Part shown: positions 1 to 33,121 of the stretch, one piece after another
How the letters are laid out: every line of letters begins with the position of its first letter
Numbering within the stretch: position 1 is the first letter of the stretch
The notes under the pieces: generated by a model
Seen by the model: only the letters and a program-made list of their open reading frames with translations
Told to the model about the DNA's origin: nothing
The model's database searches: none
From: a virus
Virus genome (UHGV): UHGV-0036156
DNA length: 33,121 bases
Reading direction: 5' to 3' (one strand)
Position numbers and translations under genes: made by a program

Positions 1-76
1 CAACTATCTGCTTTTCTTCTGGATCTTCTGGCGGTTGCCGCGCCACCGTCCGCGCAAAAAAGCCCTGATTCGCGGA
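1..76. other. Host flanking DNA to the left of the prophage end
   Basis: Sequence upstream of the TGTATTGATTCAC Mu-type terminus; 76 bp is too short to identify the disrupted host locus. Confidence 0.6.
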
Positions 77-81
77 TGTAT

Positions 82-103
82 TGATTCACGAGAAGTACGA
101 AAA
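82..103 (+). promoter_or_regulatory. Transposase end-binding site, L1-like
   Basis: TGATTCACGAGAAGTACGAAAA fits the MuA end-site consensus TGNTTCAYTNNAARYRCGAAAA, 5 bp inside the terminus. Confidence 0.75.
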
Positions 104-186
104 AAACCGGGAGGACATTGGATTATTCGGGATTTGACGGGATTAGATTTGGTGGGGCTTGCAAGCCTGTAGAGCAGATTTTAGCC

Positions 187-208
187 GTTAAGCCTTGAAA
201 TGCGAAAG
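187..208 (+). promoter_or_regulatory. Transposase end-binding site, L2-like
   Basis: ...CCTTGAAATGCGAAAG; partial match to the same consensus (ends in RYGCGAAAG). Confidence 0.5.
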
Positions 209-226
209 ATTGTTAAAAGTGGCTTT

Positions 227-248
227 TGTTTCATTAAAGATACGAAAA
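227..248 (+). promoter_or_regulatory. Transposase end-binding site, L3-like
   Basis: TGTTTCATTAAAGATACGAAAA, a full-length match to the end-site consensus. Confidence 0.65.
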
Positions 249-416
249 GCAGTTACTTCACACATCATTTCAATTGCAGCTTCAAAAATGCTTCAAATCC
301 GATAACAACCAGACCTTTGGCAAATGATGCATATCAAAAACAGCTTTTGCCGTTTCGGTATCTTACCCTCTTGGTTACTTGAGGGAAAGTGTGTGTTTTA
401 GCTAGGTTCCTGGTTG

Positions 417-944
417 TTATACGGTTTTTTTTACATCTTGTGGTTCTTGTGAAGGAGCTACAAGACCTTCCTGTTCATGAATACCATACTCTGGCAAAAT
501 CTCTTTGCGCGCATCTGCTGGTAATTTTTCTAGCATTTGGGCGAGTTGTATGCACTCACGCGATACGCCGTGCAGAGATTGGATTTGGGGCTGCTCAAAG
601 ATACTTGGCATTAGTGCTCCAAGTCCGCCTTTACTAAGTAGCTTTAATGCTCTCTGGATCTCCTCTGGTTCTAACTCTGCAACCAAAGTCATTAACACAG
701 AAGCTAACTTATCAGCTGGCTTATCGTTATCTAATAACTGCACCCCTCCTAATTCTGCCTGAGTGGTATCAGGTAATGAGCTGATATGGTATTCATAAGC
801 AACCCCCTTTACTCCTTTGATCTGCCTCTTTTTCCATCCCTCATTAGTTGCTTTGCGGCTAATACTACTTGCAGAAGACGGAAGACCAGCAACCCCTTGT
901 AGCTCTTTAGCTGAAAACCATTCTTGTGTCATCACAAACTCCAC
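417..944 (-). CDS. c: Mu c-type repressor; N-terminal DNA-binding domain shared with the transposase
   Basis: Minus-strand ORF diverging from ner. N-terminus ([31 protein letters not shown]...YEYHISSLP) is highly similar to the N-terminus of the A ORF. ORF track start is GTG at 944; an ATG at 932 preceded by GGAG is the more likely start. Confidence 0.85.
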
Positions 945-1123
945 TTTAAATACATGGTGTATTCAAAGAAATCAAAAATATATTCGCTTTAAAATCATTA
1001 GGATATGAGAATTTAAAGCAAAATATTTGAATACACTGTTGCATTGACAATGTATTCACACTAGCATTGCTGTATACCTTATCAGCTACCTTGCAGCGTA
1101 GCTGATGGCGTAGCTTGTGAGGA
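945..1123. promoter_or_regulatory. c-ner divergent control region (operators, early and repressor promoters, probable transposition enhancer)
   Basis: AT-rich 179-bp spacer between divergent c and ner. Repeated motif TGTATTCA/TGAATACA at 957-964, 1028-1035 and 1051-1058; TTGACA at 1044-1049; 9-bp perfect inverted repeat ATCAGCTAC-n8-GTAGCTGAT at 1081-1106. Confidence 0.6.
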
Positions 1124-1351
1124 TTGCATTTTATGGCGATAAAGAAAAGTAAATGTGAAGACAAAAGCAGATACGACATTGTTGCTGATCTGCGCAAAAG
1201 AGGAAAAAGCCTAGCAGCTCTTGGGCGTGAGAACGGTCTCTCTATCTCTACGGTAAAAAATGCCTTGGATAAACCTTACCCTCGGGGTGAAAGAATCATT
1301 GCCGATGCATTGGGAGTTGAGCCACGAGACATCTGGCCTTCGAGGTATTGA
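1124..1351 (+). CDS. ner: Ner-like DNA-binding protein (early negative regulator)
   Basis: Approx 72-aa protein ending ...[21 protein letters not shown], characteristic of Ner/Nlp. ORF track start is TTG at 1124; ATG at 1133 with upstream GAGGA is the likely start. Stop overlaps the start of A. Confidence 0.85.
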
Positions 1352-3354
1352 AAATGCAACCACAATGTAATGATTGGTTTTCTGCAAAGAAACTAGAAGG
1401 GTTGATAGGTCTTCCAAAATCCTCTAGCGCGATCTCTCGTAAAGCAAGGTTAGAACAGTGGGTGTTTCGACAAATACACGGGGTAAGAGGAGTAGCTTAT
1501 GAGTTTCATATCTCATCTTTACCAAAGGAAACGCAAGCTGCGTTATTGCTTAGACAAGGAGAGATTGAAACAAGCCAGGGCCGTTTTGAAATCGCCCGCC
1601 CCACGCTGGAAGCTCATGATTATGATCGTGAGGCACTGTGGAGCAAATGGGATAACGCCAGCGATTCCCAGCGCAGACTTGCTGAAAAATGGTTGCCTGC
1701 GATTCAGACTGCAGACGAAATGCTGAACCAGGGGATTTCAACGAAAACGGCTTTTGCAACCGTTGCTGGACATTACCAAGTCAGCGCATCCACTTTGCGG
1801 GACAAGTATTACCAGGTACAGAAGTTTGCGAAGCCTGACTGGGCGGCTGCGCTTGTTGATGGACGTGGTGCATCCCGTCGCAACGTTCACAAAAGTGAAT
1901 TTGACGAGGATGCCTGGCAGTTTCTGATTGCAGATTATCTGCGACCGGAAAAACCCGCCTTTCGCAAATGTTATGAGCGTCTGGAACTGGCAGCACGTGA
2001 GCATGGCTGGAATATTCCCTCCCGTGCCACGGCCTTTCGCCGGATTCAGCAACTGGACGAGGCAATGGTTGTTGCCTGTCGTGAAGGTGAACATGCACTG
2101 ATGCATCTGATACCGGCACAGCAGCGAACTGTGGAACACCTGGACGCCATGCAGTGGATCAACGGCGACGGTTATCTGCATAACGTCTTTGTACGCTGGT
2201 TTAACGGCGATGTGATCCGTCCGAAAACATGGTTCTGGCAGGATGTGAAAACCCGAAAAATTCTGGGCTGGCGCTGCGATGTGAGCGAGAACATTGATTC
2301 AATTCGCCTCTCGTTCATGGATGTTGTGACTCGCTACGGTATCCCGGAGGATTTTCACATCACCATTGATAACACCCGTGGTGCTGCGAATAAATGGCTG
2401 ACGGGAGGCGCGCCCAATCGCTACCGCTTTAAAGTGAAAGAAGACGATCCAAAGGGGTTGTTTTTACTGATGGGTGCGAAAATGCACTGGACAAGCGTTG
2501 TTGCCGGTAAAGGCTGGGGCCAGGCAAAACCTGTTGAACGTGCTTTCGGTGTTGGTGGGCTTGAGGAATACGTTGATAAGCATCCGGCACTGGCTGGCGC
2601 ATATACGGGGCCGAATCCGCAGGCAAAACCTGATAACTATGGCGACCGCGCTGTTGATGCAGAGCTGTTTCTGAAAACCCTTGCCGAAGGTGTGGCGATG
2701 TTCAATGCCAGAACAGGCCGTGAAACAGAAATGTGCGGAGGCAAACTTTCGTTTGATGACGTTTTTGAGCGTGAATACGCCAGAACGATTGTGCGTAAGC
2801 CAACCGAAGAACAAAAACGGATGCTGTTACTGCCTGCCGAGGCGGTGAACGTTTCACGCAAAGGCGAGTTTACGCTTAAAGTTGGCGGCTCCCTTAAAGG
2901 CGCGAAAAACGTTTATTACAACATGGCATTAATGAATGCCGGCGTGAAAAAAGTTGTGGTCAGGTTTGATCCACAGCAGCTACACAGCACGGTTTATTGC
3001 TACACCCTGGACGGCCGGTTTATCTGTGAAGCGGAATGTCTGGCACCAGTTGCATTTAATGATGCTGCGGCAGGCCGTGAGTATCGTCGACGCCAGAAAC
3101 AACTGAAATCTGCAACTAAAGCAGCCATTAAGGCGCAGAAACAAATGGACGCGCTGGAAGTTGCTGAACTGCTGCCGCAGATAGCCGAACCAGCAGCACC
3201 AGAATCAAGGGTTGTTGGTATTTTCCGGCCTTCCGGTAACACGGTGCAGGTGAAATACCAGGAAACCGATGATGAATATGAAACTGATCGTGATGAATAT
3301 CTGAATCACTCGCTGGATATTCTGGAACAGAACAGACGTAAAAAAGCCATTTAA
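1348..3354 (+). CDS. A: MuA-type DDE transposase
   Basis: About 666 aa, immediately after ner; N-terminal domain is homologous to the repressor N-terminus. ORF track start is TTG at 1348; ATG at 1354 is the likely start. Confidence 0.95.
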
Positions 3355-3391
3355 TTAACGTTTAAACAAAATTTATTACGAGGTTATTCAG

Positions 3392-4330
3392 ATGAATATT
3401 TCTGATATTCGCGCAGGACTGCGCACGCTTGTAGAAAGCGAAAAAACAACTTATGCGCAAATCGCCCGCGAATCTGGAGTTGCCGCAGGAACGTTAAGCG
3501 CGTTCGTGAATAACAAGTACAACGGCGATAATGAGCGTGTTGCGCAGACGCTGGAACGCTGGCTGGAGAACTATCACCGCGCCGCAGAACTGCCAGAACC
3601 CCCTCGTTTTGTGGAAACCAGAACAGCACGTCAAATCTGGACGAGTATGCGCTTTGCCAGCCTGACTGAAAGTATTTCCGTTATCTGCGGTAATCCAGGT
3701 GTGGGAAAAACTGAAGCAGCCCGCGAATTTCGTCGCACCAATAACAATGTCTGGATGATCACCATTACCCCATCCTGCGCCAGTGTTCTGGAATGCCTGA
3801 CTGAACTGGCTTATGAACTGGGAATGAATGACGCACCGCGTCGTAAAGGGCCACTCTCCCGCGCTTTGAGACGCCGTCTCGAAGGTACACAGGGGCTGGT
3901 CATTATCGACGAAGCTGATCATCTTGGCGCAGAAGTTCTGGAAGAACTCCGCCTGTTACAGGAATCCGCCCGTATTGGTCTTGTTCTGATGGGGAATCAC
4001 CGCGTTTATTCAAATATGACCGGCGGAAACAGAACGGTTGAATTTGCCCGCCTGTTTTCCCGTATTGCAAAACGGACGGCAATCAATAAAACCAAAATTG
4101 ATGATGTAAAGGCCATTGCGGATGCCTGGCAAATTACCGGCGAAAACGAGCGGGAATTATTACAGCAGATTGCGCAAAAGCCAGGTGCACTTCGTATCCT
4201 GAACCACTCGCTGCGCCTTGCTGCCATGACGGCCCACGGCAAAGGTGAACGTGTTAATGAAGATTATCTGCGTCAGGCTTTCCGTGAATTAGACCTGGAT
4301 GTTGATATTTCAACCCTGCTGCGTACGTAA
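3392..4330 (+). CDS. B: MuB-type AAA+ ATPase, transposition target-capture protein
   Basis: 312 aa with Walker A GNPGVGKT and Walker [11 protein letters not shown], directly downstream of A. Confidence 0.95.
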
Positions 4331-4343
4331 GGAGAGAAAAATC

Positions 4344-4571
4344 ATGATGTCACGGAATATCAAAATGGCGACTGAAGTAAAGACCTGGTTACAGGCGCGC
4401 GGCAGCTACGTTAATGAGTCATATCTCGGTGTTGCACGCCCGATTCTTGAAATTACCTGCCCACCACCGGAACTGGTCAGGAACGCCGTCAGAATTATGG
4501 AGCATAAATCAGGGGTTGCCCGTTCAGTATGGACGGCCCGCCTGAATGGTTGTCAGATAATCTGGAGATAG
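4344..4571 (+). CDS. Small early protein, function unknown (occupies the kil/cim position of Mu)
   Basis: ATGATG start 6-8 nt after AAGGAGAG, which overlaps the B stop; 75 aa. ORF track extends upstream to 4299 within B. Confidence 0.55.
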
Positions 4572-4578
4572 CATTTAA

Positions 4579-4791
4579 ATGATGGTGATAAATATTCACG
4601 ATAGTCTGGGAATTGGTCGGTTAATTAACCTTGATAATGTCAATGTGATGGAATCAACTGTTAACGGTGATGTTATTTTTGAATTTGTTGATGGTCGAAG
4701 GCTGGCTGTTCATGTCGGCAACCATCATCACGCAGAAAATGTGTTTTGTGAACTTAACGAAATCACAAATGCAACGCCCGTTAATCAATAA
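4579..4791 (+). CDS. Small early protein, function unknown
   Basis: 70-aa ORF tightly packed in the early operon; weak GGAGA upstream. Confidence 0.45.
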   Translation: MMVINIHDSLGIGRLINLDNVNVMESTVNGDVIFEFVDGRRLAVHVGNHHHAENVFCELNEITNATPVNQ

Positions 4792-4804
4792 GCAGGAAAT
4801 GAAA

Positions 4805-5074
4805 ATGGCAAAAGTAATCTTTGAATTTAACAATACAGAAAATATTGAGTTTCAGGAAAATGGAGGTTTTGCCGTAAATATGAATGTGCGACTGGAAGAA
4901 TCCTCACCTGAGGACCAGACCGGGCCACATGATGTAATGGCAGGCATCATCAAGAGCATGGCTCCTGAAATCATTAAAAAAGCGACCGAGGAGTTGTTGA
5001 AATCAGCCAGGGAGCTTGGGCTGGAAGCTGAGGGGGAACTATTCAGCTATAACCCAAATGCAGCCAGACATTAA
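4805..5074 (+). CDS. Small acidic early protein, function unknown
   Basis: AGGA 7 nt upstream of ATG at 4805 (ORF track frame 4667..5074). About 89 aa with 16 acidic versus 8 basic residues. Confidence 0.55.
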   Translation: MAKVIFEFNNTENIEFQENGGFAVNMNVRLEESSPEDQTGPHDVMAGIIKSMAPEIIKKATEELLKSARELGLEAEGELFSYNPNAARH

Positions 5075-5094
5075 TTCACAAAGGAACGCTGACA

Positions 5095-5514
5095 ATGAAC
5101 GTCAAAATCCGAAATGAAATTCAGGCATTAATCCGAATTCAGGAACGCAATAACAACGGTGGTGAATTACGCGAGTTTATTTGCGCCCGGAAAGTTGATG
5201 ATTGTGGTGAAAAGACTTACCTGATTGCTTTCGACCATTACAGCATCTGTGCGCGTTATTGCGGCGAAAGTATATCCCGCGCCATTGCATTTGGCGGTGC
5301 GTTCAACGTGGATTTATGGGAGTACGTCATGGACCGGGAATACATCTGCGCATCAGACCCTGAAGCCCGTGAAATGTGGCAGCGTATCTGGCGCGATTAC
5401 CGGTTAATGGCAAAAGGCTGGGCGCACTGCTGTTATTCCTCGCTTGCCCTGAAAGCGGTTCAGCTATCGCTGCGGCATATTCCGGCATCGCAGCGTGAGC
5501 CTCTGCTGTACTGA
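5095..5514 (+). CDS. Early protein, function unknown, Cys-rich
   Basis: 139-aa ORF with AAGGAA 10 nt upstream; same strand and packing as neighbours. Confidence 0.6.
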   Translation: MNVKIRNEIQALIRIQERNNNGGELREFICARKVDDCGEKTYLIAFDHYSICARYCGESISRAIAFGGAFNVDLWEYVMDREYICASDPEAREMWQRIWRDYRLMAKGWAHCCYSSLALKAVQLSLRHIPASQREPLLY

Positions 5515-5814
5515 ATGGTGGCTGACATGAAGTGTCATCGTAAACGCTGGTCACGCGAAGACCGGGAATTTATCGAAGCCAACGTCGGGAAAATGACCGT
5601 TGAAGAAATGGCGGAAAAACTGAAAGTCGCCACAACCGCCCTCCGGGCACATGCCAGAAGGCACGGAATATCATTGTGTGTATACCGAATCAGTGAACAC
5701 GACAAATATTTATGCCGTGAACTTTATAAAGAAGGGCTGGATATTCATGTCATTGCCCGAAAGATGGAATTAAGCAATCGAGCTGTATCCAGCATTGTAT
5801 ACAGCGGATATTAA
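5515..5814 (+). CDS. Putative small DNA-binding protein with two helix-turn-helix-like repeats
   Basis: Two repeats of a W/Y-x-x-E-D ... G-x-T/S-x-x-E-I/M-A ... pattern (RWSREDREFIEANVGKMTVEEMAEKL and DKYLCRELYKEGLDIHVIARKMEL). Start may be the ATG at 5527. Confidence 0.55.
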   Translation: MVADMKCHRKRWSREDREFIEANVGKMTVEEMAEKLKVATTALRAHARRHGISLCVYRISEHDKYLCRELYKEGLDIHVIARKMELSNRAVSSIVYSGY

Positions 5815-5833
5815 TTAACAGGAGCTTTAATTT

Positions 5834-6358
5834 ATGGCTAAACCAGCAAAACGCATCAAAAGTGCCGCAGCGGCTTATGTGCCACAAAACCGCGATGCGG
5901 TGATTACCGATATTAAACGCATCGGGGATTTACAGCGCGAAGCATCACGTCTGGAAACAGAAATGAATGATGCCATCGCGGAAATTACGGAGAAATTTGC
6001 GGCCCGGATTGCACCGCTTAAAACCGATATTGAAACCCTTTCAAAAGGCGTTCAGGGATGGTGTGAAGCGAACCGCGACGAACTGACGAACGGCGGCAAA
6101 GTGAAGACGGCGAATCTTGTCACCGGTGATGTATCGTGGCGGGTCCGTCCACCATCAGTAAGTATTCGTGGTATGGATGCAGTGATGGAAACGCTGGAGC
6201 GTCTTGGCCTGCAACGCTTTATTCGTACGAAGCAGGAAATCAACAAAGAAGCAATTCTGAATGAACCAGGCGCAGTTGCCGGTGTTGCCGGAATTACGGT
6301 TAAGTCTGGAATTGAAGATTTTTCCATTATCCCGTTTGAACAGGAAGCCGGTATTTAA
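5834..6358 (+). CDS. gam: Gam-like DNA-end-binding, host-nuclease inhibitor protein
   Basis: 174 aa, the length of Mu Gam, at the syntenic position after the early accessory genes. Confidence 0.8.
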   Translation: MAKPAKRIKSAAAAYVPQNRDAVITDIKRIGDLQREASRLETEMNDAIAEITEKFAARIAPLKTDIETLSKGVQGWCEANRDELTNGGKVKTANLVTGDVSWRVRPPSVSIRGMDAVMETLERLGLQRFIRTKQEINKEAILNEPGAVAGVAGITVKSGIEDFSIIPFEQEAGI

Positions 6359-6398
6359 TACCAGCATTAATATTTAATTAATTAACTTTCTTTTAATT

Positions 6399-6707
6399 AT
6401 GGCGCGATGCGTCAGGGAATTGCTCGCGCCTGAATCTGAAATGGTGATATTTATGACGAATCAGGAAATGAAAGAATGCATTGTCTCTTTATGTGCATGG
6501 CATAAAGCACGCGTGGATGAATGTCGTTTTTTTATCGATAAAAAAGATGCGGATATTACCTTCGACAATGACGGTGAGAAATGTGTTATCCCTGCACATT
6601 CAAAGGAAGCAAACCTTCTGAGACTTGGGGCAAGGCTTGCCCTTTTCATATTCGAAAAATTTCCTGTAACGCTGAATATAAAGGATGACGAAGATGACGA
6701 GGAATAA
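6399..6707 (+). CDS. Early protein with acidic C-terminal tail, function unknown
   Basis: ORF ending ...NIKDDEDDEE; true start uncertain (ATG at 6441 or 6453). Confidence 0.5.
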   Translation: MARCVRELLAPESEMVIFMTNQEMKECIVSLCAWHKARVDECRFFIDKKDADITFDNDGEKCVIPAHSKEANLLRLGARLALFIFEKFPVTLNIKDDEDDEE

Positions 6708-6921
6708 GCAACAAGCACCGGAAATAACAGCGGAGATGTTGATTAAAGACAGCGCCGAATGCCTGGCATCAGTACCTGCATTGATTCAACAGGCGAATGC
6801 AAAAAATCTCCGTCGTGCAGCTTCGTTTATTCGTGCAGGCATTGCCCGCCAGATGATGATTGCGCAGATGTGTATGCGCGAAGCACAGCGTCTGGAACAT
6901 ATGGAGGCAAATAGTGATTAA
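6685..6921 (+). CDS. Small early protein, function unknown
   Basis: ORF overlapping the previous stop; ATG at 6694 with AAGGA upstream is a plausible start. Confidence 0.5.
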   Translation: MTKMTRNKQQAPEITAEMLIKDSAECLASVPALIQQANAKNLRRAASFIRAGIARQMMIAQMCMREAQRLEHMEANSD

Positions 6922-7096
6922 GTCAATTGGCTTTGTCCTGCTGGTTAGCACCTGCGGGAACGATGCCTGCGATGCCATACCTGTAACGGAAAGAATCTGG
7001 CCCACGGAGCAGATATGCAGGCAGGTGATGAAACATGTGCAAAAACGTTATCCCAATGAGATTTTTTATTGCGAGGAAGTATTACGAAATGAATAA
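6914..7096 (+). CDS. Possible small secreted or lipoprotein-like protein
   Basis: GTG at 6914 lies 6 nt after GGAGG. N-terminus IKSIGFVLLVSTC looks like a signal peptide with a non-canonical lipobox; five Cys. ORF track frame 6860..7096. Confidence 0.3.
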   Translation: MIKSIGFVLLVSTCGNDACDAIPVTERIWPTEQICRQVMKHVQKRYPNEIFYCEEVLRNE

Positions 7097-7247
7097 CGTA
7101 AACGAAAAGCAGGAATGCCCGACCTGCGGTAATGAAGCCCCTGAATATCTGAAAGAGTGTCCCCATTGTGGCGGGCAGAAATGCAATTACTGCGATATGG
7201 GCGATGACACGGCGTGCATGAATTGTGAAGGTGAACAGAATGAATAA
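7089..7247 (+). CDS. Small zinc-ribbon protein (four CxxC pairs)
   Basis: MNNVNEKQECPTCG...CPHCGGQKCNYC...CMNCEGEQNE, about 52 aa. ORF track frame 7035..7247; the ATG at 7089 is chosen as start. Confidence 0.5.
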   Translation: MNNVNEKQECPTCGNEAPEYLKECPHCGGQKCNYCDMGDDTACMNCEGEQNE

Positions 7248-7551
7248 TGGCGTATTTACAAAATCAGAAGAACTTACGGCCCTGCTGATTGCCGGTGGTT
7301 TACCGGAAAACGAGGTCAACGACTTTGTGGCCTTTGTATATGCCCCGTCTTACGAACAGGCTATTGATGAGGTCATGGCGTACCGACTGGGCATTGTTGC
7401 TGAGTCACTGAGTCCTCACTGGATTATTGAAAATCTCCGCACTATTGCTGATGGCAACGATAAAGTGGCGGCTGTCGCCGCCCTTGATGTGCTGCAACGT
7501 ATGAACCGGGAACTATTCAATCCCGAGTTTCTTTTTAAGAAACGAGGTTAA
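7240..7551 (+). CDS. Early protein, function unknown
   Basis: ORF track 7225..7551; the ATG at 7240 follows GAAGGTGA at good spacing. Confidence 0.5.
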   Translation: MNNGVFTKSEELTALLIAGGLPENEVNDFVAFVYAPSYEQAIDEVMAYRLGIVAESLSPHWIIENLRTIADGNDKVAAVAALDVLQRMNRELFNPEFLFKKRG

Positions 7552-7929
7552 CCACTGTTTGCCGACGTCTGTTACGAGCGTCATCGGGGCGTCGGCAAGC
7601 TCCTGTTTTATACGCTCAAGAATGGGTTTTTGATGTAGTGCTTTCGCAAAATCATGACCATCTTGTGTGAGTCTGACACTGGTGCCTGAATATGAATATC
7701 CGAGGCTTGTCGGGGTGAGACCAATGCTTTTTGCGGTGCCTGTTTCCAGATATCTGTTGCTGATAAAACCATTTTCAACCAGCAACAGAAGATGGAAAAC
7801 CAGCTTCTGATGGCTGTCGCTGTGCCGCTGAGAACGATCCCAGCCGACATCTTCCAGTCGAATGAATGCAGTGTCGGCCTCCAGGAATACATCAAATATT
7901 CTGGCTATCTCGTCATAATCAATTTTCAT
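7513..7929 (-). CDS. Counter-oriented accessory gene (138 aa), function unknown
   Basis: Only sizeable ORF in 7552..7942, antisense to the early operon. AAGGAA 6 nt upstream of its ATG; 3' end overlaps the converging plus-strand gene by 39 bp. Confidence 0.6.
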   Translation of the reverse strand: MKIDYDEIARIFDVFLEADTAFIRLEDVGWDRSQRHSDSHQKLVFHLLLLVENGFISNRYLETGTAKSIGLTPTSLGYSYSGTSVRLTQDGHDFAKALHQKPILERIKQELADAPMTLVTDVGKQWLTSFLKKKLGIE

Positions 7930-7959
7930 ATCTCATTCCTTAATATGAGAGGTGAGCAA

Positions 7960-8511
7960 GTGAATCGCACATCGCTTATTAAATTAATCCATGTCGCCCG
8001 TCGGGAGCTACAACTCGACGACGACACCTACCGTGCCTTTCTGATGCAGAACACGGGCAAAATCAGTTGCCGTGAGCTGACCGTCGCGCAACTGGAGCTG
8101 GTGCTCGATGCCATGAAAGAACGCGGTTTTAAGAAGCAGAATAAACACCCACGCCGTCGCTTTAATGGGCATGTAACGCCCCGCGAAAAGGTATTAAAAA
8201 TCTGGCAGCAAATGGCAGAAGACGGTTTTATTGCCGATGGCAGTGATACAGCACTGGATAAATACGTCGAACGACTGACAGCCAGACGTAATGGCGGACA
8301 GGGTGTTTCCACGCTGGCGTGGTGTCACGGAGAATCGTTACAAATTGTGCTTGAAACCCTGAAACAGTGGCACATCCGCTGTATCCGTGAAGCCTTTTCC
8401 CGTTATGGGCTCCCGTTGCCGGTCAGCCCGTCCGGGCGTGAACTGCGTGGCTATGATGCCATGACAGCAGCTTATGCCCGTGCAAGAAAAACACGGAGAC
8501 TGGCACAATGA
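7960..8511 (+). CDS. GemA-like protein (Mu gp16 family)
   Basis: Begins (M)NRTSLIKLIHVARRELQLDDDTYRAF, resembling my recollection of the Mu GemA N-terminus; immediately upstream of mor. GTG at 7960 after GAGAGGTGAG, or ATG at 7943. Confidence 0.7.
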   Translation: MNRTSLIKLIHVARRELQLDDDTYRAFLMQNTGKISCRELTVAQLELVLDAMKERGFKKQNKHPRRRFNGHVTPREKVLKIWQQMAEDGFIADGSDTALDKYVERLTARRNGGQGVSTLAWCHGESLQIVLETLKQWHIRCIREAFSRYGLPLPVSPSGRELRGYDAMTAAYARARKTRRLAQ

Positions 8512-8897
8512 CGCAGGATTTGTTTGGCGACTTTCAGGATGACAGTATCCTGGCTCATCTTGACAATGAATCCGGGGATACGTCACGATTTCCGGCACTG
8601 CTGGCGGAACTGAACGATGTGCTGCGTCAGGAACTGTCCCGGCTGGGCGTTGAACCTGCGCACTCTCTGGAGATTGTTGTGGCTATCTGTAAACATCTTG
8701 GCGGTGGTCAGGTCTATATTCCTCGTGGGCAGGTGCTGGATTCACTGGTTCGGGATTTACGAATCTGGAATGATTTTAACGGGCGCAATGTTCACGAACT
8801 GGCAATTCGTTATGGTGTGACGTTTAACACTGTCTATAAAGCCATCCGACGAATGCGGCGTATAAAGTATCGTCAGTATCAACCCCCTCTGTTTTAA
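8508..8897 (+). CDS. mor: Mor-like middle-operon transcription activator (Mor/C family)
   Basis: 129 aa, the length of Mu Mor; clear paralogue of the C-like protein at 10257 (shared GG-Q-YIPRG ... FNGRN ... YK-I-R-R motifs); last gene before the early terminator. Confidence 0.85.
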   Translation: MTQDLFGDFQDDSILAHLDNESGDTSRFPALLAELNDVLRQELSRLGVEPAHSLEIVVAICKHLGGGQVYIPRGQVLDSLVRDLRIWNDFNGRNVHELAIRYGVTFNTVYKAIRRMRRIKYRQYQPPLF

Positions 8898-8902
8898 ACA
8901 GT

Positions 8903-8927
8903 AAAGCCGGTTAATCCGGCTTTTTTT
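8903..8927 (+). terminator. Rho-independent terminator at the end of the early operon
   Basis: AAAGCCGG-TTAAT-CCGGCTTT hairpin followed by a run of seven T, 6 nt after the mor stop. Confidence 0.8.
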
Positions 8928-8979
8928 ACGCCCTCAATATTCTGTTGTGACGATAAAACGTTCATTACAGGAGGGCAAC

Positions 8980-9540
8980 ATGCCTGAGTTTTCCCCTGCA
9001 TTCCTTCATTCGCTGAATTTTGTTATACGGCCTGATGTTGAAGGTGGTTACGTTAATGATCCCACTGACCGTGGCGGCGAAACCAAATACGGCATTTCTG
9101 ACCGTCGCGACGGCGTTATTGATGGCAAAACCGATGTTAACGGTGACGGGAAGCCTGATACCCGTATTAAAGATTTAACCCACGAGCAGGCGGCGCAAAT
9201 CTACTGGCGTGATTACTGGCTGGCGGCAAAGTGTAACGAATGGCCTGATGGTGTTTCCTTATTCGTCTTTGATGCTGCCGTTCAGCACGGTGTTAAACGC
9301 GCAATTCAAATCCTCCAGGCGGCAGCAGGTGTTGATGATGATGGCATCGTCGGCAAAAACACTCGCGCAGCCGTACTGCGTGCCGATACTGACTGGCTGC
9401 TGTTGCAGTGTTTCCTGCGTCGTTCCCGCTATTACGCAGGGATTATCAAATCCAGTACCTCGCAGGGGAAATATCTGAACGGCTGGTTTAACCGTCTGGA
9501 TCTGCTCGCCAGCGCCTGCCGGGAGGTTCTGCATGGGTAA
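8980..9540 (+). CDS. Endolysin, glycoside hydrolase family 108 type
   Basis: N-terminal signature RPDVEGGYVNDPTDRGGETKYGI, longer C-terminal region. CAGGAGGG precedes the ATG at 8980; ORF track starts at an upstream GTG at 8947. Confidence 0.8.
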   Translation: MPEFSPAFLHSLNFVIRPDVEGGYVNDPTDRGGETKYGISDRRDGVIDGKTDVNGDGKPDTRIKDLTHEQAAQIYWRDYWLAAKCNEWPDGVSLFVFDAAVQHGVKRAIQILQAAAGVDDDGIVGKNTRAAVLRADTDWLLLQCFLRRSRYYAGIIKSSTSQGKYLNGWFNRLDLLASACREVLHG

Positions 9541-9751
9541 AGGGTGGGATGCGTCCTTTCGGTTTGGCAGACGCGAACGTTTACGACAGGAGGTGTTACA
9601 TCGGGAGGCCGGAGGTCCACCACCAAAGCCAATGGATTACACAGGGCACGATGGCACCCACGGGAGCTATTACATGAAAGGCTGGCAGTCAGTCGATATG
9701 CCAGAAATTATTCACCACTGCCAGCGTTACAGGGAAAAGCATCATGTTTAA
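9533..9751 (+). CDS. Small protein in the lysis cassette, function unknown
   Basis: ATG overlaps the endolysin stop (ATGGGTAA) with GGGAGG upstream; 72 aa, no transmembrane segment. Confidence 0.45.
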   Translation: MGKGWDASFRFGRRERLRQEVLHREAGGPPPKPMDYTGHDGTHGSYYMKGWQSVDMPEIIHHCQRYREKHHV

Positions 9752-10124
9752 GCGTTTCTGTTATTTGTTACCAAATTGTCTGCCGGTCATGTTGCTGGCG
9801 CTGATTCTGATTATCAGCTTGTTTTATGGTTTGCGGGCGGTGCTGTTCTGGAATGCTGCCGTTTTCAGTGTGGCGCTGTGCTTTACCGGCACTATTTTTG
9901 ATGATCTGTCCCGGACAGGAAAAATCCGACGTTATGCTTCTATTAATGCCATTGATTTTCTTGGTGGCCTCGTCGGGTTAAGTCTTTCGGCTATTGCAAC
10001 CGGGCTTTTAGAAGAAGCGCATCAGTTCACGATTTATGCTTTATCTGGCTTCTGTAGCATATGGTTTTGCTTTCGCCTCCATATCTGTCTGCGACGTTCA
10101 GTACCGTCTGGCGCGGAGGCATGA
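9744..10124 (+). CDS. Multi-pass membrane protein, candidate holin
   Basis: 126 aa with three to four hydrophobic segments, immediately downstream of the endolysin. Confidence 0.55.
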   Translation: MFKRFCYLLPNCLPVMLLALILIISLFYGLRAVLFWNAAVFSVALCFTGTIFDDLSRTGKIRRYASINAIDFLGGLVGLSLSAIATGLLEEAHQFTIYALSGFCSIWFCFRLHICLRRSVPSGAEA

Positions 10125-10246
10125 TGTACAGAAGATTCAGTAATGAATGTTCCGGCATGGCTACGTTGCTGATGGTGATGAAGGGTATCACAGTTATTGC
10201 ACTGCTTGCCGTAGTCACGGGGATCTGTCTGTTAGTTTTTCGCTGA
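10121..10246 (+). CDS. Small single-pass membrane protein (lysis accessory?)
   Basis: ATGA start/stop overlap with the preceding gene; about 41 aa with a C-terminal hydrophobic segment. ORF track frame 10061..10246. Confidence 0.4.
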   Translation: MMYRRFSNECSGMATLLMVMKGITVIALLAVVTGICLLVFR

Positions 10247-10256
10247 TGGGGGCAAA

Positions 10257-10667
10257 ATGACAAATCAGCAGGATTTATTTGAACATGATCCGGCTGTAAG
10301 CCAGTTAATGGATCATATCGACAATATACCGGCTCCTGAGCAGGAGGCCCGCTGGCCCCGCGCGCTGGTTGAGCTGGTTGACGTTCTGGAAACAGAACTG
10401 AAACGTCAGGGCGTGGATGATGCACGGAGCATAGCCCGTAAACAGGTGATGTCCTTATCATGGTTCCTGGGGGGGCGGCAGTATTACATCCCCCGGGGTG
10501 ATGCACTTCTGGCAGCGTTGCGGGATGATCTGATTTACTGCCAGTTTAACGGTCGGAACATAGAGGAGCTGCGGCGTGAACATCGTCTGTCACAACCGCA
10601 GATTTACAAGATTATTGCCCGGCAGAGAAAACTTCATTCACGGCGACATCAGCCCGATTTATTCTGA
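10257..10667 (+). CDS. C: C-like late-gene transcription activator (Mor/C family)
   Basis: 136 aa; paralogue of Mor with the same conserved motifs; sits upstream of the late operons. Confidence 0.85.
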   Translation: MTNQQDLFEHDPAVSQLMDHIDNIPAPEQEARWPRALVELVDVLETELKRQGVDDARSIARKQVMSLSWFLGGRQYYIPRGDALLAALRDDLIYCQFNGRNIEELRREHRLSQPQIYKIIARQRKLHSRRHQPDLF

Positions 10668-10678
10668 GTAACAGCAAT

Positions 10679-10698
10679 CAACCGGTGCAGGCCGGTTG
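10679..10698 (+). terminator. Candidate terminator hairpin after C
   Basis: CAACCGG-TGCAGG-CCGGTTG hairpin 10 nt after the C stop, followed by TGTTAATT; the U-tract is weak. Confidence 0.35.
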
Positions 10699-10740
10699 TG
10701 TTAATTAATAATAACCCCGTCTACAAATTCCCCTGAGTTA

Positions 10741-10766
10741 CCCTCCTTTTATTACCGAAGGAGGGT
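10741..10766 (+). promoter_or_regulatory. Hairpin pairing the Shine-Dalgarno sequence of the downstream gene
   Basis: CCCTCCTT - 9-10 nt loop - AAGGAGGG, ending a few nt before the ATG at 10770; the 8-bp perfect stem contains the ribosome-binding site. Confidence 0.45.
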
Positions 10767-10769
10767 TTC

Positions 10770-11198
10770 ATGAACGATTTTAAAAAACGTCTCCCCCGCA
10801 TCATCAGAACGCTTGCCATCGTGGTACTGGCGGCATGTGGTGGCTGGCAGTTGTCCGGCGATGGTGATTCATCGCTGGCTTCTGTTCAGTACCTTCCATA
10901 CACAGATCAGCACGGCGAACTGACTGTTTGCCTTAACCATCACGGTCCTGATATTCAGCAACGCCCTTACAGCTATGGTGAATGCATCATGCTGTTGAAA
11001 GCAGATTTGAAGCCTGTTTATGACACGTTAAATACCCATCTGAACAGGCCACTGACAGAGGAGCAAAAAAATGCACTGGCGGTGTTTATGTTCAGCGCCG
11101 GTTCTGGTGCTGTGCCCGCTCCCCGTAATAATCAGCTGCTGAATGATGATGTGTTACCGGTGCCGGGATTAATGCCGGGTATGTCGTCAGGGCTGTAA
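10770..11198 (+). CDS. Mu gp22-like lysozyme-fold protein (phage lysozyme family) with altered catalytic site, N-terminal SAR or lipoprotein-type signal
   Basis: YLPYTD...TVC...ECxxLLxxDL...ALxxFxFxxGxG aligns with P21 R-type SAR endolysins. N-terminus MNDFKKR + TLAIVVLAAC. Ala sits where the catalytic Glu is expected, and the protein is about 25 aa short at the C-terminus. Confidence 0.75.
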   Translation: MNDFKKRLPRIIRTLAIVVLAACGGWQLSGDGDSSLASVQYLPYTDQHGELTVCLNHHGPDIQQRPYSYGECIMLLKADLKPVYDTLNTHLNRPLTEEQKNALAVFMFSAGSGAVPAPRNNQLLNDDVLPVPGLMPGMSSGL

Positions 11199-11210
11199 AC
11201 AGGAGAGCGT

Positions 11211-11510
11211 GTGGATATTTATTCAGTGCTGACCTACTCGATAGGCAGTGGCAACACCATTGGTGGCATTTTGTGGTGGGCGGTGAGGCGTACATTTGCC
11301 AGTACGGAACGTGTGGAGCAAATCGAAAGCCGTTTAACCGCGCTTGAAACGAAGTGCGAAAACATGCCCAGTGCACAGGATTTACATGCTGTCCGGTTAC
11401 AAACCGCAGAAACCAATGGTGAAGTGAAAGCGATGAACCGGCACATACAGGTGCTGACCCATCAACTGGAGCTTTTGCTCGAAAAGGCGCTCGGAGAGAA
11501 CAACAAATGA
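11211..11510 (+). CDS. Releasin-like membrane-tethered protein (Mu gp25 position)
   Basis: 99 aa with an N-terminal hydrophobic segment (IYSVLTYSIGSGNTIGGILWWAV) and a coiled-coil-like remainder; directly follows the gp22-like gene. GTG start. Confidence 0.6.
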   Translation: MDIYSVLTYSIGSGNTIGGILWWAVRRTFASTERVEQIESRLTALETKCENMPSAQDLHAVRLQTAETNGEVKAMNRHIQVLTHQLELLLEKALGENNK

Positions 11511-11797
11511 TTGACGACATTCTGACGCAGGATCGCCGCCTGGTCATCCTGCGTTCACTGATGGACTGCAATAACGAGGCTAACGAATCCATTTTGCAGG
11601 ATTGCCTGGATGCTTACGGGCATAACGTTTCACGTGATGTGGTTCGTGGTCAGATTGACTGGCTGGCAGAACAGCAGCTTGTCACCGTGGAAAACCTGCG
11701 CGGCTTTTATGTCGTGACGCTGACCTCCCGTGGTCAGGATGTGGCTGAAGGCCGGGCTCGTGTTTCCGGTGTCAAACGTCCACGTCCCCGCTTCTGA
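11507..11797 (+). CDS. Conserved Mu-like protein (gp26 position), function unknown
   Basis: 96-aa ORF overlapping the previous stop, same strand. Confidence 0.55.
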   Translation: MIDDILTQDRRLVILRSLMDCNNEANESILQDCLDAYGHNVSRDVVRGQIDWLAEQQLVTVENLRGFYVVTLTSRGQDVAEGRARVSGVKRPRPRF

Positions 11798-11805
11798 ACG
11801 GAGGC

Positions 11806-12384
11806 ATGATGGACAGGAAAACACGGGGACGGGCTTCAAAAGTGGATTTGCTGCCGGAAAACGTGCGCAAAACACTGCATGAAATGCTGCGTGACAAGGC
11901 AATCCCACAGGCCCGCATTCTGGAAGAAATTAACGCCCTGATTGAAGATGCCGGACTGCCTGATGACATGAAACTCTCCCGTTCCGGCCTGAACCGTTAC
12001 GCGACAAACGTCGAACAGGTAGGCCATAACCTGCGACAGATGCGTGAAATGACGTCAGCACTGACCGCAGAACTTGGCGACAAGCCAATGGGGGAAACCA
12101 CAAAGCTGATTCTGGAAATGGCCCGCAGCCAGCTTTTTAAAGCCATGATGCGGCAAATCGAAAAACCGGAAGATGACGTGGATATTGAACTGCTGAAAAA
12201 CGCCATGCTGGCGGCACAGCGTCTGGAATCCACAGCAATGTCCAGCCACCGGCGCGAGAAAGAGATCCGCCAGGCATTCGCAGAAGAAGCGGCAAACGCT
12301 GTCAGCGAAGAACTGCGCGGGCAGGATGGCATCAGCGAAGAACTGGAGCAGCGTATCCGTGATGTGCTGCTGGGGAAAGCGTAA
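11806..12384 (+). CDS. Putative terminase small subunit (Mu D/gp27-like)
   Basis: 192 aa, helical and charged; positioned upstream of the large terminase as in Mu. Confidence 0.65.
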   Translation: MMDRKTRGRASKVDLLPENVRKTLHEMLRDKAIPQARILEEINALIEDAGLPDDMKLSRSGLNRYATNVEQVGHNLRQMREMTSALTAELGDKPMGETTKLILEMARSQLFKAMMRQIEKPEDDVDIELLKNAMLAAQRLESTAMSSHRREKEIRQAFAEEAANAVSEELRGQDGISEELEQRIRDVLLGKA

Positions 12385-12397
12385 AGGAGAAAATGTA

Positions 12398-12592
12398 ATG
12401 GCTGTTGAAACCAAAGAAAAAACGTCTGCGGAAATTGCCCTGAAACTCAAACCCATCGTCGAAGCGGCGCTGGCTGAGGAGGGCAATATTCATATCGTCA
12501 CAAAAGCCGAATCACTGTATCTGTTAATGCAGATTGTGGTTGGCCCGCGTATCGCGGGCCAGATCATCAGAGAGTCACAAATTAATCAGTAA
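12398..12592 (+). CDS. Small protein, function unknown, in an inserted segment between terminase genes
   Basis: AAGGAG 8 nt upstream of ATG at 12398 (ORF track frame 12326..12592); 64 aa. Confidence 0.5.
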   Translation: MAVETKEKTSAEIALKLKPIVEAALAEEGNIHIVTKAESLYLLMQIVVGPRIAGQIIRESQINQ

Positions 12593-12767
12593 TCATTGCC
12601 TCCAGCAACTGATAAATATGTTTTAACAACTCCCGTTCTGACTTCACATTTTGATCAGAACCGGCAAGACACGCTGGCTGTTTATTCGTATTCATGCCAG
12701 CGATAACAAAGTCACTTGCTATTTTTGCAATCTCAATTTTTTGGTCAATGGTCAGCTTTTCTTTCAT
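12582..12767 (-). CDS. Counter-oriented small protein (61 aa), function unknown
   Basis: Minus-strand ORF with AAGAGG 5 nt upstream of its ATG and a TATAAA -10-like element about 30 nt further upstream; local AT-rich composition. Confidence 0.5.
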   Translation of the reverse strand: MKEKLTIDQKIEIAKIASDFVIAGMNTNKQPACLAGSDQNVKSERELLKHIYQLLEAMITD

Positions 12768-12821
12768 AGCAACCTCTTTTTACTGATTAAAGCCTGAAAA
12801 TTTATACCGGATTTTTCACCT

Positions 12822-14477
12822 GTGAGCACCAAAGAAAGCAAACTTAAAGCCCTTCATGCGCCCCGCAAAATCGACCTGCGTAAGGAAGCCGAATTGCTTG
12901 GCGTGAATATCGTGACCGATATCGGGGAAGCACAGCCCCGCAATGAACCGGTTTTTCTGGGCTATCAGCGCCGCTGGTTTGAGGATGAAAGCCAGATTTG
13001 CATTGCTGAAAAATCCCGTCGTACCGGTCTGACATGGGCCGAAGCGGGCCGCAATGTCATGACGGCCGCAAAGCCGCGTCGCCGTGGTGGTCGCAACGTC
13101 TTTTATGTGGGTTCCCGTCAGGAAATGGCGCTGGAATACATCGCCGCCTGTGCCCTGTTTGCCCGCGCCTTTAACCAGCTGGCAAAGGCTGACGTCTGGG
13201 AGCAGACCTTCTGGGACAGCGACAAAAAAGAAGAAATCCTCACCTACATGATCCGCTTTCCGAATAGTGGATTTAAGGTGCAGGCGCTTTCAAGCCGCCC
13301 GTCTAACCTGCGTGGTTTACAGGGGGATGTGGTGATTGATGAAGCGGCATTTCATGAAGCCCTGGACGAACTCCTGAAAGCGGCCTTTGCGCTCACCATG
13401 TGGGGTGCCCGCGTGCGGATCATATCGACACATAACGGCGTCGATAACCTGTTTAACCAGTACATTCAGGATGCACGCGAGGGGCGCAAGGATTACAGCG
13501 TTCACCGTATCACGCTGGACGATGCCATCGCTGACGGGCTGTACCGGCGTATCTGTTATGTTACGAATCAGCCGTGGTCACCGGAAGCGGAGAAAGCCTG
13601 GCGTGATGGCCTGTACCGGAACGCGCCGAACAAAGAGAGCGCCGACGAGGAATACGGCTGTATTCCCAAAAAATCCGGTGGCGCTTACCTGTCCCGTGTC
13701 CTGATTGAAGCTGCCATGACACCCGCGCGGGATATCCCGGTTCTGCGTTTTGAAGCCCCGGACGATTTTGAATCGCTGACACCGCAGATGCGCCACGGTA
13801 TCGTTCAGGACTGGTGTGAACAGGAGCTGCTCCCGTTGCTCGATGCGCTGTCACCGCTCAATAAACACGTACTGGGCGAAGACTTTGCACGCCGTGGCGA
13901 CCTGACGGTGTTTGTGCCGCTTGCCATCACTCCAGACTTACGCAAACGCGAATGTTTCCGCGTGGAGCTGCGTAATGTGACCTATGACCAGCAGCGACAA
14001 ATCCTTTTATTCATTCTGTCCCGTTTGCCCCGTTTTACCGGCGCTGCATTTGATGCCACCGGTAACGGCGGTTATCTGGCAGAAGCCGCCCGTCTGATTT
14101 ATGGCCCGGAGATGATCGACTGTGTGAATCTGACCGCATCCTGGTATCAGGAGTGGATGCCAAAACTGAAAGGCGAGTTTGAAGCGCAGAACATCACGAT
14201 TGCCCGGCACCAGACCACACTTGATGACCTGCTCCACATCAAGGTGGACAAAGGTATTCCGCAGATTGATAAGGGGCGCACAAAAGATGAAGGCGGTAAA
14301 GGCCGACGACATGGCGACTTTGCCGTGGCGCTCTGTATGGCTGTCAGGGCGTCTTATATGAATGGTTTTGTTATCGACGAGGACAGCATACAGGCGCTGC
14401 CACCACGCCACCGTGGTGATGATGTTGATAACGATGATTTTGATGATTATCACCAGTTTGAACGAGGGGGCTGGTAA
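12822..14477 (+). CDS. Terminase large subunit (Mu E/gp28-like)
   Basis: 551 aa with an ATPase Walker B-like VVIDEAAF and a C-terminal nuclease-type region; precedes the portal gene. GTG start. Confidence 0.9.
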   Translation: MSTKESKLKALHAPRKIDLRKEAELLGVNIVTDIGEAQPRNEPVFLGYQRRWFEDESQICIAEKSRRTGLTWAEAGRNVMTAAKPRRRGGRNVFYVGSRQEMALEYIAACALFARAFNQLAKADVWEQTFWDSDKKEEILTYMIRFPNSGFKVQALSSRPSNLRGLQGDVVIDEAAFHEALDELLKAAFALTMWGARVRIISTHNGVDNLFNQYIQDAREGRKDYSVHRITLDDAIADGLYRRICYVTNQPWSPEAEKAWRDGLYRNAPNKESADEEYGCIPKKSGGAYLSRVLIEAAMTPARDIPVLRFEAPDDFESLTPQMRHGIVQDWCEQELLPLLDALSPLNKHVLGEDFARRGDLTVFVPLAITPDLRKRECFRVELRNVTYDQQRQILLFILSRLPRFTGAAFDATGNGGYLAEAARLIYGPEMIDCVNLTASWYQEWMPKLKGEFEAQNITIARHQTTLDDLLHIKVDKGIPQIDKGRTKDEGGKGRRHGDFAVALCMAVRASYMNGFVIDEDSIQALPPRHRGDDVDNDDFDDYHQFERGGW

Positions 14478-16015
14478 TGGGCCGTATTCTGGATATTTCC
14501 GGGCAGCCGTTTGATTTTGACGATGAAATGCAGACCCGCAGCGATGAGCTGGCAATGGTCATGAAGCGCACACAGGAGCATCCCTCCAGTGGCGTGACGC
14601 CGAACCGGGCCGCGCAGATGCTGCGTGATGCCGAACGCGGTGATCTGACAGCACAGGCTGACCTGGCCTTTGATATGGAAGAAAAGGACACCCACCTTTT
14701 TTCCGAACTGAGCAAACGCCGCCTTGCCATTCAGGCGCTGGAATGGCGCATCGCTCCGGCACGTGATGCCAGTGCACAGGAGAAAAAAGACGCCGACATG
14801 CTGAATGAATATCTGCATGATGCGGCGTGGTTTGAAGATGCCCTGTTTGATGCCGGTGATGCCATTCTCAAGGGTTATTCCATGCAGGAGATTGAATGGG
14901 GGTGGCTTGGGAAAATGCGCGTGCCGGTGGCGCTGCATCATCGCGATCCGGCGCTGTTCTGCGCGAACCCCGACAATCTGAACGAATTACGTCTGCGTGA
15001 TACGTCTTATCACGGGCTGGAGCTGCAACCGTTCGGCTGGTTTATGCATCGGGCCAAATCCCGCACCGGGTACGTTGGTACCAATGGCCTTGTGCGCACG
15101 CTTATCTGGCCTTTTATTTTTAAAAACTATTCCGTGCGTGATTTTGCGGAGTTCCTGGAAATTTACGGACTCCCTATGCGCGTCGGTAAATATCCGACCG
15201 GCTCCACGAACCGCGAGAAAGCCACGCTGATGCAGGCCGTGATGGATATCGGGCGACGTGCCGGTGGCATTATTCCGATGGGGATGACGCTGGATTTTCA
15301 GAGCGCCGCAGATGGTCAGTCAGACCCCTTTATGGCGATGATTGGCTGGGCAGAAAAAGCGATTTCAAAAGCCATTCTGGGCGGCACCCTGACCACAGAG
15401 GCCGGAGATAAAGGTGCGCGGTCGCTGGGTGAAGTGCATGACGAGGTTCGCCGGGAAATCCGTAACGCGGATGTGGGCCAGCTTGCCCGCAGTATTAACC
15501 GTGACTTGATCTATCCCCTGCTGGCACTGAACAGTAACAGCACCATTGATATTAACCGCCTGCCGGGCATTGTATTTGATACCAGTGAAGCGGGTGATAT
15601 TACGGCACTGTCTGACGCCATTCCGAAACTGGCGGCAGGAATGCGTATTCCGGTCTCCTGGATACAGGAAAAACTTCATATTCCACAGCCGGTCGGTGAT
15701 GAAGCCGTGTTTACTGTACAACCGGTTGTCCCGGATAACGGTTCGCAGAAAGAGGCCGCATTATCCGCTGATGATATCCCGCAGAAGGATGATATCGACC
15801 GGATGGGCGTTTCACCGGAAGACTGGCAGCGTTCGGTTGATCCCCTGCTGAAACCCGTCATTCTTTCTGTGCTGAAAGATGGCCCGGAAGCCGCCATGAA
15901 CAAAGCCGCTTCATTATATCCGCAGATGGATGATGCAGAACTTATCGACATGCTGACCCGTGCCATTTTTGTTGCCGATATATGGGGGCGTCTGGATGCC
16001 GCAGCAGACCATTGA
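14477..16015 (+). CDS. Portal protein (Mu H/gp29-like)
   Basis: 512 aa, between terminase and the head-morphogenesis gene; start overlaps the terminase stop. Confidence 0.9.
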   Translation: MGRILDISGQPFDFDDEMQTRSDELAMVMKRTQEHPSSGVTPNRAAQMLRDAERGDLTAQADLAFDMEEKDTHLFSELSKRRLAIQALEWRIAPARDASAQEKKDADMLNEYLHDAAWFEDALFDAGDAILKGYSMQEIEWGWLGKMRVPVALHHRDPALFCANPDNLNELRLRDTSYHGLELQPFGWFMHRAKSRTGYVGTNGLVRTLIWPFIFKNYSVRDFAEFLEIYGLPMRVGKYPTGSTNREKATLMQAVMDIGRRAGGIIPMGMTLDFQSAADGQSDPFMAMIGWAEKAISKAILGGTLTTEAGDKGARSLGEVHDEVRREIRNADVGQLARSINRDLIYPLLALNSNSTIDINRLPGIVFDTSEAGDITALSDAIPKLAAGMRIPVSWIQEKLHIPQPVGDEAVFTVQPVVPDNGSQKEAALSADDIPQKDDIDRMGVSPEDWQRSVDPLLKPVILSVLKDGPEAAMNKAASLYPQMDDAELIDMLTRAIFVADIWGRLDAAADH

Positions 16016-17315
16016 TCTGGCGTATGCCGCACGCCTCCCGCCAAAGGAGGCTGTCGCGTATTTCCGCGCCAAAGGCTACAACATCACCTGGAACTGGTAC
16101 GAACAACTGGCAGACGCGCACGCCCGTGCCTTTACCGTTGCCAAAGCTGCCCGGATGGATGTCCTGACCACAATCCGTGAGGAAGTGGAGCGGGCTGTCA
16201 GTGAGGGTATCACCCGTGAGGAATTTACCCGCACACTGGCTCCCCGGTTGCAAAAGCTCGGATGGTGGGGAAAACAAATCATCGTGGATGCAGAGGGAAA
16301 CGCGAAGGAAATCGAACTGGGCAGTCCGCGTCGTCTGGCAACCATTTATAACGTCAATACCCGTACAGCGTACGGGGCGGGACGTTATGCACAGATGATG
16401 AATACCGCAGACCTGTATCCGTACTGGCAGTATGTCGCCGTTATGGACAGCAGAACGCGCCCGGAACATGCCCGGCTGCATAATATGATTTTCCGGTATG
16501 ACGATATTTTCTGGCAGACACATTACCCGCCCAATGGCTGGAGCTGTCGCTGCCGCGTTCGTGCGATATCTGCGGCCCGAATGAAAGAACTGGGATTACA
16601 GGTCAGCTATGGTGCTTCATTCATGGATACCCGCGAAGTGGAGGCCGGCACGGATGAAAGCACAGGAGAGATTTTCCGCACATCGTCAACCACGTTTGAC
16701 AACGGTCGGGTAAAAATGACGCCGGACGTTGGCTGGTCATATAACCCTGGTTCGGCGGCATTCGGTACTGATCAGGCGCTGATTCGAAAACTGGTGGAAG
16801 TTCGTGACGCGCAGCTGCGTGAGCAGGTTGTACAGACGCTGAATAACAGCCGGGAGCGCCAGCTTGCTTTTTCCCTGTGGCTTAATCGTCTGGCGAAATC
16901 ACGTCACGCCGGGCGTGAGATCCGGGCACTGGGTTTTATGACGGAATCGGTAGCTGAAGCCGTACATCAGCGCACCGGGAATATGCCAGCCCGTTTACTG
17001 GTGATGAATGGAGAAAGTCTGGCTACCGCTGCTGATGCTGCCCTGAAAGCAGAGGATTTACAGCGTCTGCCGTCTCTGATGGCAGAACCACAGGCGGTAT
17101 TGTGGGACAGAAAAAATCACCAGCTGCTGTACGTTGTGGCAACCCGTGACGGCACGGCCCAAATTGTGGTCAGAACATCACAGACAGTCGGCAGGCAGAA
17201 TGACCGGGCTGATGTGCTGGTCAGTATCAGCCGCGTATCTGCACAGTCGCTTGAAGCCGCGATTGCTGACGGGATGATTGACGTACTGGAAGGGCATGTG
17301 GAGGTGAATAAGTGA
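15960..17315 (+). CDS. Head morphogenesis protein (Mu F/gp30-like)
   Basis: 451-aa ORF; the likely start is the ATG at 15996 after a GGGGG stretch. Confidence 0.85.
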   Translation: MPFLLPIYGGVWMPQQTIDLAYAARLPPKEAVAYFRAKGYNITWNWYEQLADAHARAFTVAKAARMDVLTTIREEVERAVSEGITREEFTRTLAPRLQKLGWWGKQIIVDAEGNAKEIELGSPRRLATIYNVNTRTAYGAGRYAQMMNTADLYPYWQYVAVMDSRTRPEHARLHNMIFRYDDIFWQTHYPPNGWSCRCRVRAISAARMKELGLQVSYGASFMDTREVEAGTDESTGEIFRTSSTTFDNGRVKMTPDVGWSYNPGSAAFGTDQALIRKLVEVRDAQLREQVVQTLNNSRERQLAFSLWLNRLAKSRHAGREIRALGFMTESVAEAVHQRTGNMPARLLVMNGESLATAADAALKAEDLQRLPSLMAEPQAVLWDRKNHQLLYVVATRDGTAQIVVRTSQTVGRQNDRADVLVSISRVSAQSLEAAIADGMIDVLEGHVEVNK

Positions 17316-17782
17316 GTCTTGATATGAACGTTGCCGTGGATGTGCGACGTATCCGGCTTGCTCTTGATGATCTGGCAACGGTAACGCATGACGGATATGT
17401 GCCACGTGTGATGGCTGCGGCATTGCTGTCGTCTTCTGAACAGGCTTTTGAACGGCAGGCAGACCCGGACACGGGCCAGAGCTGGGAGTCATGGAGTGAC
17501 CCGTGGCTGGCATGGCGTCAGGAGCATGGTTTTGTTCCGGGTAGCATTCTTACCCTGCATGGCGATCTGGCCCGCAGCATCACTTCCGCTTACGGCCCGG
17601 ATTATGCCCTGATTGGCTCACCAAAAGTTTACGCTGCTATTCATCAGTGGGGCGGTAAGCCTGATATGCCCCCCGGTCCGGCAGGTGTTCCTGCACGTCC
17701 TTATATGGGGCTGGATAAGAGCGGTGAGCAGGAAATTTATGATGCCATCAGAAAACGCGTAAGCGCCGCTCTGACGCAGTAA
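17312..17782 (+). CDS. Virion morphogenesis protein (Mu G/gp31-like)
   Basis: 156 aa, overlaps the F stop; last gene before the central intergenic region. Confidence 0.75.
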   Translation: MSLDMNVAVDVRRIRLALDDLATVTHDGYVPRVMAAALLSSSEQAFERQADPDTGQSWESWSDPWLAWRQEHGFVPGSILTLHGDLARSITSAYGPDYALIGSPKVYAAIHQWGGKPDMPPGPAGVPARPYMGLDKSGEQEIYDAIRKRVSAALTQ

Positions 17783-17968
17783 CCAGATACAGAGATAAAA
17801 TCACGCGATAAAGAATTTTTGAAGGTTCTGTGGCGTTTTTGAAGGGGTTTTGAAGGGGGTAGCGTCATGCATTTCCCTTCCCCTTTATCTTTCTCCTGCA
17901 GAATTACTAAAACTGGATAACCCCGCCTTTTCTCCCGTTCCCCGCACACTGGCTACTCACAAATCACG
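17783..17968. promoter_or_regulatory. Central intergenic region: candidate late promoter and candidate strong gyrase site equivalent
   Basis: 186-bp non-coding gap between G-like and I-like genes, about 17.7 kb from the left end. Three direct copies of TTTTGAAGG (17816-17825, 17836-17845, 17848-17856); ATAACCCCG at 17917-17925. Confidence 0.4.
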
Positions 17969-19069
17969 ATGAGCAGGCCGGACATGAAAAAACACGCGAT
18001 TGGTATTGCTGCGCTGGGTGCGCTGTCCATTGACGATGACGGCTGGTGCCAGCTATTGCCTGCCGGTTATTTCAGTGCCCGTGACGGTCGCCCGTTTGAT
18101 GTAACAACCGGTCAGGGCTGGTTCATCGACGGAGAAATTGCCGGACGCCTGATTGAAGGTATCCGCGCACTTAACCAGGACGTGCTGATTGATTACGAGC
18201 ATAACCAGCTGCGTAAGGACAAAGGATTACCCCCGGAACAACTGGTCGCGGCTGGCTGGTTTAACGCCGATGAAATGCAGTGGCGTGAAGGTGAAGGGTT
18301 ATTTATCCACCCACGCTGGACAGCGGCAGCCCAGCAGCGCATCGATGACGGTGAATTTGGTTATCTCTCTGCGGTTTTTCCGTATGACACCGCCACTGGT
18401 GCGGTACTGCAAATCCGCCTTGCTGCGCTGACCAATGATCCCGGTGCCACCGGCATGAAAAAGCTGACCGCACTGGCGGCAGGCCTTCCCGACATCCTTC
18501 AACAGGAGAACAAACCCATGAATGAAACGCTGCGCAAGCTGCTTGCGCGTCTTGGGGTAACTGTCCCCGAAAATGCAGACATCACTGATGAACAGGCCAG
18601 CGCGGCCCTGAGTGCGCTTGATGCACTCGAAACAGATGCCGGAAAAGTGGCGTCGTTATCCGCCGAACTGGAAAAGGCACAGAAAGCCGCCGTTGACCTG
18701 ACGAAATACGTCCCGGTGGAAAGCTACAACGCCGTGCTTGATGAACTGGCTCAGGCCACCGCGCAAAGTGCCACCGCCAGCCTGAGCGCCGTTCTGGACA
18801 AGGCGGAACAGGAAGGCCGCATTTTCAAAAGCGAACGTGCCTATCTGGAACAGCTTGGCGGTCAGATTGGCGTGGCGGCACTGTCGGCACAGCTTGAGAA
18901 AAAACAGCCCATCGCTGCGTTATCTGCCATGCAGACCACAACGGTACAAAACCCGTCGCAGGAAAAACCGGCGGTGGCGGTGCTGTCTGCTGATGAAAAA
19001 GCAGCAGTGAAGGCGCTCGGCATTACTGAGGCTGAGTATCTGAAAATGAAACAGGAACAAGAAAAATGA
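17969..19069 (+). CDS. Head protease/scaffold protein (Mu I/gp32-like)
   Basis: 366 aa; N-terminal protease-like region and a C-terminal Ala/Glu/Lys-rich coiled-coil scaffold-like region. The ATG at 17984 may be the true start. Confidence 0.85.
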   Translation: MSRPDMKKHAIGIAALGALSIDDDGWCQLLPAGYFSARDGRPFDVTTGQGWFIDGEIAGRLIEGIRALNQDVLIDYEHNQLRKDKGLPPEQLVAAGWFNADEMQWREGEGLFIHPRWTAAAQQRIDDGEFGYLSAVFPYDTATGAVLQIRLAALTNDPGATGMKKLTALAAGLPDILQQENKPMNETLRKLLARLGVTVPENADITDEQASAALSALDALETDAGKVASLSAELEKAQKAAVDLTKYVPVESYNAVLDELAQATAQSATASLSAVLDKAEQEGRIFKSERAYLEQLGGQIGVAALSAQLEKKQPIAALSAMQTTTVQNPSQEKPAVAVLSADEKAAVKALGITEAEYLKMKQEQEK

Positions 19070-19983
19070 TTGTCACCCCGGCATCCATTAAAGCTCTGAT
19101 GACCTCCTGGCGTAAGGATTTTCAGGGCGGTCTTGAAGACGCCCCGTCGCAGTACAGCAAAATTGCAATGGTGGTGAACTCCTCCACCCGCAGCAATACC
19201 TATGGCTGGCTGGGTAAATTCCCGACCCTGAAAGAATGGGTGGGTAAGCGAACCATTCAGCAAATGGAAGCGCATGGCTACTCCATCGCTAATAAAACGT
19301 TTGAAGGCACCGTGGGTATTTCCCGTGATGACTTCGAGGATGACAATCTGGGTATTTATGCGCCGATTTTTCAGGAGATGGGCCGTTCTGCGGCAGTTCA
19401 GCCGGATGAGCTGATTTTTAAACTTCTGAAAGATGGCTTTACCCAGCCCTGCTATGACGGTCAGAACTTCTTCGACAAGGAGCATCCGGTATATCCGAAT
19501 GTGGACGGCACGGGCAGCGCGGTTAATACCTCCAACATCGTTGAGCAGGACAGCTTCAGCGGTCTGCCATTCTATCTGCTGGACTGCTCCCGCGCAGTCA
19601 AACCGCTGATTTTCCAGGAGCGCCGCAAACCGGAACTGGTCGCACGTACCCGTATCGATGACGACCACGTTTTTATGGATAACGAGTTCCTGTTTGGTGC
19701 CAGCGCCCGCCGTGCTGCCGGTTACGGCTTCTGGCAGATGGCTGTCGCGGTAAAAGGCGATCTGACGCTGGATAACCTCTGGAAGGGCTGGCAACTGATG
19801 CGTTCTTTTGAAGGTGATGGCGGTAAGAAGCTGGGCCTGAAGCCGACGCATATCGTTGTACCGGTCGGACTGGAAAAATCCGCAGAGCAACTGCTTAACC
19901 GTGAGCTGTTCGCGGATGGCAATACCACCGTCTCTAACGAGATGAAGGGTAAGCTGCAACTGGTTGTTGCTGACTACCTGTAA
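19066..19983 (+). CDS. Major capsid protein (Mu T/gp34-like)
   Basis: 305 aa, follows the protease/scaffold gene and is followed by a strong hairpin. Confidence 0.9.
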   Translation: MIVTPASIKALMTSWRKDFQGGLEDAPSQYSKIAMVVNSSTRSNTYGWLGKFPTLKEWVGKRTIQQMEAHGYSIANKTFEGTVGISRDDFEDDNLGIYAPIFQEMGRSAAVQPDELIFKLLKDGFTQPCYDGQNFFDKEHPVYPNVDGTGSAVNTSNIVEQDSFSGLPFYLLDCSRAVKPLIFQERRKPELVARTRIDDDHVFMDNEFLFGASARRAAGYGFWQMAVAVKGDLTLDNLWKGWQLMRSFEGDGGKKLGLKPTHIVVPVGLEKSAEQLLNRELFADGNTTVSNEMKGKLQLVVADYL

Positions 19984-19991
19984 CCGTCGTT

Positions 19992-20015
19992 AAAAGGCGG
20001 TTCAGGCCGCCTTTT
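19992..20015 (+). terminator. Stem-loop/terminator after the major capsid gene
   Basis: AAAAGGCGG-TTCAGG-CCGCCTTTT, a 9-bp perfect stem with an A-tract/T-tract, 9 nt after the capsid stop. Confidence 0.6.
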
Positions 20016-20049
20016 AACCTGATTTAAAGGAAAAGGAGGAGCATGTGTT

Positions 20050-20460
20050 ATGTCAGGCACTTCGCTTAATTCACAACGGCTGGACACTTCTCGCATCACT
20101 TGCACGGCGATTATTAAATGTCTTCGCCCGGTCTACCGCCGCGCCGGTATCGCCTTTACGCGTGGCGAAAACACAGTGGAAGTCACCGAAGAACAACTGG
20201 CGATCATCCGTGCCGACAGCGTGTTGTCTGTTGTATCGACAACGGCAGCAGAAACGCTCGCTGAGGCTGGGGGGCTGGACGTTCTGGGTGTGGGCGATCT
20301 GAACGCCCGTATCCGTGCGACCGTTGCCGGTCTGGATCAGGCAAACCCGGAACACTTTACCGCAGGGGGGGAACCCAAAGTGAAAGCGGTCAGTGCGGTG
20401 CTGGGGGAAAACGTCACTGCGGCACAAATCAAAGCAGCACTGGCTGAGGCGCAAGCATGA
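20050..20460 (+). CDS. Head-associated protein (Mu gp35 position)
   Basis: 136 aa; AAGGAGGAG upstream of the ATG. Confidence 0.65.
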   Translation: MSGTSLNSQRLDTSRITCTAIIKCLRPVYRRAGIAFTRGENTVEVTEEQLAIIRADSVLSVVSTTAAETLAEAGGLDVLGVGDLNARIRATVAGLDQANPEHFTAGGEPKVKAVSAVLGENVTAAQIKAALAEAQA

Positions 20461-20879
20461 GCTATGCCTCTCTTGACGACATGGTAAAGCGTTACCAGCG
20501 CAGCAATCTGGACAAACTGACCGCTGATAAATCGGACAACTTTGAACCAGATGATGCACTGATTACGCAGGCGTTACAGGATGCCAGCGCGCTTATCGAC
20601 GGTTATATCAGTCCCCGTTACCAGCTGCCATTGTCAGTGGTTCCTGTAACGCTGGTTCGTGTTTGTTGCGATATTGCTTTTTATTACCTGTGTGATGAAC
20701 AGGCAACAGAGCAATGCACACAACGTTACAAAGACGCCATCAGGTGGCTGGGGGTGGTTCTCGACGGAAAATTACCGCTTGGCGCAGATGTGCATGGTGT
20801 TGAACCGGTCAGCGAAAATCTGGTTGAGGTGCAGTCTGACGCAGCCATTTTCTCCCGCAACCAGAAGGGGTTTATCTGA
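20457..20879 (+). CDS. Head-tail joining protein (Mu gp36 position)
   Basis: 140 aa, overlapping stop/start with neighbours. Confidence 0.65.
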   Translation: MSYASLDDMVKRYQRSNLDKLTADKSDNFEPDDALITQALQDASALIDGYISPRYQLPLSVVPVTLVRVCCDIAFYYLCDEQATEQCTQRYKDAIRWLGVVLDGKLPLGADVHGVEPVSENLVEVQSDAAIFSRNQKGFI

Positions 20880-21427
20880 TGATTGCCACCACAGAAGCTG
20901 CTTTGCTCGATGCTGTTCGTGGGTTGTTCGGACGGACGCTGCGGGATGTAAAAACGCATCCCGGCACCTGGTCTGATGCCGCAATTAAAAAAATCCTGAT
21001 TGCGCCGCCGTCTGTTTATCTGGCGTGGCTGGGCTGCGGTGAAGGCCGCACCCGCCGTGAAGTGGAAAGCCGCTGGGTGTTTTACGTGGTGGCAAAAATG
21101 CTGAACGGTCGGGAAACCGACCGTCCGGGGATTTACCAGATTGTTGAGCGCCTGATTGCCGGAATGAACGGACATACATTTGGCCCCACAACCGGCCTGC
21201 GTCTGACCAGCGTCCGCAACCTGTATACCGATGCCCAGAGTAATTCAGGAGTCGCATTGTACGGTATCTATTTCAGTGGCATCACGCCGTTACCGTCCGG
21301 TGTGGATATGGACTCGCTGGATGATTACGAGCGCCACTGGCAGACCTGGAAATTCCCGGACGAACCCCCGGAATTTGCCGCACATATCAATGTGAATCAG
21401 GAAAAGGATCATGATGCTGAAAATTAA
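20879..21427 (+). CDS. Tail completion/neck protein (Mu gp37/K position)
   Basis: 182 aa, synteny. Confidence 0.65.
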   Translation: MIATTEAALLDAVRGLFGRTLRDVKTHPGTWSDAAIKKILIAPPSVYLAWLGCGEGRTRREVESRWVFYVVAKMLNGRETDRPGIYQIVERLIAGMNGHTFGPTTGLRLTSVRNLYTDAQSNSGVALYGIYFSGITPLPSGVDMDSLDDYERHWQTWKFPDEPPEFAAHINVNQEKDHDAEN

Positions 21428-21617
21428 ACCCGCAGCGGGAAAAGCCATCCGTGACCCGCTCACGATGAAATTACTGGCTCCGGAGGGAGAAGAAAAGCCC
21501 CGTAACAGTTTCTGGATACGTCGCCTTGCAGCCGGTGATGTGGTTGAAGTCGGGAGCACCGAAAACACGGCGGATGATACCGACGCTGCGCCGAAAAAAC
21601 GGAGTAAATCGAAATGA
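21411..21617 (+). CDS. Small structural-module protein (Mu gp38 position)
   Basis: 68-aa ORF bridging to the sheath gene. Confidence 0.5.
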
Positions 21618-23101
21618 GCGATATTTCATTTAACGCGATCCCGTCAGATGTTCGCGTTCCCCTGACGTATATCGAATTTGATAACAGTAATGCCGTCAGC
21701 GGAACACCGGCACCCCGTCAGCGCGTGCTGATGTTCGGGCAAAGCGGAAGTAAAGCCAGTGCGGCACCAAACGTGCCTGTCCGTATCCGTTCCGGCTCAC
21801 AGGCCAGTGCGGCGTTTGGTCAGGGTTCCATGCTGGCACTGATGGCAGATGCATTCCTGAACGCTAACCGCGTGGCGGAGCTGTGGTGTATCCCGCAGGG
21901 GAACGGCACCGGTAATGCTGCTGTCGGTGAAATCTCACTGTCAGGAACGGCAGGCGAAAACGGCTCGCTTGTGACTTACATTGCCGGTCAGCGACTAGCG
22001 GTATCTGTCGCAGCAGGTGCAACGGGAGCGGCGCTGGCTGACCTGCTGGTTGCCCGAATCAAAGGCCAGCCTGATTTACCGGTGACGGCAGAAGTTCGCG
22101 CAGACAGCGGGGATGATGACACTCATGCAGATGTGGTTCTGAGTGCAAAATTTACGGGTGCATTATCTGCCGTGGACGTGCGCTGGAACTATTACGCGGG
22201 TGAAACCACCCCTTACGGGATTATCACGGCATTCAAAGCCGCCTCCGGGAAAAACAGCAACCCGGATATCAGCGCAAGTATCGCGGGAATGGGCGATCTG
22301 CAATACAAATATATTGTGATGCCCTATACCGATGAACCGAACCTGAATCTGTTACGCACTGAATTGCAGGAACGCTGGGGACCGGTCAATCAGGCTGATG
22401 GCTTTGCCGTGACAGTGCTGTCCGGCACGTATGGGGATATTTCCACGTTTGGTGTCAGCCGTAATGACCATCTGATTTCCTGTATGGGGATTGCCGGTGC
22501 ACCGGAACCGTCATATCTGTACGCCGCCACCCTGTGTGCCGTTGCCAGCCAGGCGCTTTCCATCGACCCGGCGCGTCCACTCCAGACGCTGACGTTGCCC
22601 GGAAGAATGCCGCCTGCGGTGGGGGATCGTTTCACCTGGTCAGAACGTAATGCGCTGCTGTTTGACGGCATCTCCACGTTTAACGTGAATGATGGTGGTG
22701 AAATGCAGATTGAACGCATGATCACGATGTACCGCACAAACAAGTACGGTGACAGCGATCCGTCTTATCTGAACGTGAATACCATCGCCACGCTGAGTTA
22801 TCTGCGTTATTCGCTGCGAACCCGCATCACGCAGAAATTCCCGAACTACAAGCTGGCAAGTGATGGCACCCGCTTTGCCACCGGTCAGGCCGTGGTGACG
22901 CCATCCGTGATCAAAACGGAGTTGCTGGCACTGTTTGAAGAATGGGAAAACGCCGGACTGGTCGAGGATTTCGACACGTTCAAAGAGGAGCTGTATGTGG
23001 CACGTAACAAGGATGATAAAGACCGTCTTGATGTGCTGTGCGGCCCGAATCTGATCAACCAGTTCCGCATTTTTGCGGCGCAAATTCAGTTCATTCTGTA
23101 A
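21614..23101 (+). CDS. Contractile tail sheath protein (Mu L-like)
   Basis: 495 aa, immediately upstream of the tube gene. Confidence 0.9.
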
Positions 23102-23110
23102 GGAGTATTT

Positions 23111-23467
23111 ATGGCTGGAAATCAGCGTCAGGGGGTGGCATTCATCCGTGTCAATGGCATGGAGCTTGAATCAATGGAAGGTGCTTCCTTCACACCCTCC
23201 GGCATCACCCGTGAAGAAGTGACCGGCTCGCGGGTTTATGGCTGGAAAGGTAAACCACGTGCAGCAAAAGTGGAATGCAAAATTCCGGGGGGCGGTCCCA
23301 TCGGGCTGGATGAAATTATCGACTGGGAAAACATCACCGTCGAATTCCAGGCTGATACCGGCGAAACCTGGATGCTGGCGAATGCCTGGCAGGCGGATGA
23401 ACCGAAAAACGACGGCGGCGAAATTTCGCTGGTACTGATGGCAAAACAAAGCAAACGCATTGCATAA
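23111..23467 (+). CDS. Tail tube protein (Mu M-like)
   Basis: 118 aa, follows the sheath gene. Confidence 0.85.
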   Translation: MAGNQRQGVAFIRVNGMELESMEGASFTPSGITREEVTGSRVYGWKGKPRAAKVECKIPGGGPIGLDEIIDWENITVEFQADTGETWMLANAWQADEPKNDGGEISLVLMAKQSKRIA

Positions 23468-23476
23468 GGGGAAACA

Positions 23477-23911
23477 ATGGACGAAATGAATTTAAGTCCT
23501 GAAGCACAGGAACTGCGTGACAGCATTGTGGCTGAGCTTCAGTCCGGTGGTCTGAAACTGAAAGACGGCCTGCCGTTCGGCACTGGTGACGAGACTGAAA
23601 TGCAGTATGACGTGACACTGCGTGAACTGACCGCAGGCGATCTGATTGATGCCCAGGCGGCTGCTGAAAAGCTGGTAATGAGCAAGGAAGGCCCGGTGCT
23701 GGTCAGTTCCCCGTCCCGGATGGGACTGGAAATGCTGCGCCGACAGATTGCCAGCGTGGGTTGCATCAAAGGCCCGTTATCGCTGGCGCTGATGCGCAAG
23801 CTGTCTGTTGATGACTTCCAGCGTCTGTCGCTGGCTACAGAGATGCACGACATGGCTGTGGCGGCATCGCTGACGCAAGAACGGGGGCGAGTGGCTGCGG
23901 TGCCGGAATGA
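23477..23911 (+). CDS. Tail assembly chaperone-like protein (Mu gp41 position)
   Basis: 144-aa acidic protein between tube and tape measure. Confidence 0.6.
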   Translation: MDEMNLSPEAQELRDSIVAELQSGGLKLKDGLPFGTGDETEMQYDVTLRELTAGDLIDAQAAAEKLVMSKEGPVLVSSPSRMGLEMLRRQIASVGCIKGPLSLALMRKLSVDDFQRLSLATEMHDMAVAASLTQERGRVAAVPE

Positions 23912-24055
23912 TATTGAGAAAGCGGCGACAGCGATTGGCGTTATTCTGAAAAGTGGCCCGGAATGGGCCTTGTCTCTCCCGCTGTCCCGCTTTTTCCGGC
24001 ACTGCCAGCAGGCTAAAACCCTCTCTCAATATCACCGTTAAATCAGGAAATCTCT

Positions 24056-26167
24056 ATGACCGGGAAACGCTTAAAAGCGTCAGTCATTATTGACCTTAAT
24101 GGCAATCTTTCCCGGCGTTCCCGCCAGTATTCGAACCAGATAAACGCCCTGTCCCGTAGTGGGCAAAGTTCCCTGCGTGCCCTGCGTATGGAAGTGGTGC
24201 GCGTGTCTGGTGCCATCGACAGAATGGGTTCTCTCTCAACCCGTACATTCCGAATGCTGTCAGCCGGGGCGCTGGGTGTTGCCGGGGTGGGTTACACCGC
24301 CAATAAACTGTTTATCAGCGCAGCAGCTCAACGTGAACAGCAGATTATCGCCATGAACTCGCTGTATCACGGCGATAAGGCCAGAGCACAGGCAATGATG
24401 GCCTGGGCGAAGCAGAACGCGAAGGACACCACGTGGGGGCTGAGTGGTGTTCTTGATGAGATCCGTTCGTCGAAAGGCTTCGGCATGACGGATGAACAGA
24501 CGAAACAGTTCATCACCATGTTGCAGGATCAGGGGGCCATGCACGGCTGGGATTTACCCACTGCACAGGGTGCCTCACTGCAACTGAAACAGATGTTTGC
24601 CCGCCAGCAAATCACAGCGGCGGATGCCAACCTGCTGACCGGTTACGGTATCAACGTTTATCAGGCGCTGGCGGATGCAACGGGAACGGACGTTAAAAAA
24701 ATCCGTGATCTGGGGACAAAGGGCAAGCTGGGCATGAAATCCATTCTGACGGTATTCAGAACGCTGTCAGAACAGTCAAAAGGTGCACAGGCCAGTGCGA
24801 TGAACTCCTGGGACGGGATGTTCGCCCAGATGGAAGCCAACCTGCTTGAATTTCGCATAAAGGTGGCAAACAGCGGCCCTTTTGAAGAAATCAAGAATGA
24901 GATGCGCCGGGTGCTTAACTGGCACGATGCGGCGGATAAATCCGGGGAGCTTGATAAACGGGCTGATGAAATTGGTCAGAAATTCCTGACCACATTCAGA
25001 ACCCTGAAATCTGCGGCACAGGAGTTATGGCGCTGGCTGAAACCGGGTAAAGATGCGCTGGCATGGGTTGACCAGAATATTGTCAGCCTGAAAAAACTGG
25101 CTGCTGTACTGGTGTCTGTCTGGCTTGCCAATAAAGCACTGAGGGCGGGCTGGGCCGTGGCGAAGCCATCATGGCAGGTTGCCAGCTATCCGTTCAAAAC
25201 CGGGCGTCGAATGTGGCGCTGGATGCGAAAACGCAAACATGGACAGACAGGCATTCCGGCACCGGATGCGCTACCTGCTACAGAACTACTGCGGGAACTG
25301 ACAGTTCAGCGCGTTTTTGTGACTAACTGGCCCAACGGGTTCGGTGGATATGGCGGATTTTCCCGATACGGAGGTAAAACACCGGCAGCATTGCCCCGCC
25401 AGCCGTTATTGCTGTCCGGGCCACAACCGCTGGCACTTCCGGCCCCACGCACTGTTCCCGCATTACCAGCACCGAAACCACTGGCATTACCTGCACCATC
25501 CCCGGTACTGGCATTGCCATCTCCCGGTGCGCCGGGGGCCACACGGCGCACATCGTTACCTTTACCCGGCAAATCCGGTCTGTTGAGCAGGCTTGCAGGC
25601 AGTGCTGCCGGACAACTGGTTACGGGAACAATCGGAAAGCTGGCTGGTGCCGGTCGTACCGTTGGCGGGTTGTTTTCCGGTATCGGAAACAAACTTGCAG
25701 ACAGTGCCATTGGTCGGGTTGTGACAAAAGGGGCCGGGGCGCTGGGCTGGATGGGGAAAGGCGCGGGTCGTGCACTGTCACGTCTTGGCGGTCCGGTGAT
25801 GGGGGCACTCCAGCTTGCTCCCGTTCTGATGGATGAACAGGCATCAACTCATGAAAAAGCCGGAGCAATTGGCAGCACTGCCGGCGCCTGGCTCGGCGGT
25901 GCCGTTGGCAGCCTTGCCGGACCGCTGGGCACGGTTGCCGGTGCCACGCTGGGCAGTGTCGCCGGGGAATATCTGGGTGGTTTTGTGACTGACCTGTATC
26001 AGAAATGGACGGCCCCGGAAAGGGAACCGCAGGAGCAAAAAGTGAATGCGGAAGCATCGCTGCGCGTCGAGCTTGGCGAAGGATTACGTCTGACCAGTTC
26101 CCGCGTCACCGAGGATGGTATGGGGCTGAATATTTACGCGGGCGATAACTACATTACAGGCTGGTAA
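24056..26167 (+). CDS. Tail tape measure protein
   Basis: 703 aa with a Pro/Ala-rich repeat tract (LALPAP...) and a Gly-rich C-terminal region; located between chaperone and baseplate genes. Confidence 0.9.
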
Positions 26168-26171
26168 AACC

Positions 26172-27659
26172 ATGTTTGAAGATGCTTTAAATGCCGTTAA
26201 TTCTGTCCGGGATAAAATCGGCGGTGGTAAGAAAACAACCGGCAAAGGCACGTTCCGTAACGTGCCGTTTCTCGTCATTGAGGAGCAAAAACAGGCTGGC
26301 GGACGTCGTCTGGTTAAACGCGAGTACCCGTTACGTGATACCGGCGGTGTCAATGACCTGGGGAAAAAACTTCGCTCCCGCACATTCAGCATCTGCATTC
26401 TGAACAGCAACGCAGAGACTGCCAGAGATGAAGCGGGTGCGTTGATGGATGCTCTTGATGCACCGGGCAGCGGCGAACTGGTGCATCCAGAGTTCGGCAC
26501 TGTGGACGTCATGGTGGATTCATGGGAATGCCGTACTAAAGCGGATGAACTGAATTATTACGCGTTCACCGTTACCGTTTATCCGTCGTTGCAGGATACA
26601 GCCCCGGACGCAGAAACAGACACCAGTACAGCCGTATCTGCGCAGGCCGTTGCTGTAACCGGTTCGCTGGGGGATACGTTGTCCTCTGTCTGGCAGACCG
26701 TAAAAGATGGCACAGCGGCGGCAACAGCCGTAATGGATGCCGTCACCGGTGTCATCGATGATATCTGTGATGCGGTGGATAATCTGGGGATCACCCAGAC
26801 TGTCAGCGGCCTGATGGGGTCACTTTCTGCAATGAAAGGTTCTGTGACCGGCCTGATAAATAAACCAGCCATGCTGACATCTTCACTGATGGGGGCGTTA
26901 TCCGGCGTTTCATCGTTATGCGATACCCGAACAGCATTTTCCACCTGGAACCGTCTGGCGCAGCGGTTCGAAAGCCGACATGCCTCCACCACTGACAGAC
27001 AAGGTGCCATTACCACTTCATACAGCAGCCCGGTTGCAGAAAAAAATATTGCCACACTGAACTACGTCATGCTGGCAGCAGCACAGACATACCGGGCGGA
27101 GGCAGCAAGCCAGGCACTGACTGCGGCACTGGATTCCAGCCGTCAGATGGATAATGCCGCCCGTGCACCGGCGCTGGATGTATCAGTCACAACAACCGGC
27201 ATCGCCAGTGGTGCCAGCAGCACATCGTCCACGGTCACACAAAGCCAGTTGCAGTTAACCGGGATAACCCCGGACGGCGGCTTTTCACCAGTATCCTTTT
27301 CAGACAGTAGCACAGCCACGCCCCCGGTATTTGAAAGCGTGTCCGATATCGAAAAAACAGCCGCCATGCTGGGGGCTGCACTGGATACCGTCATTCTGAC
27401 GGCATCTGAGCAGGGCTTTTCGACAGACAGCGTTCAGCTTACGCAACTGCGTCTGCTGGTTGTTGCCGACCTGGAAAAACGCGGGCTGCAACTGGCGGGC
27501 AGTGAAACGCACCGCCTGCCGGAGACGATGCCTGCAATGGTGGCCCTGTACCGTTACACAGGAAACAGCCGGAACTGGCAACGGCTGGCCCGCAGGAACG
27601 GTATCAGCAACCCGTTGTTTGTTCCCGGTGGTGTCAGTATTGAGGTGATTAATGAGTAA
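26172..27659 (+). CDS. DNA circularisation protein (Mu N/gp43-like)
   Basis: 495 aa, between tape measure and the baseplate hub as in Mu. Confidence 0.8.
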
Positions 27660-28791
27660 TACCGTCACGCTGCGAACGGATGGCAGGCTTTTTACCGGCT
27701 GGACGTCAGTCTCTGTCACCCGCTCGATTGAATCCGTAGCCGGATATTTTGAGCTGGGGGTGAACGTGCCATCGGGTACGGATTTATCCGGGCTGGCACC
27801 GGGGAAGGCGTTCACGCTCGAAATCGACGGGCAGATTGTCTGCACCGGTTATATCGATTCGCGGCGACGCCAGATGACCGCTGACAGCATGAAAATCACT
27901 ATCGCCGGACGTGACAAAACGGCTGACCTGATTGACTGTGCTGCCGTTTACAGTGGCGGACAGTGGAAAAACCGCACACTGGAGCAGATTGCGCGTGACC
28001 TGTGCGCTCCTTATGGCGTTACCGTTCGCTGGGAGCTTTCCGATAAGGAAAGTTCGGCAGCTTTTCCCGGCTTCACGCTGGACCATTCAGAAACCGTTTA
28101 TGAGGCGCTGGTGCGTGCCTCCCGCGCACGCGGTGTACTGATGACCAGCAATGCCGCAGGAGAGCTGGTATTCAGCCGGGCTGCCAGCACAGCAACTGAT
28201 GAGCTGGTTCTCGGAGAAAATCTGCTGACACTGGATTTTGAGGAAGACTTCCGCGACCGGTTCAGCGAATACACCGTCAAGGGGTATGCCCGCGCAAATG
28301 GTGCTGAGGGTGATGATATTGATGCGAAAAGTATCGTCTCCCGGAAAGGGACCGCCACTGACAGTGATGTGACCCGTTACAGACCGATGATCATCATTGC
28401 TGACAGCAAAATTACAGCGAAGGATGCACAGGCCCGCGCCCTGCGTGAGCAACGCCGCAGACTGGCAAAATCCATCACCTTTGAGGCTGAAATTGACGGA
28501 TGGACTCGCAAGGACGGGCAACTCTGGATGCCGAACCTGCTGGTCACTATTGATGCCTCGAAATATGCCATCAAAACCACGGAATTACTGGTCAGCAAAG
28601 TCACCCTGATACTGAATGACCAGGACGGGCTGAAAACCCGCGTCAGCCTTGCACCACGCGAAGGCTTTCTGGTGCCGGTTGAAAGCGACCGTAAAAACAG
28701 GAAAGGCGGCGACAGTAACGGCGGTATTGATGCGCTGGTTGAAGATTATTATCGCAGACACCCGGAGAAAACACCGCCGTGGAAAGAGTAA
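27652..28791 (+). CDS. Baseplate hub protein (Mu P/gp44-like)
   Basis: 379 aa, synteny. Confidence 0.85.
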
Positions 28792-29372
28792 ATGATTCCG
28801 CCCTGAACCGCCTGCTGACGCCGCTGATGCGTCGTGTACGCCTGATGCTTGCGCGCGCTGTTGTTAACGTGATTAACGACGGGCGAAAGGTTCAGAACCT
28901 GCAGGTCGGTCTGCTGGATGATGAGGAATCTGATGAAGTGGAGCGCCTGCAAAATTACGGACATTTCAGCGTTCCTCTGCCGGGCGCAGAGGCGCTGATT
29001 GCCTGTGTGGGCGCACAACGTGATCAGGGGATTGCTGTTGTGGTGGAAGACCGCCGCTACCGCCCGACAAATCTTGAACCGGGTGATGCAGGCATTTACC
29101 ACCATGAGGGGCATCGTATCAGGCTGACAAAGGACGGACGCTGCATCATTACCTGTAAAACGGTTGAGGTTTACGCTGATGAAAGTATGACCGTTGACAC
29201 ACCCAGAACCACGTTTACCGGCGACGTTGAGATCCAGAAAGGTCTGGGCGTTAAAGGTAAAAGCCAGTTCGACAGCAATATTACTGCCCCGGATGCCATC
29301 ATCAATGGCAAATCGACGGATAAGCATATCCACCGTGGCGACAGCGGCGGAACCACGGGGCCAATGCAATGA
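28779..29372 (+). CDS. Baseplate spike/assembly protein V-like (Mu gp45)
   Basis: 197 aa, synteny. Confidence 0.8.
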   Translation: MERVNDSALNRLLTPLMRRVRLMLARAVVNVINDGRKVQNLQVGLLDDEESDEVERLQNYGHFSVPLPGAEALIACVGAQRDQGIAVVVEDRRYRPTNLEPGDAGIYHHEGHRIRLTKDGRCIITCKTVEVYADESMTVDTPRTTFTGDVEIQKGLGVKGKSQFDSNITAPDAIINGKSTDKHIHRGDSGGTTGPMQ

Positions 29373-29806
29373 CCGATTTAGCCATTATCTGGACGAACGG
29401 GCGCGGCGATATTGCACAGGATGGCATTGATATGCTGACCGACGACAGCCTGACAACCGATGTGACAATCTCCCTGTTTACCGACCGGCGCGCGCTGGAT
29501 TCTGACACGCTGCCGGATGGTTCAGATGATCGCCGTGGATGGTGGGGTGACAGTTACCGCGACCGCCCCATCGGTTCGCGGTTGTGGCTGTTATCACGTG
29601 AAAAAGCCACGCCGGATACGCTGGAACGCGCCAGAGGGTATGCCGAAGAGGCGCTGGAATGGCTGAAAACAGCGGGCCGGGTAAGTGCGATTAACGTCAG
29701 AGCGGAACAGTTACATCAGGGCTGGTTATACCTCTACATTGCACTGACATTACCGGATGGTTCCGTTATTCCTTATGAGTTTAAAGCAGCATTTAACGGG
29801 GTTTAA
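29369..29806 (+). CDS. Baseplate wedge protein, W-like (Mu gp46)
   Basis: 145 aa, synteny. Confidence 0.75.
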   Translation: MTDLAIIWTNGRGDIAQDGIDMLTDDSLTTDVTISLFTDRRALDSDTLPDGSDDRRGWWGDSYRDRPIGSRLWLLSREKATPDTLERARGYAEEALEWLKTAGRVSAINVRAEQLHQGWLYLYIALTLPDGSVIPYEFKAAFNGV

Positions 29807-30889
29807 ATGGCTTATTCACCACCGACATTATCATCGCTGATTGCCCGTACAGAACAAAATATTGAACAGCGCCTGCCGGGTAGCTGGCCTCAGGCCCGTG
29901 AAAAAACGCTGAGTGCCATTGCTTATGCTCAGGCGGGCCTTGCTGCCGGTTGTCACGAGCATATTTCATGGGTTGGACGGCAGATTATCCCGTCGACAGC
30001 AGATGAAGATGAGTTGCTGGAGCACTGCCGGTTCTGGGGCGTGCGCCGCAAACAGGCGACAGCAGCCAGCGGCCCGCTGACTGTCACCACATCGGCAGCG
30101 ACCACCATTCCTGCCGGTACACGCTGGCAGCGTGCTGATGGTGTGGTTTACAGCCTGGCTGATGCCATTGTGATTGACCGTGCAGGAACGACGGAAATTA
30201 CCGTTACCGCACTGGCTGCCGGTGAAGCAGGAAATACCGGTGAGAATACCCTTTTAACGTTGATCACCCCGGTTGCCTGTGTTGTTTCCGATGCCATCAC
30301 TGTAAAAGGGTTTTCCGGTGGGGCTGATATTGAGAGTGCAGCGGAGCTGCTGTCACGGCTGGAATATCGTGTCCAGTATCCTCCGTTCGGCGGTAATCAG
30401 TTTGATTATGTTCGCTGGGCGCGTGAAGTCAGCGGCGTTACCCGTGCCTGGTGTTTTCCGACATGGAAAGGCGGTGGCACAGTCGGGGTGACGTTTGTTA
30501 TGGATAACCGGAGCAATATTTTTCCACAACCGGCAGACGTGGAACGCGTGGCGGATTATATCGCCGGTCATACTGACCCGATCACTGGTCTGATTGTCGG
30601 ACAGCCTGACGGTGTAAATGTCACGGTATTTGCGCCAAAGGCAAAGCCGGTAAATCCACGGATTTATATATCACCGAAGACAGCCGAACTGAAACAGGCT
30701 ATTACCAACGCCATTAATACCATGTTTTTTAATGAGGTGACGCCGGGCGGCGCACTTGCCCCCTCCCGTATTATCCGTGCGGTGGCAGGTGTTACCGGTC
30801 TGGATGATTTTGAAGTGCGTTTCCCGACAGAGATCCAGCGTTCGGAGAATACGGAACTGTTAACACCGGGGACAATTGAATGGCTGTAA
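29807..30889 (+). CDS. Baseplate J-like protein (Mu gp47)
   Basis: 360 aa, synteny. Confidence 0.85.
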   Translation: MAYSPPTLSSLIARTEQNIEQRLPGSWPQAREKTLSAIAYAQAGLAAGCHEHISWVGRQIIPSTADEDELLEHCRFWGVRRKQATAASGPLTVTTSAATTIPAGTRWQRADGVVYSLADAIVIDRAGTTEITVTALAAGEAGNTGENTLLTLITPVACVVSDAITVKGFSGGADIESAAELLSRLEYRVQYPPFGGNQFDYVRWAREVSGVTRAWCFPTWKGGGTVGVTFVMDNRSNIFPQPADVERVADYIAGHTDPITGLIVGQPDGVNVTVFAPKAKPVNPRIYISPKTAELKQAITNAINTMFFNEVTPGGALAPSRIIRAVAGVTGLDDFEVRFPTEIQRSENTELLTPGTIEWL

Positions 30890-31422
30890 CACCCTGGCAG
30901 ACGGCCTTTCTGCAATTACTGCCGTCAGGGCTTGCCTGGAATAAAAGCCCCGACAGCAAATTATCTGCGCTGGCGCAGGCCATCAGCGACGTGATTGCCA
31001 CTGCGGCGGATGATGCGCGGCAAATGCTGCGGGAGCGTTTCCCTTCCACATCCCGCTGGTATCTGGGTGAGTGGGAATCATTTCTGGGGTTGCCGGACTG
31101 TACCAGCGAAAACGGCACCCTGTCAGAACGCCAGCGGGCTGCCGCAAATAAAATGCGTATGACCGGCAATCTGAGTAGGCGCTTTTATGAATGGCTGGCT
31201 GCGCAGTACGGTTTTACCGTCAGGCTGACGGATTCCACAGAAGGCCAGTGGGTTACGCAGGTCAATATTTACGGTATTAAAAATTATCGCAACGCAACGG
31301 TGCTGGATAATGTTCTGACGCCGTTACGTGTTTATGAATCGGGTGCGCTGGAATGTTTACTGGAGAAATATAAACCCGCGCATCAGATTTATAAATTTGT
31401 TTACCATGACGGAGATAACTAA
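30880..31422 (+). CDS. Baseplate/tail-fibre attachment protein (Mu gp48)
   Basis: 180 aa, immediately upstream of the tail-fibre gene. Confidence 0.75.
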   Translation: MAVTPWQTAFLQLLPSGLAWNKSPDSKLSALAQAISDVIATAADDARQMLRERFPSTSRWYLGEWESFLGLPDCTSENGTLSERQRAAANKMRMTGNLSRRFYEWLAAQYGFTVRLTDSTEGQWVTQVNIYGIKNYRNATVLDNVLTPLRVYESGALECLLEKYKPAHQIYKFVYHDGDN

Positions 31423-32948
31423 TGTTTTATATTGATAACGACAGCGGCGTAACCGTCATGCCGCCCGTATCCGCCCAGCGTAGTGCTATCGTTCGCTGGT
31501 TTTCAGAAGGTGACGGGAATAATGTTATCACATGGCCCGGCATGGACTGGTTTAATATTGTGCAGGCGGAGTTATTAAACACGCTGGAAGAAGCCGGTAT
31601 TCAACCGGATAAAACAAAATTAAACCAGCTTGCACTGTCCATTAAAGCCATTATGAGCAATAACGCGCTGCTGATAAAAAATAACCTCAGCGAAATTAAA
31701 ACTGCCGGGGCATCAGCACAGCGTACAGCACGTGAAAATCTGGATATCTGGGATGCCAGCCTGAACAAAAAAGGACTCGTTCAGTTAACCAGTGCCACTG
31801 ACAGCCCCAGTGAAACGCTGGCAGCCACCGCAAAAGCGGTGAAAATTGCGATGGATAATGCCAATGCCCGTCTGGCAAAAGACCGGAACGGAGCAGATAT
31901 TCCCAATAAGCCGCTGTTTATCCAAAACGTCGGTTTACAGGAAACGGTAAACAAGGCTGGTAATGCCGTTCAAAAGACAGGCGATACCTTGTCAGGCGGA
32001 CTTACTTTTGAAAACGACTCAATCCTTGCCTGGATTCGGAATACTGACTGGGCAAAGATTGGATTTAAAAATGATGCCGACAGCGATACTGATTCATACA
32101 TGTGGTTTGAAACAGGCGACAACGGCAATGAATATTTCAAATGGAGAAGCCGCCAGAGCACCACAACAAAAGACCTGATGACTCTTAAATGGGATGCTTT
32201 GTCTGTCCTTGTTAAAGCCCTTTTCAGCAGTGAAGTAAAAATATCGACAGTCAATGCACTGAGGATATTTAATTCATCTTTTGGTGCCATTTTTCGCCGT
32301 TCTGAAGAATGCCTGCATATCATCCCTACACGAGAGAATGAGGGGGAAAATGGTGATATAGGGCCACTACGTCCCTTTACACTTAATCTCAGAACTGGCC
32401 GTATAACTATGGGGCATGGTCTGGATGTTACAGGAGATATAACAACTAACTCCTGGGTGTATGCAAACAGGTTTGCTATTAATAGTGGTTCAACCTCATG
32501 GATTGATATGCGAAACCAGAATGTCATTTTTGGTAGAAACGCAGTATCAACAAGTTCTGCGCAGGCTTTGTTAAGACAAGACCATGCAGAACGCAAATTT
32601 TTTGTCGGTGGACTTGGTAACTACCAGTTTGGTTTTTACATGATTAATAATTCAAGGACAGCCAATGGCACCGATGGTCAGGCGTACATGGATAATAACG
32701 GGAACTGGCTTTGCGGTGCGCAAGTTATTCCCGGCAACTATGGCAATTTTGACTCACGCTATGTGAGAGATGTCCGACTTGGCACACGTGTTGTTCAATT
32801 GATGGCGCGTGGTGGTCGTTATGAAAAAGCCGGACACGCAATTACCGGATTAAGAATCATTGGTGAAGTAGATGGCGATGATGAAGCCATCTTCAGACCA
32901 ATACAAAAATACATCAATGGCACATGGTATAACGTCGCACAGGTGTAA
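31422..32948 (+). CDS. Tail fibre protein (Mu S-like) with constant N-terminus and invertible C-terminal part
   Basis: 508 aa; a gix-like recombination site lies in-frame about 165 codons into the gene; the downstream part is AT-rich. Confidence 0.85.
   Translation: MFYIDNDSGVTVMPPVSAQRSAIVRWFSEGDGNNVITWPGMDWFNIVQAELLNTLEEAGIQPDKTKLNQLALSIKAIMSNNALLIKNNLSEIKTAGASAQRTARENLDIWDASLNKKGLVQLTSATDSPSETLAATAKAVKIAMDNANARLAKDRNGADIPNKPLFIQNVGLQETVNKAGNAVQKTGDTLSGGLTFENDSILAWIRNTDWAKIGFKNDADSDTDSYMWFETGDNGNEYFKWRSRQSTTTKDLMTLKWDALSVLVKALFSSEVKISTVNALRIFNSSFGAIFRRSEECLHIIPTRENEGENGDIGPLRPFTLNLRTGRITMGHGLDVTGDITTNSWVYANRFAINSGSTSWIDMRNQNVIFGRNAVSTSSAQALLRQDHAERKFFVGGLGNYQFGFYMINNSRTANGTDGQAYMDNNGNWLCGAQVIPGNYGNFDSRYVRDVRLGTRVVQLMARGGRYEKAGHAITGLRIIGEVDGDDEAIFRPIQKYINGTWYNVAQV
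31918..31943. other. gix/hix-type invertase recombination site (left boundary of an invertible tail-fibre segment)
   Basis: TTATCCAAAACG-TC-GGTTTACAGGAA, a 26-bp imperfect palindrome differing at one position from my recollection of the Mu gix sequence. Confidence 0.75.
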
Positions 32949-32951
32949 ATT

Positions 32952-33121
32952 ATGCAGCATTTAAAAAATATTAAGTCAGGAAATCCAAAAACAAAAGAGC
33001 AATATCAATTAACAAAGAATTTTGACGTAATCTGGTTGTGGTCTGAAGACGGAAAAAACTGGTATGAGGAAGTGAAAAACTTTCAGCCAGACACAATAAA
33101 GATTGTTTACGATGCAAATAA
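32952..33121 (+). CDS. Tail fibre assembly protein (Mu U-like), 5' part only; truncated by window end
   Basis: Begins [54 protein letters not shown], a typical tail-fibre-assembly N-terminus, 3 nt after the tail-fibre stop. Confidence 0.8.

Follow-up and report, generated by a model that had tools for sequence, protein, structure and literature searches.

A predicted Mu/D108-type lysis/lysogeny switch with its own immunity specificity in the Mu-like prophage UHGV-0036156

The divergent spacer between the repressor gene c and ner in the Mu-like prophage UHGV-0036156 is, with good confidence, a lysis/lysogeny switch of the Mu/D108 type that has its own immunity specificity, in which predicted repressor operators, expected to double as a transposition enhancer, would overlap the early promoter, Pe, and are accompanied by a predicted Ner operator of the D108 type. 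The sequence features of the spacer, their homologous positions in related phages, and the way in which DNA and protein differ in concert from one immunity group to another are observed directly. The layout copies that of D108 while the recognition bases differ, and the switch is of a known type that reveals no new mechanism; it constitutes a third sequence-defined immunity type in the E. coli Mu/D108 group, for which the coordinates of the operators, the promoter, and the Ner site are now explicit.

Genomic Context of the c-ner Spacer

In the window, meaning the whole stretch of 33,121 nucleotides analyzed, the first 77 bases are host DNA, after which comes the left end of the prophage: homology to the attL of Mu begins at 77-78, and over bases 77-536 the identity to Mu bases 1-458 is 82%. 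As in Mu, the operator region sits between a leftward c and a rightward ner-A-B, with approximately 1 kb separating it from the left end, and outside the regions discussed below the prophage and Mu share about 92% identity. The c gene (417-932, minus strand) encodes a repressor of 171 aa that starts at an ATG at 932-930, the same ATG as in annotated RefSeq relatives. The protein matches PF02316 (E=6.9e-22), and its N-terminal ~62 aa compose a Mu-type winged-HTH DNA-binding domain with matches to PDB entries 1G4D (Mu repressor) and 1TNS (MuA I-alpha). On the opposite side of the 200-bp spacer (933-1132), ner (1133-1351, plus strand) encodes a protein of 72 aa that matches PF13693 (E=2.1e-25) as well as PDB entries 1NEQ (Mu Ner) and 7F9H (EnrR), and that is 65% identical to the Ner proteins of D108 and SfMu and 48% identical to Mu Ner; the ner ATG at 1133 is preceded by a ribosome-binding site, GAGGA, at 1119-1123. 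The transposase gene A follows at 1354-3354 (plus strand), its product carrying PF02316 in the N-terminus in addition to Mu transposase domains (Pfam), and B lies at 3392-4330.

Candidate Repressor Operators O1 and O2

Four 11-bp half-sites of the form TTTRAATACAY are present in the c-ner spacer, and these form two dyads, O1 (944-968) and O2 (1026-1060). The left arm of O1, half-site S1, is TTTAAATACAT on the plus strand at 945-955, and its right arm, S2, is TTTGAATACAC on the minus strand at 957-967. The same TTTGAATACAC recurs on the plus strand at 1026-1036 as S3, the left arm of O2, making 957-967 and 1026-1036 a perfect inverted pair of 11 nt, and S4, the right arm of O2, is TGTGAATACAT on the minus strand at 1050-1060, with one mismatch. 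Written in full, O1 reads CTTTAAATACA-tgg-TGTATTcAAAG over 944-968 and lies 12 bp from the c start codon, while O2 includes TGAATACAcTGT-n7-ACAaTGTATTCA at 1028-1058. The repeats are thus longer than described in a preliminary description of this DNA, which had correctly located AATACA-tgg-TGTATT at 949-963. That description had also listed three copies of the 8-mer TGTATTCA, two of which, at 1051-1058 (plus strand) and, inverted, at 1028-1035, are where it placed them; the remaining copy, given as 957-964, in fact occupies 958-965 (plus strand). The 8-mer has exactly three copies in the 33-kb window, all falling within 101 bp.

How unexpected such repeats are depends upon the sequence considered. 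Across the whole window, the three copies of TGTATTCA compare with an expectation of 1.0, and three are reached in 7 of 100 shuffles. The 11-mer TTTRAATACAY, allowing at most one mismatch, has six matches across the window, four of them at 945-1060, compared with 1.9 expected, and none of 100 shuffles reaches six; similarly, the pattern of the dyad upstream of ner, discussed below, has no match in 100 whole-window shuffles. When the 200-bp spacer alone is shuffled (2000 dinucleotide shuffles), some 8-mer reaches three copies in 2.2% of cases and a perfect dyad (arms of 9 or longer, gap of 10 or shorter) arises in 2.0%, while a 6-mer present four times arises in 11% of spacer shuffles. Each repeat feature alone is therefore moderately unlikely in an AT-rich spacer, and the sequence statistics are suggestive without being decisive by themselves.

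These frequencies lend some weight to the view that the TGTATTCA/TGAATACA copies are chance repeats, or a symmetry associated with the promoter, for which no dedicated binding protein exists. In keeping with that view, when viral contigs were scanned for exact matches to 14-base versions of the motifs (the core of the Ner dyad, and the O1 dyad), each version matched more than 120 unrelated contigs, making the scans uninformative beyond confirmation of the group: among the matched contigs, Ner or c is encoded only by those of the same immunity type and by one unrelated Mu-like contig, a chance match. Such an origin of the repeats is nevertheless very improbable given four observations that run against it and that are detailed in the following sections, namely that the sites occupy positions homologous to D108 and SfMu half-sites with an identical dinucleotide swap at all four, that they are more conserved than the surrounding spacer, that ATACA is missing from every spacer of another type that was compared, and that the recognition stretches of c and A change in parallel.

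Homologous Half-Sites in D108, SfMu, and Other Immunity Types

Alignment reveals that the c-ner spacer is collinear with the control regions of D108 and SfMu, two phages of the same immunity type whose c and Ner proteins are 89 and 98% identical, respectively (PMC4406740). Over 885-1129 the window is 66% identical to D108, and the spacer DNA as a whole is only about 60-66% identical to that of D108 and SfMu. Despite this divergence, several features of the layout are held in common. Firstly, an O1 dyad with a 3-bp center adjoins the start of c. Secondly, a second pair of half-sites flanks the -35 element of Pe, as predicted in the window, and fills its spacer. Thirdly, downstream of this promoter is a Ner dyad whose arms, ending inwardly in AGCTAC/GTAGCT, are 8 bp apart, next to a gene for a Ner protein sharing the 65% identity noted above.

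What differs is the half-site core, which is ATACA in the window and AATCA in D108 and SfMu, at four of four sites; stated by position, ATAC is found in all four half-sites where D108 and SfMu have AATC. S1 (TTTAAATACAT) aligns with D108 TTTAAAATCCT and is the counterpart of TTTAAAATCCY in D108 and SfMu, S2 (GTGTATTCAAA in the alignment) is homologous to D108 GTGATTTCAAT, S3 (TTTGAATACAC) aligns with D108 TTTCAAATCAC and is the counterpart of TTTCAAATCAY in D108 and SfMu, and S4 (ATGTATTCACA in the alignment) is homologous to D108 ATGATTCCACA. Conservation at these positions is also evident within the D108 immunity type: when site positions are defined from the sites of the window, D108 and SfMu are identical at 55 of 62 positions in sites compared with 65 of 99 elsewhere (Fisher p=7e-4). 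Together with the Mu-type repressor gene that adjoins the repeats, the alignment with D108 and SfMu half-sites supports the proposal, made in the preliminary description, that the repeats are repressor operators.

The association of a particular core with a particular immunity type extends to more distant loci. While the spacers of the window group contain four to five copies of ATACA, there are none in the spacers of D108, SfMu, Mu, and two distant metagenomic Mu-like loci, L287 and L288; the latter two instead carry 10 and 8 copies of AATCA, respectively, and include an AATCAT-ttg-ATGATT dyad near the start of c. Other immunity types repeat a core of their own about four times, AGGAAC in an Actinobacillus locus and ATAAAC in locus L010. 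In the Actinobacillus locus the layout is similar to that of the window (17+, 26- compared with 19+, 28-), and a dyad, AAGGAAC-ttt-GTTCCTC, lies 16 bp from the c start. Contigs from Serratia, Edwardsiella, and Pseudomonas that encode the DNA-binding domain with no neighboring ner were left out of this operator comparison.

Parallel Change in the Repressor and the Transposase

The DNA-binding domain of c in the window is 66% identical over 59 aa to the N-terminus of A from the same prophage. Homology between these two domains also exists in D108, where that of the repressor and transposase N-termini is said to have been noted by Mizuuchi and colleagues, in NAR in 1986. The putative recognition stretch, which precedes a conserved RKA...W, reads SSISRKA in the c and SAISRKA in the A of the window, and TNITRKA in both c and A of D108 and SfMu. 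The two metagenomic loci with AATCA cores keep TNITRKA in c, and the A of L288 reads TNVTRHA; in the Actinobacillus locus and in L010, the c and A of each again share a recognition stretch. The N-terminal (I-alpha) domain of A, encoded at 1354-1593 on the plus strand, would be expected to be a second reader of the AATACA half-sites.

By blastn, homology to Mu DNA breaks off at 536 and picks up again at 1516, with none across 537-1515. Over its first 80 aa the A protein shares 32-65% identity with Mu A, compared with at least 95% over residues 81-600 (in a further chunk, 601-640, the identity is 88% to Mu and 85% to D108). The repressor is 38-47% identical to the repressors of D108 and Mu; the 47% overall identity to the Mu repressor resides mostly in the C-terminal half, which resembles that of Mu rather than that of D108. 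Because homology to Mu is missing from 537-1515, the divergence of A is greatest in its N-terminus, and the domains of c and A are homologous to one another, the cassette, judged from sequence, travels as a unit: in comparison with Mu, a single block made up of the DNA-binding domain of c, the operators, ner, and the N-terminal ~80 aa of A has been exchanged, and such a one-unit swap is found between Mu and D108 as well. The suggestion that the prophage represents a distinct immunity group is supported by the interval lacking homology to Mu, the 66% identity to D108, and the 38-47% identity of the repressor. As a natural experiment, the concerted change of four half-sites and of the recognition stretch in two proteins bears on how Mu-type specificity evolves.

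Distribution and Conservation Within the Immunity Type

Among deposited phages, the c-ner region is common only to PhiR68_1 (91.6% identity), while Mu, D108, and SfMu share with the window just attL and the 3' end of c. Of 5426 complete E. coli genomes, 15 carry the region (94-99% identity), which also occurs in a few IMG/VR and metagenome contigs. Conservation was assessed in a set of 12 sequences of this immunity type, 10 of them distinct. In this set, one of the 12 columns over 944-955 (S1) and two of the 12 over 1050-1061 (S4) are variable, and nowhere in the spacer is variation higher than in the inter-operator segment, 969-1024, with 19 variable columns of 56. Variation is also concentrated in the center of the Ner dyad and in the 3-bp center of O1 (955-957), which is hypervariable (TGG, CCA, TAG, CGA, TTG, CTG, or TGA in relatives) with its arms kept. 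The arms of the half-sites are mostly kept in general, and substitutions inside the cores are found in single prophages, as exemplified by TGTATCC and GAATGCA in cS51a, TGCATTC in bR_120, and CGTATTC in E148. Comparison of the window with PhiR68_1 gives identity at 58 of 62 positions in sites and 83 of 101 outside (p=0.03), and conservation of the sites within the group is weakly significant; the divergence of the group is shallow. A motif search against other Mu-like prophages, the check proposed for the repeats in the preliminary description, finds them largely kept in relatives of the same immunity and finds counterparts at the homologous positions of D108 and SfMu.

The Predicted Early Promoter and the Inter-Operator Segment

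Homology to D108 and SfMu predicts that Pe, on the plus strand, is composed of a -35 element, TTGCAT, at 1039-1044, a 17-bp spacer, and a -10 element, TAGCAT, at 1062-1067, with a start near 1074. This arrangement is in register with TTGATT-17-TACATT of D108 and with the promoter of SfMu; TTG of the -35 element and the CATTGC that follows the -10 element are invariant in all four aligned sequences, and among relatives of the group TTGCAT is invariant and the -10 element is kept as TAGCAT or TAACAT. With a score of 8/12 to consensus, the predicted Pe falls below the threshold of the promoter scan, and so was not called by it. The Mu counterpart, TTTACA-17-TATCTT, ends 7 bp upstream of Mu position 1028, reportedly the published Pe start. 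A start determined by 5' RACE for Mu Pe agrees with earlier S1 mapping (PMC3820752). Half-site S3 lies just upstream of the predicted -35 element and S4 within the predicted Pe spacer, and a repressor bound at O2 would therefore occlude Pe.

Two other promoter candidates were considered and set aside. The box TTGACA is present at 1044-1049, as had been reported, and is probably not a -35 element: there is no usable -10 element at 16-18 bp, the box reads TTGATA in strain bR_120, and its register differs from that of D108 and SfMu. The only promoter called by the scan, TTGTCA-17-AATATT on the minus strand (1050 to 1022), was not adopted as the repressor promoter, Pc, since both its -10 and -35 elements vary in relatives and it has no counterpart in D108.

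The A/T-rich segment between the operators (969-1024) holds a possible IHF-type bend site at 992-1004, AATCATTAGGATA, which has two mismatches to WATCAANNNNTTR and which is represented at the aligned position of D108 by AATCATGCTGTTA. A search of the spacer with the IHF consensus returned a sole match with one mismatch, at 970-982, that is not conserved in relatives.

The symmetry of O2 invites one further explanation, namely that the dyad at 1028-1058 forms a hairpin in the leader of a leftward c transcript and there works as a minus-strand intrinsic terminator or attenuator. The only terminator-like call of the scan is this dyad, in which a 12-pair stem with a loop of 7 nt is followed, on the minus strand, by the tail AATATTTTGC. 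In Mu, transcription of c begins to the right of Pe, such that a homologous c transcript would include the O2 hairpin. Nevertheless, the AT-rich stem contains only three G-C pairs, the U-tract is poor and interrupted rather than following a G+C-rich stem, D108 and SfMu lack a comparable stem and tail at the homologous place, and two inverted operator half-sites fully account for the stem. A terminator or attenuator at this location is thus extremely unlikely, and O2 is treated below as a candidate repressor operator.

The Predicted Ner Operator

Just upstream of the ner ribosome-binding site, a perfect dyad, ATCAGCTAC-cttgcagc-GTAGCTGAT, with 9-bp arms and an 8-bp spacer occupies 1081-1106, precisely as had been described. 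At the aligned place D108 has CCGTGAGCTAC-tttatagc-GTAGCTCACGG, and SfMu has the same arms as D108 (CCGTGAGCTAC/GTAGCTCACGG) around a spacer that differs at three of eight positions. The inner six bases of the window dyad are the same as those of D108 and SfMu, while the outer bases differ symmetrically on both arms; arm length also varies, from 11 bp in D108 (CCGTGAGCTAC) to 9 bp in the window and 8 bp in PhiR68_1-like relatives. D108 Ner was reportedly footprinted by Kukolj and colleagues (in EMBO J, 1989) on inverted repeats of 11 bp separated by an 8-bp spacer, which is exactly the dyad homologous to 1081-1106. The recognition helix of Ner reads S-T-x-K-N-A-L in both the window and D108, and T-T-L-A-N-A-L in Mu. 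The dyad in D108 and SfMu at the aligned place and the adjacent gene for a PF13693 Ner protein argue that the dyad is a Ner control element, one of two roles that had been suggested (the other being control at the level of RNA), and it is here considered a predicted Ner operator.

Within the group, the dyad varies only at its outermost pair and at one base of its spacer. This conservation was rejected as proof of the dyad, given that the whole of 1082-1160 is nearly invariant and that the comparison consequently does not discriminate. Downstream of the dyad, on the plus strand, a third GTAGCT unit, GCGTAGCT (1108-1115, with GTAGCT at 1110-1115), is a direct repeat of 1096-1103 at a distance of 12 bp. 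This unit is invariant in the group and absent from D108 and SfMu, and it is possibly an extra Ner half-site adjoining the ner ribosome-binding site.

A predicted Pe start near 1074 would place the dyad in the ner-A-B transcript, and it is conceivable that the dyad acts mainly as RNA, in the form of a 5' stem-loop in the leader that stabilizes the mRNA or modulates translation of ner. The RNA of 1070-1140 is predicted to fold with -25.7 kcal/mol compared with -18 +/- 3 for shuffled sequences (z=-2.5; 3 of 200 fold as well), in an extended hairpin that uses the third GTAGCT and ends just before the ribosome-binding site. Moreover, PhiR68_1-like relatives have G in place of A at 1081, a substitution that breaks the DNA dyad and would keep a G-U pair, and the arm differences between the window and D108 are compensatory. 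The compensatory changes, however, are predicted equally by a symmetric protein site, and the third GTAGCT required by the fold is missing in D108 and SfMu. An Rfam search yields only sub-threshold chance matches and no family. Given, in addition, that the homologous D108 dyad is reportedly a footprinted Ner site and that the gene adjacent to the dyad encodes a cognate Ner whose recognition helix shares its S-T-x-K-N-A-L residues with D108 Ner, a principal role as RNA is unlikely. An RNA role would be a minor contribution, one that does not exclude a Ner operator and is not needed to explain the dyad.

A Model of the Switch and Its Relation to Mu and EnrR

From the features described above we infer protein binding, promoter positions, looping, and an enhancer role that together would operate as follows. 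The winged-HTH domain of c and the homologous N-terminal domain of A would each read the four half-sites. Repressor bound to O2, straddling the -35 element and filling the Pe spacer, would block RNA polymerase, and repressor oligomers may bridge O1 and O2, ~80 bp apart, across the A/T-rich and possibly IHF-bent segment. During lytic growth, by analogy to the biology of Mu, O1 and O2 would act as a transposition enhancer for A. The Ner dyad, at approximately +8 to +33 of the predicted Pe transcript, would form the Ner operator together with GTAGCT at 1110-1115, and Ner monomers assembling upon it would lower early transcription and, by analogy, transcription of the repressor.

A bolder reading is that the window type and the D108 type constitute a natural minimal specificity swap, in which a TA-to-AT change in the half-site core (ATACA compared with AATCA) goes with S-S/A-I-S compared with T-N-I-T in the recognition stretches of repressor and transposase alike, and that the third GTAGCT gives rise to a three-unit asymmetric Ner nucleoprotein (or an RNA hairpin) coupling Ner binding to translation of ner. 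This combined proposal is tentative and rather doubtful. Were it true, a few residues and two bases would define heteroimmunity and the choice of enhancer, and orthogonal systems of Mu transposition and repression could be designed on the basis of the swap.

The enhancer role envisaged here follows from the organization of Mu, in which the transposition enhancer overlaps O1-O3 and consists of two clusters of MuA sites with an IHF site between them (PMC3145075). Homology with this arrangement leads to the expectation that repressor and transposase alike would use the AATACA sites; as in Mu, there would be two clusters of sites for the repressor and the transposase I-alpha domain with a bendable segment between them. 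Unlike the gene order, the sequence of the operator region bears no similarity to that of Mu. The Mu repeats are of the CTTTTCAG type, in direct and inverted arrays that are absent from the spacer of the window; the Mu Ner site, CTAAGT-n6-ACTTAG, differs from the window dyad; and Mu has a perfect IHF consensus, TATCAACGCGTTA, of which none was found in the spacer.

With regard to Ner, the best structural relative of the window protein (E=2.8e-18) is EnrR of Edwardsiella (PDB 7F9H/7F9I), a member of the Ner family that is a monomer and binds palindromic DNA through its HTH as a closely packed pair (PMC9023278). EnrR is a chromosomal, nucleoid-associated regulator favoring AT-rich palindromes (AATAAATNATTTATT), in contrast to the Ner of the window, which is a predicted phage switch protein with a GC-containing dyad.

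Left end and control region of the prophage

The prophage left end, which begins with TGTATTGATTCAC..., starts at approximately position 78 of the window, and positions 1-77 represent host flank. When the open reading frame of the repressor gene c was called mechanically, a GTG start was placed at position 944, inside half-site S1 of the putative repressor/transposase dyad O1 (944-968), adding the residues MEFV; in RefSeq relatives, the start of c corresponds to the ATG at position 932. A longer protein is annotated for the c relative of bR_120, a strain carrying a prophage of the same immunity, and here the extra coding range lies at the 3' (C-terminal) end.

Between O1 and the second putative repressor/transposase dyad, O2 (1026-1060), lies a further dyad, GCTTTAAA-n18-TTTAAAGC (985-1022), the arms of which flank an invariant AAAATCAT at 990-997. 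Because AAAATCAT is common to the window and the Mu-like phage D108 although repressor specificity differs between the two, sequence comparison hints that this element is a target for an IHF-like host factor and not for the repressor. A terminator scan additionally returned a terminator-like match at O2 itself, on the minus strand at 1028-1058, composed of 12 pairs, a 7-nt loop, and the tail AATATTTTGC. This structure probably arises incidentally from the inverted orientation of the half-sites; if the repressor promoter, Pc, were located to the right, the hairpin would fall within the c leader.

Related loci

In L147, an IMGVR_UViG contig, ner, the predicted Ner operator dyad (1081-1106), and the -10 element of the predicted early promoter (1062-1067) are identical to those of the window, and everything to the left of window position ~1057, within half-site S4 (1050-1060, minus strand), is replaced by unrelated GC-rich DNA. 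By its sequence, L147 is a deletion or rearrangement derivative without c, O1, and most of O2.

Proteins with Mu repressor-type DNA-binding domains (35-42% identical) are encoded on genome contigs of Serratia, Edwardsiella, and Pseudomonas lundensis (L012-L021, L024); no Ner homolog was found within 1.5 kb of these domain loci, which may represent a different arrangement or domesticated copies. L291/L292 contain two tandem same-strand open reading frames (~1501-1683 and ~2020-2202), each encoding a Mu-type DNA-binding domain, with recognition stretches STQGVHSMARR and STQGIHGMARR and a spacer to ner of 645 bp, an unusual layout in which the repressor is duplicated. Finally, in five loci from Arsenophonus and Moellerella (L022, L023, L025, L027, L028), dyads with spacers of 8-10 bp are present 5' of ner, namely TGTTATT-n8-AATAACA and AACCTGTTAT-n10-ATAACAGGTT, and these look like further Ner-type operators with different arms.

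What the first reader, a model, noticed from the sequence alone, without database searches (positions are those of the whole stretch)
7513..7929. Counter-oriented 138-aa gene embedded in the early operon
All early genes run left to right except this minus-strand ORF, which has a good ribosome-binding site (AAGGAA, 6-nt spacing), converges on and overlaps the upstream plus-strand gene by 39 bp, and starts only 14-31 bp from the gemA-like start. Early transcription must read antisense through it, so it is most plausibly expressed in the lysogen, the pattern expected of morons such as superinfection-exclusion or abortive-infection genes. I do not recognise the protein.
Basis: inference. Interest (0 to 1): 0.55.

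Follow-up and report, generated by a model that had tools for sequence, protein, structure and literature searches.

The report
Backward accessory gene in Mu-like prophage
A real, conserved small gene sits backwards inside the early operon of a Mu-like E. coli prophage, in a swap-prone slot where phage Mu itself carries a different backward gene; it encodes a winged-helix protein of unknown function, and nothing yet shows it is a defence gene.

Summary
ORF 7513-7929 (minus strand, 138 aa) has an AAGGAA ribosome-binding site 6 nt before its ATG. It overlaps the upstream plus-strand gene by 39 bp and starts 30 nt from gemA (GTG 7960).

It is a genuine gene. dN/dS is 0.03-0.2 in independent pairs, and relatives fall into about 450 clusters at 50% identity. 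RefSeq already labels it "DUF2513 domain-containing protein", and it matches PHROG 585. The predicted fold is a soluble, acidic winged helix of the MarR/PadR/TubR type.

The arrangement is not unique to this prophage:
- Phage Mu carries gene 15 backwards in the same slot.
- Of 79 GemA-bearing viral contigs, 15 carry a Mup15-family gene there and 3 a DUF2513-like gene, all backwards.
- Homologues down to 46% identity keep the position, the orientation and, in most lineages, the exact 39-nt overlap.
- The cassette (about 7492-7959) has moved between prophage lineages by recombination.

Early transcription must run antisense through the gene to reach gemA and mor, because the terminator lies at 8903-8927. 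However, I found no sigma-70-like promoter upstream and no match to known defence systems. Expression in the lysogen and an exclusion role therefore remain inference.

Verdict: an ordinary but neatly organised accessory gene, a new member of a known kind.

The parts
7513..7929 (-). Protein-coding gene, 138 aa, 15.7 kDa, pI 6.2. It encodes a soluble DUF2513-like winged-helix protein and matches PHROG 585.
7936..7941 (-). Shine-Dalgarno sequence AAGGAA, 6 nt before the ATG at 7929.
   Evidence: Read directly from the sequence. A Shine-Dalgarno-like purine run at 3-9 nt is visible upstream of most homologues in other lineages (read from the sequences).
7930..7959 (.). 30-nt divergent spacer holding only the two back-to-back ribosome-binding sites. 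The gemA site is GAGG at 7949-7952.
   Evidence: The spacer is nearly identical in L007, L029 and L061 even though the protein there is only 46-64% identical.
7513..7551 (.). 39-nt tail-to-tail overlap with the gp14-like gene.
   Evidence: The same 39-nt overlap occurs in L008, L029, L039, L059 and L061, where protein identity is 46-60%.
7225..7551 (+). Upstream early gene (gp14-like, PHROG 1988, function unknown). PGAP places its start at 7240.
   Evidence: Its identity to relatives rises and falls with that of the backward gene.
7492..7959 (.). Variable cassette. DNA homology to SfMu and vB_YpM_3 stops at 7491 and resumes at 7961. Homology to Mu and D108 stops at 7249 and resumes at 7961.
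   Evidence: Against the MIN10-type prophage, 7407-8006 is about 98.5% identical while the flanks are 75-90% identical.
7960..8511 (+). gemA (Pfam GemA, E 1e-31), divergent from the backward gene.
8508..8897 (+). mor (Pfam Mor, E 4e-33), the last gene of the early operon.
   Evidence: PMC9936078 cites Mathee & Howe 1990 for mor as the last early gene.
8903..8927 (+). Intrinsic terminator of the early operon, AAAGCCGGTTAATCCGGCTTTTTTT.
   Evidence: The same sequence is annotated as a rho-independent terminator in D108.
7467..7482 (-). Weak terminator-like GC hairpin 31 nt after the stop codon of the backward gene, with a poor T tract.
   Evidence: It falls in the AAVAA codons of the gp14-like gene, which are also present in phages that lack the cassette. 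It is probably incidental.

Best explanation
The ORF is a genuine accessory gene of Mu-like prophages, maintained by selection.

Shown:
- It encodes a small, soluble, acidic winged-helix protein of a DUF2513-related family.
- It is carried on a roughly 470-bp cassette in the variable slot just 5' of gemA.
- It is one of at least two unrelated gene families that occupy this slot backwards. The other is the Mup15 family of Mu and D108.

Inferred:
- The Pe early transcript must continue through this region to gemA and mor. The gene is therefore read antisense, and presumably silenced, during lytic growth.
- It can only be expressed from a weak or unrecognised leftward promoter inside the 5' end of gemA.
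- It is most plausibly made in the repressed prophage.
- There it would act in trans through its winged-helix domain, binding a nucleic acid or a protein partner, to give the lysogen a benefit such as interfering with incoming phages or tuning gene expression.
- It is not an enzyme and not a membrane exclusion protein.
For: - Real gene: dN/dS 0.03-0.2 in 8 or more pairs, for example 37 synonymous against 6 nonsynonymous changes between L008 and L035. Twenty-nine word-indexed homologues and 450 clusters at 50% identity at E<=0.001.
- Conserved position and orientation next to gemA at 46-99% identity.
- Cassette boundaries and recent exchange between lineages.
- The slot is recurrent: Mup15 in Mu, and 15 Mup15-family plus 3 DUF2513-like backward ORFs among 79 GemA loci.
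- Rarity: 5 of 5426 complete E. coli genomes.
- Backward placement in a lambdoid moron site.
- A marine homologue lies 147 nt upstream of a CBASS operon in a defence island.
- Obligatory antisense read-through.
Against: - No sigma-70-like promoter within 500 nt upstream in the window. Promoter scores are at or below the 75th percentile of local background in the other Mu-like contexts next to gemA, and at the 89th percentile in the Kluyvera type.
- Only a weak terminator-like hairpin lies downstream.
- No PADLOC, NCBIfam or PDB sequence match.
- No paper mentions DUF2513 or PF10711.
- No expression data could be examined.
- Family members outside prophages are often co-oriented with their neighbours and have no constant partner gene. 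Orientation is therefore not an intrinsic property of the family.
Confidence: 0.5

Rival explanations
1. The protein is a phage regulatory protein. A MarR/PadR-like winged-helix DNA binder, transcribed divergently from gemA, would bind around the gemA 5' region. It would autoregulate and damp gemA-mor expression, or set the timing of the early-to-middle switch.
For: - Winged-helix fold, with the MarR-like strand followed by an 'LTxxG' helix junction and conserved K42 and R86 at the positions that usually contact DNA.
- Tight and ancient linkage to gemA.
- In some lineages an own-promoter and terminator leader lies between the gene and gemA, giving something to regulate.
- The marine homologue sits directly upstream of a CBASS operon, like a local regulator, with an inverted repeat around its strong promoter.
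Against: - The helix-turn-helix portion (residues 25-40) is the least conserved part of the protein and is acidic. The family's median pI is 5.4.
- No conserved operator-like palindrome was found beyond short repeats that could arise by chance.
- Mu, D108, SfMu and most GemA-bearing phages do without the gene.
- The family also occurs far from any gemA, for example between Q and the holin gene and in lambdoid int-proximal regions.
Confidence: 0.22
2. The protein is made during lytic growth. It would be transcribed from an activator-dependent (Mor/C-type) or otherwise non-canonical leftward promoter. It would act as a small acidic host-takeover or anti-defence factor that binds a host protein.
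For: - Lack of a sigma-70 consensus promoter fits an activator-dependent promoter.
- The protein is acidic, small and soluble, as many phage inhibitor proteins are.
Against: - It would have to be expressed against strong convergent early transcription.
- I did not look for a Mor/C-type site.
- The same backward arrangement recurs in an unrelated prophage type, which fits expression uncoupled from the lytic programme better.
Confidence: 0.13
3. The ORF is a non-functional antisense ORF or an annotation artefact.
For: Antisense ORFs of similar length occur by chance in the window, and no promoter was found.
Against: - Strong purifying selection in many independent lineages.
- A broad family of about 135-aa stand-alone proteins.
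- A confident folded model.
- A conserved start codon and Shine-Dalgarno sequence.
- No competing plus-strand gene in 7552-7959.
Confidence: 0.02

Closest known systems
Phage Mu gene 15 (Mup15, NP_050619) and its family (SfMu gp16; an unannotated 119-aa ORF in D108; PHROGs 8747, 38610 and 32893)
   Same: - Same slot: it overlaps the 3' end of the preceding early gene and starts about 70 nt from gemA.
- Same backward orientation.
- Also small, soluble and of unknown function.
- Also under purifying selection, dN/dS 0.2-0.4.
   Different: - No demonstrable homology. BLASTP gives E 0.06-0.6 and hhalign gives 12.5% probability over a 15-residue 'LLvENGlIS' motif.
- The Mup15 family is 76-119 aa. 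Mup15 itself and the D108 ORF each have only near-identical database relatives, but the family reaches Mu-likes whose GemA is only 44-51% identical.
- The DUF2513-like family is broad.
Pfam DUF2513 (PF10711) / PHROG 585
   Same: - Full-length match to PHROG 585 at E 2e-31.
- 20 of 22 relatives hit PF10711, best E 3e-6.
- PGAP names the identical SE11 protein 'DUF2513 domain-containing protein'.
   Different: The window protein itself scores 16.5 bits against a gathering score of 29.6, so it is an outlying subfamily. Neither family has a known function, and no paper in the library mentions it.
MarR/PadR/HxlR-type winged-helix transcription factors and TubR
   Same: - N- and C-terminal helices that could form a dimer interface.
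   Different: - No sequence-family match.
- Foldseek E >= 0.02 and TM 0.3-0.5.
- Degenerate, acidic helix-turn-helix region and acidic overall charge.
- DNA binding has not been tested.
Classical prophage morons and lysogen-expressed exclusion genes (lambda bor, lom, rexAB; P2 old, tin, fun; the B3-like phage Fc02 olg1 and gene 10)
   Same: - Optional gene embedded in a phage operon, and in this case backwards.
- Fc02 shows that Mu-like (B3-type) phages carry lysogen-transcribed and overlapping exclusion genes (PMC9936078).
- That lambda bor is backward and expressed in the lysogen rests on my own knowledge.
   Different: - No own promoter-terminator pair was detected.
- No expression or exclusion data exist.
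- The Fc02 genes lie beside the repressor, not before gemA, and are unrelated in sequence.

Membership tests
Pfam DUF2513 (PF10711) | Whole-protein score at or above the curated gathering threshold of 29.6 bits. | tested here: not met
   16.5 bits, E 0.011, covering residues 38-112. Relatives do reach it weakly: 20 of 22 hit, best E 3e-6, and some have precomputed PF10711 hits. The protein is a related outlier, not a formal member.
PHROG 585 | Significant full-length match to the family HMM. | tested here: met
   E 2.2e-31, residues 1-137 against profile positions 1-127 of 128.
Moron (optional autonomous transcription unit in a prophage) | Present in some close relatives and absent from others, at a defined junction. 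| tested here: met
   Absent from Mu, D108, SfMu and vB_YpM_3, with homology breakpoints at 7491 or 7249 and at 7961. Five genomes carry it out of the 45 that match the 1.6-kb region around gemA.
Moron (optional autonomous transcription unit in a prophage) | Own promoter upstream and own terminator downstream. | tested here: not met
   No sigma-70-like site at 9 of 12 or better on the minus strand in 7000-8600. The best PWM score in the 500 nt upstream is 6.65, against a background median of 7.29. Downstream there is only a weak hairpin with a poor T tract. Consensus scans cannot exclude weak or activated promoters.
Moron (optional autonomous transcription unit in a prophage) | Transcribed in the repressed prophage. 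| not testable with these tools
   No transcriptome data were accessible, and the literature searches found nothing.
Known anti-phage defence systems (PADLOC-DB v2) | Match to a defence-protein HMM. | tested here: not met
   No families at E<=1. The only support is by association: a 41%-identical marine homologue lies next to a CBASS 2TM effector plus cyclase and to PDC-S19.
Membrane-type superinfection-exclusion proteins (Sie, Imm or Cor-like) | Transmembrane segment or lipoprotein signal. | tested here: not met
   Maximum Kyte-Doolittle 19-residue mean is 1.08, there are no Cys residues, and the N-terminus is acidic.
MarR/PadR-type winged-helix transcription factors | Winged-helix fold. | tested here: met
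   [not shown]
MarR/PadR-type winged-helix transcription factors | Sequence-family membership and specific operator binding. | tested here: inconclusive
   No Pfam MarR or PadR hit, and the PDB profile search gave E >= 0.16. The helix-turn-helix region is acidic and poorly conserved, but K42 and R86 are conserved. DNA binding cannot be tested here.
Mup15 family (the other occupant of the slot) | Detectable homology to Mup15 or the D108 119-aa ORF. | tested here: not met
   BLASTP E 0.06. hhalign of A1 against A3 gives 12.5% probability over 15 columns. The A1 HMM does not hit these ORFs.

The most novel reading that the evidence does not exclude
The position immediately 5' of gemA may be a dedicated 'antisense-gated' slot in Mu-like phages. 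Unrelated small genes (the Mup15 family or the DUF2513-like winged-helix family) are held backwards there, with a fixed tail-to-tail overlap. They would be made only while the prophage is repressed and be shut off automatically by convergent Pe transcription at induction. The winged-helix occupant would be a new kind of lysogeny-specific factor, for example a sensor or regulator that excludes competing phages or restrains gemA-mor.
Probability: 0.15. Interest if true: 0.6.

Novelty: new member of a known kind. Interest (0 to 1): 0.3.

Why it matters
If the gene is expressed only in the lysogen, it would be a simple case of a prophage gene switched off by its own phage's lytic transcription. 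It would also give a first function to the DUF2513/PHROG 585 family, which spans about 450 sequence clusters. The comparative result already has practical value. It shows that Mu gene 15, which has been annotated but never characterised, belongs to a recurrent backward slot before gemA. That slot is a defined place to look for prophage-encoded lysogen functions in transposable phages. As things stand the gene is already annotated and has no demonstrated role, so the finding is modest.

Tried and rejected
- Defence-system assignment: no PADLOC match.
- Curated naming: NCBIfam gave nothing for this protein, Mup15, the D108 ORF or the gp14-like protein.
- Solved-structure relatives by sequence: best E 0.16, not meaningful.
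- Viral structure library (BFVD): no hit below E 0.05, and all hits uncharacterised.
- The afdb50 structure library was unavailable.
- Homology between the three backward occupants of the slot:
  - The DUF2513-like protein against Mup15 or the D108 ORF was rejected.
  - Mup15 and the D108 ORF do share PHROG 32893 and cluster together.
- A second DUF2513 copy in any fetched locus: none.
- Sigma-70 promoter upstream: none convincing in the window. Scores in other Mu-like contexts are no better than local background.
- Operator-like palindromes: only short repeats around the two start sites.
- Rfam families in the window and in related loci: none.
- A constant partner gene across contexts: none.
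- The 61-aa backward ORF at 12582-12767 as a Mup15 relative: rejected.
- Literature on DUF2513, PF10711, Mup15 or Mu prophage antisense transcription: nothing relevant.

Full report
**What the window is.** The window is a Mu-like (Muvirus-type) prophage. Its 1.6-kb region 7000-8600, around the ORF and gemA, is 99.4-99.8% identical to prophages of E. coli SE11, PEC422 and TUM9757; in SE11 the prophage lies next to hisP. Moving rightward from the repressor, ner, transposase A and B genes, the early genes include Gam (5834-6358), several small ORFs, a gp14-like gene (7225-7551, PHROG 1988), gemA (7960-8511, Pfam GemA E 1e-31) and mor (8508-8897, Pfam Mor E 4e-33). Directly after mor lies AAAGCCGGTTAATCCGGCTTTTTTT (8903-8927). 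This is the same sequence that is annotated as the rho-independent terminator of the early operon in D108.

- The minus-strand ORF 7513-7929 encodes 138 aa.
- Its ATG (7929-7927) follows an in-frame TGA by one codon, so there is no alternative start.
- AAGGAA (plus-strand TTCCTT, 7936-7941) lies 6 nt upstream of the ATG.
- The 3' end overlaps the gp14-like gene by exactly 39 bp.
- The start is 30 nt from the gemA GTG at 7960. That start aligns with the ATG of 'MSRTSLIKL' in relatives, and PGAP chooses it.
- The 30-nt spacer holds nothing except the two ribosome-binding sites, back to back.
- Every other annotated gene from ner to mor is on the plus strand.

ORF length alone is not remarkable, because chance antisense ORFs of 124-147 aa occur elsewhere in the window. 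The case rests on conservation.

**It is a real gene.**
- A word-indexed search found 29 homologues at 30-99% identity.
- An exhaustive profile search found 450 clusters at 50% identity at E<=0.001, nearly all stand-alone proteins of 125-150 aa.
- Nei-Gojobori dN/dS between independent pairs is 0.03-0.2. Examples are 37 synonymous against 6 nonsynonymous differences for L008/L035, 39.5 against 13.5 for L050/L052, and 20 against 7 for L032/L034.
- Most lineages have a Shine-Dalgarno-like purine run at a suitable distance from the start (my reading of the sequences).

**What the protein is.**
- RefSeq already calls the identical SE11 protein 'DUF2513 domain-containing protein'.
- The window protein scores below Pfam's threshold, at 16.5 against 29.6 bits. 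However, 20 of 22 relatives hit PF10711, and the protein matches PHROG 585 end to end at E 2e-31. Both families have unknown function.
- AlphaFold2 with the family alignment gives a confident model (pLDDT 87.6). It has an N-terminal helix, a winged-helix core with an enlarged beta wing, and three C-terminal helices.
- The most conserved motif, R-L-T-x-x-G-H-D-F-A, corresponds to the strand-to-helix junction that follows the wing in MarR-type proteins. This correspondence is my inference from the alignment.
- The helix-turn-helix stretch is the most variable part of the protein and is acidic. The family is acidic overall, with median pI 5.4 and 78% of members below 6.
- There is no transmembrane segment.
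- The protein is therefore a soluble winged-helix module. Whether it binds DNA, RNA or a protein remains open.
- No PADLOC, NCBIfam or PDB sequence match exists. No paper in the library mentions DUF2513 or PF10711.

**The backward arrangement is a property of the slot.**
- In phage Mu, gene 15 (Mup15, 88 aa) is annotated on the minus strand at 7896-8162. It overlaps the end of gene 14 and starts 70 nt from gemA.
- SfMu has the same gene.
- D108 has an unannotated 119-aa minus-strand ORF in the same place.
- Mup15 and the D108 ORF share a PHROG 32893 domain.
- I sampled 79 GemA-bearing IMG/VR contigs. Fifteen carry a Mup15-family ORF and three a DUF2513-like ORF, all backwards and starting within about 70 nt of gemA. 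Most of the rest have no credible backward ORF there.
- The Mup15 family also evolves under purifying selection, with dN/dS 0.2-0.4.
- I could not show homology between the two families. hhalign gives 12.5% probability over a single 15-residue motif.

**The DUF2513-like gene is an old resident that still moves.**
- Position and orientation are kept in Mu-like prophages of E. coli, Salmonella, Citrobacter and relatives whose copies are only 46-64% identical. In those phages GemA identity is as low as 42%. In most of these lineages the 39-nt overlap is also exact.
- Kluyvera Mu-like phages place the gene between gemA and mor, still backwards.
- DNA homology to Mu, D108, SfMu and vB_YpM_3 resumes exactly at the gemA start (7961). 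It breaks on the left at 7491 or 7249.
- Against the MIN10-type prophage, 7407-8006 is about 98.5% identical while the flanks are only 75-90% identical. The converse also occurs: in L029, Gam and MuB are 100% identical and GemA 97%, but the backward protein is 60% and the gp14-like protein 53% identical.
- The cassette, together with the tail of the gp14-like gene, is therefore exchanged by recombination.
- It is rare. Five of 5426 complete E. coli genomes carry it, against 45 that match the 1.6-kb region around gemA. No isolated phage in the phage collection that carries a homologue is Mu-like.

**Contexts outside Mu-like phages.**
- In a Serratia symbiotica lambdoid prophage the homologue sits backwards between antiterminator Q and the holin gene.
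- In coliphage Chlobot it is co-oriented, near xis and int.
- In marine contigs a 41%-identical homologue lies 147 nt upstream of a type I CBASS (2TM effector plus cyclase), with PDC-S19 and toxin-antitoxin genes nearby.
- In Alcanivorax a NucS-like PDC-S02/S11-type protein lies two genes away.
- Other neighbours vary and there is no constant partner.
- This gives mild guilt-by-association with defence islands or local regulation, and nothing more.

**Expression.**
- In the window, the early transcript must cross the gene antisense. There is no room for a gemA promoter in the 30-nt spacer, and the operon terminator lies after mor.
- I found no sigma-70-like promoter for the backward gene. The tool's scan found none on the minus strand in 7000-8600. 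My PWM scan of the 500 nt upstream gave a best score of 6.65, below the window's median background of 7.29.
- In Mu-like relatives where the gene lies next to gemA, the best promoter scores fall at or below the 75th percentile of local background. The Kluyvera type reaches the 89th percentile. Several non-phage homologues have strong promoters.
- Downstream there is only a weak hairpin, and it coincides with conserved Ala codons of the gp14-like gene.
- 'Expressed in the lysogen' therefore remains a structural inference. A weak, activated or unconventional promoter is required under any hypothesis.

**Verdict.** The proposed lysogen expression and the exclusion or abortive-infection role are untested. 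They lack the promoter and defence-family signatures that would back them. The gene is already annotated, belongs to a large family of unknown function, and follows an architecture that Mu itself shows with gene 15. I rate it a new member of a known kind, of modest interest. The added value is the comparative picture of a recurrent backward slot before gemA with two alternative occupant families.

Noticed in passing
L005 1372-1731 (D108, NC_013594 7856-8212, minus strand); L006 1897-2163 (Mu Mup15): D108 has an unannotated 119-aa backward ORF in the slot before gemA. It shares a PHROG 32893 domain with Mu Mup15. Together with 76-116-aa ORFs in more distant Mu-like phages it forms a conserved family with the core D-x-A-G/A-F-x-x-A-G-N-L-M-x-x-L-x-x-K-G-V-I. 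dN/dS is 0.2-0.4.
   Followed up: partly
L059 about 4770-4903; L030 about 5300-5499; L040 4330-4359 and 5461-5489 (all on the locus minus strand, which is the phage forward strand): There is a conserved mini transcription unit between the backward gene and gemA in some Mu-like lineages. It consists of TTGACA/G, a 17-nt spacer ending TGTGA, TCCAAT, about 60 nt, and then a strong intrinsic terminator (for example AAGCCCCGCCCTGTGCGGGGCTTTTTT). It lies 50-250 nt before gemA-like genes, and L040 has two copies. It has no Rfam match and is absent from the window. It looks like a terminated leader or small RNA, reminiscent of lambda pR'-6S-tR'.
   Followed up: partly
L008 5931-6000 (also L009-L011, L035, L036, L048): Salmonella and Citrobacter Mu-like prophages have a terminator-like hairpin on the phage forward strand, GGCGGTGCTGACACACCGCC followed by TCTTTTTTT. 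It lies 12 nt before the gemA start, between the backward gene and gemA. It would stop early transcription before gemA unless it is bypassed.
   Followed up: no
window 12582-12767 (minus strand): There is a second backward small ORF (61 aa) just before the large terminase gene, annotated as hypothetical in SE11. The only promoter-like site on the minus strand in 8600-13200 (TTGACC-16-AAAAAT, 12748-12721) lies inside it. It is not related to the Mup15 family.
   Followed up: partly
L011 4982-5386: One Salmonella Mu-like prophage carries an extra backward 134-aa gene between gemA and mor, in addition to the DUF2513-like gene. It has no PHROG match and is not a DUF2513 relative.
   Followed up: no
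L014 2899-5106 (also L015, L016): Marine contigs carry a 41%-identical homologue directly upstream of, and co-oriented with, a type I CBASS (2TM Cap15-like effector plus cyclase). PDC-S19 and SymE/antitoxin genes lie nearby. The homologue's strong promoter region is flanked by the inverted repeat TGACTTGTGAC / GTCACAAGTCA.
   Followed up: partly
window 7940-7954 / 7968-7982: A 15-nt imperfect inverted repeat (80% complementary) brackets the gemA ribosome-binding site and start codon. It could occlude them in the early mRNA.
   Followed up: no
window 8947-9540 and about 10257-11198 (SE11 annotation, L002 10981-13199): The prophage carries two Mor-family activator genes and two lysozyme-type genes. 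A GH108 gene lies right after mor, and a second glycoside hydrolase follows the C-like gene.
   Followed up: no

What the first reader, a model, noticed from the sequence alone, without database searches (positions are those of the whole stretch)
8898..10246. Acquired lysis cassette (GH108 endolysin plus membrane proteins) placed between mor and C
After the early terminator the first gene is a GH108-type endolysin (EGGYVNDP...GGETKYGI), followed by a translationally coupled 72-aa ORF, a three- to four-pass membrane protein and a small single-pass membrane protein, and only then the C activator. As I recall, in Mu C directly follows mor and the only endolysin is the SAR-type gp22 released without a holin. 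Here a holin/endolysin-style module appears inserted into the middle operon, which would put endolysin synthesis under Mor rather than C control.
Basis: partly seen in the sequence, partly recalled or inferred. Interest (0 to 1): 0.5.

Follow-up and report, generated by a model that had tools for sequence, protein, structure and literature searches.

The report
Ancestral GH108 endolysin in Mu-like middle operon
A Mu-like prophage of E. coli carries a cell-wall-cutting enzyme gene as the first gene of its Mor-activated middle operon; the gene is not a new insertion but an old lysis gene that phage Mu itself has lost, and here it is the only intact wall-degrading enzyme.

Summary
Window 8980-9540 encodes a GH108 + PG_binding_3 muramidase with no export signal, followed by three translationally coupled small genes and then C.

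- The three small genes are orthologues of Mu gp18, gp19 and gp20, which lie between mor and C in Mu itself. Only the GH108 gene is extra relative to Mu.
- GH108 was not acquired. It sits directly upstream of gp18 in 79 of 97 surveyed Mu-like loci.
- Its gene tree matches the tree of the flanking genes. The GH108-less Mu/D108 group is one clade nested inside GH108-bearing relatives, which implies a single loss.
- In one-activator relatives (Klebsiella, Vibrio, Shewanella) GH108 is the only endolysin and lies behind the same Mor-site hairpin.

So Mu's gp18 and gp19 look like leftovers of an older lysis cassette.

Placement under Mor control is supported by promoter homology: 56 of 62 aligned positions match Mu Pm.

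An unexpected point is that this prophage's "lys" gene lacks the catalytic Glu (a natural E37A), carries a lipobox and has no spanin genes after it. GH108 is therefore its only intact muralytic enzyme. How GH108 reaches the wall is not resolved.

I rate this a new variant of a known kind, of moderate interest.

The parts
8508..8897 (+). mor, the middle-operon activator and last early gene
   Evidence: Pfam Mor E 3.9e-33. 87% identical to Mu Mor.
8895..8957 (+). Homologue of the Mu middle promoter Pm. It includes the early-terminator / Mor-site hairpin (stem-loop 8906-8920, T-run 8921-8927).
   Evidence: 56 of 62 aligned positions are identical to the Pm feature annotated in AF083977 at 9168-9228. 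The 25-nt hairpin core is also conserved upstream of GH108 in Klebsiella phage Kp4866-3.
8980..9540 (+). GH108 + PG_binding_3 N-acetylmuramidase-type endolysin, 186 aa, with no signal or TM segment. Catalytic Glu21 lies in the EGGY motif at 9040-9042.
   Evidence: Pfam PF05838 E 3e-24 and PF09374 E 5e-14. PHROG 315 'endolysin' E 3e-51. PDB sequence relatives 2ikb and 7dnp. Highest 19-residue hydropathy 0.93. Glu conserved in at least 95% of 59 unique relatives. dN/dS 0.04-0.08.
9533..9751 (+). Orthologue of Mu gp18, 72 aa, soluble. Predicted three-helix protein of unknown function.
   Evidence: 85% identical to Mu gp18. PHROG 2121. Precomputed PF26867 Phage_Mu_gp18 in relatives. AlphaFold2 pLDDT 87.8 with no PDB fold match. 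Always lies immediately downstream of the endolysin slot.
9744..10124 (+). Orthologue of Mu gp19, 126 aa, a four-pass inner-membrane protein
   Evidence: 39% identical to Mu gp19, E 2e-16. PHROG 4975 E 2e-56. Profile-profile match to the 4-TM protein at the same position in Klebsiella-type phages: probability 85%, score 37.5, against at most 24.9 in 20 column-shuffled controls.
10121..10246 (+). Orthologue of Mu gp20, 41 aa, a single-pass membrane protein
   Evidence: 43% identical to Mu gp20. PHROG 19823. One TM segment at residues 22-40. Retained even where gp19 is deleted.
10257..10667 (+). C, the late-gene activator and last gene of the middle operon
   Evidence: Pfam Mor family E 2e-32. 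75% identical to Mu C.
10679..10698 (+). Terminator-like hairpin after C
   Evidence: Consensus scan. Mu has a predicted terminator at the equivalent place.
10770..11198 (+). Degenerate lysozyme-like protein in the 'lys' slot ('lysLP'), 142 aa. It has a predicted lipoprotein signal (LAAC, Cys23), no catalytic Glu, and a Pro/Gly tail in place of the C-terminal lobe.
   Evidence: Pfam Phage_lysozyme E 6e-11, covering only profile positions 6-93 of 125. 41% identical to Mu gp22 over 111 aa, with Ala at the Mu E37 position. Family of 138-142-aa proteins with dN/dS 0.16-0.18.
11211..11510 (+). DUF2730 protein, homologue of the Mu gp25 'releasin'. It follows the lys-like gene directly, with no spanin or gp24 genes between them.
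   Evidence: Pfam DUF2730 E 4e-16. 41% identical to Mu gp25. Gene order.

Best explanation
The segment is the promoter-proximal part of the Mor-activated middle operon of an intact-looking Mu-like prophage of the E. coli SE11 type.

**What is shown**
- The first gene encodes a soluble GH108/PG_binding_3 muramidase.
- It is followed by orthologues of Mu gp18, gp19 and gp20, and then by C.
- The four genes are translationally coupled and lie behind a conserved copy of Mu's Mor-dependent promoter.

**What comparative data support strongly**
- The muramidase is the ancestral endolysin of this phage lineage, not an insertion.
- In relatives with a single Mor-family activator, the order is endolysin - gp18 - (4-TM protein) - K201 - TraR - DUF2730. 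This block sits directly behind the same Mor-site hairpin, and the GH108 protein is the only endolysin.
- The Mu branch later gained C, a SAR lysozyme and spanins downstream. That left the head of the old cassette under Mor control.
- Mu and D108 then deleted the GH108 gene but kept gp18-gp20.

**What is inferred for this prophage**
- The muramidase is made from the middle transcript.
- It accumulates harmlessly in the cytoplasm because it has no export signal.
- It degrades the wall only when the inner membrane is breached late in infection.
- The lys-slot protein naturally lacks the catalytic Glu and no spanins are encoded, so GH108 is probably the working endolysin here.

**What is not resolved**
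- The membrane-breaching factor is unknown.
- Candidates are the DUF2730 protein, gp20 with or without gp19, and the lysozyme-derived lipoprotein.
For: - **Domain identity and conserved catalytic Glu:**
- **No hydrophobic segment in GH108:**
- **Strong purifying selection:** dN/dS 0.04-0.08.
- **Orthology of the three small genes to Mu gp18, gp19 and gp20:**
- **Pm conserved:**
- **Survey of loci:** GH108 lies directly upstream of gp18 in 79 of 97 loci, with a median gap of 6 nt.
- **Co-divergence with flanks:** identity to Klebsiella phage Kp4866-3 is 72% for GH108, against 61% for Mor and 74% for gp18.
- **Flank tree (gp16 + Mor + gp18):** the C-bearing clade is monophyletic in 300 of 300 bootstraps. 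The GH108-less group is monophyletic in 298 of 300 and nested within GH108-bearing lineages in 300 of 300.
- **GH108 tree is congruent:** monophyletic in 300 of 300, with the same sister subclade in 272 of 300.
- **Number of activators:** one-activator relatives have one Mor/C gene per genome, while Mu-type phages have two.
- **Literature precedent:** GH108 + PG_binding_3 is already listed as the endolysin of the Vibrio Mu-like phages (Chamblee et al. 2022, Table S1).
- **gp19 orthology to the 4-TM protein of Klebsiella-type phages:**
- **State of the lys slot:** Ala at the E37 position, lipobox, truncated fold, no spanins. E37A is the experimentally inactive gp22 allele.
- **Recurrence:** the same architecture occurs in Salmonella diarizonae and in metagenomic contigs, always together with GH108.
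- **Prophage integrity:** the prophage is annotated without pseudogenes.
Against: - No enzymatic, transcriptional or lysis data exist for this prophage. Mor control is inferred from promoter homology only.
- No recognisable holin accompanies GH108 here. The K201 protein of the one-activator relatives is absent.
- Mu gp19 and gp20 behave as non-holins in experiments. gp19 is dispensable in the GH108-bearing phages vB_YpM_5 and vB_YpM_6 and in L096.
- No spanin is present, so it is unclear how the outer membrane would be broken.
- In phages that keep an active SAR lysozyme (vB_YpM_5/6, E. coli elppa5), GH108 may be redundant.
- The trees are neighbour-joining trees of short, locally linked genes in notoriously mosaic phages.
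- The locus sample is the best 80 of 130 viral-contig hits plus 8 genome hits. It is not an unbiased census.
Confidence: 0.65

Rival explanations
1. A foreign holin/endolysin cassette (GH108 plus the three small genes) was recently inserted between mor and C of a Mu-type genome.
For: - Relative to Mu, about 580 bp are extra (window about 8951-9532, against 24 nt in Mu).
- The gene order, endolysin followed by small membrane proteins, resembles a lysis cassette.
Against: - gp18, gp19 and gp20 are present in Mu itself.
- The GH108-gp18 pair is the majority arrangement.
- The GH108 tree is congruent with the flank tree.
- GH108 divergence equals backbone divergence.
- The GH108-less group is a derived nested clade in 300 of 300 bootstraps.
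Confidence: 0.04
2. A canonical holin-endolysin system under Mor control. gp19 (four TM) and gp20 (one TM) are the holin/antiholin pair that releases the GH108 enzyme.
For: - They lie immediately downstream and are translationally coupled.
- Their membrane topology fits.
- A 4-TM orthologue occupies the same place in Klebsiella-type phages, where GH108 is the sole endolysin.
- Samanta et al. proposed gp19/gp20 as holin/antiholin, as cited in PMC9239132.
- The window's gp19 and gp20 are only about 38-43% identical to Mu's, so the negative Mu results may not transfer.
Against: - Mu gp19, gp20 and the pair together are not lethal and cannot be triggered by DNP. They are dispensable for lysis.
- gp19 is deleted in the GH108-bearing plaque-formers vB_YpM_5/6 and in the Salmonella locus L096, which has the same dead-lysozyme architecture.
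- The Vibrio and Shewanella relatives lack the 4-TM gene altogether.
- Middle-phase expression of a holin would risk lysis before assembly.
Confidence: 0.15
3. GH108 is retained for a role other than host lysis at burst. Examples would be a second wall-degrading activity that only speeds up lysis begun by other factors, or a non-lytic use of a muramidase as with the typhoid-toxin muramidase TtsA. Alternatively it is functionally redundant.
For: - GH108 coexists with an intact SAR lysozyme plus spanins in vB_YpM_5/6 and in E. coli elppa5.
- The presumed holin partner K201 is missing in all C-type phages.
- The GH108-type PDB relative Sen1395 (6v3z) is a weak hit. That it belongs to the TtsA group is from my own knowledge.
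Against: - Very low dN/dS argues against redundancy.
- The promoter is Mor-dependent, so the gene should be silent in lysogens.
- In the window type no other enzyme retains a catalytic Glu.
- The dead-lysozyme variant is found only together with GH108.
Confidence: 0.12
4. The prophage is lysis-defective or cryptic. The lys gene is decayed, the spanins are deleted, and GH108 is an irrelevant remnant.
For: - The catalytic Glu is lost, the lys-like gene is truncated and the spanin and gp24 genes are absent.
- Only 3 of 5,426 complete E. coli genomes carry this version.
Against: - All other phage genes are open and none is annotated as a pseudogene.
- The short lys-like protein keeps its length (138-142 aa) and lipobox across 64-99% identity, with dN/dS 0.16-0.18 at dS up to 1.6.
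- The same architecture recurs in E. coli, Salmonella diarizonae and metagenomic contigs.
Confidence: 0.08

Closest known systems
Phage Mu middle operon (Pm - gp18 - gp19 - gp20 - C; GenBank AF083977)
   Same: - The same Mor-site/terminator hairpin and promoter, with 56 of 62 aligned positions identical.
- Orthologous gp18 (85% identity), gp19 (39%), gp20 (43%) and C (75%).
- The same order and tight coupling.
   Different: - An additional 561-bp GH108 gene lies between the promoter and gp18.
- The gp19-to-gp25 stretch is a divergent allele set, at about 38-41% identity.
Yersinia Muvirus phages vB_YpM_5 and vB_YpM_6, and E. coli prophages such as that of strain elppa5
   Same: GH108 (98% amino-acid identity) lies at the identical position, followed by gp18. 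These are plaque-forming phages.
   Different: - They keep an active-type SAR lysozyme, spanins and gp24.
- vB_YpM_5 and vB_YpM_6 lack gp19.
- The published descriptions of these phages do not mention the GH108 gene.
Lysis cassette of one-activator Mu-like phages (Klebsiella Kp4866-3, Vibrio 1.028.O group, Shewanella MuM16-2)
   Same: - Mor, then the same hairpin (in Kp4866-3).
- GH108 + PG_binding_3 at 72% identity in Kp4866-3 and 46-48% in the Vibrio and Shewanella phages.
- A gp18 homologue immediately downstream, and DUF2730 further on.
- GH108 is listed as the endolysin of the Vibrio phages in Chamblee et al. 2022, Table S1.
   Different: - They have no C, no T4-type lysozyme and no gp20.
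- They carry the K201 protein and a TraR/DksA zinc-finger protein, which the window lacks. K201 gives only sub-threshold GTA_holin_3TM hits, E 0.003-0.005.
GH108 endolysins (coliphage N4 gp61 type) and the 'holin-associated N-acetylmuramidase' family NF040573
   Same: - The EGGY catalytic motif and the two-domain architecture.
- No signal peptide.
- The role of EGGY in N4 gp61 is from my own knowledge of the Pfam description.
   Different: - The score against NF040573 is 69.5 bits, far below its 240-bit cut-off, so the window protein is not that equivalog.
- No adjacent recognisable holin.
- The window protein has an extra D-x-D-x-D-G-like loop at residues 48-60.

Membership tests
Glycoside hydrolase family 108 (PF05838) muramidases | Sequence match to the family model above the curated threshold | tested here: met
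   85.7 bits against a cut-off of 21.2, E 3e-24, covering profile positions 7-85 of 85.
Glycoside hydrolase family 108 (PF05838) muramidases | Conserved N-terminal EGGY motif with the catalytic Glu | tested here: met
   E21-G-G-Y at 9040-9051. Glu is conserved in at least 95% of 59 unique relatives.
Glycoside hydrolase family 108 (PF05838) muramidases | C-terminal PG_binding_3 domain, the usual partner domain | tested here: met
   PF09374: 52.6 bits against a cut-off of 24.6, residues 107-173.
Glycoside hydrolase family 108 (PF05838) muramidases | N-acetylmuramidase activity on peptidoglycan | not testable with these tools
   Needs purified protein and a zymogram or muropeptide analysis.
Canonical (soluble, holin-dependent) phage endolysin | No signal peptide or SAR domain, so the protein accumulates in the cytoplasm | tested here: met
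   Highest 19-residue Kyte-Doolittle hydropathy is 0.93, and no TM segment is found.
Canonical (soluble, holin-dependent) phage endolysin | Co-transcribed with a holin | tested here: inconclusive
   gp19 and gp20 are adjacent membrane proteins. Their Mu orthologues are not holins in experiments, and gp19 is often deleted. The K201 candidate of relatives is absent here.
Canonical (soluble, holin-dependent) phage endolysin | Expressed from the late transcript | tested here: not met
   By promoter homology the gene lies behind the Mor-dependent middle promoter, upstream of C. No transcript data were available.
Canonical (soluble, holin-dependent) phage endolysin | Required for host lysis | not testable with these tools
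   Needs a knockout in an inducible lysogen.
Phage Mu middle operon | Mor-dependent promoter with a dyad/hairpin overlapping the early terminator | tested here: met
   Window 8895-8957 against Mu 9168-9228: 56 of 62 identical, and the hairpin is identical.
Phage Mu middle operon | Gene content gp18, gp19, gp20, C in that order | tested here: met
   One extra gene, GH108, lies in front.
Holins (applied to 9744-10124 and 10121-10246) | One or more transmembrane domains and small size | tested here: met
   Four hydrophobic segments in the first protein and one in the second (and the Mu annotation).
Holins (applied to 9744-10124 and 10121-10246) | Lethal hole formation that can be triggered by membrane depolarisation | not testable with these tools
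   For the Mu orthologues the published test was negative (PMC9239132). The window's alleles are only about 40% identical and have not been tested.
SAR endolysin of Mu (gp22 type), applied to 10770-11198 | Catalytic triad Glu-Asp-Thr (E37, D46, T52 in Mu) | tested here: not met
   Ala lies at the E37 position. Across the small family this position is A or D, and the D46 and T52 positions are not invariant. E37A inactivates Mu gp22.
SAR endolysin of Mu (gp22 type), applied to 10770-11198 | Complete lysozyme fold | tested here: not met
   The Pfam match stops at profile position 93 of 125. The last 30 residues are a Pro/Gly-rich tail, which is disordered in a low-confidence model.

The most novel reading that the evidence does not exclude
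In the SE11-type Mu-like prophages, host lysis is carried out by a middle-phase, Mor-controlled, cytoplasmic GH108 muramidase with no holin and no spanin. Release through the inner membrane would depend on a DUF2730 'releasin'-type protein, or on gp20 with or without gp19, acting on a soluble endolysin. A catalytically dead, lipid-anchored derivative of the former SAR lysozyme would have been re-used for the outer-membrane step. This would be a lysis pathway of a new design. It would also show directly that Mu's enigmatic gp18-gp20 are the stump of an older holin-endolysin cassette.
Probability: 0.15. Interest if true: 0.7.

Novelty: new variant of a known kind. Interest (0 to 1): 0.45.

Why it matters
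- **An origin for gp18-gp20.** Mu's three small middle genes have been non-essential and unexplained for decades, and Mu was recently described as a phage without a holin. The comparison here gives a concrete origin. At least gp18 and gp19 sit where an older GH108-based lysis cassette sat; no precursor was found for gp20. Close relatives of Mu still carry the enzyme.
- **A natural series for experiments.** There are four states: GH108 only; GH108 plus SAR lysozyme; SAR lysozyme only; and GH108 plus a dead lysozyme. This series can be used to test how phages swap lysis systems and how a three-tier transcription cascade was built into a two-tier one.
- **A possible new release route.** The SE11 type has one intact muralytic enzyme, no recognisable holin and no spanin. 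If it lyses cells, it must use an undescribed route for endolysin release and outer-membrane disruption.
- **The limits.** The enzyme family, the phage group and the gene itself are already annotated in public records. This refines a known system and is not a new kind of element.

Tried and rejected
- **K201 as a GTA-type holin.** Pfam gives only sub-threshold hits (E 0.003-0.005). A search of 5.8 billion proteins returned 242 homologues with no Pfam annotation. I kept K201 only as a candidate.
- **gp18 fused to K201.** PHROG 2121 covers both proteins. However, an exhaustive search found only stand-alone proteins of 70-110 aa. The one 205-aa protein found is a frameshift fusion with the 4-TM gene. 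I did not pursue this further.
- **gp18 function from structure.** The three-helix model is confident (pLDDT 87.8), but no PDB match has E below 1.
- **gp20 as a remnant of K201 or of the 4-TM protein.** No profile similarity was found.
- **A deletion scar of GH108 in Mu.** Only spurious 9-mers align between Mu's 24-nt spacer and the GH108 gene.
- **Structure of the lys-like lipoprotein.** The model is too poor for a fold search (pLDDT 55.7).
- **Simple deletion as the origin of the short lys region.** This is rejected. The region has no DNA similarity to the Mu-type lys-spanin region and belongs to a separately conserved family.
- **Terminator scan.** The scan did not list the early terminator hairpin, probably because the extended stem uses up the T-run. 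It is identical to the Mu site predicted by TransTermHP.
- **PADLOC.** No hits for any cassette protein.
Full report
**1. What is in the sequence**

The window is a Mu-like prophage. The stretch queried, 8400-11600, is 99.8% identical to the chromosome of E. coli SE11 (NC_011415). RefSeq annotates that prophage from repressor to tail fibres without pseudogenes.

After mor (8508-8897; Pfam Mor E 4e-33) comes the hairpin GCCGG-TTAAT-CCGGC with a T-run at 8906-8927. The genes that follow are:

| Window coordinates | Size | Identity | Start / coupling |
|---|---|---|---|
| 8980-9540 | 186 aa | GH108 muramidase | ATG preceded by AGGAGG |
| 9533-9751 | 72 aa | soluble protein | overlaps previous stop by 8 nt (ATGGGTAA) |
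| 9744-10124 | 126 aa | four hydrophobic segments | overlaps previous stop by 8 nt |
| 10121-10246 | 41 aa | one TM segment | ATGA overlap |
| 10257-10667 | 136 aa | C, Mor family, E 2e-32 | starts 10 nt after previous stop |

The 186-aa protein matches Glyco_hydro_108 at 85.7 bits (cut-off 21.2) and PG_binding_3 at 52.6 bits. It also matches PHROG 315 'endolysin' at E 3e-51 and GH108-type PDB chains 2ikb and 7dnp. It has no hydrophobic segment.

**2. Comparison with Mu**

The GenBank record of Mu (AF083977) shows that C does not follow mor directly. Pm is followed by gp18 (72 aa), gp19 (four TM), gp20 (one TM) and then C. The window's three small ORFs are their orthologues, at 85%, 39% and 43% identity.

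The promoter region is conserved. Window 8895-8957 matches Mu 9168-9228 at 56 of 62 positions, including the terminator/Mor-site hairpin.

The only difference from Mu in this segment is the GH108 gene. About 580 bp (window 8951-9532) stand where Mu has 24 nt.

**3. How general the arrangement is**

The same GH108 gene (98% amino-acid identity) lies at the same place in the plaque-forming Yersinia Muvirus phages vB_YpM_5 and vB_YpM_6. It also lies there in several E. coli prophages.

More distant homologues occupy the equivalent position in Klebsiella phage Kp4866-3 (72% identity). The Shewanella phage MuM16-2 and the Vibrio 1.028.O group carry it at 46-48% identity. In each case a gp18 homologue follows immediately.

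I collected 88 further loci that encode a gp18 homologue and annotated them with reference proteins. With the loci already held, and leaving out duplicates of the window, 97 loci were classified:

| Upstream of gp18 | Other features | Loci |
|---|---|---|
| GH108 | no C, no T4-type lysozyme, K201 + TraR + DUF2730 downstream | 64 |
| GH108 | C, SAR-type lysozyme, spanins | 10 |
| GH108 | C, short lys-like protein, no spanins (window type) | 5 (plus the window) |
| L,D-transpeptidase-like 140-aa protein | no C, K201 downstream | 4 |
| nothing (Mu type) | C, SAR-type lysozyme, spanins | 14 |

In total, GH108 lies directly upstream of gp18 in 79 loci, with a median gap of 6 nt. That protein is the type Chamblee et al. 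took to be the endolysin of Vibrio phage Martha.

Genomes of the first class have a single Mor/C-family gene, whereas Mu-type genomes have two.

**4. Acquired or ancestral**

- GH108 diverges in step with its neighbours. Between the window and Kp4866-3, identity is 72% for GH108, 61% for Mor, 74% for gp18 and 49% for GemA/gp16.
- I built a neighbour-joining tree of gp16 + Mor + gp18, rooted on the Vibrio and Shewanella phages.
  - The C-bearing phages form one clade in 300 of 300 bootstraps.
  - The GH108-less members (Mu and its close kin) are monophyletic in 298 of 300.
  - They are nested among GH108-bearing members in 300 of 300.
- The GH108 gene tree is congruent. The C-clade enzymes are monophyletic in 300 of 300 and sister to the same Klebsiella-type subclade in 272 of 300.
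- The most parsimonious reading is vertical inheritance of GH108-gp18 and one deletion on the branch leading to Mu.
- gp19 also has a likely orthologue, a 4-TM protein at the same position in the Klebsiella-type phages. hhalign gives probability 85% and score 37.5, against at most 24.9 in 20 column-shuffled controls.

So Mu's non-essential gp18 and gp19 look like the remaining head of an older lysis cassette. That cassette stayed under Mor control when C, a SAR lysozyme and spanins came to lie downstream. gp20 matched neither K201 nor the 4-TM protein, so its origin is not explained.

I found no statement of this in the papers I read. Chamblee et al. 2022 (PMC9239132) list GH108 + PG_binding_3 as the endolysin of the Vibrio phages. 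For vB_YpM_5 and vB_YpM_6 they list only the PF00959 lysozyme. The paper describing the Yersinia phages does not mention the gene.

**5. The rest of the lysis region in this prophage**

From gp19 to the DUF2730 gene (9744-11510) the window is only about 38-41% identical to Mu-type relatives. The flanks are 85-98% identical, so this stretch is a divergent allele set.

The gene in the 'lys' slot (10770-11198, 142 aa) aligns with Mu gp22 but differs in several ways:
- It has Ala where Mu has the catalytic E37.
- It has a strongly hydrophobic N-terminus ending in LAAC-GGW, a lipobox, in place of the SAR domain.
- It replaces the last third of the lysozyme fold with a Pro/Gly-rich tail.

E37A is the very allele used experimentally as an inactive gp22.

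The protein belongs to a small family of 138-142-aa proteins, 64-99% identical, with these features conserved. Its dN/dS is 0.16-0.18 at dS up to 1.6. It is therefore a maintained protein, not a pseudogene.

It is followed directly by the DUF2730 gene, and spanin and gp24 genes are absent. Every locus with this variant also carries GH108-gp18 in the middle operon. That includes a Salmonella diarizonae locus and two metagenomic contigs. No other muralytic gene is annotated in the prophage. GH108 is therefore the only enzyme here with an intact catalytic centre.

**6. Mechanism**

Shown:
- The domain identity, the conserved catalytic Glu and the absence of an export signal.
- Strong purifying selection, with dN/dS 0.04-0.08.
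- The position behind a conserved Pm.
- The coupling to gp18-gp20 and C.

Inferred:
- Mor switches on the operon.
- The muramidase accumulates in the cytoplasm from the middle phase onward.
- It reaches the wall only when the inner membrane is breached.

The breaching factor is open.
- gp19 and gp20 are the obvious candidates by position. Their Mu orthologues are dispensable and cannot be triggered. gp19 is missing from vB_YpM_5/6 and from the Salmonella locus, whereas gp20 is always kept.
- The DUF2730 protein is late-expressed in Mu and occurs in Mu-like phages with cytoplasmic endolysins. It is a second candidate.
- How the outer membrane is broken without spanins is unexplained. The lysozyme-derived lipoprotein is a speculative candidate.

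**7. Verdict**

The finding is real but partly misread. It is not an acquired four-gene cassette. It is the ancestral endolysin gene retained at the head of the normal Mu-type middle operon.

The gene family and the phage group are known, and the gene is already annotated. What is new is the evolutionary reading and the SE11-type architecture, in which the middle-operon GH108 is the only intact muralytic enzyme. I rate it a new variant of a known kind, with moderate interest.

**Caveats**
- There are no experimental data for this prophage.
- The trees are neighbour-joining trees of short, linked genes in mosaic phages.
- The locus sample is not an unbiased census.

Noticed in passing
window 10770-11198 (+): The gene in Mu's 'lys' position encodes a 142-aa lysozyme-like protein. 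It has a lipobox (LAAC, Cys23) in place of a SAR domain, Ala at the catalytic E37 position, and a Pro/Gly-rich tail in place of the C-terminal lobe. It belongs to a conserved family of 138-142-aa proteins in E. coli and Salmonella under purifying selection (dN/dS 0.16-0.18). It appears to be a re-purposed, inactive lysozyme.
   Followed up: partly
window 11198-11211 (junction between the lys-like gene and the DUF2730 gene): No i-spanin, o-spanin or gp24 genes are present. Mu has about 1.2 kb here. The same absence is seen in all five other loci with the short lys-like gene, so it is a stable architecture and not a one-off deletion.
   Followed up: partly
window 9744-11510: The block from gp19 to DUF2730 is only about 38-41% identical at protein level to Mu, vB_YpM_5 and elppa5 (C is 75%). 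The flanks on both sides are 85-98% identical. This is a sharply bounded mosaic replacement of the regulatory and lysis block.
   Followed up: partly
window 9121-9159 (GH108 residues 48-60, DGKTDVNGDGKPD): The enterobacterial GH108 proteins carry a loop of about 12 residues that resembles a D-x-D-x-D-G calcium-binding motif. The loop is absent from the Vibrio, Shewanella and Neisseria (2ikb) relatives.
   Followed up: no
window 7513-7929 (-): A 138-aa gene lies on the opposite strand inside the early region, just upstream of gemA/gp16. RefSeq calls it DUF2513, and it gave no Pfam or PADLOC hit here. Similar antisense ORFs lie at the same place in Kp4866-3 (L007 1633-2037) and vB_YpM_5. It may be a lysogen-expressed moron.
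   Followed up: partly
window 12398-12592 (+) and 12582-12767 (-): Two small convergent ORFs (64 and 61 aa) lie between the small and large terminase genes. In the Mu record the small terminase subunit gene (gp27) starts 11 nt after gp26; what follows gp27 was not fetched, so the comparison with Mu rests on my recollection. Neither ORF gave a Pfam or PADLOC hit.
   Followed up: partly
L011, L013, L014, L015 (about 5550-6000 in L011, L014 and L015; about 2580-3094 in L013): In some Vibrio and Shewanella Mu-like prophages the gene upstream of gp18 is not GH108. It is a 140-aa L,D-transpeptidase-like protein. The endolysin slot is therefore exchangeable while gp18 stays constant.
   Followed up: partly
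L007 4149-4688; protein P0008: In Klebsiella-type phages the 4-TM gene has an upstream extension that overlaps gp18 in another frame. One database protein (205 aa) is a gp18 N-terminus fused to that frame. This could be a sequencing frameshift or a real fusion.
   Followed up: no
L005-L015 and L039-L095, position of Mu C: One-activator Mu-like phages carry a TraR/DksA-type zinc-finger gene between K201 and DUF2730, roughly where Mu has C. It could be their late-gene regulator. This is speculation by analogy with zinc-finger late activators of P2-type phages.
   Followed up: no

Follow-up and report, generated by a model that had tools for sequence, protein, structure and literature searches.

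A truncated, apparently non-catalytic homologue of the Mu endolysin gp22 is maintained under selection in PP_SE11-7-like prophages

In bacteriophage Mu, C and the late promoter are followed first by the gene of the endolysin gp22 (Lys), a member of the GH24/T4-lysozyme family, and further downstream by gene 25. The dependence of gp22 on gp25 comes from basic residues at positions 6 and 7, and an engineered E37A substitution abolishes gp22 activity (PMC9239132). The same study of the Mu releasin asked what role DUF2730 proteins play in Mu-like phages with non-SAR endolysins, and DUF2730 occurs in Mu-like phages that lack any gp22 homologue (PMC9239132). The Mu-like prophage PP_SE11-7 of E. coli SE11 carries a gene, ORF142, at this same lys (gp22) position. 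We analysed it in a window of 33,121 nucleotides, the whole of the stretch at hand (UHGV virus genome UHGV-0036156), in which it runs on the + strand from an ATG at 10770 to a stop ending at 11198 and encodes 142 aa. The literature that we searched holds no description of its product, and in the SE11 genome paper the prophage appears only as an entry, Mu-like PP_SE11-7. From its sequence, we read ORF142 as a truncated, probably non-catalytic homologue of a gp22-type SAR endolysin.

ORF142 matches the Pfam family PF00959 (Phage_lysozyme) at 43.2 bits (cutoff 22.3; E=5.8e-11) and the phrog_7 endolysin profile at 42.9 bits, and it is 40.5% identical to Mu gp22 over residues 8–114. Its best relatives of solved structure are P21 R (3HDE/3HDF) and E. 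coli RrrD (4ZPU), with E values of about 2e-10 (1.7e-10 for 3HDE by phmmer against the PDB), and all three proteins have the core motifs PY.D..G..TVC.GH.G.D and EC..LL..DL. The kinship to P21 R and Mu gp22 that a preliminary description had drawn by eye is borne out by these searches. P21 R and RrrD, however, are full two-lobe enzymes with an E35-D44-T50 triad, whereas ORF142 aligns only to chain residues 28–113 of 165. Likewise, its match to PF00959 covers only profile positions 6–93 of 125, leaving positions 94–125, the C-terminal lobe, unmatched.

The catalytic columns agree between methods. In the phmmer alignment with P21 R, A37 falls on E35, D46 on D44 and T52 on T50; a MAFFT alignment of ORF142, Mu gp22 and P21 R returned identical columns, with A37 opposite gp22 E37. 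The window therefore has Ala (GCT, 10878–10880) at the catalytic Glu, as the same description had proposed, together with an intact D46 (GAT, 10905–10907) and T52 (ACT, 10923–10925). Across 23 sequence variants, column 37 holds A, V, T, S, D or E and is the most variable site of the whole protein, with Val in the most abundant allele; column 46 holds D, N or G and column 52 T or A. No acidic residue is conserved across the variants anywhere within residues 29–38. In a rare allele, P0105, Glu at 37 joins D46 and T52, so its triad is formally complete. Since these features recur in 23 variants from several hundred contigs, they are not an assembly accident.

Over its full length, ORF142 has 142 aa to the 171 of gp22, a difference of 29 aa. 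Recognisable homology to lysozyme stops at about residues 114–125, so that 40–55 residues of the C-terminal lobe are missing; in their place is an unrelated Pro/Gly-rich tail of 17–27 aa. The earlier estimate that the protein ends about 25 residues early was right about truncation and too small for the lobe. A frameshift that would rescue the C-terminus was considered and rejected: the other two frames of 11081–11215 are full of stops and contain no lysozyme-like sequence. Together, the alignments show a catalytic-Glu column without constraint, a former Glu-bearing helix that has become a variable Pro/Gly/Ser linker, and the loss of the C-terminal lobe.

Public records for hundreds of assemblies, from E. 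coli, E. albertii and Salmonella, label the protein "endolysin", "lysozyme" or "glycoside hydrolase", names that conflict with the missing catalytic Glu and the missing third of the fold. A muramidase that is still active through a non-canonical acidic residue would suit those labels, as well as the retention of D46 and T52 in most alleles and the occurrence of Asp at 37 in some lineages and Glu in one. Against such an enzyme stand the Ala and Val at 37 in the window and in the most abundant allele, the want of a conserved acid in 29–38, the Gly or Asn that replaces D46 and the Ala that replaces T52 in some lineages, the absence of profile positions 94–125, and the inactivity of Mu gp22 E37A (PMC9239132). 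We consider residual muramidase activity extremely improbable.

Conservation divides the protein into four segments. The N-terminal export or anchor segment (residues 1–23; 10770–10838), homologous to the gp22 SAR segment, has basic K5, K6, R7, R10 and R13, a hydrophobic T14–A22 and a lipobox-like L20-A21-A22-C23. A variable Pro/Gly/Ser/Asp-rich linker (residues 29–38; 10854–10883) stands in place of the catalytic helix, with none of its 10 positions invariant and a mean entropy of 1.05. Variable linkers after the Cys are typical of lipoprotein tethers. The lysozyme-derived core (residues 39–115; 10884–11114), which contains D46 and T52 and is predicted to form a beta-hairpin and three helices, is invariant at 39 of 77 positions. 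The tail (residues 116–142; 11115–11198 including the stop) is weakly constrained and bears no relation to the C-terminal lobe of lysozyme, and a search for a C-terminal hydrophobic segment in ORF142 found none. AlphaFold on a shallow family alignment gave a poor model with a mean pLDDT of 55, with 64–82 in the core and below 50 in the tail, and Foldseek matches of the model to P21 R were weak (TM about 0.28).

Homologues of ORF142 form 5 protein clusters (a single cluster at the 50% level) from several hundred contigs of E. coli, E. albertii and Salmonella. Word-index searches over 5.8 billion clusters and an exhaustive profile search over 1.84 billion representatives surfaced no wider family; the next matches are ordinary gp22-like enzymes that have the Glu. 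IMG/VR holds two copies, 99% identical; a scan of GTDB representatives returned only a spurious out-of-frame match in Chromohalobacter, and we found the gene in no isolated phage. NCBIfam has no match for ORF142 or the DUF2730 protein, and Rfam gave nothing significant. Matches in Stx phages (92% coverage) were rejected as family members, because the gene there encodes an ordinary SAR endolysin of 166 aa and has spanin-like ORFs behind it (an i-spanin-like ORF and an overlapping lipobox ORF). We also rejected the idea that ORF142 arose recently through a deletion in Mu lys: at the DNA level, C itself and parts of gene 25 match Mu, and the stretch between them shows no similarity.

Within this family, the reading frame is always kept. 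Every full-length copy encodes 138–142 aa, the sole shorter entry, of 72 aa, carries the label partial, and none of the variants found is disrupted. The dN/dS ratio is 0.13–0.24 for the whole gene, 0.03–0.20 for core residues 26–115 (Fisher p 1e-8 to 1e-16) and 0.34–0.68 for the tail, the last not significantly below 1. Between the window and locus L007, the core differs by 4 nonsynonymous and 25 synonymous changes (dN/dS 0.03, p=9e-15). Synonymous divergence between family members (dS about 0.5–1.7) is similar to that of neighbouring genes, whereas amino-acid identity is 54–89% for ORF142 versus 75–100% for its neighbours, all of which it outpaces in evolution. These data show purifying selection on both the core and the N-terminal segment. 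With neither frameshift nor stop, a constant length and a low core dN/dS, ORF142 is not a decaying pseudogene.

A functionless deletion relic, held open only because the downstream late genes need ribosomes to pass through it, or need its DNA (promoter, DUF2730 ribosome-binding site), for their expression, would explain why the tail is nearly neutral and ends just short of the DUF2730 ribosome-binding site, and why the gene outpaces all its neighbours. Translational coupling, however, selects against stops and not for amino-acid identity, and neither the core ratio of 0.03 nor the invariance of half the core positions across lineages with dS above 1 suits a relic, which we judge very unlikely. 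The preliminary description had left the choice between a degenerating and a repurposed gene; repurposing is favoured, because frame and length are kept and the core is constrained.

If ORF142 no longer cuts the wall, the locus offers another enzyme. Synteny is fixed in all loci as Mor-GH108-18-(19)-20-C-ORF142-DUF2730-26-27. The GH108 gene (8980–9540, + strand) encodes GH108 and PG_binding_3 domains (85.6 and 52.5 bits; also phrog_315 endolysin) without a secretion signal, is intact and under strong purifying selection (dN/dS 0.02–0.12), and is likely the working endolysin. Directly upstream, 8895–8945 (+) is nearly identical to the Mu mor–gene 18 intergenic region, which includes the Mu middle promoter Pm, placing GH108 first after the middle promoter region. 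vB_YpM_5/6 show GH108 to be compatible with plaque formation, and also carry spanin genes and an intact gp22. That a GH108 enzyme took over cell-wall cutting from the gp22-type gene is the most likely reading of these sequences; the endolysin replacement suggested earlier finds support in this intact, selected upstream gene and in the other states seen among isolated Mu-like phages. Homologues of Mu genes 18, 19 and 20 follow (9533–10246, +; 72 aa, 126 aa with multiple TMDs and 41 aa with a single TMD), and the gp19 and gp20 homologues are the only holin candidates in the region. Loci L003 and L010 lack the gp19 homologue and keep the gp20-like ORF.

Signals for late expression lie between the C gene and ORF142. 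The C-type late transcription activator (Mor family; 10257–10667, +) has 76.6% DNA identity to Mu C, and a terminator-like hairpin (10679–10698, +), with an equivalent after Mu C, ends the middle transcript. The motif ATAACCCCG at 10711–10719 (+) is probably an element of a C-dependent late promoter of the Plys type; it has 4 matches against 0.43 expected, with further + strand copies at 17917 and 27264. At the corresponding place, CCATAATCCCGC is common to Mu Plys and loci L003, L004 and L010. A hairpin at 10734–10770 (+; -16.6 kcal/mol, z=-3.4) pairs the Shine-Dalgarno sequence AAGGAGGG with an upstream CCCUCCUU tract and is kept in 5 of 5 lineages, mostly via C/U changes opposite G. Downstream, the DUF2730 gene (11211–11510, +; PF10805, 59 bits) starts 12 nt past the ORF142 stop and adjoins it in every locus; its product is a full-length homologue of the Mu gp25 releasin (43% identity). 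PADLOC returned only a sub-threshold JetC match, for the DUF2730 protein.

Between ORF142 and gene 25, precisely where Mu has its spanin genes 23/23.1 and gene 24, none of these genes is present. No overlapping or adjacent ORF for an i-spanin partner was found in 8400–12900, and a lipobox scan of the lysis region, which as positive controls picked up the o-spanins, known or putative, in Mu, in vB_YpM_5 and in a Stx-phage-borne Mu-like element, left ORF142 as the only credible ORF. One hidden candidate, an ORF at 9341–9478 in an alternative frame inside the GH108 gene with a "PILTGC" lipobox in most loci, was rejected: its dN/dS is about 1 or more, the overlap does not depress synonymous change in GH108, the L010 copy has a stop and has lost the lipobox, and the ORF also occurs in vB_YpM_5, which carries homologues of the Mu spanins gp23/gp23.1.

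The gap where the spanin genes should be raises the possibility that ORF142 is an outer-membrane lipoprotein that stands in for them, disrupting the outer membrane after wall degradation. Its predicted late expression, Pro/Gly-rich C-terminal tail and lipobox would fit such a role. Many phages, however, have no recognisable spanins, ORF142 lacks the C-terminal TMD of unimolecular spanins, and no other part of it is as loosely constrained as its tail. An i-spanin partner is also wanting, and most of the DUF2730 protein, with its predicted N-out/C-in topology, would lie in the cytoplasm (PMC9239132). We hold a spanin substitute to be quite unlikely.

How ORF142 is anchored depends on its N-terminus, which is collinear residue for residue with that of Mu gp22 in the MAFFT alignment. 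The basic N-terminus (K5-K6-R7) and the hydrophobic segment that closes with LAAC at C23, both seen in the preliminary description, are confirmed. C23-G-G-W-Q-L is invariant in 23 of 23 variants, with GGWQ aligned to Mu GGYQ; L20 and A21 are invariant too, and the context reads LAAC in 4 of 5 clusters and LAVC (Val at -1) in one. ORF142 matches the lipobox pattern [LVI][ASTVI][GAS]C, with an invariant Cys. Stricter rules, PROSITE PS51257 and G+LPP, which require the Cys to be preceded by no fewer than 10, or by 6+4, uncharged residues, are failed by all 5 family members, because only 9 uncharged residues separate R13 from C23; of the controls, Lpp, Pal, T5 Llp and lambda Rz1 pass both and Mu gp23.1 passes PS51257 only. 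Lipidation at C23 is therefore plausible from sequence, and an uncleaved signal anchor is equally possible, because the uncharged stretch at residues 14–30 is collinear with the gp22 SAR segment (residues 10–26; 17 residues in both).

Such an anchor leads to a further alternative, in which ORF142 is an uncleaved, SAR-like tethered protein kept as partner or substrate of the DUF2730 releasin, with a non-muralytic task at the inner membrane such as timing or triggering GH108 release. In its favour are the collinear N-terminus with its GGWQ/GGYQ motif, K6 and R7 at the basic positions 6/7, the failure of the strict lipoprotein rules, and the releasin homologue always next door. The segment, however, is more hydrophobic than known SAR domains (mean Kyte-Doolittle 1.48 in the window and 1.48–1.61 in the family, versus 1.19 for gp22 and 1.19–1.39 for known SAR domains) and less rich in Gly, Ala, Ser and Thr (0.47 and 0.38–0.50, versus 0.59 and 0.59–0.62). 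It leaves the derived, invariant Cys in its L-A-A-C context without explanation, and Kp4866-3 has DUF2730 without a gp22 homologue. Moreover, gp25 has no holin-like activity in Mu (PMC9239132). We rate a SAR-like releasin partner as a tentative, rather unlikely alternative.

We instead favour, with a probability of roughly 60%, the reading that ORF142 is a gp22-descended pseudo-enzyme kept as a tethered, non-enzymatic late accessory of the envelope or of lysis, with GH108 doing the wall hydrolysis. ORF142 would be transcribed as the first gene of a C-dependent late "lys" operon, exported via its N-terminal signal and left tethered to the membrane, most likely lipid-modified at Cys23; because residue +2 is Gly, we propose sorting to the outer membrane. 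The half-lysozyme core would be held in the periplasm by a short flexible tether and serve to bind peptidoglycan or a protein partner, without catalysis, while the cytoplasmic GH108 muramidase, encoded right after the middle promoter, would hydrolyse the wall. An accessory role is the most likely because the gene stands first in the late operon with a releasin homologue 12 nt downstream. ORF142 could help to destabilise the envelope where no spanin is recognisable, or be a partner or substrate of the releasin. More speculatively, and doubtful in our view, the dead membrane- or lipid-anchored gp22 remnant and the DUF2730 releasin may form a new module that triggers GH108 release or replaces spanins; if so, an endolysin would have been exapted as a lysis device outside the holin/endolysin/spanin scheme.

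There is a precedent for such exaptation. In SpmX, a phage-type GH24 lysozyme domain has been co-opted for a non-lytic role, and the SpmX muramidase domain (6H9D) is among the weak sequence and fold matches of ORF142. SpmX is a cellular polarity protein that retains the whole fold and the catalytic Glu, whereas ORF142 is truncated, lacks the Glu and still lies in a phage late operon. The degenerate LytM factors NlpD and EnvC, the former an outer-membrane lipoprotein, are cell-wall hydrolase folds that have lost catalytic residues and serve as binding or activating modules in amidase activation; being host-encoded and of unrelated fold, they offer an analogy only. The o-spanins Mu gp23.1 and lambda Rz1 are, like ORF142, late phage proteins of the lysis cassette with a lipobox and Pro-rich sequence, but they are small, contain no lysozyme-derived domain and overlap or are embedded in an i-spanin gene, none of which holds for ORF142. 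Closest remains Mu gp22 itself, with which ORF142 has in common its place after C and the late promoter and upstream of gene 25, the basic positions 6/7, the uncharged segment of 17 residues with GG[YW]Q at its end, and the positions of D46 and T52. The two part where gp22 has Glu37 and a catalytic helix and ORF142 has neither, nor the last 40–55 residues; where gp22 has a Gly-rich SAR core and ORF142 an aliphatic segment with a lipobox Cys; and where spanin genes follow gp22 and none follow ORF142. The PP_SE11-7 lineage constitutes a natural experiment on the DUF2730 question, setting a close (type I) releasin homologue beside an apparently dead but selected gp22, a cytoplasmic GH108 and no recognisable spanin. 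It also belongs to a series of Mu-like phages, from Mu with gp22 only, through vB_YpM_5/6 with GH108 and an intact gp22 and the PP_SE11-7 lineage with GH108 and an apparently dead gp22, to Kp4866-3 with GH108 only, that would give a clear example of an enzyme replaced and the displaced gene retained as a pseudo-enzyme.

The reading frame at 10770-11198 (+) is genuine: it starts with ATG and encodes a 142-residue protein, ORF142, that matches the Pfam Phage_lysozyme profile PF00959 at 43.2 bits (cutoff 22.3), over profile positions 6-93 of 125 only. Its closest solved structures are phage 21 R (3HDE/3HDF) and RrrD (4ZPU), at an E-value of about 2e-10. The preliminary description placed an ORF here and read Ala in place of the catalytic Glu, with D46 and T52 retained, and both points are borne out. 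A HMMER alignment with P21 R pairs A37 with the catalytic E35, D46 with D44 and T52 with T50; MAFFT alignment of ORF142, Mu gp22 and P21 R returns identical catalytic columns, with Met1 to Asp46 collinear with gp22 and free of gaps. The window allele naturally carries the substitution that was engineered in gp22, where E37A is inactivating (Chamblee et al. 2022, PMC9239132). The early end described before is also real in that the C terminus is shortened, but the estimate of 25 residues was wrong. ORF142 is 29 residues shorter than gp22, and homology ends at about residues 114-125, so that the C-terminal lobe lacks 40-55 residues, in whose place stands a Pro/Gly-rich tail of 17-27 residues. ORF142 is a non-catalytic, truncated and selected derivative of a gp22-type SAR endolysin. 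This homologue of GH24 SAR endolysins falls short of their defining features in both catalysis and completeness of fold, so it ought not to be classed as one. NCBI and UniRef label the protein "endolysin", "lysozyme" or "glycoside hydrolase family protein" despite the missing Glu and lobe, and one entry (OSK94375.1, 166 aa) has its start extended upstream.

Conservation was mapped column by column in an alignment of 23 variants. The former Glu column (codon 37, 10878-10880) is the most variable site in the protein, holding A, V, D, S, T or E; N or G can replace the Asp at 46, and A the Thr at 52. Among E. coli and E. albertii alleles otherwise 98-99% identical, this codon alone encodes Ala, Val or Thr, the Val allele occurring on more contigs than any other. 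Such variation could reflect relaxed constraint or diversifying selection. That ORF142 is still an active enzyme is scarcely credible: one distant allele (P0105) has Glu at 37 and formally restores E-x8-D-x5-T, yet residues 29-38, which in active enzymes form the helix bearing the Glu, are rich in Pro, Gly, Ser and Asp and have no invariant position. Conserved instead are C23-G-G-W-Q-L and 39 of 77 core positions, including the PY, G..TVC..H, D and Y...EC..L..DL motifs common to Mu gp22 and P21 R. An AlphaFold model of poor quality (mean pLDDT 55; under 50 for residues 1-38 and 114-142) has a helix at 4-22, then a beta-hairpin at 39-57 and three helices between 69 and 112; Foldseek retrieves weak P21 R matches and nothing else.

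At 99.8% identity to NC_011415.1, the window is a Mu-like prophage from E. coli SE11, entered as PP_SE11-7 in the SE11 genome paper (PMC2608844) and carried by just 3 of the 5426 complete E. coli genomes. When 5.8 billion protein clusters were searched, and 1.84 billion representatives scanned exhaustively with a profile, the yield was five 90% clusters that collapse into a single 50% cluster; the next-best matches are ordinary gp22-like enzymes with Glu. Contigs with members of these five clusters number several hundred and come from E. coli, E. albertii and Salmonella. Full-length members are without exception 138-142 aa long, and synteny is identical in all recovered loci. None of 50,697 isolated phage genomes contains ORF142. 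In Nei-Gojobori comparisons between five lineages, dN/dS is 0.13-0.24 for the whole gene, 0.03-0.20 for the core (residues 26-115; Fisher p 1e-8 to 1e-16) and 0.34-0.68 for the tail (116-142), not significantly below 1. Neighbouring genes give 0-0.25, and the dS of ORF142 (0.5-1.7) is comparable to theirs. The gene is thus not decaying, even though ORF142 evolves faster than any other protein in its block; of the two fates offered earlier, degenerating or repurposed, this speaks against the first and favours the second. If ORF142 were a relic whose frame stays open for the sake of downstream expression, a stop codon 12 nt before the start of the DUF2730 gene (11211-11510, +) would fit, but against this core constraint we consider that reading very improbable.

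The N terminus resembles the gp22 SAR segment in layout but not in composition. ORF142 has a 17-residue uncharged stretch (14-30), as does the gp22 SAR segment (10-26), and its GGWQ corresponds to GGYQ of gp22. In contrast to the Gly-rich SAR core of gp22, its counterpart is aliphatic and has gained a Cys in an L-A-A-C context. This lipobox is canonical, with the Cys invariant and LAVC in one allele. All family members nevertheless fail PROSITE PS51257 and G+LPP because the uncharged run between R13 and C23 is just 9 residues long; the controls Lpp, Pal, T5 Llp and lambda Rz1 satisfy both, and Mu gp23.1 satisfies PS51257 only. From sequence, we put lipidation at somewhat better than even odds. 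By the established Lol-avoidance rule, the residue at +2 governs outer-membrane sorting of lipoproteins, and Gly at this position predicts that ORF142, if lipidated, is sorted to the outer membrane. An alternative is a SAR-like partner of releasin at the inner membrane, as the matching segment lengths and the adjacent releasin homologue might suggest; given the lost Gly-rich core, we regard it as unlikely. Positions 6 and 7, which confer releasin dependence on gp22 (PMC9239132), are K and R in ORF142.

Gene order places these changes within a remodelled lysis region. Mu has mor-18-19-20-C-lys(22)-23/23.1-24-25-26-27-28, whereas the window has GemA-Mor-GH108-18-19-20-C-ORF142-DUF2730(25)-26-27-(two small ORFs)-28, followed by standard Mu-like structural genes. 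The mor-gene 18 intergenic block, site of the Mu middle promoter, is nearly identical in Mu, and directly after it the window carries an inserted GH108+PG_binding_3 gene (region 8895-9540; 4419-5061 in the related locus L016). The window lacks genes 23 and 23.1 (spanins) and gene 24, which brings ORF142 to its position beside DUF2730. The GH108 protein gives good matches to its Pfam domains, has the EGGY motif, carries no secretion signal and is strongly constrained (dN/dS 0.02-0.12). Mu-like phages display four endolysin states: gp22 alone in Mu; GH108 (98.4% amino-acid identity, same position) with an intact, Glu-containing 171-aa gp22 and homologues of genes 23, 24 and 25 in the plaque-forming Yersinia phages vB_YpM_5 and vB_YpM_6 (PMC10434027); GH108 and DUF2730 with no gp22 homologue in the Klebsiella phage record Kp4866-3; and GH108 with dead gp22 in the SE11 type. 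These states, with an intact and constrained GH108, support the earlier suggestion of endolysin replacement, probably after a period of redundancy. Since the Yersinia phages share the gene and its site yet keep gp22/23/24/25, GH108 has the look of a mosaic module that moves among Mu-like phages.

The interval separating gp27 from the large terminase, empty in Mu, holds convergent ORFs of 64 and 61 aa (12398-12592, +, phrog_21398; 12582-12767, -, phrog_25148), without a PADLOC match. Their patchy presence (in L007, L008 and L004; replaced or absent in L003 and L005) marks a variable moron slot. In two loci another ORF pair separates C from the late promoter motif that precedes ORF142 (L004 5330-5848, L010 1729-2262; 108-113 aa on the minus and 63 aa on the plus strand).

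A relaxed lipobox scan recovered the Mu gp23.1 o-spanin and corresponding ORFs in vB_YpM_5 and a Stx-phage-borne Mu-like element, but in SE11-type loci only ORF142 and an alternative-frame ORF within GH108. The latter (9341-9478, +) resembles an embedded o-spanin, with a PILTGC lipobox and Pro-rich end, but behaves as non-coding: dN/dS is about 1 or more, GH108 synonymous change is undepressed and a stop interrupts it in L010, so it is probably spurious. As a spanin substitute ORF142 would make up for the missing genes 23 and 23.1, but it has neither an i-spanin partner nor a C-terminal TMD, and we rate this reading a slim prospect. Small membrane proteins are otherwise limited to DUF2730 and the homologues of gp19 and gp20. 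Because the gp20-like single-TMD protein (about 40 aa) is always kept and the 126-aa multi-TMD gp19 homologue is deleted in two lineages (L003 5264-5485 and L010 1178-1300; Salmonella diarizonae and one metagenomic lineage), the former is the likelier holin candidate for the cytoplasmic GH108, if this group has a holin.

A terminator-like hairpin follows C (10679-10698), and beyond it lies ATAACCCCG (9-mer ATAAYCCCG) at 10711-10719. The motif occurs four times in the window versus 0.43 expected; of its three identical + strand copies, one precedes ORF142, one precedes the protease gene by about 67 nt (17917-17925) and one falls within the DNA-circularization-protein gene (27264-27272), and the fourth match is at 22216-22224 (-). 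The counterpart of the copy at 10711 is the CCATAATCCCGC block that precedes Mu lys and also the ORF142 homologues in L003, L004 and L010. We take the motif to be a C-dependent late promoter, as in Mu, and the + strand copies are probably such promoters. A hairpin at 10734-10770 (-16.6 kcal/mol, z=-3.4) pairs the Shine-Dalgarno AAGGAGGG with an upstream CCCUCCUU tract. Its maintenance in 5/5 lineages, mostly via C/U changes opposite G, suggests throttled or regulated translation; by eye, Mu lys has no obvious equivalent.

ORF142 thus heads a late operon beside a releasin homologue, in a lineage with intact GH108 and no recognisable spanin. We propose that it would be exported and stay tethered to a membrane, probably as a lipoprotein of the outer membrane, and would act by binding rather than catalysis in a late envelope or lysis programme. 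Our literature search found no account of a phage lysis cassette that keeps a dead and truncated, perhaps lipidated, endolysin; the case is clear and testable, yet narrow in distribution. Wall-hydrolase folds have been reused without catalysis elsewhere, in the GH24 domain of SpmX and in the degenerate LytM factors NlpD and EnvC.

What the first reader, a model, noticed from the sequence alone, without database searches (positions are those of the whole stretch)
12385..12821. AT-rich insertion between small and large terminase genes carrying a convergent pair of small genes
Between the D-like and E-like terminase genes, which are adjacent in Mu as far as I recall, sits a roughly 440-bp segment of visibly lower GC content with two small ORFs. 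A 64-aa plus-strand ORF (12398..12592) follows AAGGAG. A 61-aa minus-strand ORF (12582..12767) has its own AAGAGG site and a TATAAA -10-like element upstream; the two overlap by 11 bp at their 3' ends. An independently transcribed, counter-oriented gene inside the late operon is a classic moron and could be lysogen-expressed (exclusion, toxin-antitoxin-like or regulatory).
Basis: inference. Interest (0 to 1): 0.55.

Follow-up and report, generated by a model that had tools for sequence, protein, structure and literature searches.

The report
Mu-like prophage defence–antidote gene pair
Between the two DNA-packaging genes of this Mu-like E. coli prophage sits a conserved pair of tiny tail-to-tail genes laid out like a Pseudomonas phage system in which one protein blocks rival phages and the other shields the phage from that block; here the proteins show no detectable relationship to that system and their function is untested.

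Summary
The window is the Mu-like prophage of E. coli SE11. The 437 bp between the small (TerS) and large (TerL) terminase genes has 41.6% GC against 51.7% for the window. It holds a 64-aa plus-strand gene ("P") and a 61-aa minus-strand gene ("M") whose stop regions overlap by 11 bp. Mu, D108 and SfMu lack the segment.

Both are real genes: dN/dS is 0.16–0.45, and both belong to conserved but unnamed families with no Pfam, NCBIfam, PADLOC or PDB match.

This is not a one-off insertion. The same convergent P/M pair occupies the TerS–TerL slot in distantly related Mu-like phages. In a few elements it lies elsewhere, for example between the MuA and MuB genes. M never occurs without P; P occurs without M.

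The layout matches Tab/anti-Tab of Pseudomonas Mu-like phage JBD26 (Patel et al. 2024). There a minus-strand, prophage-expressed effector blocks assembly of invading phages, and a late-operon antidote sits directly after TerS.

No sequence homology to Tab or anti-Tab was detected, and their structures could not be compared. My best reading (confidence about 0.5) is a Tab-like defence/self-immunity module built from different proteins. Expression, target and P–M binding are untested.

The parts
11806..12384 (+). Small terminase gene (Mu gp27/D-like); left boundary of the slot
   Evidence: 94-95% nt identity to Mu/D108 gp27; PF11985 Phage_Mu_Gp27 on the same protein in related contigs
12385..12389 (+). 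Shine-Dalgarno AGGAG for P, directly after the TerS stop codon; 8 nt before the ATG
   Evidence: sequence; no promoter-like site between TerS and P, so P is read as part of the late operon (inference)
12398..12592 (+). P: 64-aa acidic three-helix protein (phrog_21398, unknown function); proposed late-operon antidote
   Evidence: 48 clusters; motif EALWLAMQxxcGPxxAA; AF2 pLDDT 88.7, helices 10-27, 33-48, 50-60; dN/dS 0.27-0.45; pI 5.7
12541..12561 (.). GC-rich stem-loop TGGCCCGCG-TAT-CGCGGGCCA inside P, 21-41 nt beyond the M stop codon (12582-12584) on the minus strand; no U tract on either strand
   Evidence: more stable than synonymous-codon resamplings (-19.1 against -8.0 +/- 2.9 kcal/mol, p=0.002; 13 of 21 loci at p<0.1). 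Function unexplained.
12582..12767 (-). M: 61-aa acidic helical-hairpin protein (phrog_25148, unknown function); proposed prophage-expressed effector
   Evidence: invariant KLTIDQ[KR]IxIA N-terminus, variable loop, C-terminal helix; AF2 pLDDT 75, helices 7-26 and 44-60; dN/dS 0.16-0.37; no TM segment
12582..12592 (.). 11-bp overlap of the P and M stop regions (TTAATCAGTAA); also one arm of a perfect 11-nt inverted repeat with 12780-12790
   Evidence: convergent genes with 3' overlaps of 11-31 nt in most related loci and abutting (4-15 nt apart) in a few, e.g. L029, L031, L037; 47 bp in JBD26 tab/atab
12773..12778 (-). Shine-Dalgarno AAGAGG for M, 5 nt before its ATG
   Evidence: an SD-like motif at the same distance in 17 of the 18 related loci listed, L017 being the exception
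12799..12829 (-). Candidate sigma-70 promoter of M: -10-like TATAAA (12801-12806) with a poor -35 that overlaps the TerL start codon
   Evidence: not significant on its own (159 of 300 shuffles score as well). In 15 of 16 loci the best -10-like site ends 31-46 nt upstream of the M start, with a TG extension in 10.
12822..14477 (+). Large terminase gene (Mu gp28/E-like); right boundary. GTG start with no SD, unlike Mu.

Best explanation
The segment is a two-gene defence/self-immunity module that works like Tab/anti-Tab of Pseudomonas phage JBD26.

M (minus strand, own SD and weak promoter) would be made from the repressed prophage. It would block a step in the lytic development of incoming related phages that lack the matching antidote. 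In JBD26 that step is tail assembly, acting through the tape measure protein; here the step is unknown.

P lies 13 nt after the TerS stop codon on the late-operon strand, so it would be made only when the prophage itself goes lytic. It would bind and neutralise M, letting the phage complete its own assembly. Late transcription must also run antisense through M to reach TerL, which should switch M off at that time.

Shown here: gene reality, conservation of the architecture, presence/absence polymorphism, and the asymmetric dependence of M on P. Inferred: expression timing, P-M binding, anti-phage activity and the target.
For: (1) Architecture matches the experimentally characterised system. 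In JBD26, atab (83 aa, +) starts at the TerS stop, tab (83 aa, -) is convergent with a 47-bp 3' overlap and lies 30 bp from TerL. The paper shows that tab has its own promoter and is expressed from the prophage, that anti-Tab is in the late operon and binds Tab, and that tab without atab could not be obtained.

(2) The paper's genetic prediction holds in natural variation. All 18 non-redundant M types have an adjacent convergent P. Of 25 P types, 19 have an HMM-detected M and 2 more (L035, L036) have a weakly similar convergent ORF. Four P types have no M at all (Tongde, L045, L049, L050), and two members of the L046/L048 type also lack it.

(3) The cassette is dispensable and polymorphic among near-identical phages. 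Of 44 complete E. coli genomes with this TerS/TerL, 3 have the window type, 1 has X+P+M, 9 have a decayed remnant (X plus an internally deleted P, no M) and 31 are empty like Mu.

(4) The pair travels as a unit. It lies between TerS and TerL in distant Mu-like phages and between the MuA and MuB genes in L036. In Methylococcales prophages it lies in the early/immunity region, and in L035 the M-like gene sits downstream of, and co-oriented with, a CI-type repressor gene.

(5) Between E. coli variants the flanks are 88-100% identical, but the block made of P codons 39-64 plus M codons 18-61 is only 38-46% identical. The two C-terminal parts are therefore exchanged together.

(6) Both proteins are small, acidic and soluble, as are Tab and anti-Tab.

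(7) In JBD26-like (DUF1804-TerS) Mu-like phages the TerS-TerL slot is a general hotspot for counter-oriented cargo.
Against: No homology to Tab or anti-Tab was detected. hhalign probabilities are 0.3% and 0.06%, the PHROG families differ (14530/13614 against 25148/21398), the P and M HMMs find nothing in JBD26, and Tab homologues are confined to Pseudomonas phages.

There are no expression data. The M promoter is weak by consensus and not significant against shuffles, and no terminator follows M.

P also occurs alone as the first gene of an early operon (L049), so it may have a function independent of M. The selected stem-loop inside P is not explained by the model. The target of M is unknown, and the fold searches were uninformative.
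Confidence: 0.5

Rival explanations
1. Addiction (toxin-antitoxin-like) module. M harms the host cell or the phage genome that loses the cassette, and P is the antidote. The pair persists selfishly rather than defending against other phages.
For: M is never found without P while P occurs alone. The module is mobile between operons. The Tab authors themselves liken such pairs to addiction modules.
Against: If M is made in lysogens while P, which has no promoter of its own, is not, a host-toxic M would be lethal to the lysogen. The genes are convergent, not a co-transcribed autoregulated operon. There is no match to any toxin, antitoxin or PADLOC family. M has no membrane segment of the kind seen in type I toxins. 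Decayed and empty alleles are common.
Confidence: 0.15
2. Regulator of the phage's own packaging. The counter-oriented promoter and the antisense transcript tune TerS/TerL expression, and P and/or M are terminase accessory factors.
For: The position between TerS and TerL is conserved. TerL in cassette-bearing phages has a GTG start and no SD, unlike Mu. A selected stem-loop lies in the read-through path.
Against: Mu, D108, SfMu and 31 of 44 E. coli prophages package without the cassette, with TerS and TerL about 94-95% identical at the nucleotide level. The pair also sits between the MuA and MuB genes and in immunity regions, far from the terminase genes. Both products are under protein-level purifying selection.
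Confidence: 0.1
3. Two unrelated functions. P is a lytic-phase counter-defence or host-takeover protein in its own right, and M is an independent lysogenic-conversion moron that merely rides next to it.
For: P is more widespread than M and is found alone, including as the first gene of an early operon. Small acidic helical proteins are typical anti-defence proteins (own knowledge).
Against: M is strictly dependent on an adjacent P in 18 of 18 M types. The convergent, mostly 3'-overlapping arrangement is kept across genera and across insertion sites. The two C-terminal parts are exchanged as one block.
Confidence: 0.15
4. Chance ORFs in a non-coding spacer, or an antisense RNA gene rather than a protein gene on the minus strand.
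For: Short ORFs are abundant. A promoter-like site (TTGACC-16-TGcAAAAAT, 12748..12721) lies inside M.
Against: dN/dS is 0.16-0.45. Homologues at 25-52% identity keep the reading frames, SD sites and predicted helices. The internal promoter-like site depends on the codons A-K-I, and other family members have R or Q at the K position. There is no Rfam match.
Confidence: 0.02

Closest known systems
Tab / anti-Tab of Pseudomonas phage JBD26 (Patel et al. 2024, Nat Commun 15:1644, PMC10884400)
   Same: Host element is a Mu-like transposable phage. [quoted passage not shown] The minus-strand small gene abuts TerL. The genes are convergent with overlapping 3' ends. The cassette is absent from close relatives. 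The effector is never found without the antidote. The proteins are small, acidic and soluble.
   Different: No detectable sequence similarity, and different PHROG families. The proteins are 61-64 aa against 83 aa. The 3' overlap is 11 bp against 47 bp. P/M occurs across Enterobacterales and in Methylococcales prophages, and sometimes outside the terminase slot, whereas Tab is reported only in close JBD26 relatives. Activity, target and binding are untested here.
Classic lambdoid 'moron' (a gene with its own promoter and terminator inserted between late genes; Juhala/Hendrix definition as quoted in PMC4378225)
   Same: Extra DNA between two genes that are adjacent in relatives, lower GC, and likely independent transcription.
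   Different: It is a two-gene functional unit with one member embedded in the host operon. There is no intrinsic terminator. It is conserved in the same slot across distant phages rather than sporadic.
Type I and type II toxin-antitoxin modules
   Same: An interdependent pair in which one partner is never found alone; for type I, convergent 3'-overlapping transcripts.
   Different: Both partners are conserved soluble proteins. They are not co-transcribed. There is no hydrophobic toxin and no match to a TA family.
Other prophage defence/self-immunity pairs cited by the Tab authors (BstA-aba, lambda RexAB)
   Same: The logic of a prophage-expressed defence with a built-in escape for the phage's own lytic cycle.
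   Different: Unrelated components and sizes. In BstA-aba the self-immunity element is a stretch of DNA, not a protein.

Membership tests
Tab/anti-Tab system (JBD26 gp31/gp30) | [quoted passage not shown] | tested here: met
Tab/anti-Tab system (JBD26 gp31/gp30) | Antidote gene on the late-operon strand immediately after TerS | tested here: met
   P starts 13 nt after the TerS stop and its SD abuts the stop; in JBD26 there is a 1-bp overlap
Tab/anti-Tab system (JBD26 gp31/gp30) | Effector gene on the opposite strand with its own promoter | tested here: inconclusive
   Orientation and SD are met. The promoter is only consensus-like; its position is conserved, but it is not significant on its own.
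Tab/anti-Tab system (JBD26 gp31/gp30) | Sequence homology of the effector to Tab (phrog_14530) | tested here: not met
   hhalign probability 0.3%; tblastn with Tab finds only Pseudomonas phages; M is phrog_25148; the M HMM finds nothing in JBD26
Tab/anti-Tab system (JBD26 gp31/gp30) | Sequence homology of the antidote to anti-Tab (phrog_13614) | tested here: not met
   hhalign probability 0.06%; P is phrog_21398
Tab/anti-Tab system (JBD26 gp31/gp30) | Effector not viable or not found without the antidote; antidote alone is tolerated | tested here: met
   18 of 18 M types have P; P-only loci exist
Tab/anti-Tab system (JBD26 gp31/gp30) | Cassette dispensable and absent from close relatives | tested here: met
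Tab/anti-Tab system (JBD26 gp31/gp30) | Constitutive expression from the prophage; blocks tail assembly via the tape measure protein; antidote binds the effector | not testable with these tools
   Needs RNA-seq, plaque assays, electron microscopy and interaction assays.
Classic moron | Own promoter and own terminator flanking a single gene; absent in relatives; deviant base composition | tested here: inconclusive
   Absence in relatives and lower GC are met. The promoter is weak. There is no terminator. It holds two genes, one of them inside the host operon.
Type II toxin-antitoxin | Co-directional bicistronic operon; toxin or antitoxin of a known fold family | tested here: not met
   Convergent genes; no Pfam, PADLOC, NCBIfam or PDB match
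Type I toxin-antitoxin | Small hydrophobic membrane toxin controlled by an antisense RNA | tested here: not met
   The highest 19-aa hydropathy window in M is 0.81. The partner is a conserved protein, not an RNA. There is no Rfam match.

The most novel reading that the evidence does not exclude
P/M is an evolutionarily independent defence/counter-defence module. It shares the wiring of Tab/anti-Tab (a prophage-ON effector, a lytic-ON antidote, convergent overlapping genes) but uses different proteins and probably hits a different step of phage development. It is widespread in transposable phages of Enterobacterales and beyond. It moves as a unit between operons (TerS-TerL, MuA-MuB, immunity region). 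It exists as exchangeable specificity alleles, in which the C-terminal part of P and most of M swap together. A selected RNA stem-loop helps to enforce mutually exclusive expression.
Probability: 0.3. Interest if true: 0.7.

Novelty: new variant of a known kind. Interest (0 to 1): 0.55.

Why it matters
Tab/anti-Tab is so far a single example, reported only in close relatives of one Pseudomonas phage. If P/M works the same way, 'a weapon expressed in lysogeny plus an antidote wired into the lytic operon' would be a general design of Mu-like phages, built more than once from different small proteins.

It would also become testable in a very tractable setting. Phage Mu, D108 and SfMu naturally lack the cassette and have about 94-95% identical terminase genes, so they are ready-made sensitive targets and recipients.

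It would give a function to two protein families currently labelled 'hypothetical'. It would also mark the TerS-TerL junction of transposable phages as a place to look for further inter-phage competition genes.

Tried and rejected
Database and fold searches for both proteins and both family alignments found nothing:
- Pfam, PADLOC and NCBIfam gave only sub-threshold noise (DUF6565 at E 0.035; Cas2_II at E 0.04).
- Profile searches against PDB sequences gave nothing below E 0.27.
- Foldseek of both models against BFVD gave nothing below E = 1.
- The afdb50 library was unavailable.
- Rfam gave no match.

tblastn of M against 50,697 phage records found nothing, and P matched only Tongde.

The internal sigma-70-like site reported by the scan (12748..12721) was rejected as the M promoter. 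It lies inside the ORF, and its -10 depends on the codons A-K-I, where other family members have R or Q at the K position.

A P+M complex could not be modelled.

Direct or inverted repeats that might mark an insertion mechanism gave only short matches near chance level. The exception is the 11-nt inverted repeat listed under 'noticed in passing'.

Searches of the paper library for the protein accessions, the PHROG ids and follow-up work on Tab found nothing on enterobacterial Mu-like phages.

Full report
WHAT IS THERE

The window is the Mu-like prophage of Escherichia coli SE11 (NC_011415, 2663820-2696940, reverse strand). The segment matches it at 100% identity.

The small terminase gene (TerS; Mu gp27/D-like) runs from 11806 to 12384. 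The large terminase gene (TerL; gp28/E-like) runs from 12822 to 14477 and starts with GTG. The 437 bp between them hold two genes.
- P is a 64-aa plus-strand ORF (12398-12592), 13 nt after the TerS stop codon, behind AGGAG.
- M is a 61-aa minus-strand ORF (12582-12767), behind AAGAGG, with TATAAA 33 nt further upstream.

The stop regions of the two ORFs overlap by 11 bp. GC is 41.6% against 51.7% for the whole window. The dip is mostly due to M (37.6%) and its leader.

IS IT AN INSERTION RELATIVE TO MU?

Yes. In Mu the two terminase genes are 7 nt apart. Mu, D108, SfMu and several Yersinia and E. coli Muvirus isolates match the flanks at 94-95% identity and lack the about 430 bp.

Forty-four complete E. 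coli genomes carry this TerS/TerL pair:
- 31 have the empty, Mu-like junction.
- 3 have the window's cassette.
- 1 (RM8082) has a longer version with an extra plus-strand gene, 'X', before P.
- 9 have a 272-bp remnant holding X and an internally deleted P, with no M.

Yersinia phage Tongde has X plus an intact P (45% identical to the window's P) and no M.

ARE THE ORFS REAL GENES?

Yes. Each matches a PHROG family of unknown function over its full length.

An exhaustive HMMER search found M relatives at 38-52% identity. A profile search found 48 clusters of P relatives in E. coli, Salmonella, Klebsiella, Dickeya, Serratia, Enterobacter and methanotrophs. All are unnamed and none has a Pfam domain.

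- M has an invariant N-terminal KLTIDQ[KR]IxIA motif, a variable loop and a conserved C-terminal helix.
- P has the motif EALWLAMQxxcGPxxAA.

dN/dS between close variants is 0.16-0.37 for M and 0.27-0.45 for P. In the loci listed, 17 of 18 M genes carry an SD-like motif at the right distance (L017 is the exception).

AlphaFold models give P as a confident three-helix bundle (pLDDT 88.7) and M as a helical hairpin (pLDDT 75). Both families are acidic and have no membrane segment.

THE PAIR IS A CONSERVED, MOBILE UNIT

Loci retrieved through M alone all carry a convergent P next to it. That holds for all 18 non-redundant M types.

The pair sits between TerS and TerL in Mu-like phages whose portal is only 35-42% identical to the window's and whose TerS belongs to a different family, DUF1804. 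The 3' ends overlap by 11-31 nt in most loci.

The pair also occurs elsewhere:
- Between the MuA transposase and MuB genes in a metagenomic element (L036).
- In the early/immunity region of Methylococcales prophages (L035, L051). In L035 the M-like gene lies downstream of, and in the same direction as, a CI-type repressor gene.

P occurs without M in Tongde, L045, L046/L048, L049 and L050. The reverse, M without P, was never seen.

Between two E. coli variants the flanks are 88-100% identical. The block made of the last 26 codons of P and the last 44 codons of M is only 38-46% identical. The two C-terminal parts therefore swap together.

THE CLOSEST KNOWN SYSTEM

A literature search led to Patel et al. 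2024 (PMC10884400).

[quoted passage not shown] It has its own promoter and is expressed from the prophage. It blocks tail assembly of invading relatives through their tape measure protein.

The gene directly after TerS on the plus strand, atab, belongs to the late operon. Its product binds Tab and protects the phage's own lytic cycle. Deletions of atab alone could not be obtained, whereas deletion of both genes was harmless.

In the JBD26 record the layout is TerS, then atab (83 aa, +), then tab (83 aa, -), then TerL. The two small genes overlap by 47 bp at their 3' ends, and tab lies 30 bp from TerL. This is the same wiring as P/M.

The natural-variation pattern found here is what that genetics predicts: M never without P, P-only phages, dispensability, and decay series.

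IS IT A MEMBER OF THE TAB FAMILY?

Not demonstrably.
- Profile-sequence comparison gives 0.3% (M family against Tab) and 0.06% (P family against anti-Tab).
- The PHROG families differ.
- The P and M HMMs find nothing in JBD26.
- Tab's detectable relatives are all Pseudomonas phages at 98.8% identity or more, in line with the authors' statement that homologues are confined to close JBD26 relatives.

I therefore file this as 'works like Tab/anti-Tab' and not as 'is Tab/anti-Tab'. Very distant homology cannot be excluded for proteins this short.

PROPOSED MECHANISM AND ITS STATUS

In the lysogen, late transcription is off. P has no promoter of its own, so it would not be made. M, with its own SD and a -10-like element, would be made.

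The M promoter is weak and not significant on its own. In 15 of 16 loci, however, the best -10-like site ends 31-46 nt upstream of the M start, and in 10 of them it has a TG extension.

M would then disable a step of lytic growth in incoming phages that lack the matching P.

On induction, late transcription would produce P. In Mu this transcript starts at Plys and must read through to reach TerL (established knowledge of Mu late transcription). Reading antisense across M should also silence M.

All of this is inference from architecture and analogy. Expression, binding, anti-phage activity and the target are untested. My confidence is about 0.5.

RIVAL EXPLANATIONS

- A host-toxic addiction module is unlikely. 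M would be made without P in lysogens, and no TA features are present.
- A packaging regulator is unlikely. Most relatives package without the cassette, and the pair also sits far from the terminase genes in some elements.
- Two unrelated functions are unlikely, given the strict dependence of M on P and the conserved convergent arrangement.
- Chance ORFs are refuted by the conservation pattern.

BROADER CONTEXT

A survey covered 76 Mu-like viral contigs with a JBD26-type TerS. The TerS-TerL junction is empty in 15 and holds 120-1750 bp of varied cargo in the rest.

Minus-strand ORFs were called in at least 25 contigs. Examples are a recurrent 160-179-aa gene in JBD26-close phages and a 63-aa zinc-ribbon gene. 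The ORF calls there are heuristic. The junction appears to be a general accessory hotspot in this phage group.

UNEXPLAINED

A GC-rich stem-loop (12541-12561) lies inside P at the conserved G-P-x-x-A motif. It is more stable than expected from the protein sequence and local codon usage (window p=0.002; 13 of 21 loci at p<0.1). It is also present in P-only loci, so it is not simply a 3'-end structure for the M transcript.

VERDICT

This is a real, conserved and uncharacterised two-gene module. Its best-supported reading is a Tab-like defence/self-immunity system built from proteins with no detectable relationship to Tab or anti-Tab. Novelty: a new variant of a known kind. Interest: moderate (0.55). 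It generalises a single-example mechanism and makes it directly testable with phage Mu.

Noticed in passing
window 12541-12561: GC-rich 9-bp stem with a 3-nt loop inside the P coding region at the conserved G-P-x-x-A motif. It is more stable than synonymous-codon resamplings (window p=0.002; 13 of 21 loci at p<0.1). It is also present in P-only loci, and there is no U tract on either strand. Function unknown.
   Followed up: partly
window 12582-12592 and 12780-12790: A perfect 11-nt inverted repeat (TTAATCAGTAA / TTACTGATTAA) brackets the M ORF plus its SD. One arm is the P/M stop-codon overlap and the other lies in the M leader. It is kept at 10 of 11 positions in the L004 variant and is absent from the L010 variant. 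My rough estimate of the chance expectation is about 0.05-0.1 per 600 nt.
   Followed up: partly
window 12807-12824: TerL starts with GTG and has no Shine-Dalgarno sequence (ccggatttttcacctGTG). Mu TerL has ATG preceded by GAGAGG. The same SD-less leader is present in all cassette-bearing Muvirus relatives, including Tongde.
   Followed up: no
window 7513-7929 (minus strand): A second counter-oriented gene in the prophage: a 138-aa ORF that RefSeq calls a DUF2513 domain protein, in the early region. Its 3' end overlaps the plus-strand ORF 7225-7551 by 39 bp. Pfam gave no hit at E<=0.01.
   Followed up: partly
L034 794-985; L033 796-964; L002 2097-2273: An extra plus-strand gene 'X' (about 57-63 aa, MKNNYKAQLISAHKKAF...) lies between TerS and P in RM8082, APEC E19057 and Tongde. 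It is absent from the window and has no Pfam match.
   Followed up: partly
L050 4497-4958; L061 4007-4546; L133 4235-4426: Other, unrelated minus-strand genes occupy the same TerS-TerL slot in other Mu-like phages: 153 aa next to a P homologue, 160-179 aa in JBD26-close phages, and a 63-aa zinc-ribbon protein. This suggests a general hotspot for counter-oriented cargo.
   Followed up: partly
L022 4163-4927 (minus strand in the locus): A 254-aa DNA-methyltransferase-like ORF (DPPY motif) lies between the M homologue and TerL.
   Followed up: no
L027 4433-4843; L058 3004-3150; L056 2407-2550: A second P-like domain sits at the C-terminus of the ORF upstream of P (L027, L058) or is the only P-like hit (L056). 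P-like domains therefore occur fused to a larger protein.
   Followed up: no
L049 4001-4213: A P-family member without M is the first gene of an early operon, divergent from an S24-type repressor gene and upstream of a Mu-type transposase gene. This is the position that ner occupies in Mu.
   Followed up: no
window 8980-11198 (L001 1-1814): The prophage carries two Mor/C-family activator genes (one in this region, the other further upstream) and two lysozyme-type genes (a GH108 family protein and a second glycoside hydrolase), according to the RefSeq annotation.
   Followed up: no

Follow-up and report, generated by a model that had tools for sequence, protein, structure and literature searches.

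The basis of the uniquely 'strong' gyrase site (SGS) of phage Mu is debated, phased bending, deformability and T-segment presentation all having been proposed, and to our knowledge only a handful of gyrase sites have been tested for SGS strength. Candidate SGSs were reportedly described in 2004 by Oram & Pato in the Mu-like prophages of E. coli O157:H7 Sakai, Haemophilus, Salmonella Typhi and Neisseria, where, as in this work, central sites of Mu-like prophages were taken as SGS counterparts. [quoted passage not shown] SGS function in Mu requires central placement, and most heterologous sites tried in Mu failed to substitute for it (PMC10052514); in that review the Sakai site is given as the only one that could replace the Mu SGS. 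Because most heterologous sites failed, homology to the SGS is no guarantee of site strength.

Gyrase sites in general have been described by Topo-Seq in E. coli, where thousands of cleavage sites yielded a gyrase motif of 130 bp, and the Mu SGS was the top-scoring site in Mu with the published matrix (Sutormin et al. 2019, PMC6379681). In the Mu records, the gap between genes G and I carries a gyrase cut site (17879/80), a predicted terminator (17908–17953) and the late promoter P_I (17977–18043). The Mu activator C binds a dyad centred at -43.5, so that its box overlaps the -35 region, in promoters that have a recognisable -10 and lack a -35 element (PMC2582627).

The window analysed here (the whole 33,121-nt stretch of UHGV virus genome UHGV-0036156) contains a counterpart of this gap. 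We assign a probability of about 0.8 to the reading that three TTTTGAAGG repeats within it form a variant right arm of a homologue of the Mu-type SGS, and that the locus is a predicted gyrase site. Judged from its sequence, the element is of a known kind but has a variant spelling, and it adjoins a known type of late promoter.

Extent and position of the G–I gap

The window represents a Mu-like prophage with ~98.5% identity to a prophage of E. coli SE11 and ~86–94% identity to Mu. The 1.2 kb surrounding the gap gave one unbroken ~86% match to Mu, D108, SfMu and relatives, and the E. coli SE11 chromosome contained a 100% match to the 186-bp gap as first delimited. The SE11 prophage comprises 36,652 bp and could be aligned end to end with Mu. 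In the window, the left end of the prophage is at position 77.

The original prediction described a sizeable non-coding gap, about 17.7 kb from the left end, between a G-like and an I-like gene. The identity of both neighbours was borne out: the upstream gene (17312–17782, + strand) encodes a G-like virion morphogenesis protein (PF05069, 3.2e-37) and is colinear with Mu G, and the downstream gene (17984–19069, + strand) encodes an I-like head maturation protease/scaffold protein (PF10123, 1.3e-96) with the same start as in Mu and in the RefSeq annotation of the SE11 relative. The distance from the left end was confirmed with the prophage end at window position 77, and no intergenic gap in the late region of the SE11 relative, as annotated, is larger than this one of 201 bp. 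Of the limits originally given, 17783–17968, the start stood and the end did not, the true end being 17983; the start codon of gene I in Mu, and in RefSeq for the SE11 relative, is the ATG homologous to 17984. Another ATG lies in frame at 17969, 15 nt upstream of the conserved gene I start, and led the mechanical ORF call to begin too early. The frame of this upstream ATG is not conserved with respect to Mu because of a 1-nt indel.

Comparison of the gap with the Mu gyrase site

The alignment with the Mu G–I intergenic region that had been suggested as a check showed the gap to be colinear with Mu 17860–18055 with no rearrangement, and the window aligned through the cut site, terminator and P_I annotations of Mu. 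The Mu cut is annotated 20 nt past the stop codon of G, and the homologous window position is 17802/17803. By homology, the cleavage core GATAA^AATC^ACGCG was located at 17794–17807 (+ strand), with predicted cuts after 17798 on the top strand and after 17802 on the bottom strand, giving a 4-bp stagger of AATC. The nine bases around the cut, ATAAAATCA, were identical in the window, Mu and D108. The left arm extends into the end of gene G, of which it takes up the last ~47 bp, and the complete predicted 130-bp gyrase footprint of left arm, core and right arm (motif positions -63 to +66) covers 17736–17865 (+ strand). A distance of 17,722 bp separates the predicted cut from the left end of the prophage. 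The site lies at 48.5% of the length of the SE11 relative, compared with 48.7% in Mu; this estimate of centrality rests on the length of the relative because the right end of the prophage is outside the window.

The three direct repeats reported originally are real, with exact TTTTGAAGG copies at 17817–17825, 17837–17845 and 17848–17856; the earlier coordinates 17816–17825 and 17836–17845 describe the same copies plus one leading T. Only four exact copies of TTTTGAAGG were present in the whole window (both strands), three of them inside 40 bp, and since a 9-mer would be expected to occur ~0.25 times without mismatch in 66 kb, this clustering is not due to chance. When up to one mismatch was allowed, 21 matches were found, against 9.2 +/- 3.4 in shuffled sequences. 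The right-arm block as a whole (17816–17861, + strand) consists of three phased units, TTTTTGAAGG / TTTTTGAAGG / TTTTGAAGG, whose TT[AG]AA cores are spaced 20 and 11 bp apart, with T-tracts at +18, +38 and +50 from the cut and the repeats spanning +18 to +58. Mu has TTTTTTAAAAC, ATTTTTAAACC and TATTTAACGG exactly at the positions of the three copies in the window, which indicates that the repeats occupy the right arm of the SGS, beginning 18 bp past the predicted top-strand cut. The pyrimidine-rich tract noted originally was also recovered: the 45 nt from +69 to +113 are 71% pyrimidine, which places them in the top 0.3% of the window, and the tract itself (~17872–17898, + strand) would lie in the distal right arm on the T-segment side.

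The window site therefore resembles the Mu SGS in being located between G and I at a central position, in having the same core around a 4-bp staggered cut, in possessing a right arm of three T/A-tract units in register followed by a pyrimidine-rich tract, and in its high gyrase-motif score. It differs in the sequence of the right arm. Although the flanking genes of the window and Mu are 84-98% identical, identity falls to 53% in exactly 17801–17900, and is 29/46 (63%) within the block, where the units read TTTTAAAAC, TTTTAAACC and TATTTAACG in Mu and TTTTGAAGG in the window. The rebuilt matrix described below scored the window site slightly above that of Mu (10.1 vs 9.3).

In order to score the site, a gyrase matrix was rebuilt by regressing the published site scores on the W3110 sequence (positions 1–276 kb; site table of PMC6379681). 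A symmetrised ridge approximation with two-fold symmetry imposed (606 sites, with the Mu SGS outside the training set) was adopted because exact recovery of the published matrix failed: a one-strand regression was inexact at every window placement and a max-of-two-strands model with an alternating fit overfitted. The symmetrised approximation was too noisy when built from 416 sites, as the Mu control had a median of 30 competitors across bootstraps, and acceptable with 606. Simple matching against the published gyrase consensus of 133 bp, whether by exact bases or by strong/weak pattern, had been dropped since the Mu positive control failed. The adopted matrix, which remains an approximation, reproduced the published scores with a cross-validated r of 0.87, and the fit left the coordinate convention unambiguous.

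With this approximate matrix, the best site in the 33 kb of the window was the predicted cut after 17798, which scored 10.06 compared with 8.6 for the runner-up, and in bootstraps the site ranked first in 137/200 and among the top 10 in 196/200. Scores as high were found at 1.5e-5 of W3110 positions, and at about one position in 136 kb of E. coli DNA that the model had not seen. In the Mu control, the known SGS ranked second rather than first with the rebuilt matrix. Its local maximum, after Mu 17875, is the top-strand partner of the annotated cut across the 4-bp stagger, also agrees with the centring of the published 133-bp SGS fragment, and falls on the same homologous nucleotide as the maximum in the window. 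[quoted passage not shown] Plain 10-11 bp A/T periodicity, scanned with a sliding 10–11.5 bp period, discriminated weakly, with the window arm in the top 1-3% and that of Mu in the top 1-5%. The window site shares the layout of the Topo-Seq motif, in which arms of ~10.75-bp periodic GC/AT content flank the cleavage region on either side over 130 bp, and the Topo-Seq consensus arm ccTTTAAgggggccTTTTgga resembles TTTTGAAGGGGTTTTGAAGGGGG in the window; the Topo-Seq motif, however, summarizes thousands of ordinary chromosomal sites, whereas the window site is an extreme scorer at a fixed phage position. Colinear alignment, the conserved core, the top motif site and the central position together uphold the proposal that the gap is the counterpart of the central SGS of Mu.

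The 133-bp Mu SGS fragment of Sutormin et al. was found to carry a G to C change at Mu 17881, next to the cut; the homologous window position, 17804, is also C. This fragment was amplified from pMP1000, which carries a nuB-mutant SGS (PMC6379681), and a comparison of the change at Mu 17881 with the published description of the nuB mutations found no match.

The putative right arm across Mu-like lineages

The 46-bp block at 17816–17861 was present with 93–98% identity in 46 other E. coli genomes. These copies belong to a second Mu-like lineage (B) that has another order of head genes, and lie just upstream of the protease gene, ~46% along the prophage. A scan of viral contigs revealed a third lineage (C), whose protease shares ~30% identity with those of the others. 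The block of lineages B and C agrees with that of the window at 40–44/46 positions (87–96%), whilst the proteases are only 24–31% identical. The best motif position was found 37–38 bp upstream of the second repeat (located by its 20-mer match) in the lineage of the window and in lineages B and C, and the cores differed. Sakai was absent among the 49 E. coli genomes carrying the block of the window; because Sakai lacks this block, the variant arm was probably not among the SGS candidates tested by Oram & Pato. A scan of species-representative genomes with the 20-mer gave 12 scattered matches, which were treated as chance since there were no Mu genes nearby.

As the viral-contig set had been found via the motif itself, a second survey was based on the protease protein. 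It recovered 80 loci (41–97% protein identity) with 40 distinct upstream sequences. In 34 of the 40 distinct loci, the 340 bp before the gene contain a stretch of 50 bp with three or more + strand TT[AG]AA units, compared with an expectation of 0.066 taken from the remainder of these loci (P~2e-34). The 34 loci carry 3–5 phased units, with spacings that are nearly all 10–11 or 20–21 bp, and the [20, 11] layout of the window was the commonest. The unit consensus was TTTAAACG, with TTTGAAGG as a minority spelling. In 12/40 loci the top site of the locus fell inside the gap, compared with 2.3 expected, as scored with a matrix trained on E. coli. The pyrimidine tract at +69 to +113 was likewise found family-wide, within the top 1% of the locus in 23/33.

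Conservation across this family also bears on the possibility, which we consider unlikely, that the main role of the repeats and the pyrimidine tract is to form the two arms of a rho-independent terminator, at which the late lys-to-G transcript would end before P_I. GAAGGGG from repeats 2-3 can pair with CCCUUCCCC, and the U-rich tail UAUCUUUCU follows, but the resulting hairpin (17840–17897, + strand; MFE -24.8 kcal/mol, z=-1.74) is weak, with z between -0.6 and -1.7, and leaves the first repeat outside; a terminator scan found nothing. Whilst the Mu record has a predicted terminator at the homologous place (z=-4.0), the family as a whole keeps the repeats and not the fold, the median z being -0.44 and a hairpin with a U-tail occurring in 6/38. 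Lineage B has a canonical terminator, which comes right after its block, and in several lineages a separate terminator is found downstream of the repeats. Because the fold is not conserved and several lineages have terminators of their own, termination is best taken as a possible secondary function that overlaps with the predicted gyrase site.

It is still less probable that the units are sites, on one face of the helix, for a sequence-specific phage or host protein other than gyrase. Conservation of the units goes further than A/T richness (of 118 units, 64% have C at +5 and 73% have G at +6), units within one arm resemble each other more than expected (likeness 0.60 vs 0.49 by chance, reached in 0/2000 shuffles), and the block is far better conserved than the proteases in lineages B and C, as would be expected if a protein read them. 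Host base composition may, however, contribute to the shared spelling within arms, and no such factor is present in the Mu literature examined (PMC10052514, PMC13284261). A sequence-specific reader is disfavoured because near-identical phages spell the units differently, with GAAGG in the window and AAAAC/AAACC/TAACG in Mu between flanking genes that are 84-98% identical. Furthermore, a matrix derived from chromosomal gyrase sites alone picks out the window site, and the published gyrase consensus arm already reads ccTTTAAgggggccTTTTgga. The variant right arm of a gyrase site thus remains the preferred reading of the repeats.

The GAAGG spelling was common to at least four lineages, with proteases 24-50% identical to that of the window. 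We tentatively raise the idea, which we hold to be possible and not probable, that the right arm of the SGS is a modular cassette that exists as 'alleles' (TTTAAACG, TTTGAAAC and TTTGAAGG), alike within an arm and exchanged or retained independently of the flanking genes, and that the spelling would carry sequence-specific information for gyrase or a partner. If so, the arms would contain information beyond generic bendability, and the window site might outdo that of Mu. Taken alone, the window is of little import, as a relative of Mu would be expected to possess a Mu-type central gyrase site and late promoter. The survey, by contrast, provides ~40 natural variants in a fixed order of core, 3–5 phased TTTRAAMSG units and pyrimidine tract, which differ in the spelling, number and spacing of the units, and the window and Mu offer nearly identical phages with different arms. 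Together these variants form a ready panel for swaps in Mu replication and for single-molecule work on gyrase.

Several further arrays were observed. In a fourth lineage (D; L052 1741-1915), which is a Mu-like phage inserted into Stx-converting phages, the right arm is of the Mu type, ATTTTCTAACCTGTATTTAACGGG; no top-five site of its locus fell in the gap of lineage D with the rebuilt matrix, and the site there may be weaker or degenerate. In the third lineage (L051 3268-3303; L041) the block ends ~8-13 nt before the start codon of the protease, which leaves no space for a promoter, and the final GAAGGGGG could also serve as a ribosome-binding site. Tandem TTTTGAAGGGG with an exact 11-bp period was found in unrelated viral or metagenomic contigs (L045 in two places, L018, L039 and L026/L035), in which a Mu-type F or I gene is not adjacent; L039 has distant F/I-like matches ~1-2 kb away.

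Predicted late promoter, proposed mechanism and remaining features

The late-promoter-like motif mentioned in the original prediction proved to be ATAACCCC at 17917–17924, within the homologue of Mu P_I. Three copies of ATAACCCC were present in the window, compared with 0.75 expected, and these were found only at 10711, 17917 and 27264, the homologous places of Mu P_lys, P_I and P_P. The copy at 10711-10718 lies just upstream of the lysis gene and that at 27264-27271 inside the N-like gene. The predicted C-dependent P_I homologue (17904–17970, + strand) aligns to Mu P_I 17977-18043, and comprises a C-box ending in ATAACCCCG (17917–17925) and a -10-like CACACT (17945–17950), with the same 28-nt spacing between box and -10 as in Mu P_I. 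By this alignment the C-activator box of P_I terminates in ATAACCCCG, and transcription would start near 17957. A search for sigma-70 consensus promoters found none. The predicted promoter and the C-dependent promoters of Mu (P_lys, P_I, P_P and P_mom) are alike in possessing a ATAACCCC box and a weak -10 and in lacking a -35; the -10 of P_I is CAAACT in Mu and CACACT in the window. As in Mu, a C-like activator is encoded upstream: the window encodes a Mor/C-family protein at 10257–10667, and in the SE11 relative such a gene directly precedes the lysis gene.

By homology to Mu, host DNA gyrase would bind the core GATAA^AATC^ACGC as its G-segment, and the DNA to the right would wrap around the GyrA C-terminal pinwheel, the three T-tract/GAAGG units lying on one face of the helix because they are 20 and 11 bp apart. 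The wrap would then offer the pyrimidine-rich DNA as T-segment, and in the middle of the ~36.6-kb prophage gyrase would thereby become exceptionally stable and processive. Supercoiling from this point might extrude a loop with the site at its apex, so that the prophage ends meet, and the paired ends would permit assembly of the transpososome and fast replicative transposition. Downstream, activator C would bind the box that ends in ATAACCCCG and allow transcription of gene I from ~17957. Cleavage by gyrase, its processivity, a part in replication and activity of the promoter are all suggested by analogy with Mu.

No convincing ORF had been seen in the gap originally, and this held, as none of its ORFs had a Pfam match and the best PHROG match had an E value of 0.058; a search of the gap against Rfam gave nothing up to E=1. 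The frequent insertion of anti-CRISPR genes at the G–I junction of Pseudomonas Mu-like phages had been added as a background remark and does not extend to this gap. The presence of a small hidden gene in the gap, whether anti-CRISPR or otherwise accessory, is accordingly very improbable: a 70-aa ORF (17737–17949, - strand) runs antisense into the end of gene G, a 40-aa ORF with a TTG start (17850–17972, + strand) is the other candidate, indels between the window and Mu disrupt the frames, the 42-aa 'gp31.5' annotated in the D108 gap begins at a non-standard ATC codon, and the SGS and promoter already account for the DNA of the gap. The D108 annotation (L003 789-917) spans the SGS of that phage and, because this stretch is the gyrase site, is probably an over-call.

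The window differs from the SE11 prophage in several regions. The flanking DNA at 1-76 is different, indicating another insertion site, the left end at 77-542 is just 84% identical to its SE11 counterpart, and 543-1563, the repressor/ner region, gave no megablast match. By these comparisons the window is an SE11-related prophage with another insertion site and another immunity region, and not the SE11 prophage itself. In the SE11 relative, two lysozyme-like genes are annotated, compared with a single endolysin in Mu. One, of the GH108 family, sits between the Mor-like and C-like activator genes, and the second glycoside hydrolase gene follows C; their positions are ~8947-9540 and 10770-11198 in the window (L004 11198-11758 and 12988-13416).

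Follow-up and report, generated by a model that had tools for sequence, protein, structure and literature searches.

A left gix site where the constant and variable parts of the tail-fibre gene meet in a Mu/D108-like prophage

The tail-fibre genes S and U

The sequence analysed here, referred to as the window, is the complete stretch of 33,121 nt available from virus genome UHGV-0036156. It ends in two plus-strand genes for a tail fibre and its assembly chaperone. The Mu-type tail-fibre gene S (31422-32948, 508 codons) codes for a protein which matches PDB entry 5YVQ ('Tail fiber protein S') with E = 1e-251 and which carries the Pfam assignments PF03406 and PF21446 (Phage_fiber_2, Gp34_trimer). 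S is composed of a constant N-terminal part (Sc, 31422-31929), placed outside the predicted invertible segment, and a variable C-terminal part (Sv, 31932-32948), which is fused to Sc in frame. Over residues 1-165, Sc shows 99.4% amino acid identity to Mu, D108 and other relatives. This conservation extends up to a 26 bp site, behind which Sv diverges, so that the site represents the constant/variable junction of S. In the Mu annotation, Sc is described with the phrase 'encodes amino terminal end of tail fiber protein (S') in G(-) phage'.

Behind S begins U, the gene for the tail-fibre assembly chaperone (32952-33121), of which the window contains only the 5' part, 56 codons long. The encoded residues are 100% identical to U from D108, 91% to U from Mu, and 77% to U' from Mu. 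For two related prophages, L025 and L028, the value is 93%, and for a third, L016, it is 98%. A reading of this DNA from its sequence only had noticed a tail-fibre assembly gene that leaves the window downstream of the fibre, and this gene proves to be U. It had also proposed that the present orientation joins the constant N-terminus to this particular variable part, which agrees with the in-frame fusion of Sc and Sv.

The amino acid sequence of Sv is only 65.8% identical to that from Mu and 70.7% to that from D108. It is 85% identical to the cassette of L025/L028, 91% to those of PhiR68_1 and L002, and 98.5% to a silent cassette in L016. At the nucleotide level, the Sv'/U' cassette of P7 is 95.7% identical from 31961 up to the window end. 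Within Sv, the similarity to Mu and D108 ends at about 32222-32236 and returns at 32559 with only 73-86%. As the similarity to Mu and D108 is interrupted while that to P7 Sv' persists throughout, Sv is an internal mosaic, with a receptor-binding part closest overall to the P7 Sv'-type cassette. The window contains one cassette, consisting of Sv and the start of U, while relatives carry both cassettes, in opposite orientation. The arrangement in the window is G(+)-like, Sc being joined to the P7-Sv'-like variable part, which is followed by a D108-type U.

Genome context of the window

The first 76 bases of the window correspond to the Escherichia coli gene yhjD. Of 5,426 complete genomes, 5,423 contain a match, which in many cases has 100% identity. 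After these 76-77 nt of yhjD, a Mu-type left end (TGTATTGATTCAC...) starts at position 78. From there on, the window has the Mu organization, with the A/B early genes and the late genes in Mu order up to S/U. It is colinear with Mu and D108, with 91-92% identity for the transposase region A/B (1516-4570) and about 94% for the late region (12823-32236). Even the offset of S is nearly that of Mu (31422 vs 31458). Because a Mu-type left end adjoins yhjD, the sequence identifies the window as a Mu/D108-like prophage integrated into yhjD or, alternatively, as packaged phage DNA which carries host sequence at one end. The window stops about 4 kb short of the prophage right end.

An identical sequence was not found in any of the collections searched, the best match over S-U being PhiR68_1 with 93%, and an exact-protein look-up of S gave no match. 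Known modules are combined in this phage into a new mosaic. Its repressor/ner region (400-1600) is unlike those of Mu and D108 and shows 95.4% identity to PhiR68_1 and about 99% to prophages of E. coli STEC388 and cS51a. However, the late regions of the latter two are of a different Mu-like type, devoid of gin and of the fibre found in the window, and we thus rejected these prophages as whole-genome relatives. The combination of a nearly identical repressor/ner region with different late regions points to an exchange of the immunity module between two Mu-like lineages. For several stretches, blastn gave no hit in either Mu or D108 (6434-7961, 8945-9532, 10665-11458, 12380-12823, 20460-20814), and around 9532-10665 the similarity to these phages is only 72-74%. 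The unmatched stretches belong to the semi-essential early region, the lysis region and the head-tail connector region, and look like replaced modules.

The recombination site

The 26 bp site TTATCCAAAACGTCGGTTTACAGGAA is found on the plus strand at 31918-31943. It is the single match in the window when both strands are searched and up to 7 mismatches are allowed. Its first base is the second base of codon 166 in the S ORF, and the in-frame translation across the site reads ...PLFIQNVGLQETVN... We parse it into two imperfectly symmetric half-sites of 12 bp each, separated by the core dinucleotide TC (31930-31931). The outer half-site TTATCCAAAACG lies on the Sc side and the inner half-site GGTTTACAGGAA on the side of the segment. 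This 12-2-12 parsing agrees with the layout of the native gix core, which is given as CTGT AAA CC GA GG TTT TGGA in PMC3985619. The dinucleotide corresponds to the position annotated as 'G-segment boundary' in Mu, and we infer it to be the point of strand exchange, at which the invertible segment actually begins on its left side.

Together with the adjacent ACGGTAAA, the site makes up a 34 bp inverted-repeat arm (31918-31951, plus strand), which is expected to be shared with a right arm beyond the window. When the two arms are aligned for Mu, D108 and L016, they agree from TTATC to the end of ACGGTAAA and diverge thereafter. The inverted repeats of SfMu have likewise been described as 34 bp long (PMC4406740).

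In Mu, TTATCCAAAACCTCGGTTTACAGGAA occurs on opposite strands at the two annotated G-segment boundaries, and the site in the window is identical to both copies in 25 of 26 positions. All 26 positions agree with the repeat at the left segment boundary in D108, PhiR68_1, SfMu and a prophage of E. coli WS1933D. The exact 26-mer also occurs in eight IMG/VR contigs, all of which are 94-99% relatives, and a scan of species-representative genomes gave 0 matches. The sequence-only reading had thus been right to recognize a gix-like crossover site at this position, located in frame about 165 codons into the tail-fibre gene.

The 26-mer overlaps coding sequence, and this is the sole point in favour of its being an ordinary part of the fibre gene which resembles a crossover site by chance and has no role in recombination. 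We consider this extremely improbable. No match with 3 or fewer mismatches was obtained in 100 dinucleotide-preserving shuffles, so that none is expected by chance, and a chance match leaves unexplained the identity to the annotated boundary repeat of D108 and the near-identity to that of Mu. In addition, rearrangement breakpoints in relatives fall exactly on the site, and similarity to unrelated phage backbones starts exactly at 31918 (see below). The shuffles, the Mu/D108 boundary identity and the breakpoints led us to reject a chance match. On the basis of sequence comparison, the 26-mer is gixL, the recombination site on the left side of a G segment of Mu/D108 type.

Partner site and invertase

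A second site or an invertase gene elsewhere in the window was considered and rejected. The mismatch-tolerant search (up to 7 mismatches) revealed no second site in the window, and no Gin homologue was found there by tblastn, the best hit having E = 0.074 over 21 residues. The window ends 1,178 nt past the site, while the partner site of relatives starts 3,047-3,084 nt after the start of the left site.

We surveyed 15 loci which have a Mu-type Sc and which continue for 3.8 kb or more beyond the left site. In twelve of these 15 relatives, an inverted partner lies at a distance of about 3.05 kb; the spacing of 3,047-3,084 nt, start to start, was measured in seven of these. In all 12, the first base of gin is 80 nt away from where the partner site starts, and the gene product is 98-100% identical to Gin from Mu. 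The right site, on the gin side, is TTATCTAAAACCTCGGTTTACAGGAA or TTATCCAAAACCTCGGTTTGCAGGAA in the D108/SfMu lineage. With a metagenome contig, L008, which has its partner at the contig end, the partner is kept in 13 of 15 relatives. We expect, from this analysis of relatives, that a partner site and gin are also present in the window's own genome, beyond the window end.

The remaining two relatives, L025 and L028, have lost partner and gin by a common deletion. In these isolate genomes (7497-10173; the same as in L009/L010), S' is truncated and continues directly into com at a distance of 2,676 nt from the left site; the deletion takes the 5' part of S', the right site (gixR) and gin. Such gin-less, locked derivatives thus exist, and an intact switch should not be assumed from a left site alone. 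The genome studied here could be a relic of the same kind, with an intact left site, with gixR and gin deleted, and with a fixed fibre. The two isolates represent the same allele and share with the window both the left-site variant and the U-type orientation. However, the partner is kept in 13 of the 15 relatives with enough downstream sequence, and the cassette of the window is closer to those of the intact prophages L016 (98%) and L002 (91%) than to that of L025/L028 (85% for Sv, 93% for U). A deletion of this kind is a real but unlikely possibility for this genome, and we favour an intact switch.

Orientation of the segment in relatives

The isolate-genome prophage L016 has the whole segment reversed from site to site when compared to L002, L024 and L004. 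The reversed region of 3,091 nt, counted from the first base of one site through the last base of the other, aligns as reverse complement to L002 and L024 (90%) and to L004. The 300-nt flanks are colinear with the relatives on both sides, and the alignment places the breakpoints exactly at the sites. In the silent position of L016, which adjoins gin, we find the cassette of the window, with amino acid identities of 98.5% for Sv and 98% for the U N-terminus. SfMu, which has a left site identical to that of the window, is flipped in the same way as L016, so that SfMu and D108 have opposite segment orientations.

Variants of the half-sites show a consistent distribution. The outer-left variant, with G at position 12, was seen in 13 loci, the window among them, and always on the Sc side. 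The outer-right variant, with T at position 6, was seen in 9 loci and always on the gin side. The inner half-site variants GGTTTGCAGGAA and GGTTTACGAGAA are found on either side. This is the distribution predicted for a crossover at the central dinucleotide, as outer variants are fixed to their flank while inner variants occur on both sides.

At the left site of L008, Sc is joined to one cassette. At the end of this contig, the other cassette is joined to a left-type outer half-site followed by 24 nt of Sc, rather than to the gin flank. As the inner half-sites differ, the exactly shared sequence is too short for a jump of the assembler, and both junctions are thus likely to be real within one sample.

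Several draft contigs end at or near the site (L018 after 3 nt, L027 after 10 nt, L029 directly at the site; also L037 and L019/L021), and many draft contigs of Mu-like prophages end at gix or within a few hundred bases after it. This fits assemblies that break off because both orientations are mixed or because the repeat is inverted, but proves nothing.

The sequence-only reading had predicted that the DNA downstream of the site is invertible. In relatives, this is borne out by the full reversal in L016, by the opposite arrangements of SfMu and D108, and by the partner site kept in 13 of 15 loci. We conclude from these comparisons that, in relatives, a segment which is bounded by this exact site variant evidently flips.

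Proposed mechanism

The mechanism would be that of the Gin/gix/Fis host-range switch (PMC3575834, PMC4406740). The serine invertase Gin, encoded just past the segment, would bind the site and its inverted partner as dimers. The dimers at the two gix sites would then form a synapse with an enhancer that is located inside gin and bound by the host protein Fis. Gin would cut both sites at the central TC, rotate, and religate the ends, by which the segment of about 3 kb would be inverted. Sc would thus exchange its in-frame partner, Sv/U against S'v/U', and the swapped fibre would give rise to particles with a different host range. The host range of the phage in the window is probably switchable. 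Taken as a whole, the explanation that the site is the gixL of a Mu/D108-type G segment in a yhjD prophage, switched by Gin, with partner and gin located downstream, is in our view highly probable.

The variant at position 12

The single difference to the Mu site is a C→G exchange at position 12, directly beside the central TC; in the numbering of the gix core, the exchanged base has position 2. At the protein level, it leads to an exchange of Leu to Val in S. The variant also occurs in D108, SfMu, PhiR68_1 and many prophages, and it makes the two gix sites of an element non-identical. Among the left sites surveyed, it accounts for 13 of 27, the window included. In six cases, a U-type gene follows the expressed fibre (window, L002, L004, D108, L025, L028), and in three cases a U'-type gene (L016, SfMu, L008).

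It might be argued that G at position 12 impairs the site to an extent that the segment is effectively frozen even in the presence of gin and gixR. The authors of the SfMu study suspected that the 1-bp change in the inverted repeat, beside the crossover, reduces or abolishes inversion; they had observed no difference in host range between induced and infection-grown lysates (PMC4406740), and the left site of SfMu is identical to that of the window. Work on engineered recombinases (PMC3985619) attributes to the Gin catalytic domain a specific recognition of core positions 3 and 2. However, phages and prophages with the G variant are found in both orientations, and in L008 both Sc junctions carry it within one metagenome. 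The exchange retains a G/C at this position and fits the AAASSWWSSTTT rule reported for an evolved Gin (PMC5175349). Moreover, a null allele of a conserved switch would hardly be expected to reach a frequency of nearly one half. The variant is common, and its occurrence with the segment in either orientation argues against an abolished inversion; a frozen segment is quite improbable.

A switch that operates, possibly at a lower rate, remains our preferred reading. One may speculate that the G variant is a natural rate-tuning allele which slows G inversion and thereby shifts the mix of G(+) and G(-) which lysogens release. This is a tentative and rather doubtful proposal. If true, site function and protein sequence would be coupled, since the same base is responsible for the exchange of Leu to Val.

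A different variation is seen in L026 and L027 (7497-7522), where the core of the left site is TT instead of TC (TTATCCAAAACCTTGGTTTACAGGAA). These contigs end 10-120 nt later. A TT core opposite a TC partner is expected to block productive inversion.

Comparison with known systems

The G segment of Mu and D108 is a classic DNA-inversion switch, and the site as a feature is not new. Its sequence has already been deposited for D108, SfMu and PhiR68_1 and has been discussed in the SfMu paper. The value of the present analysis is mainly one of annotation, in that a Mu/D108-like prophage has been identified and the start of its variable fibre part has been marked. A modest addition comes from the survey, where a gix variant suspected of blocking inversion was found to be common (13/27) and to occur with both orientations.

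In Mu (AF083977.1; boundaries at 31966 and 35025), the site is at the same place in S, has the same 12-2-12 structure with a TC core, and is preceded by the same Sc. Downstream of the site, the relatives of the window resemble Mu in their gene order U-U'-S'-gin. The differences are the one base at position 12 (C→G) and Sv, which is 65.8% identical to that of Mu. While the two sites of Mu are identical, left and right sites of the D108/SfMu lineage differ at positions 6 and 12.

A closely similar arrangement is found in D108 (GQ357916.1; left repeat_region 32003-32038, followed by S, U, U', S' and gin). Its left site of 26 bp is identical to that of the window, and the repeat is annotated as 'related to inverted repeat in Mu'. 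Sc (99.4%), the U N-terminus (100%), the gene order and the offsets agree as well. In contrast, Sv of the window is only 70.7% identical to that of D108, being a mosaic with a P7-Sv'-like C-terminal part, and the immunity and early regions differ. A direct report of G inversion in D108 was not found in the literature searched. Electron-microscopy studies are said to have detected a G loop in D108, which we have not used as evidence.

SfMu (KP010268.1; PMC4406740) shares its left site with the window and its right site with D108. The database record shows the opposite orientation, with a U'-type cassette expressed and a window-like Sv (85.7% nucleotide identity) in the silent position.

The variable part itself connects the window to other inversion systems. 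Sv/U is 95.7% identical, at the nucleotide level, to Sv'/U' of P7, which belong to the C segment of P1/P7 that is inverted by Cin at cix sites. P1/P7 and other backbones differ from the window's system in the constant part of the fibre and in the invertase (Cin or another enzyme), and the cix core is TT. Among metagenome and viral contigs, a 35-mer of the window that was absent from the relatives compared up to then was found only in cassettes of about 87% identity on other backbones. These non-Mu loci (L099-L130; for example L100, 1918-4996, and L104, 1358-4640) carry a cassette about 87% identical to Sv/U of the window, which starts at the equivalent of 31918. Their cassettes are flanked by related sites with a different outer half (TTATCGAATACC), and their invertases belong to the Gin family, with 73-82% identity to Gin. 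For several of these loci, the similarity to Gin extends over no more than about 99 residues, and these may represent truncated invertase genes. Module exchange at such sites is a known feature of these fibre genes. As the similarity to other backbones starts exactly at 31918, the site of the window is also a module boundary for horizontal exchange.
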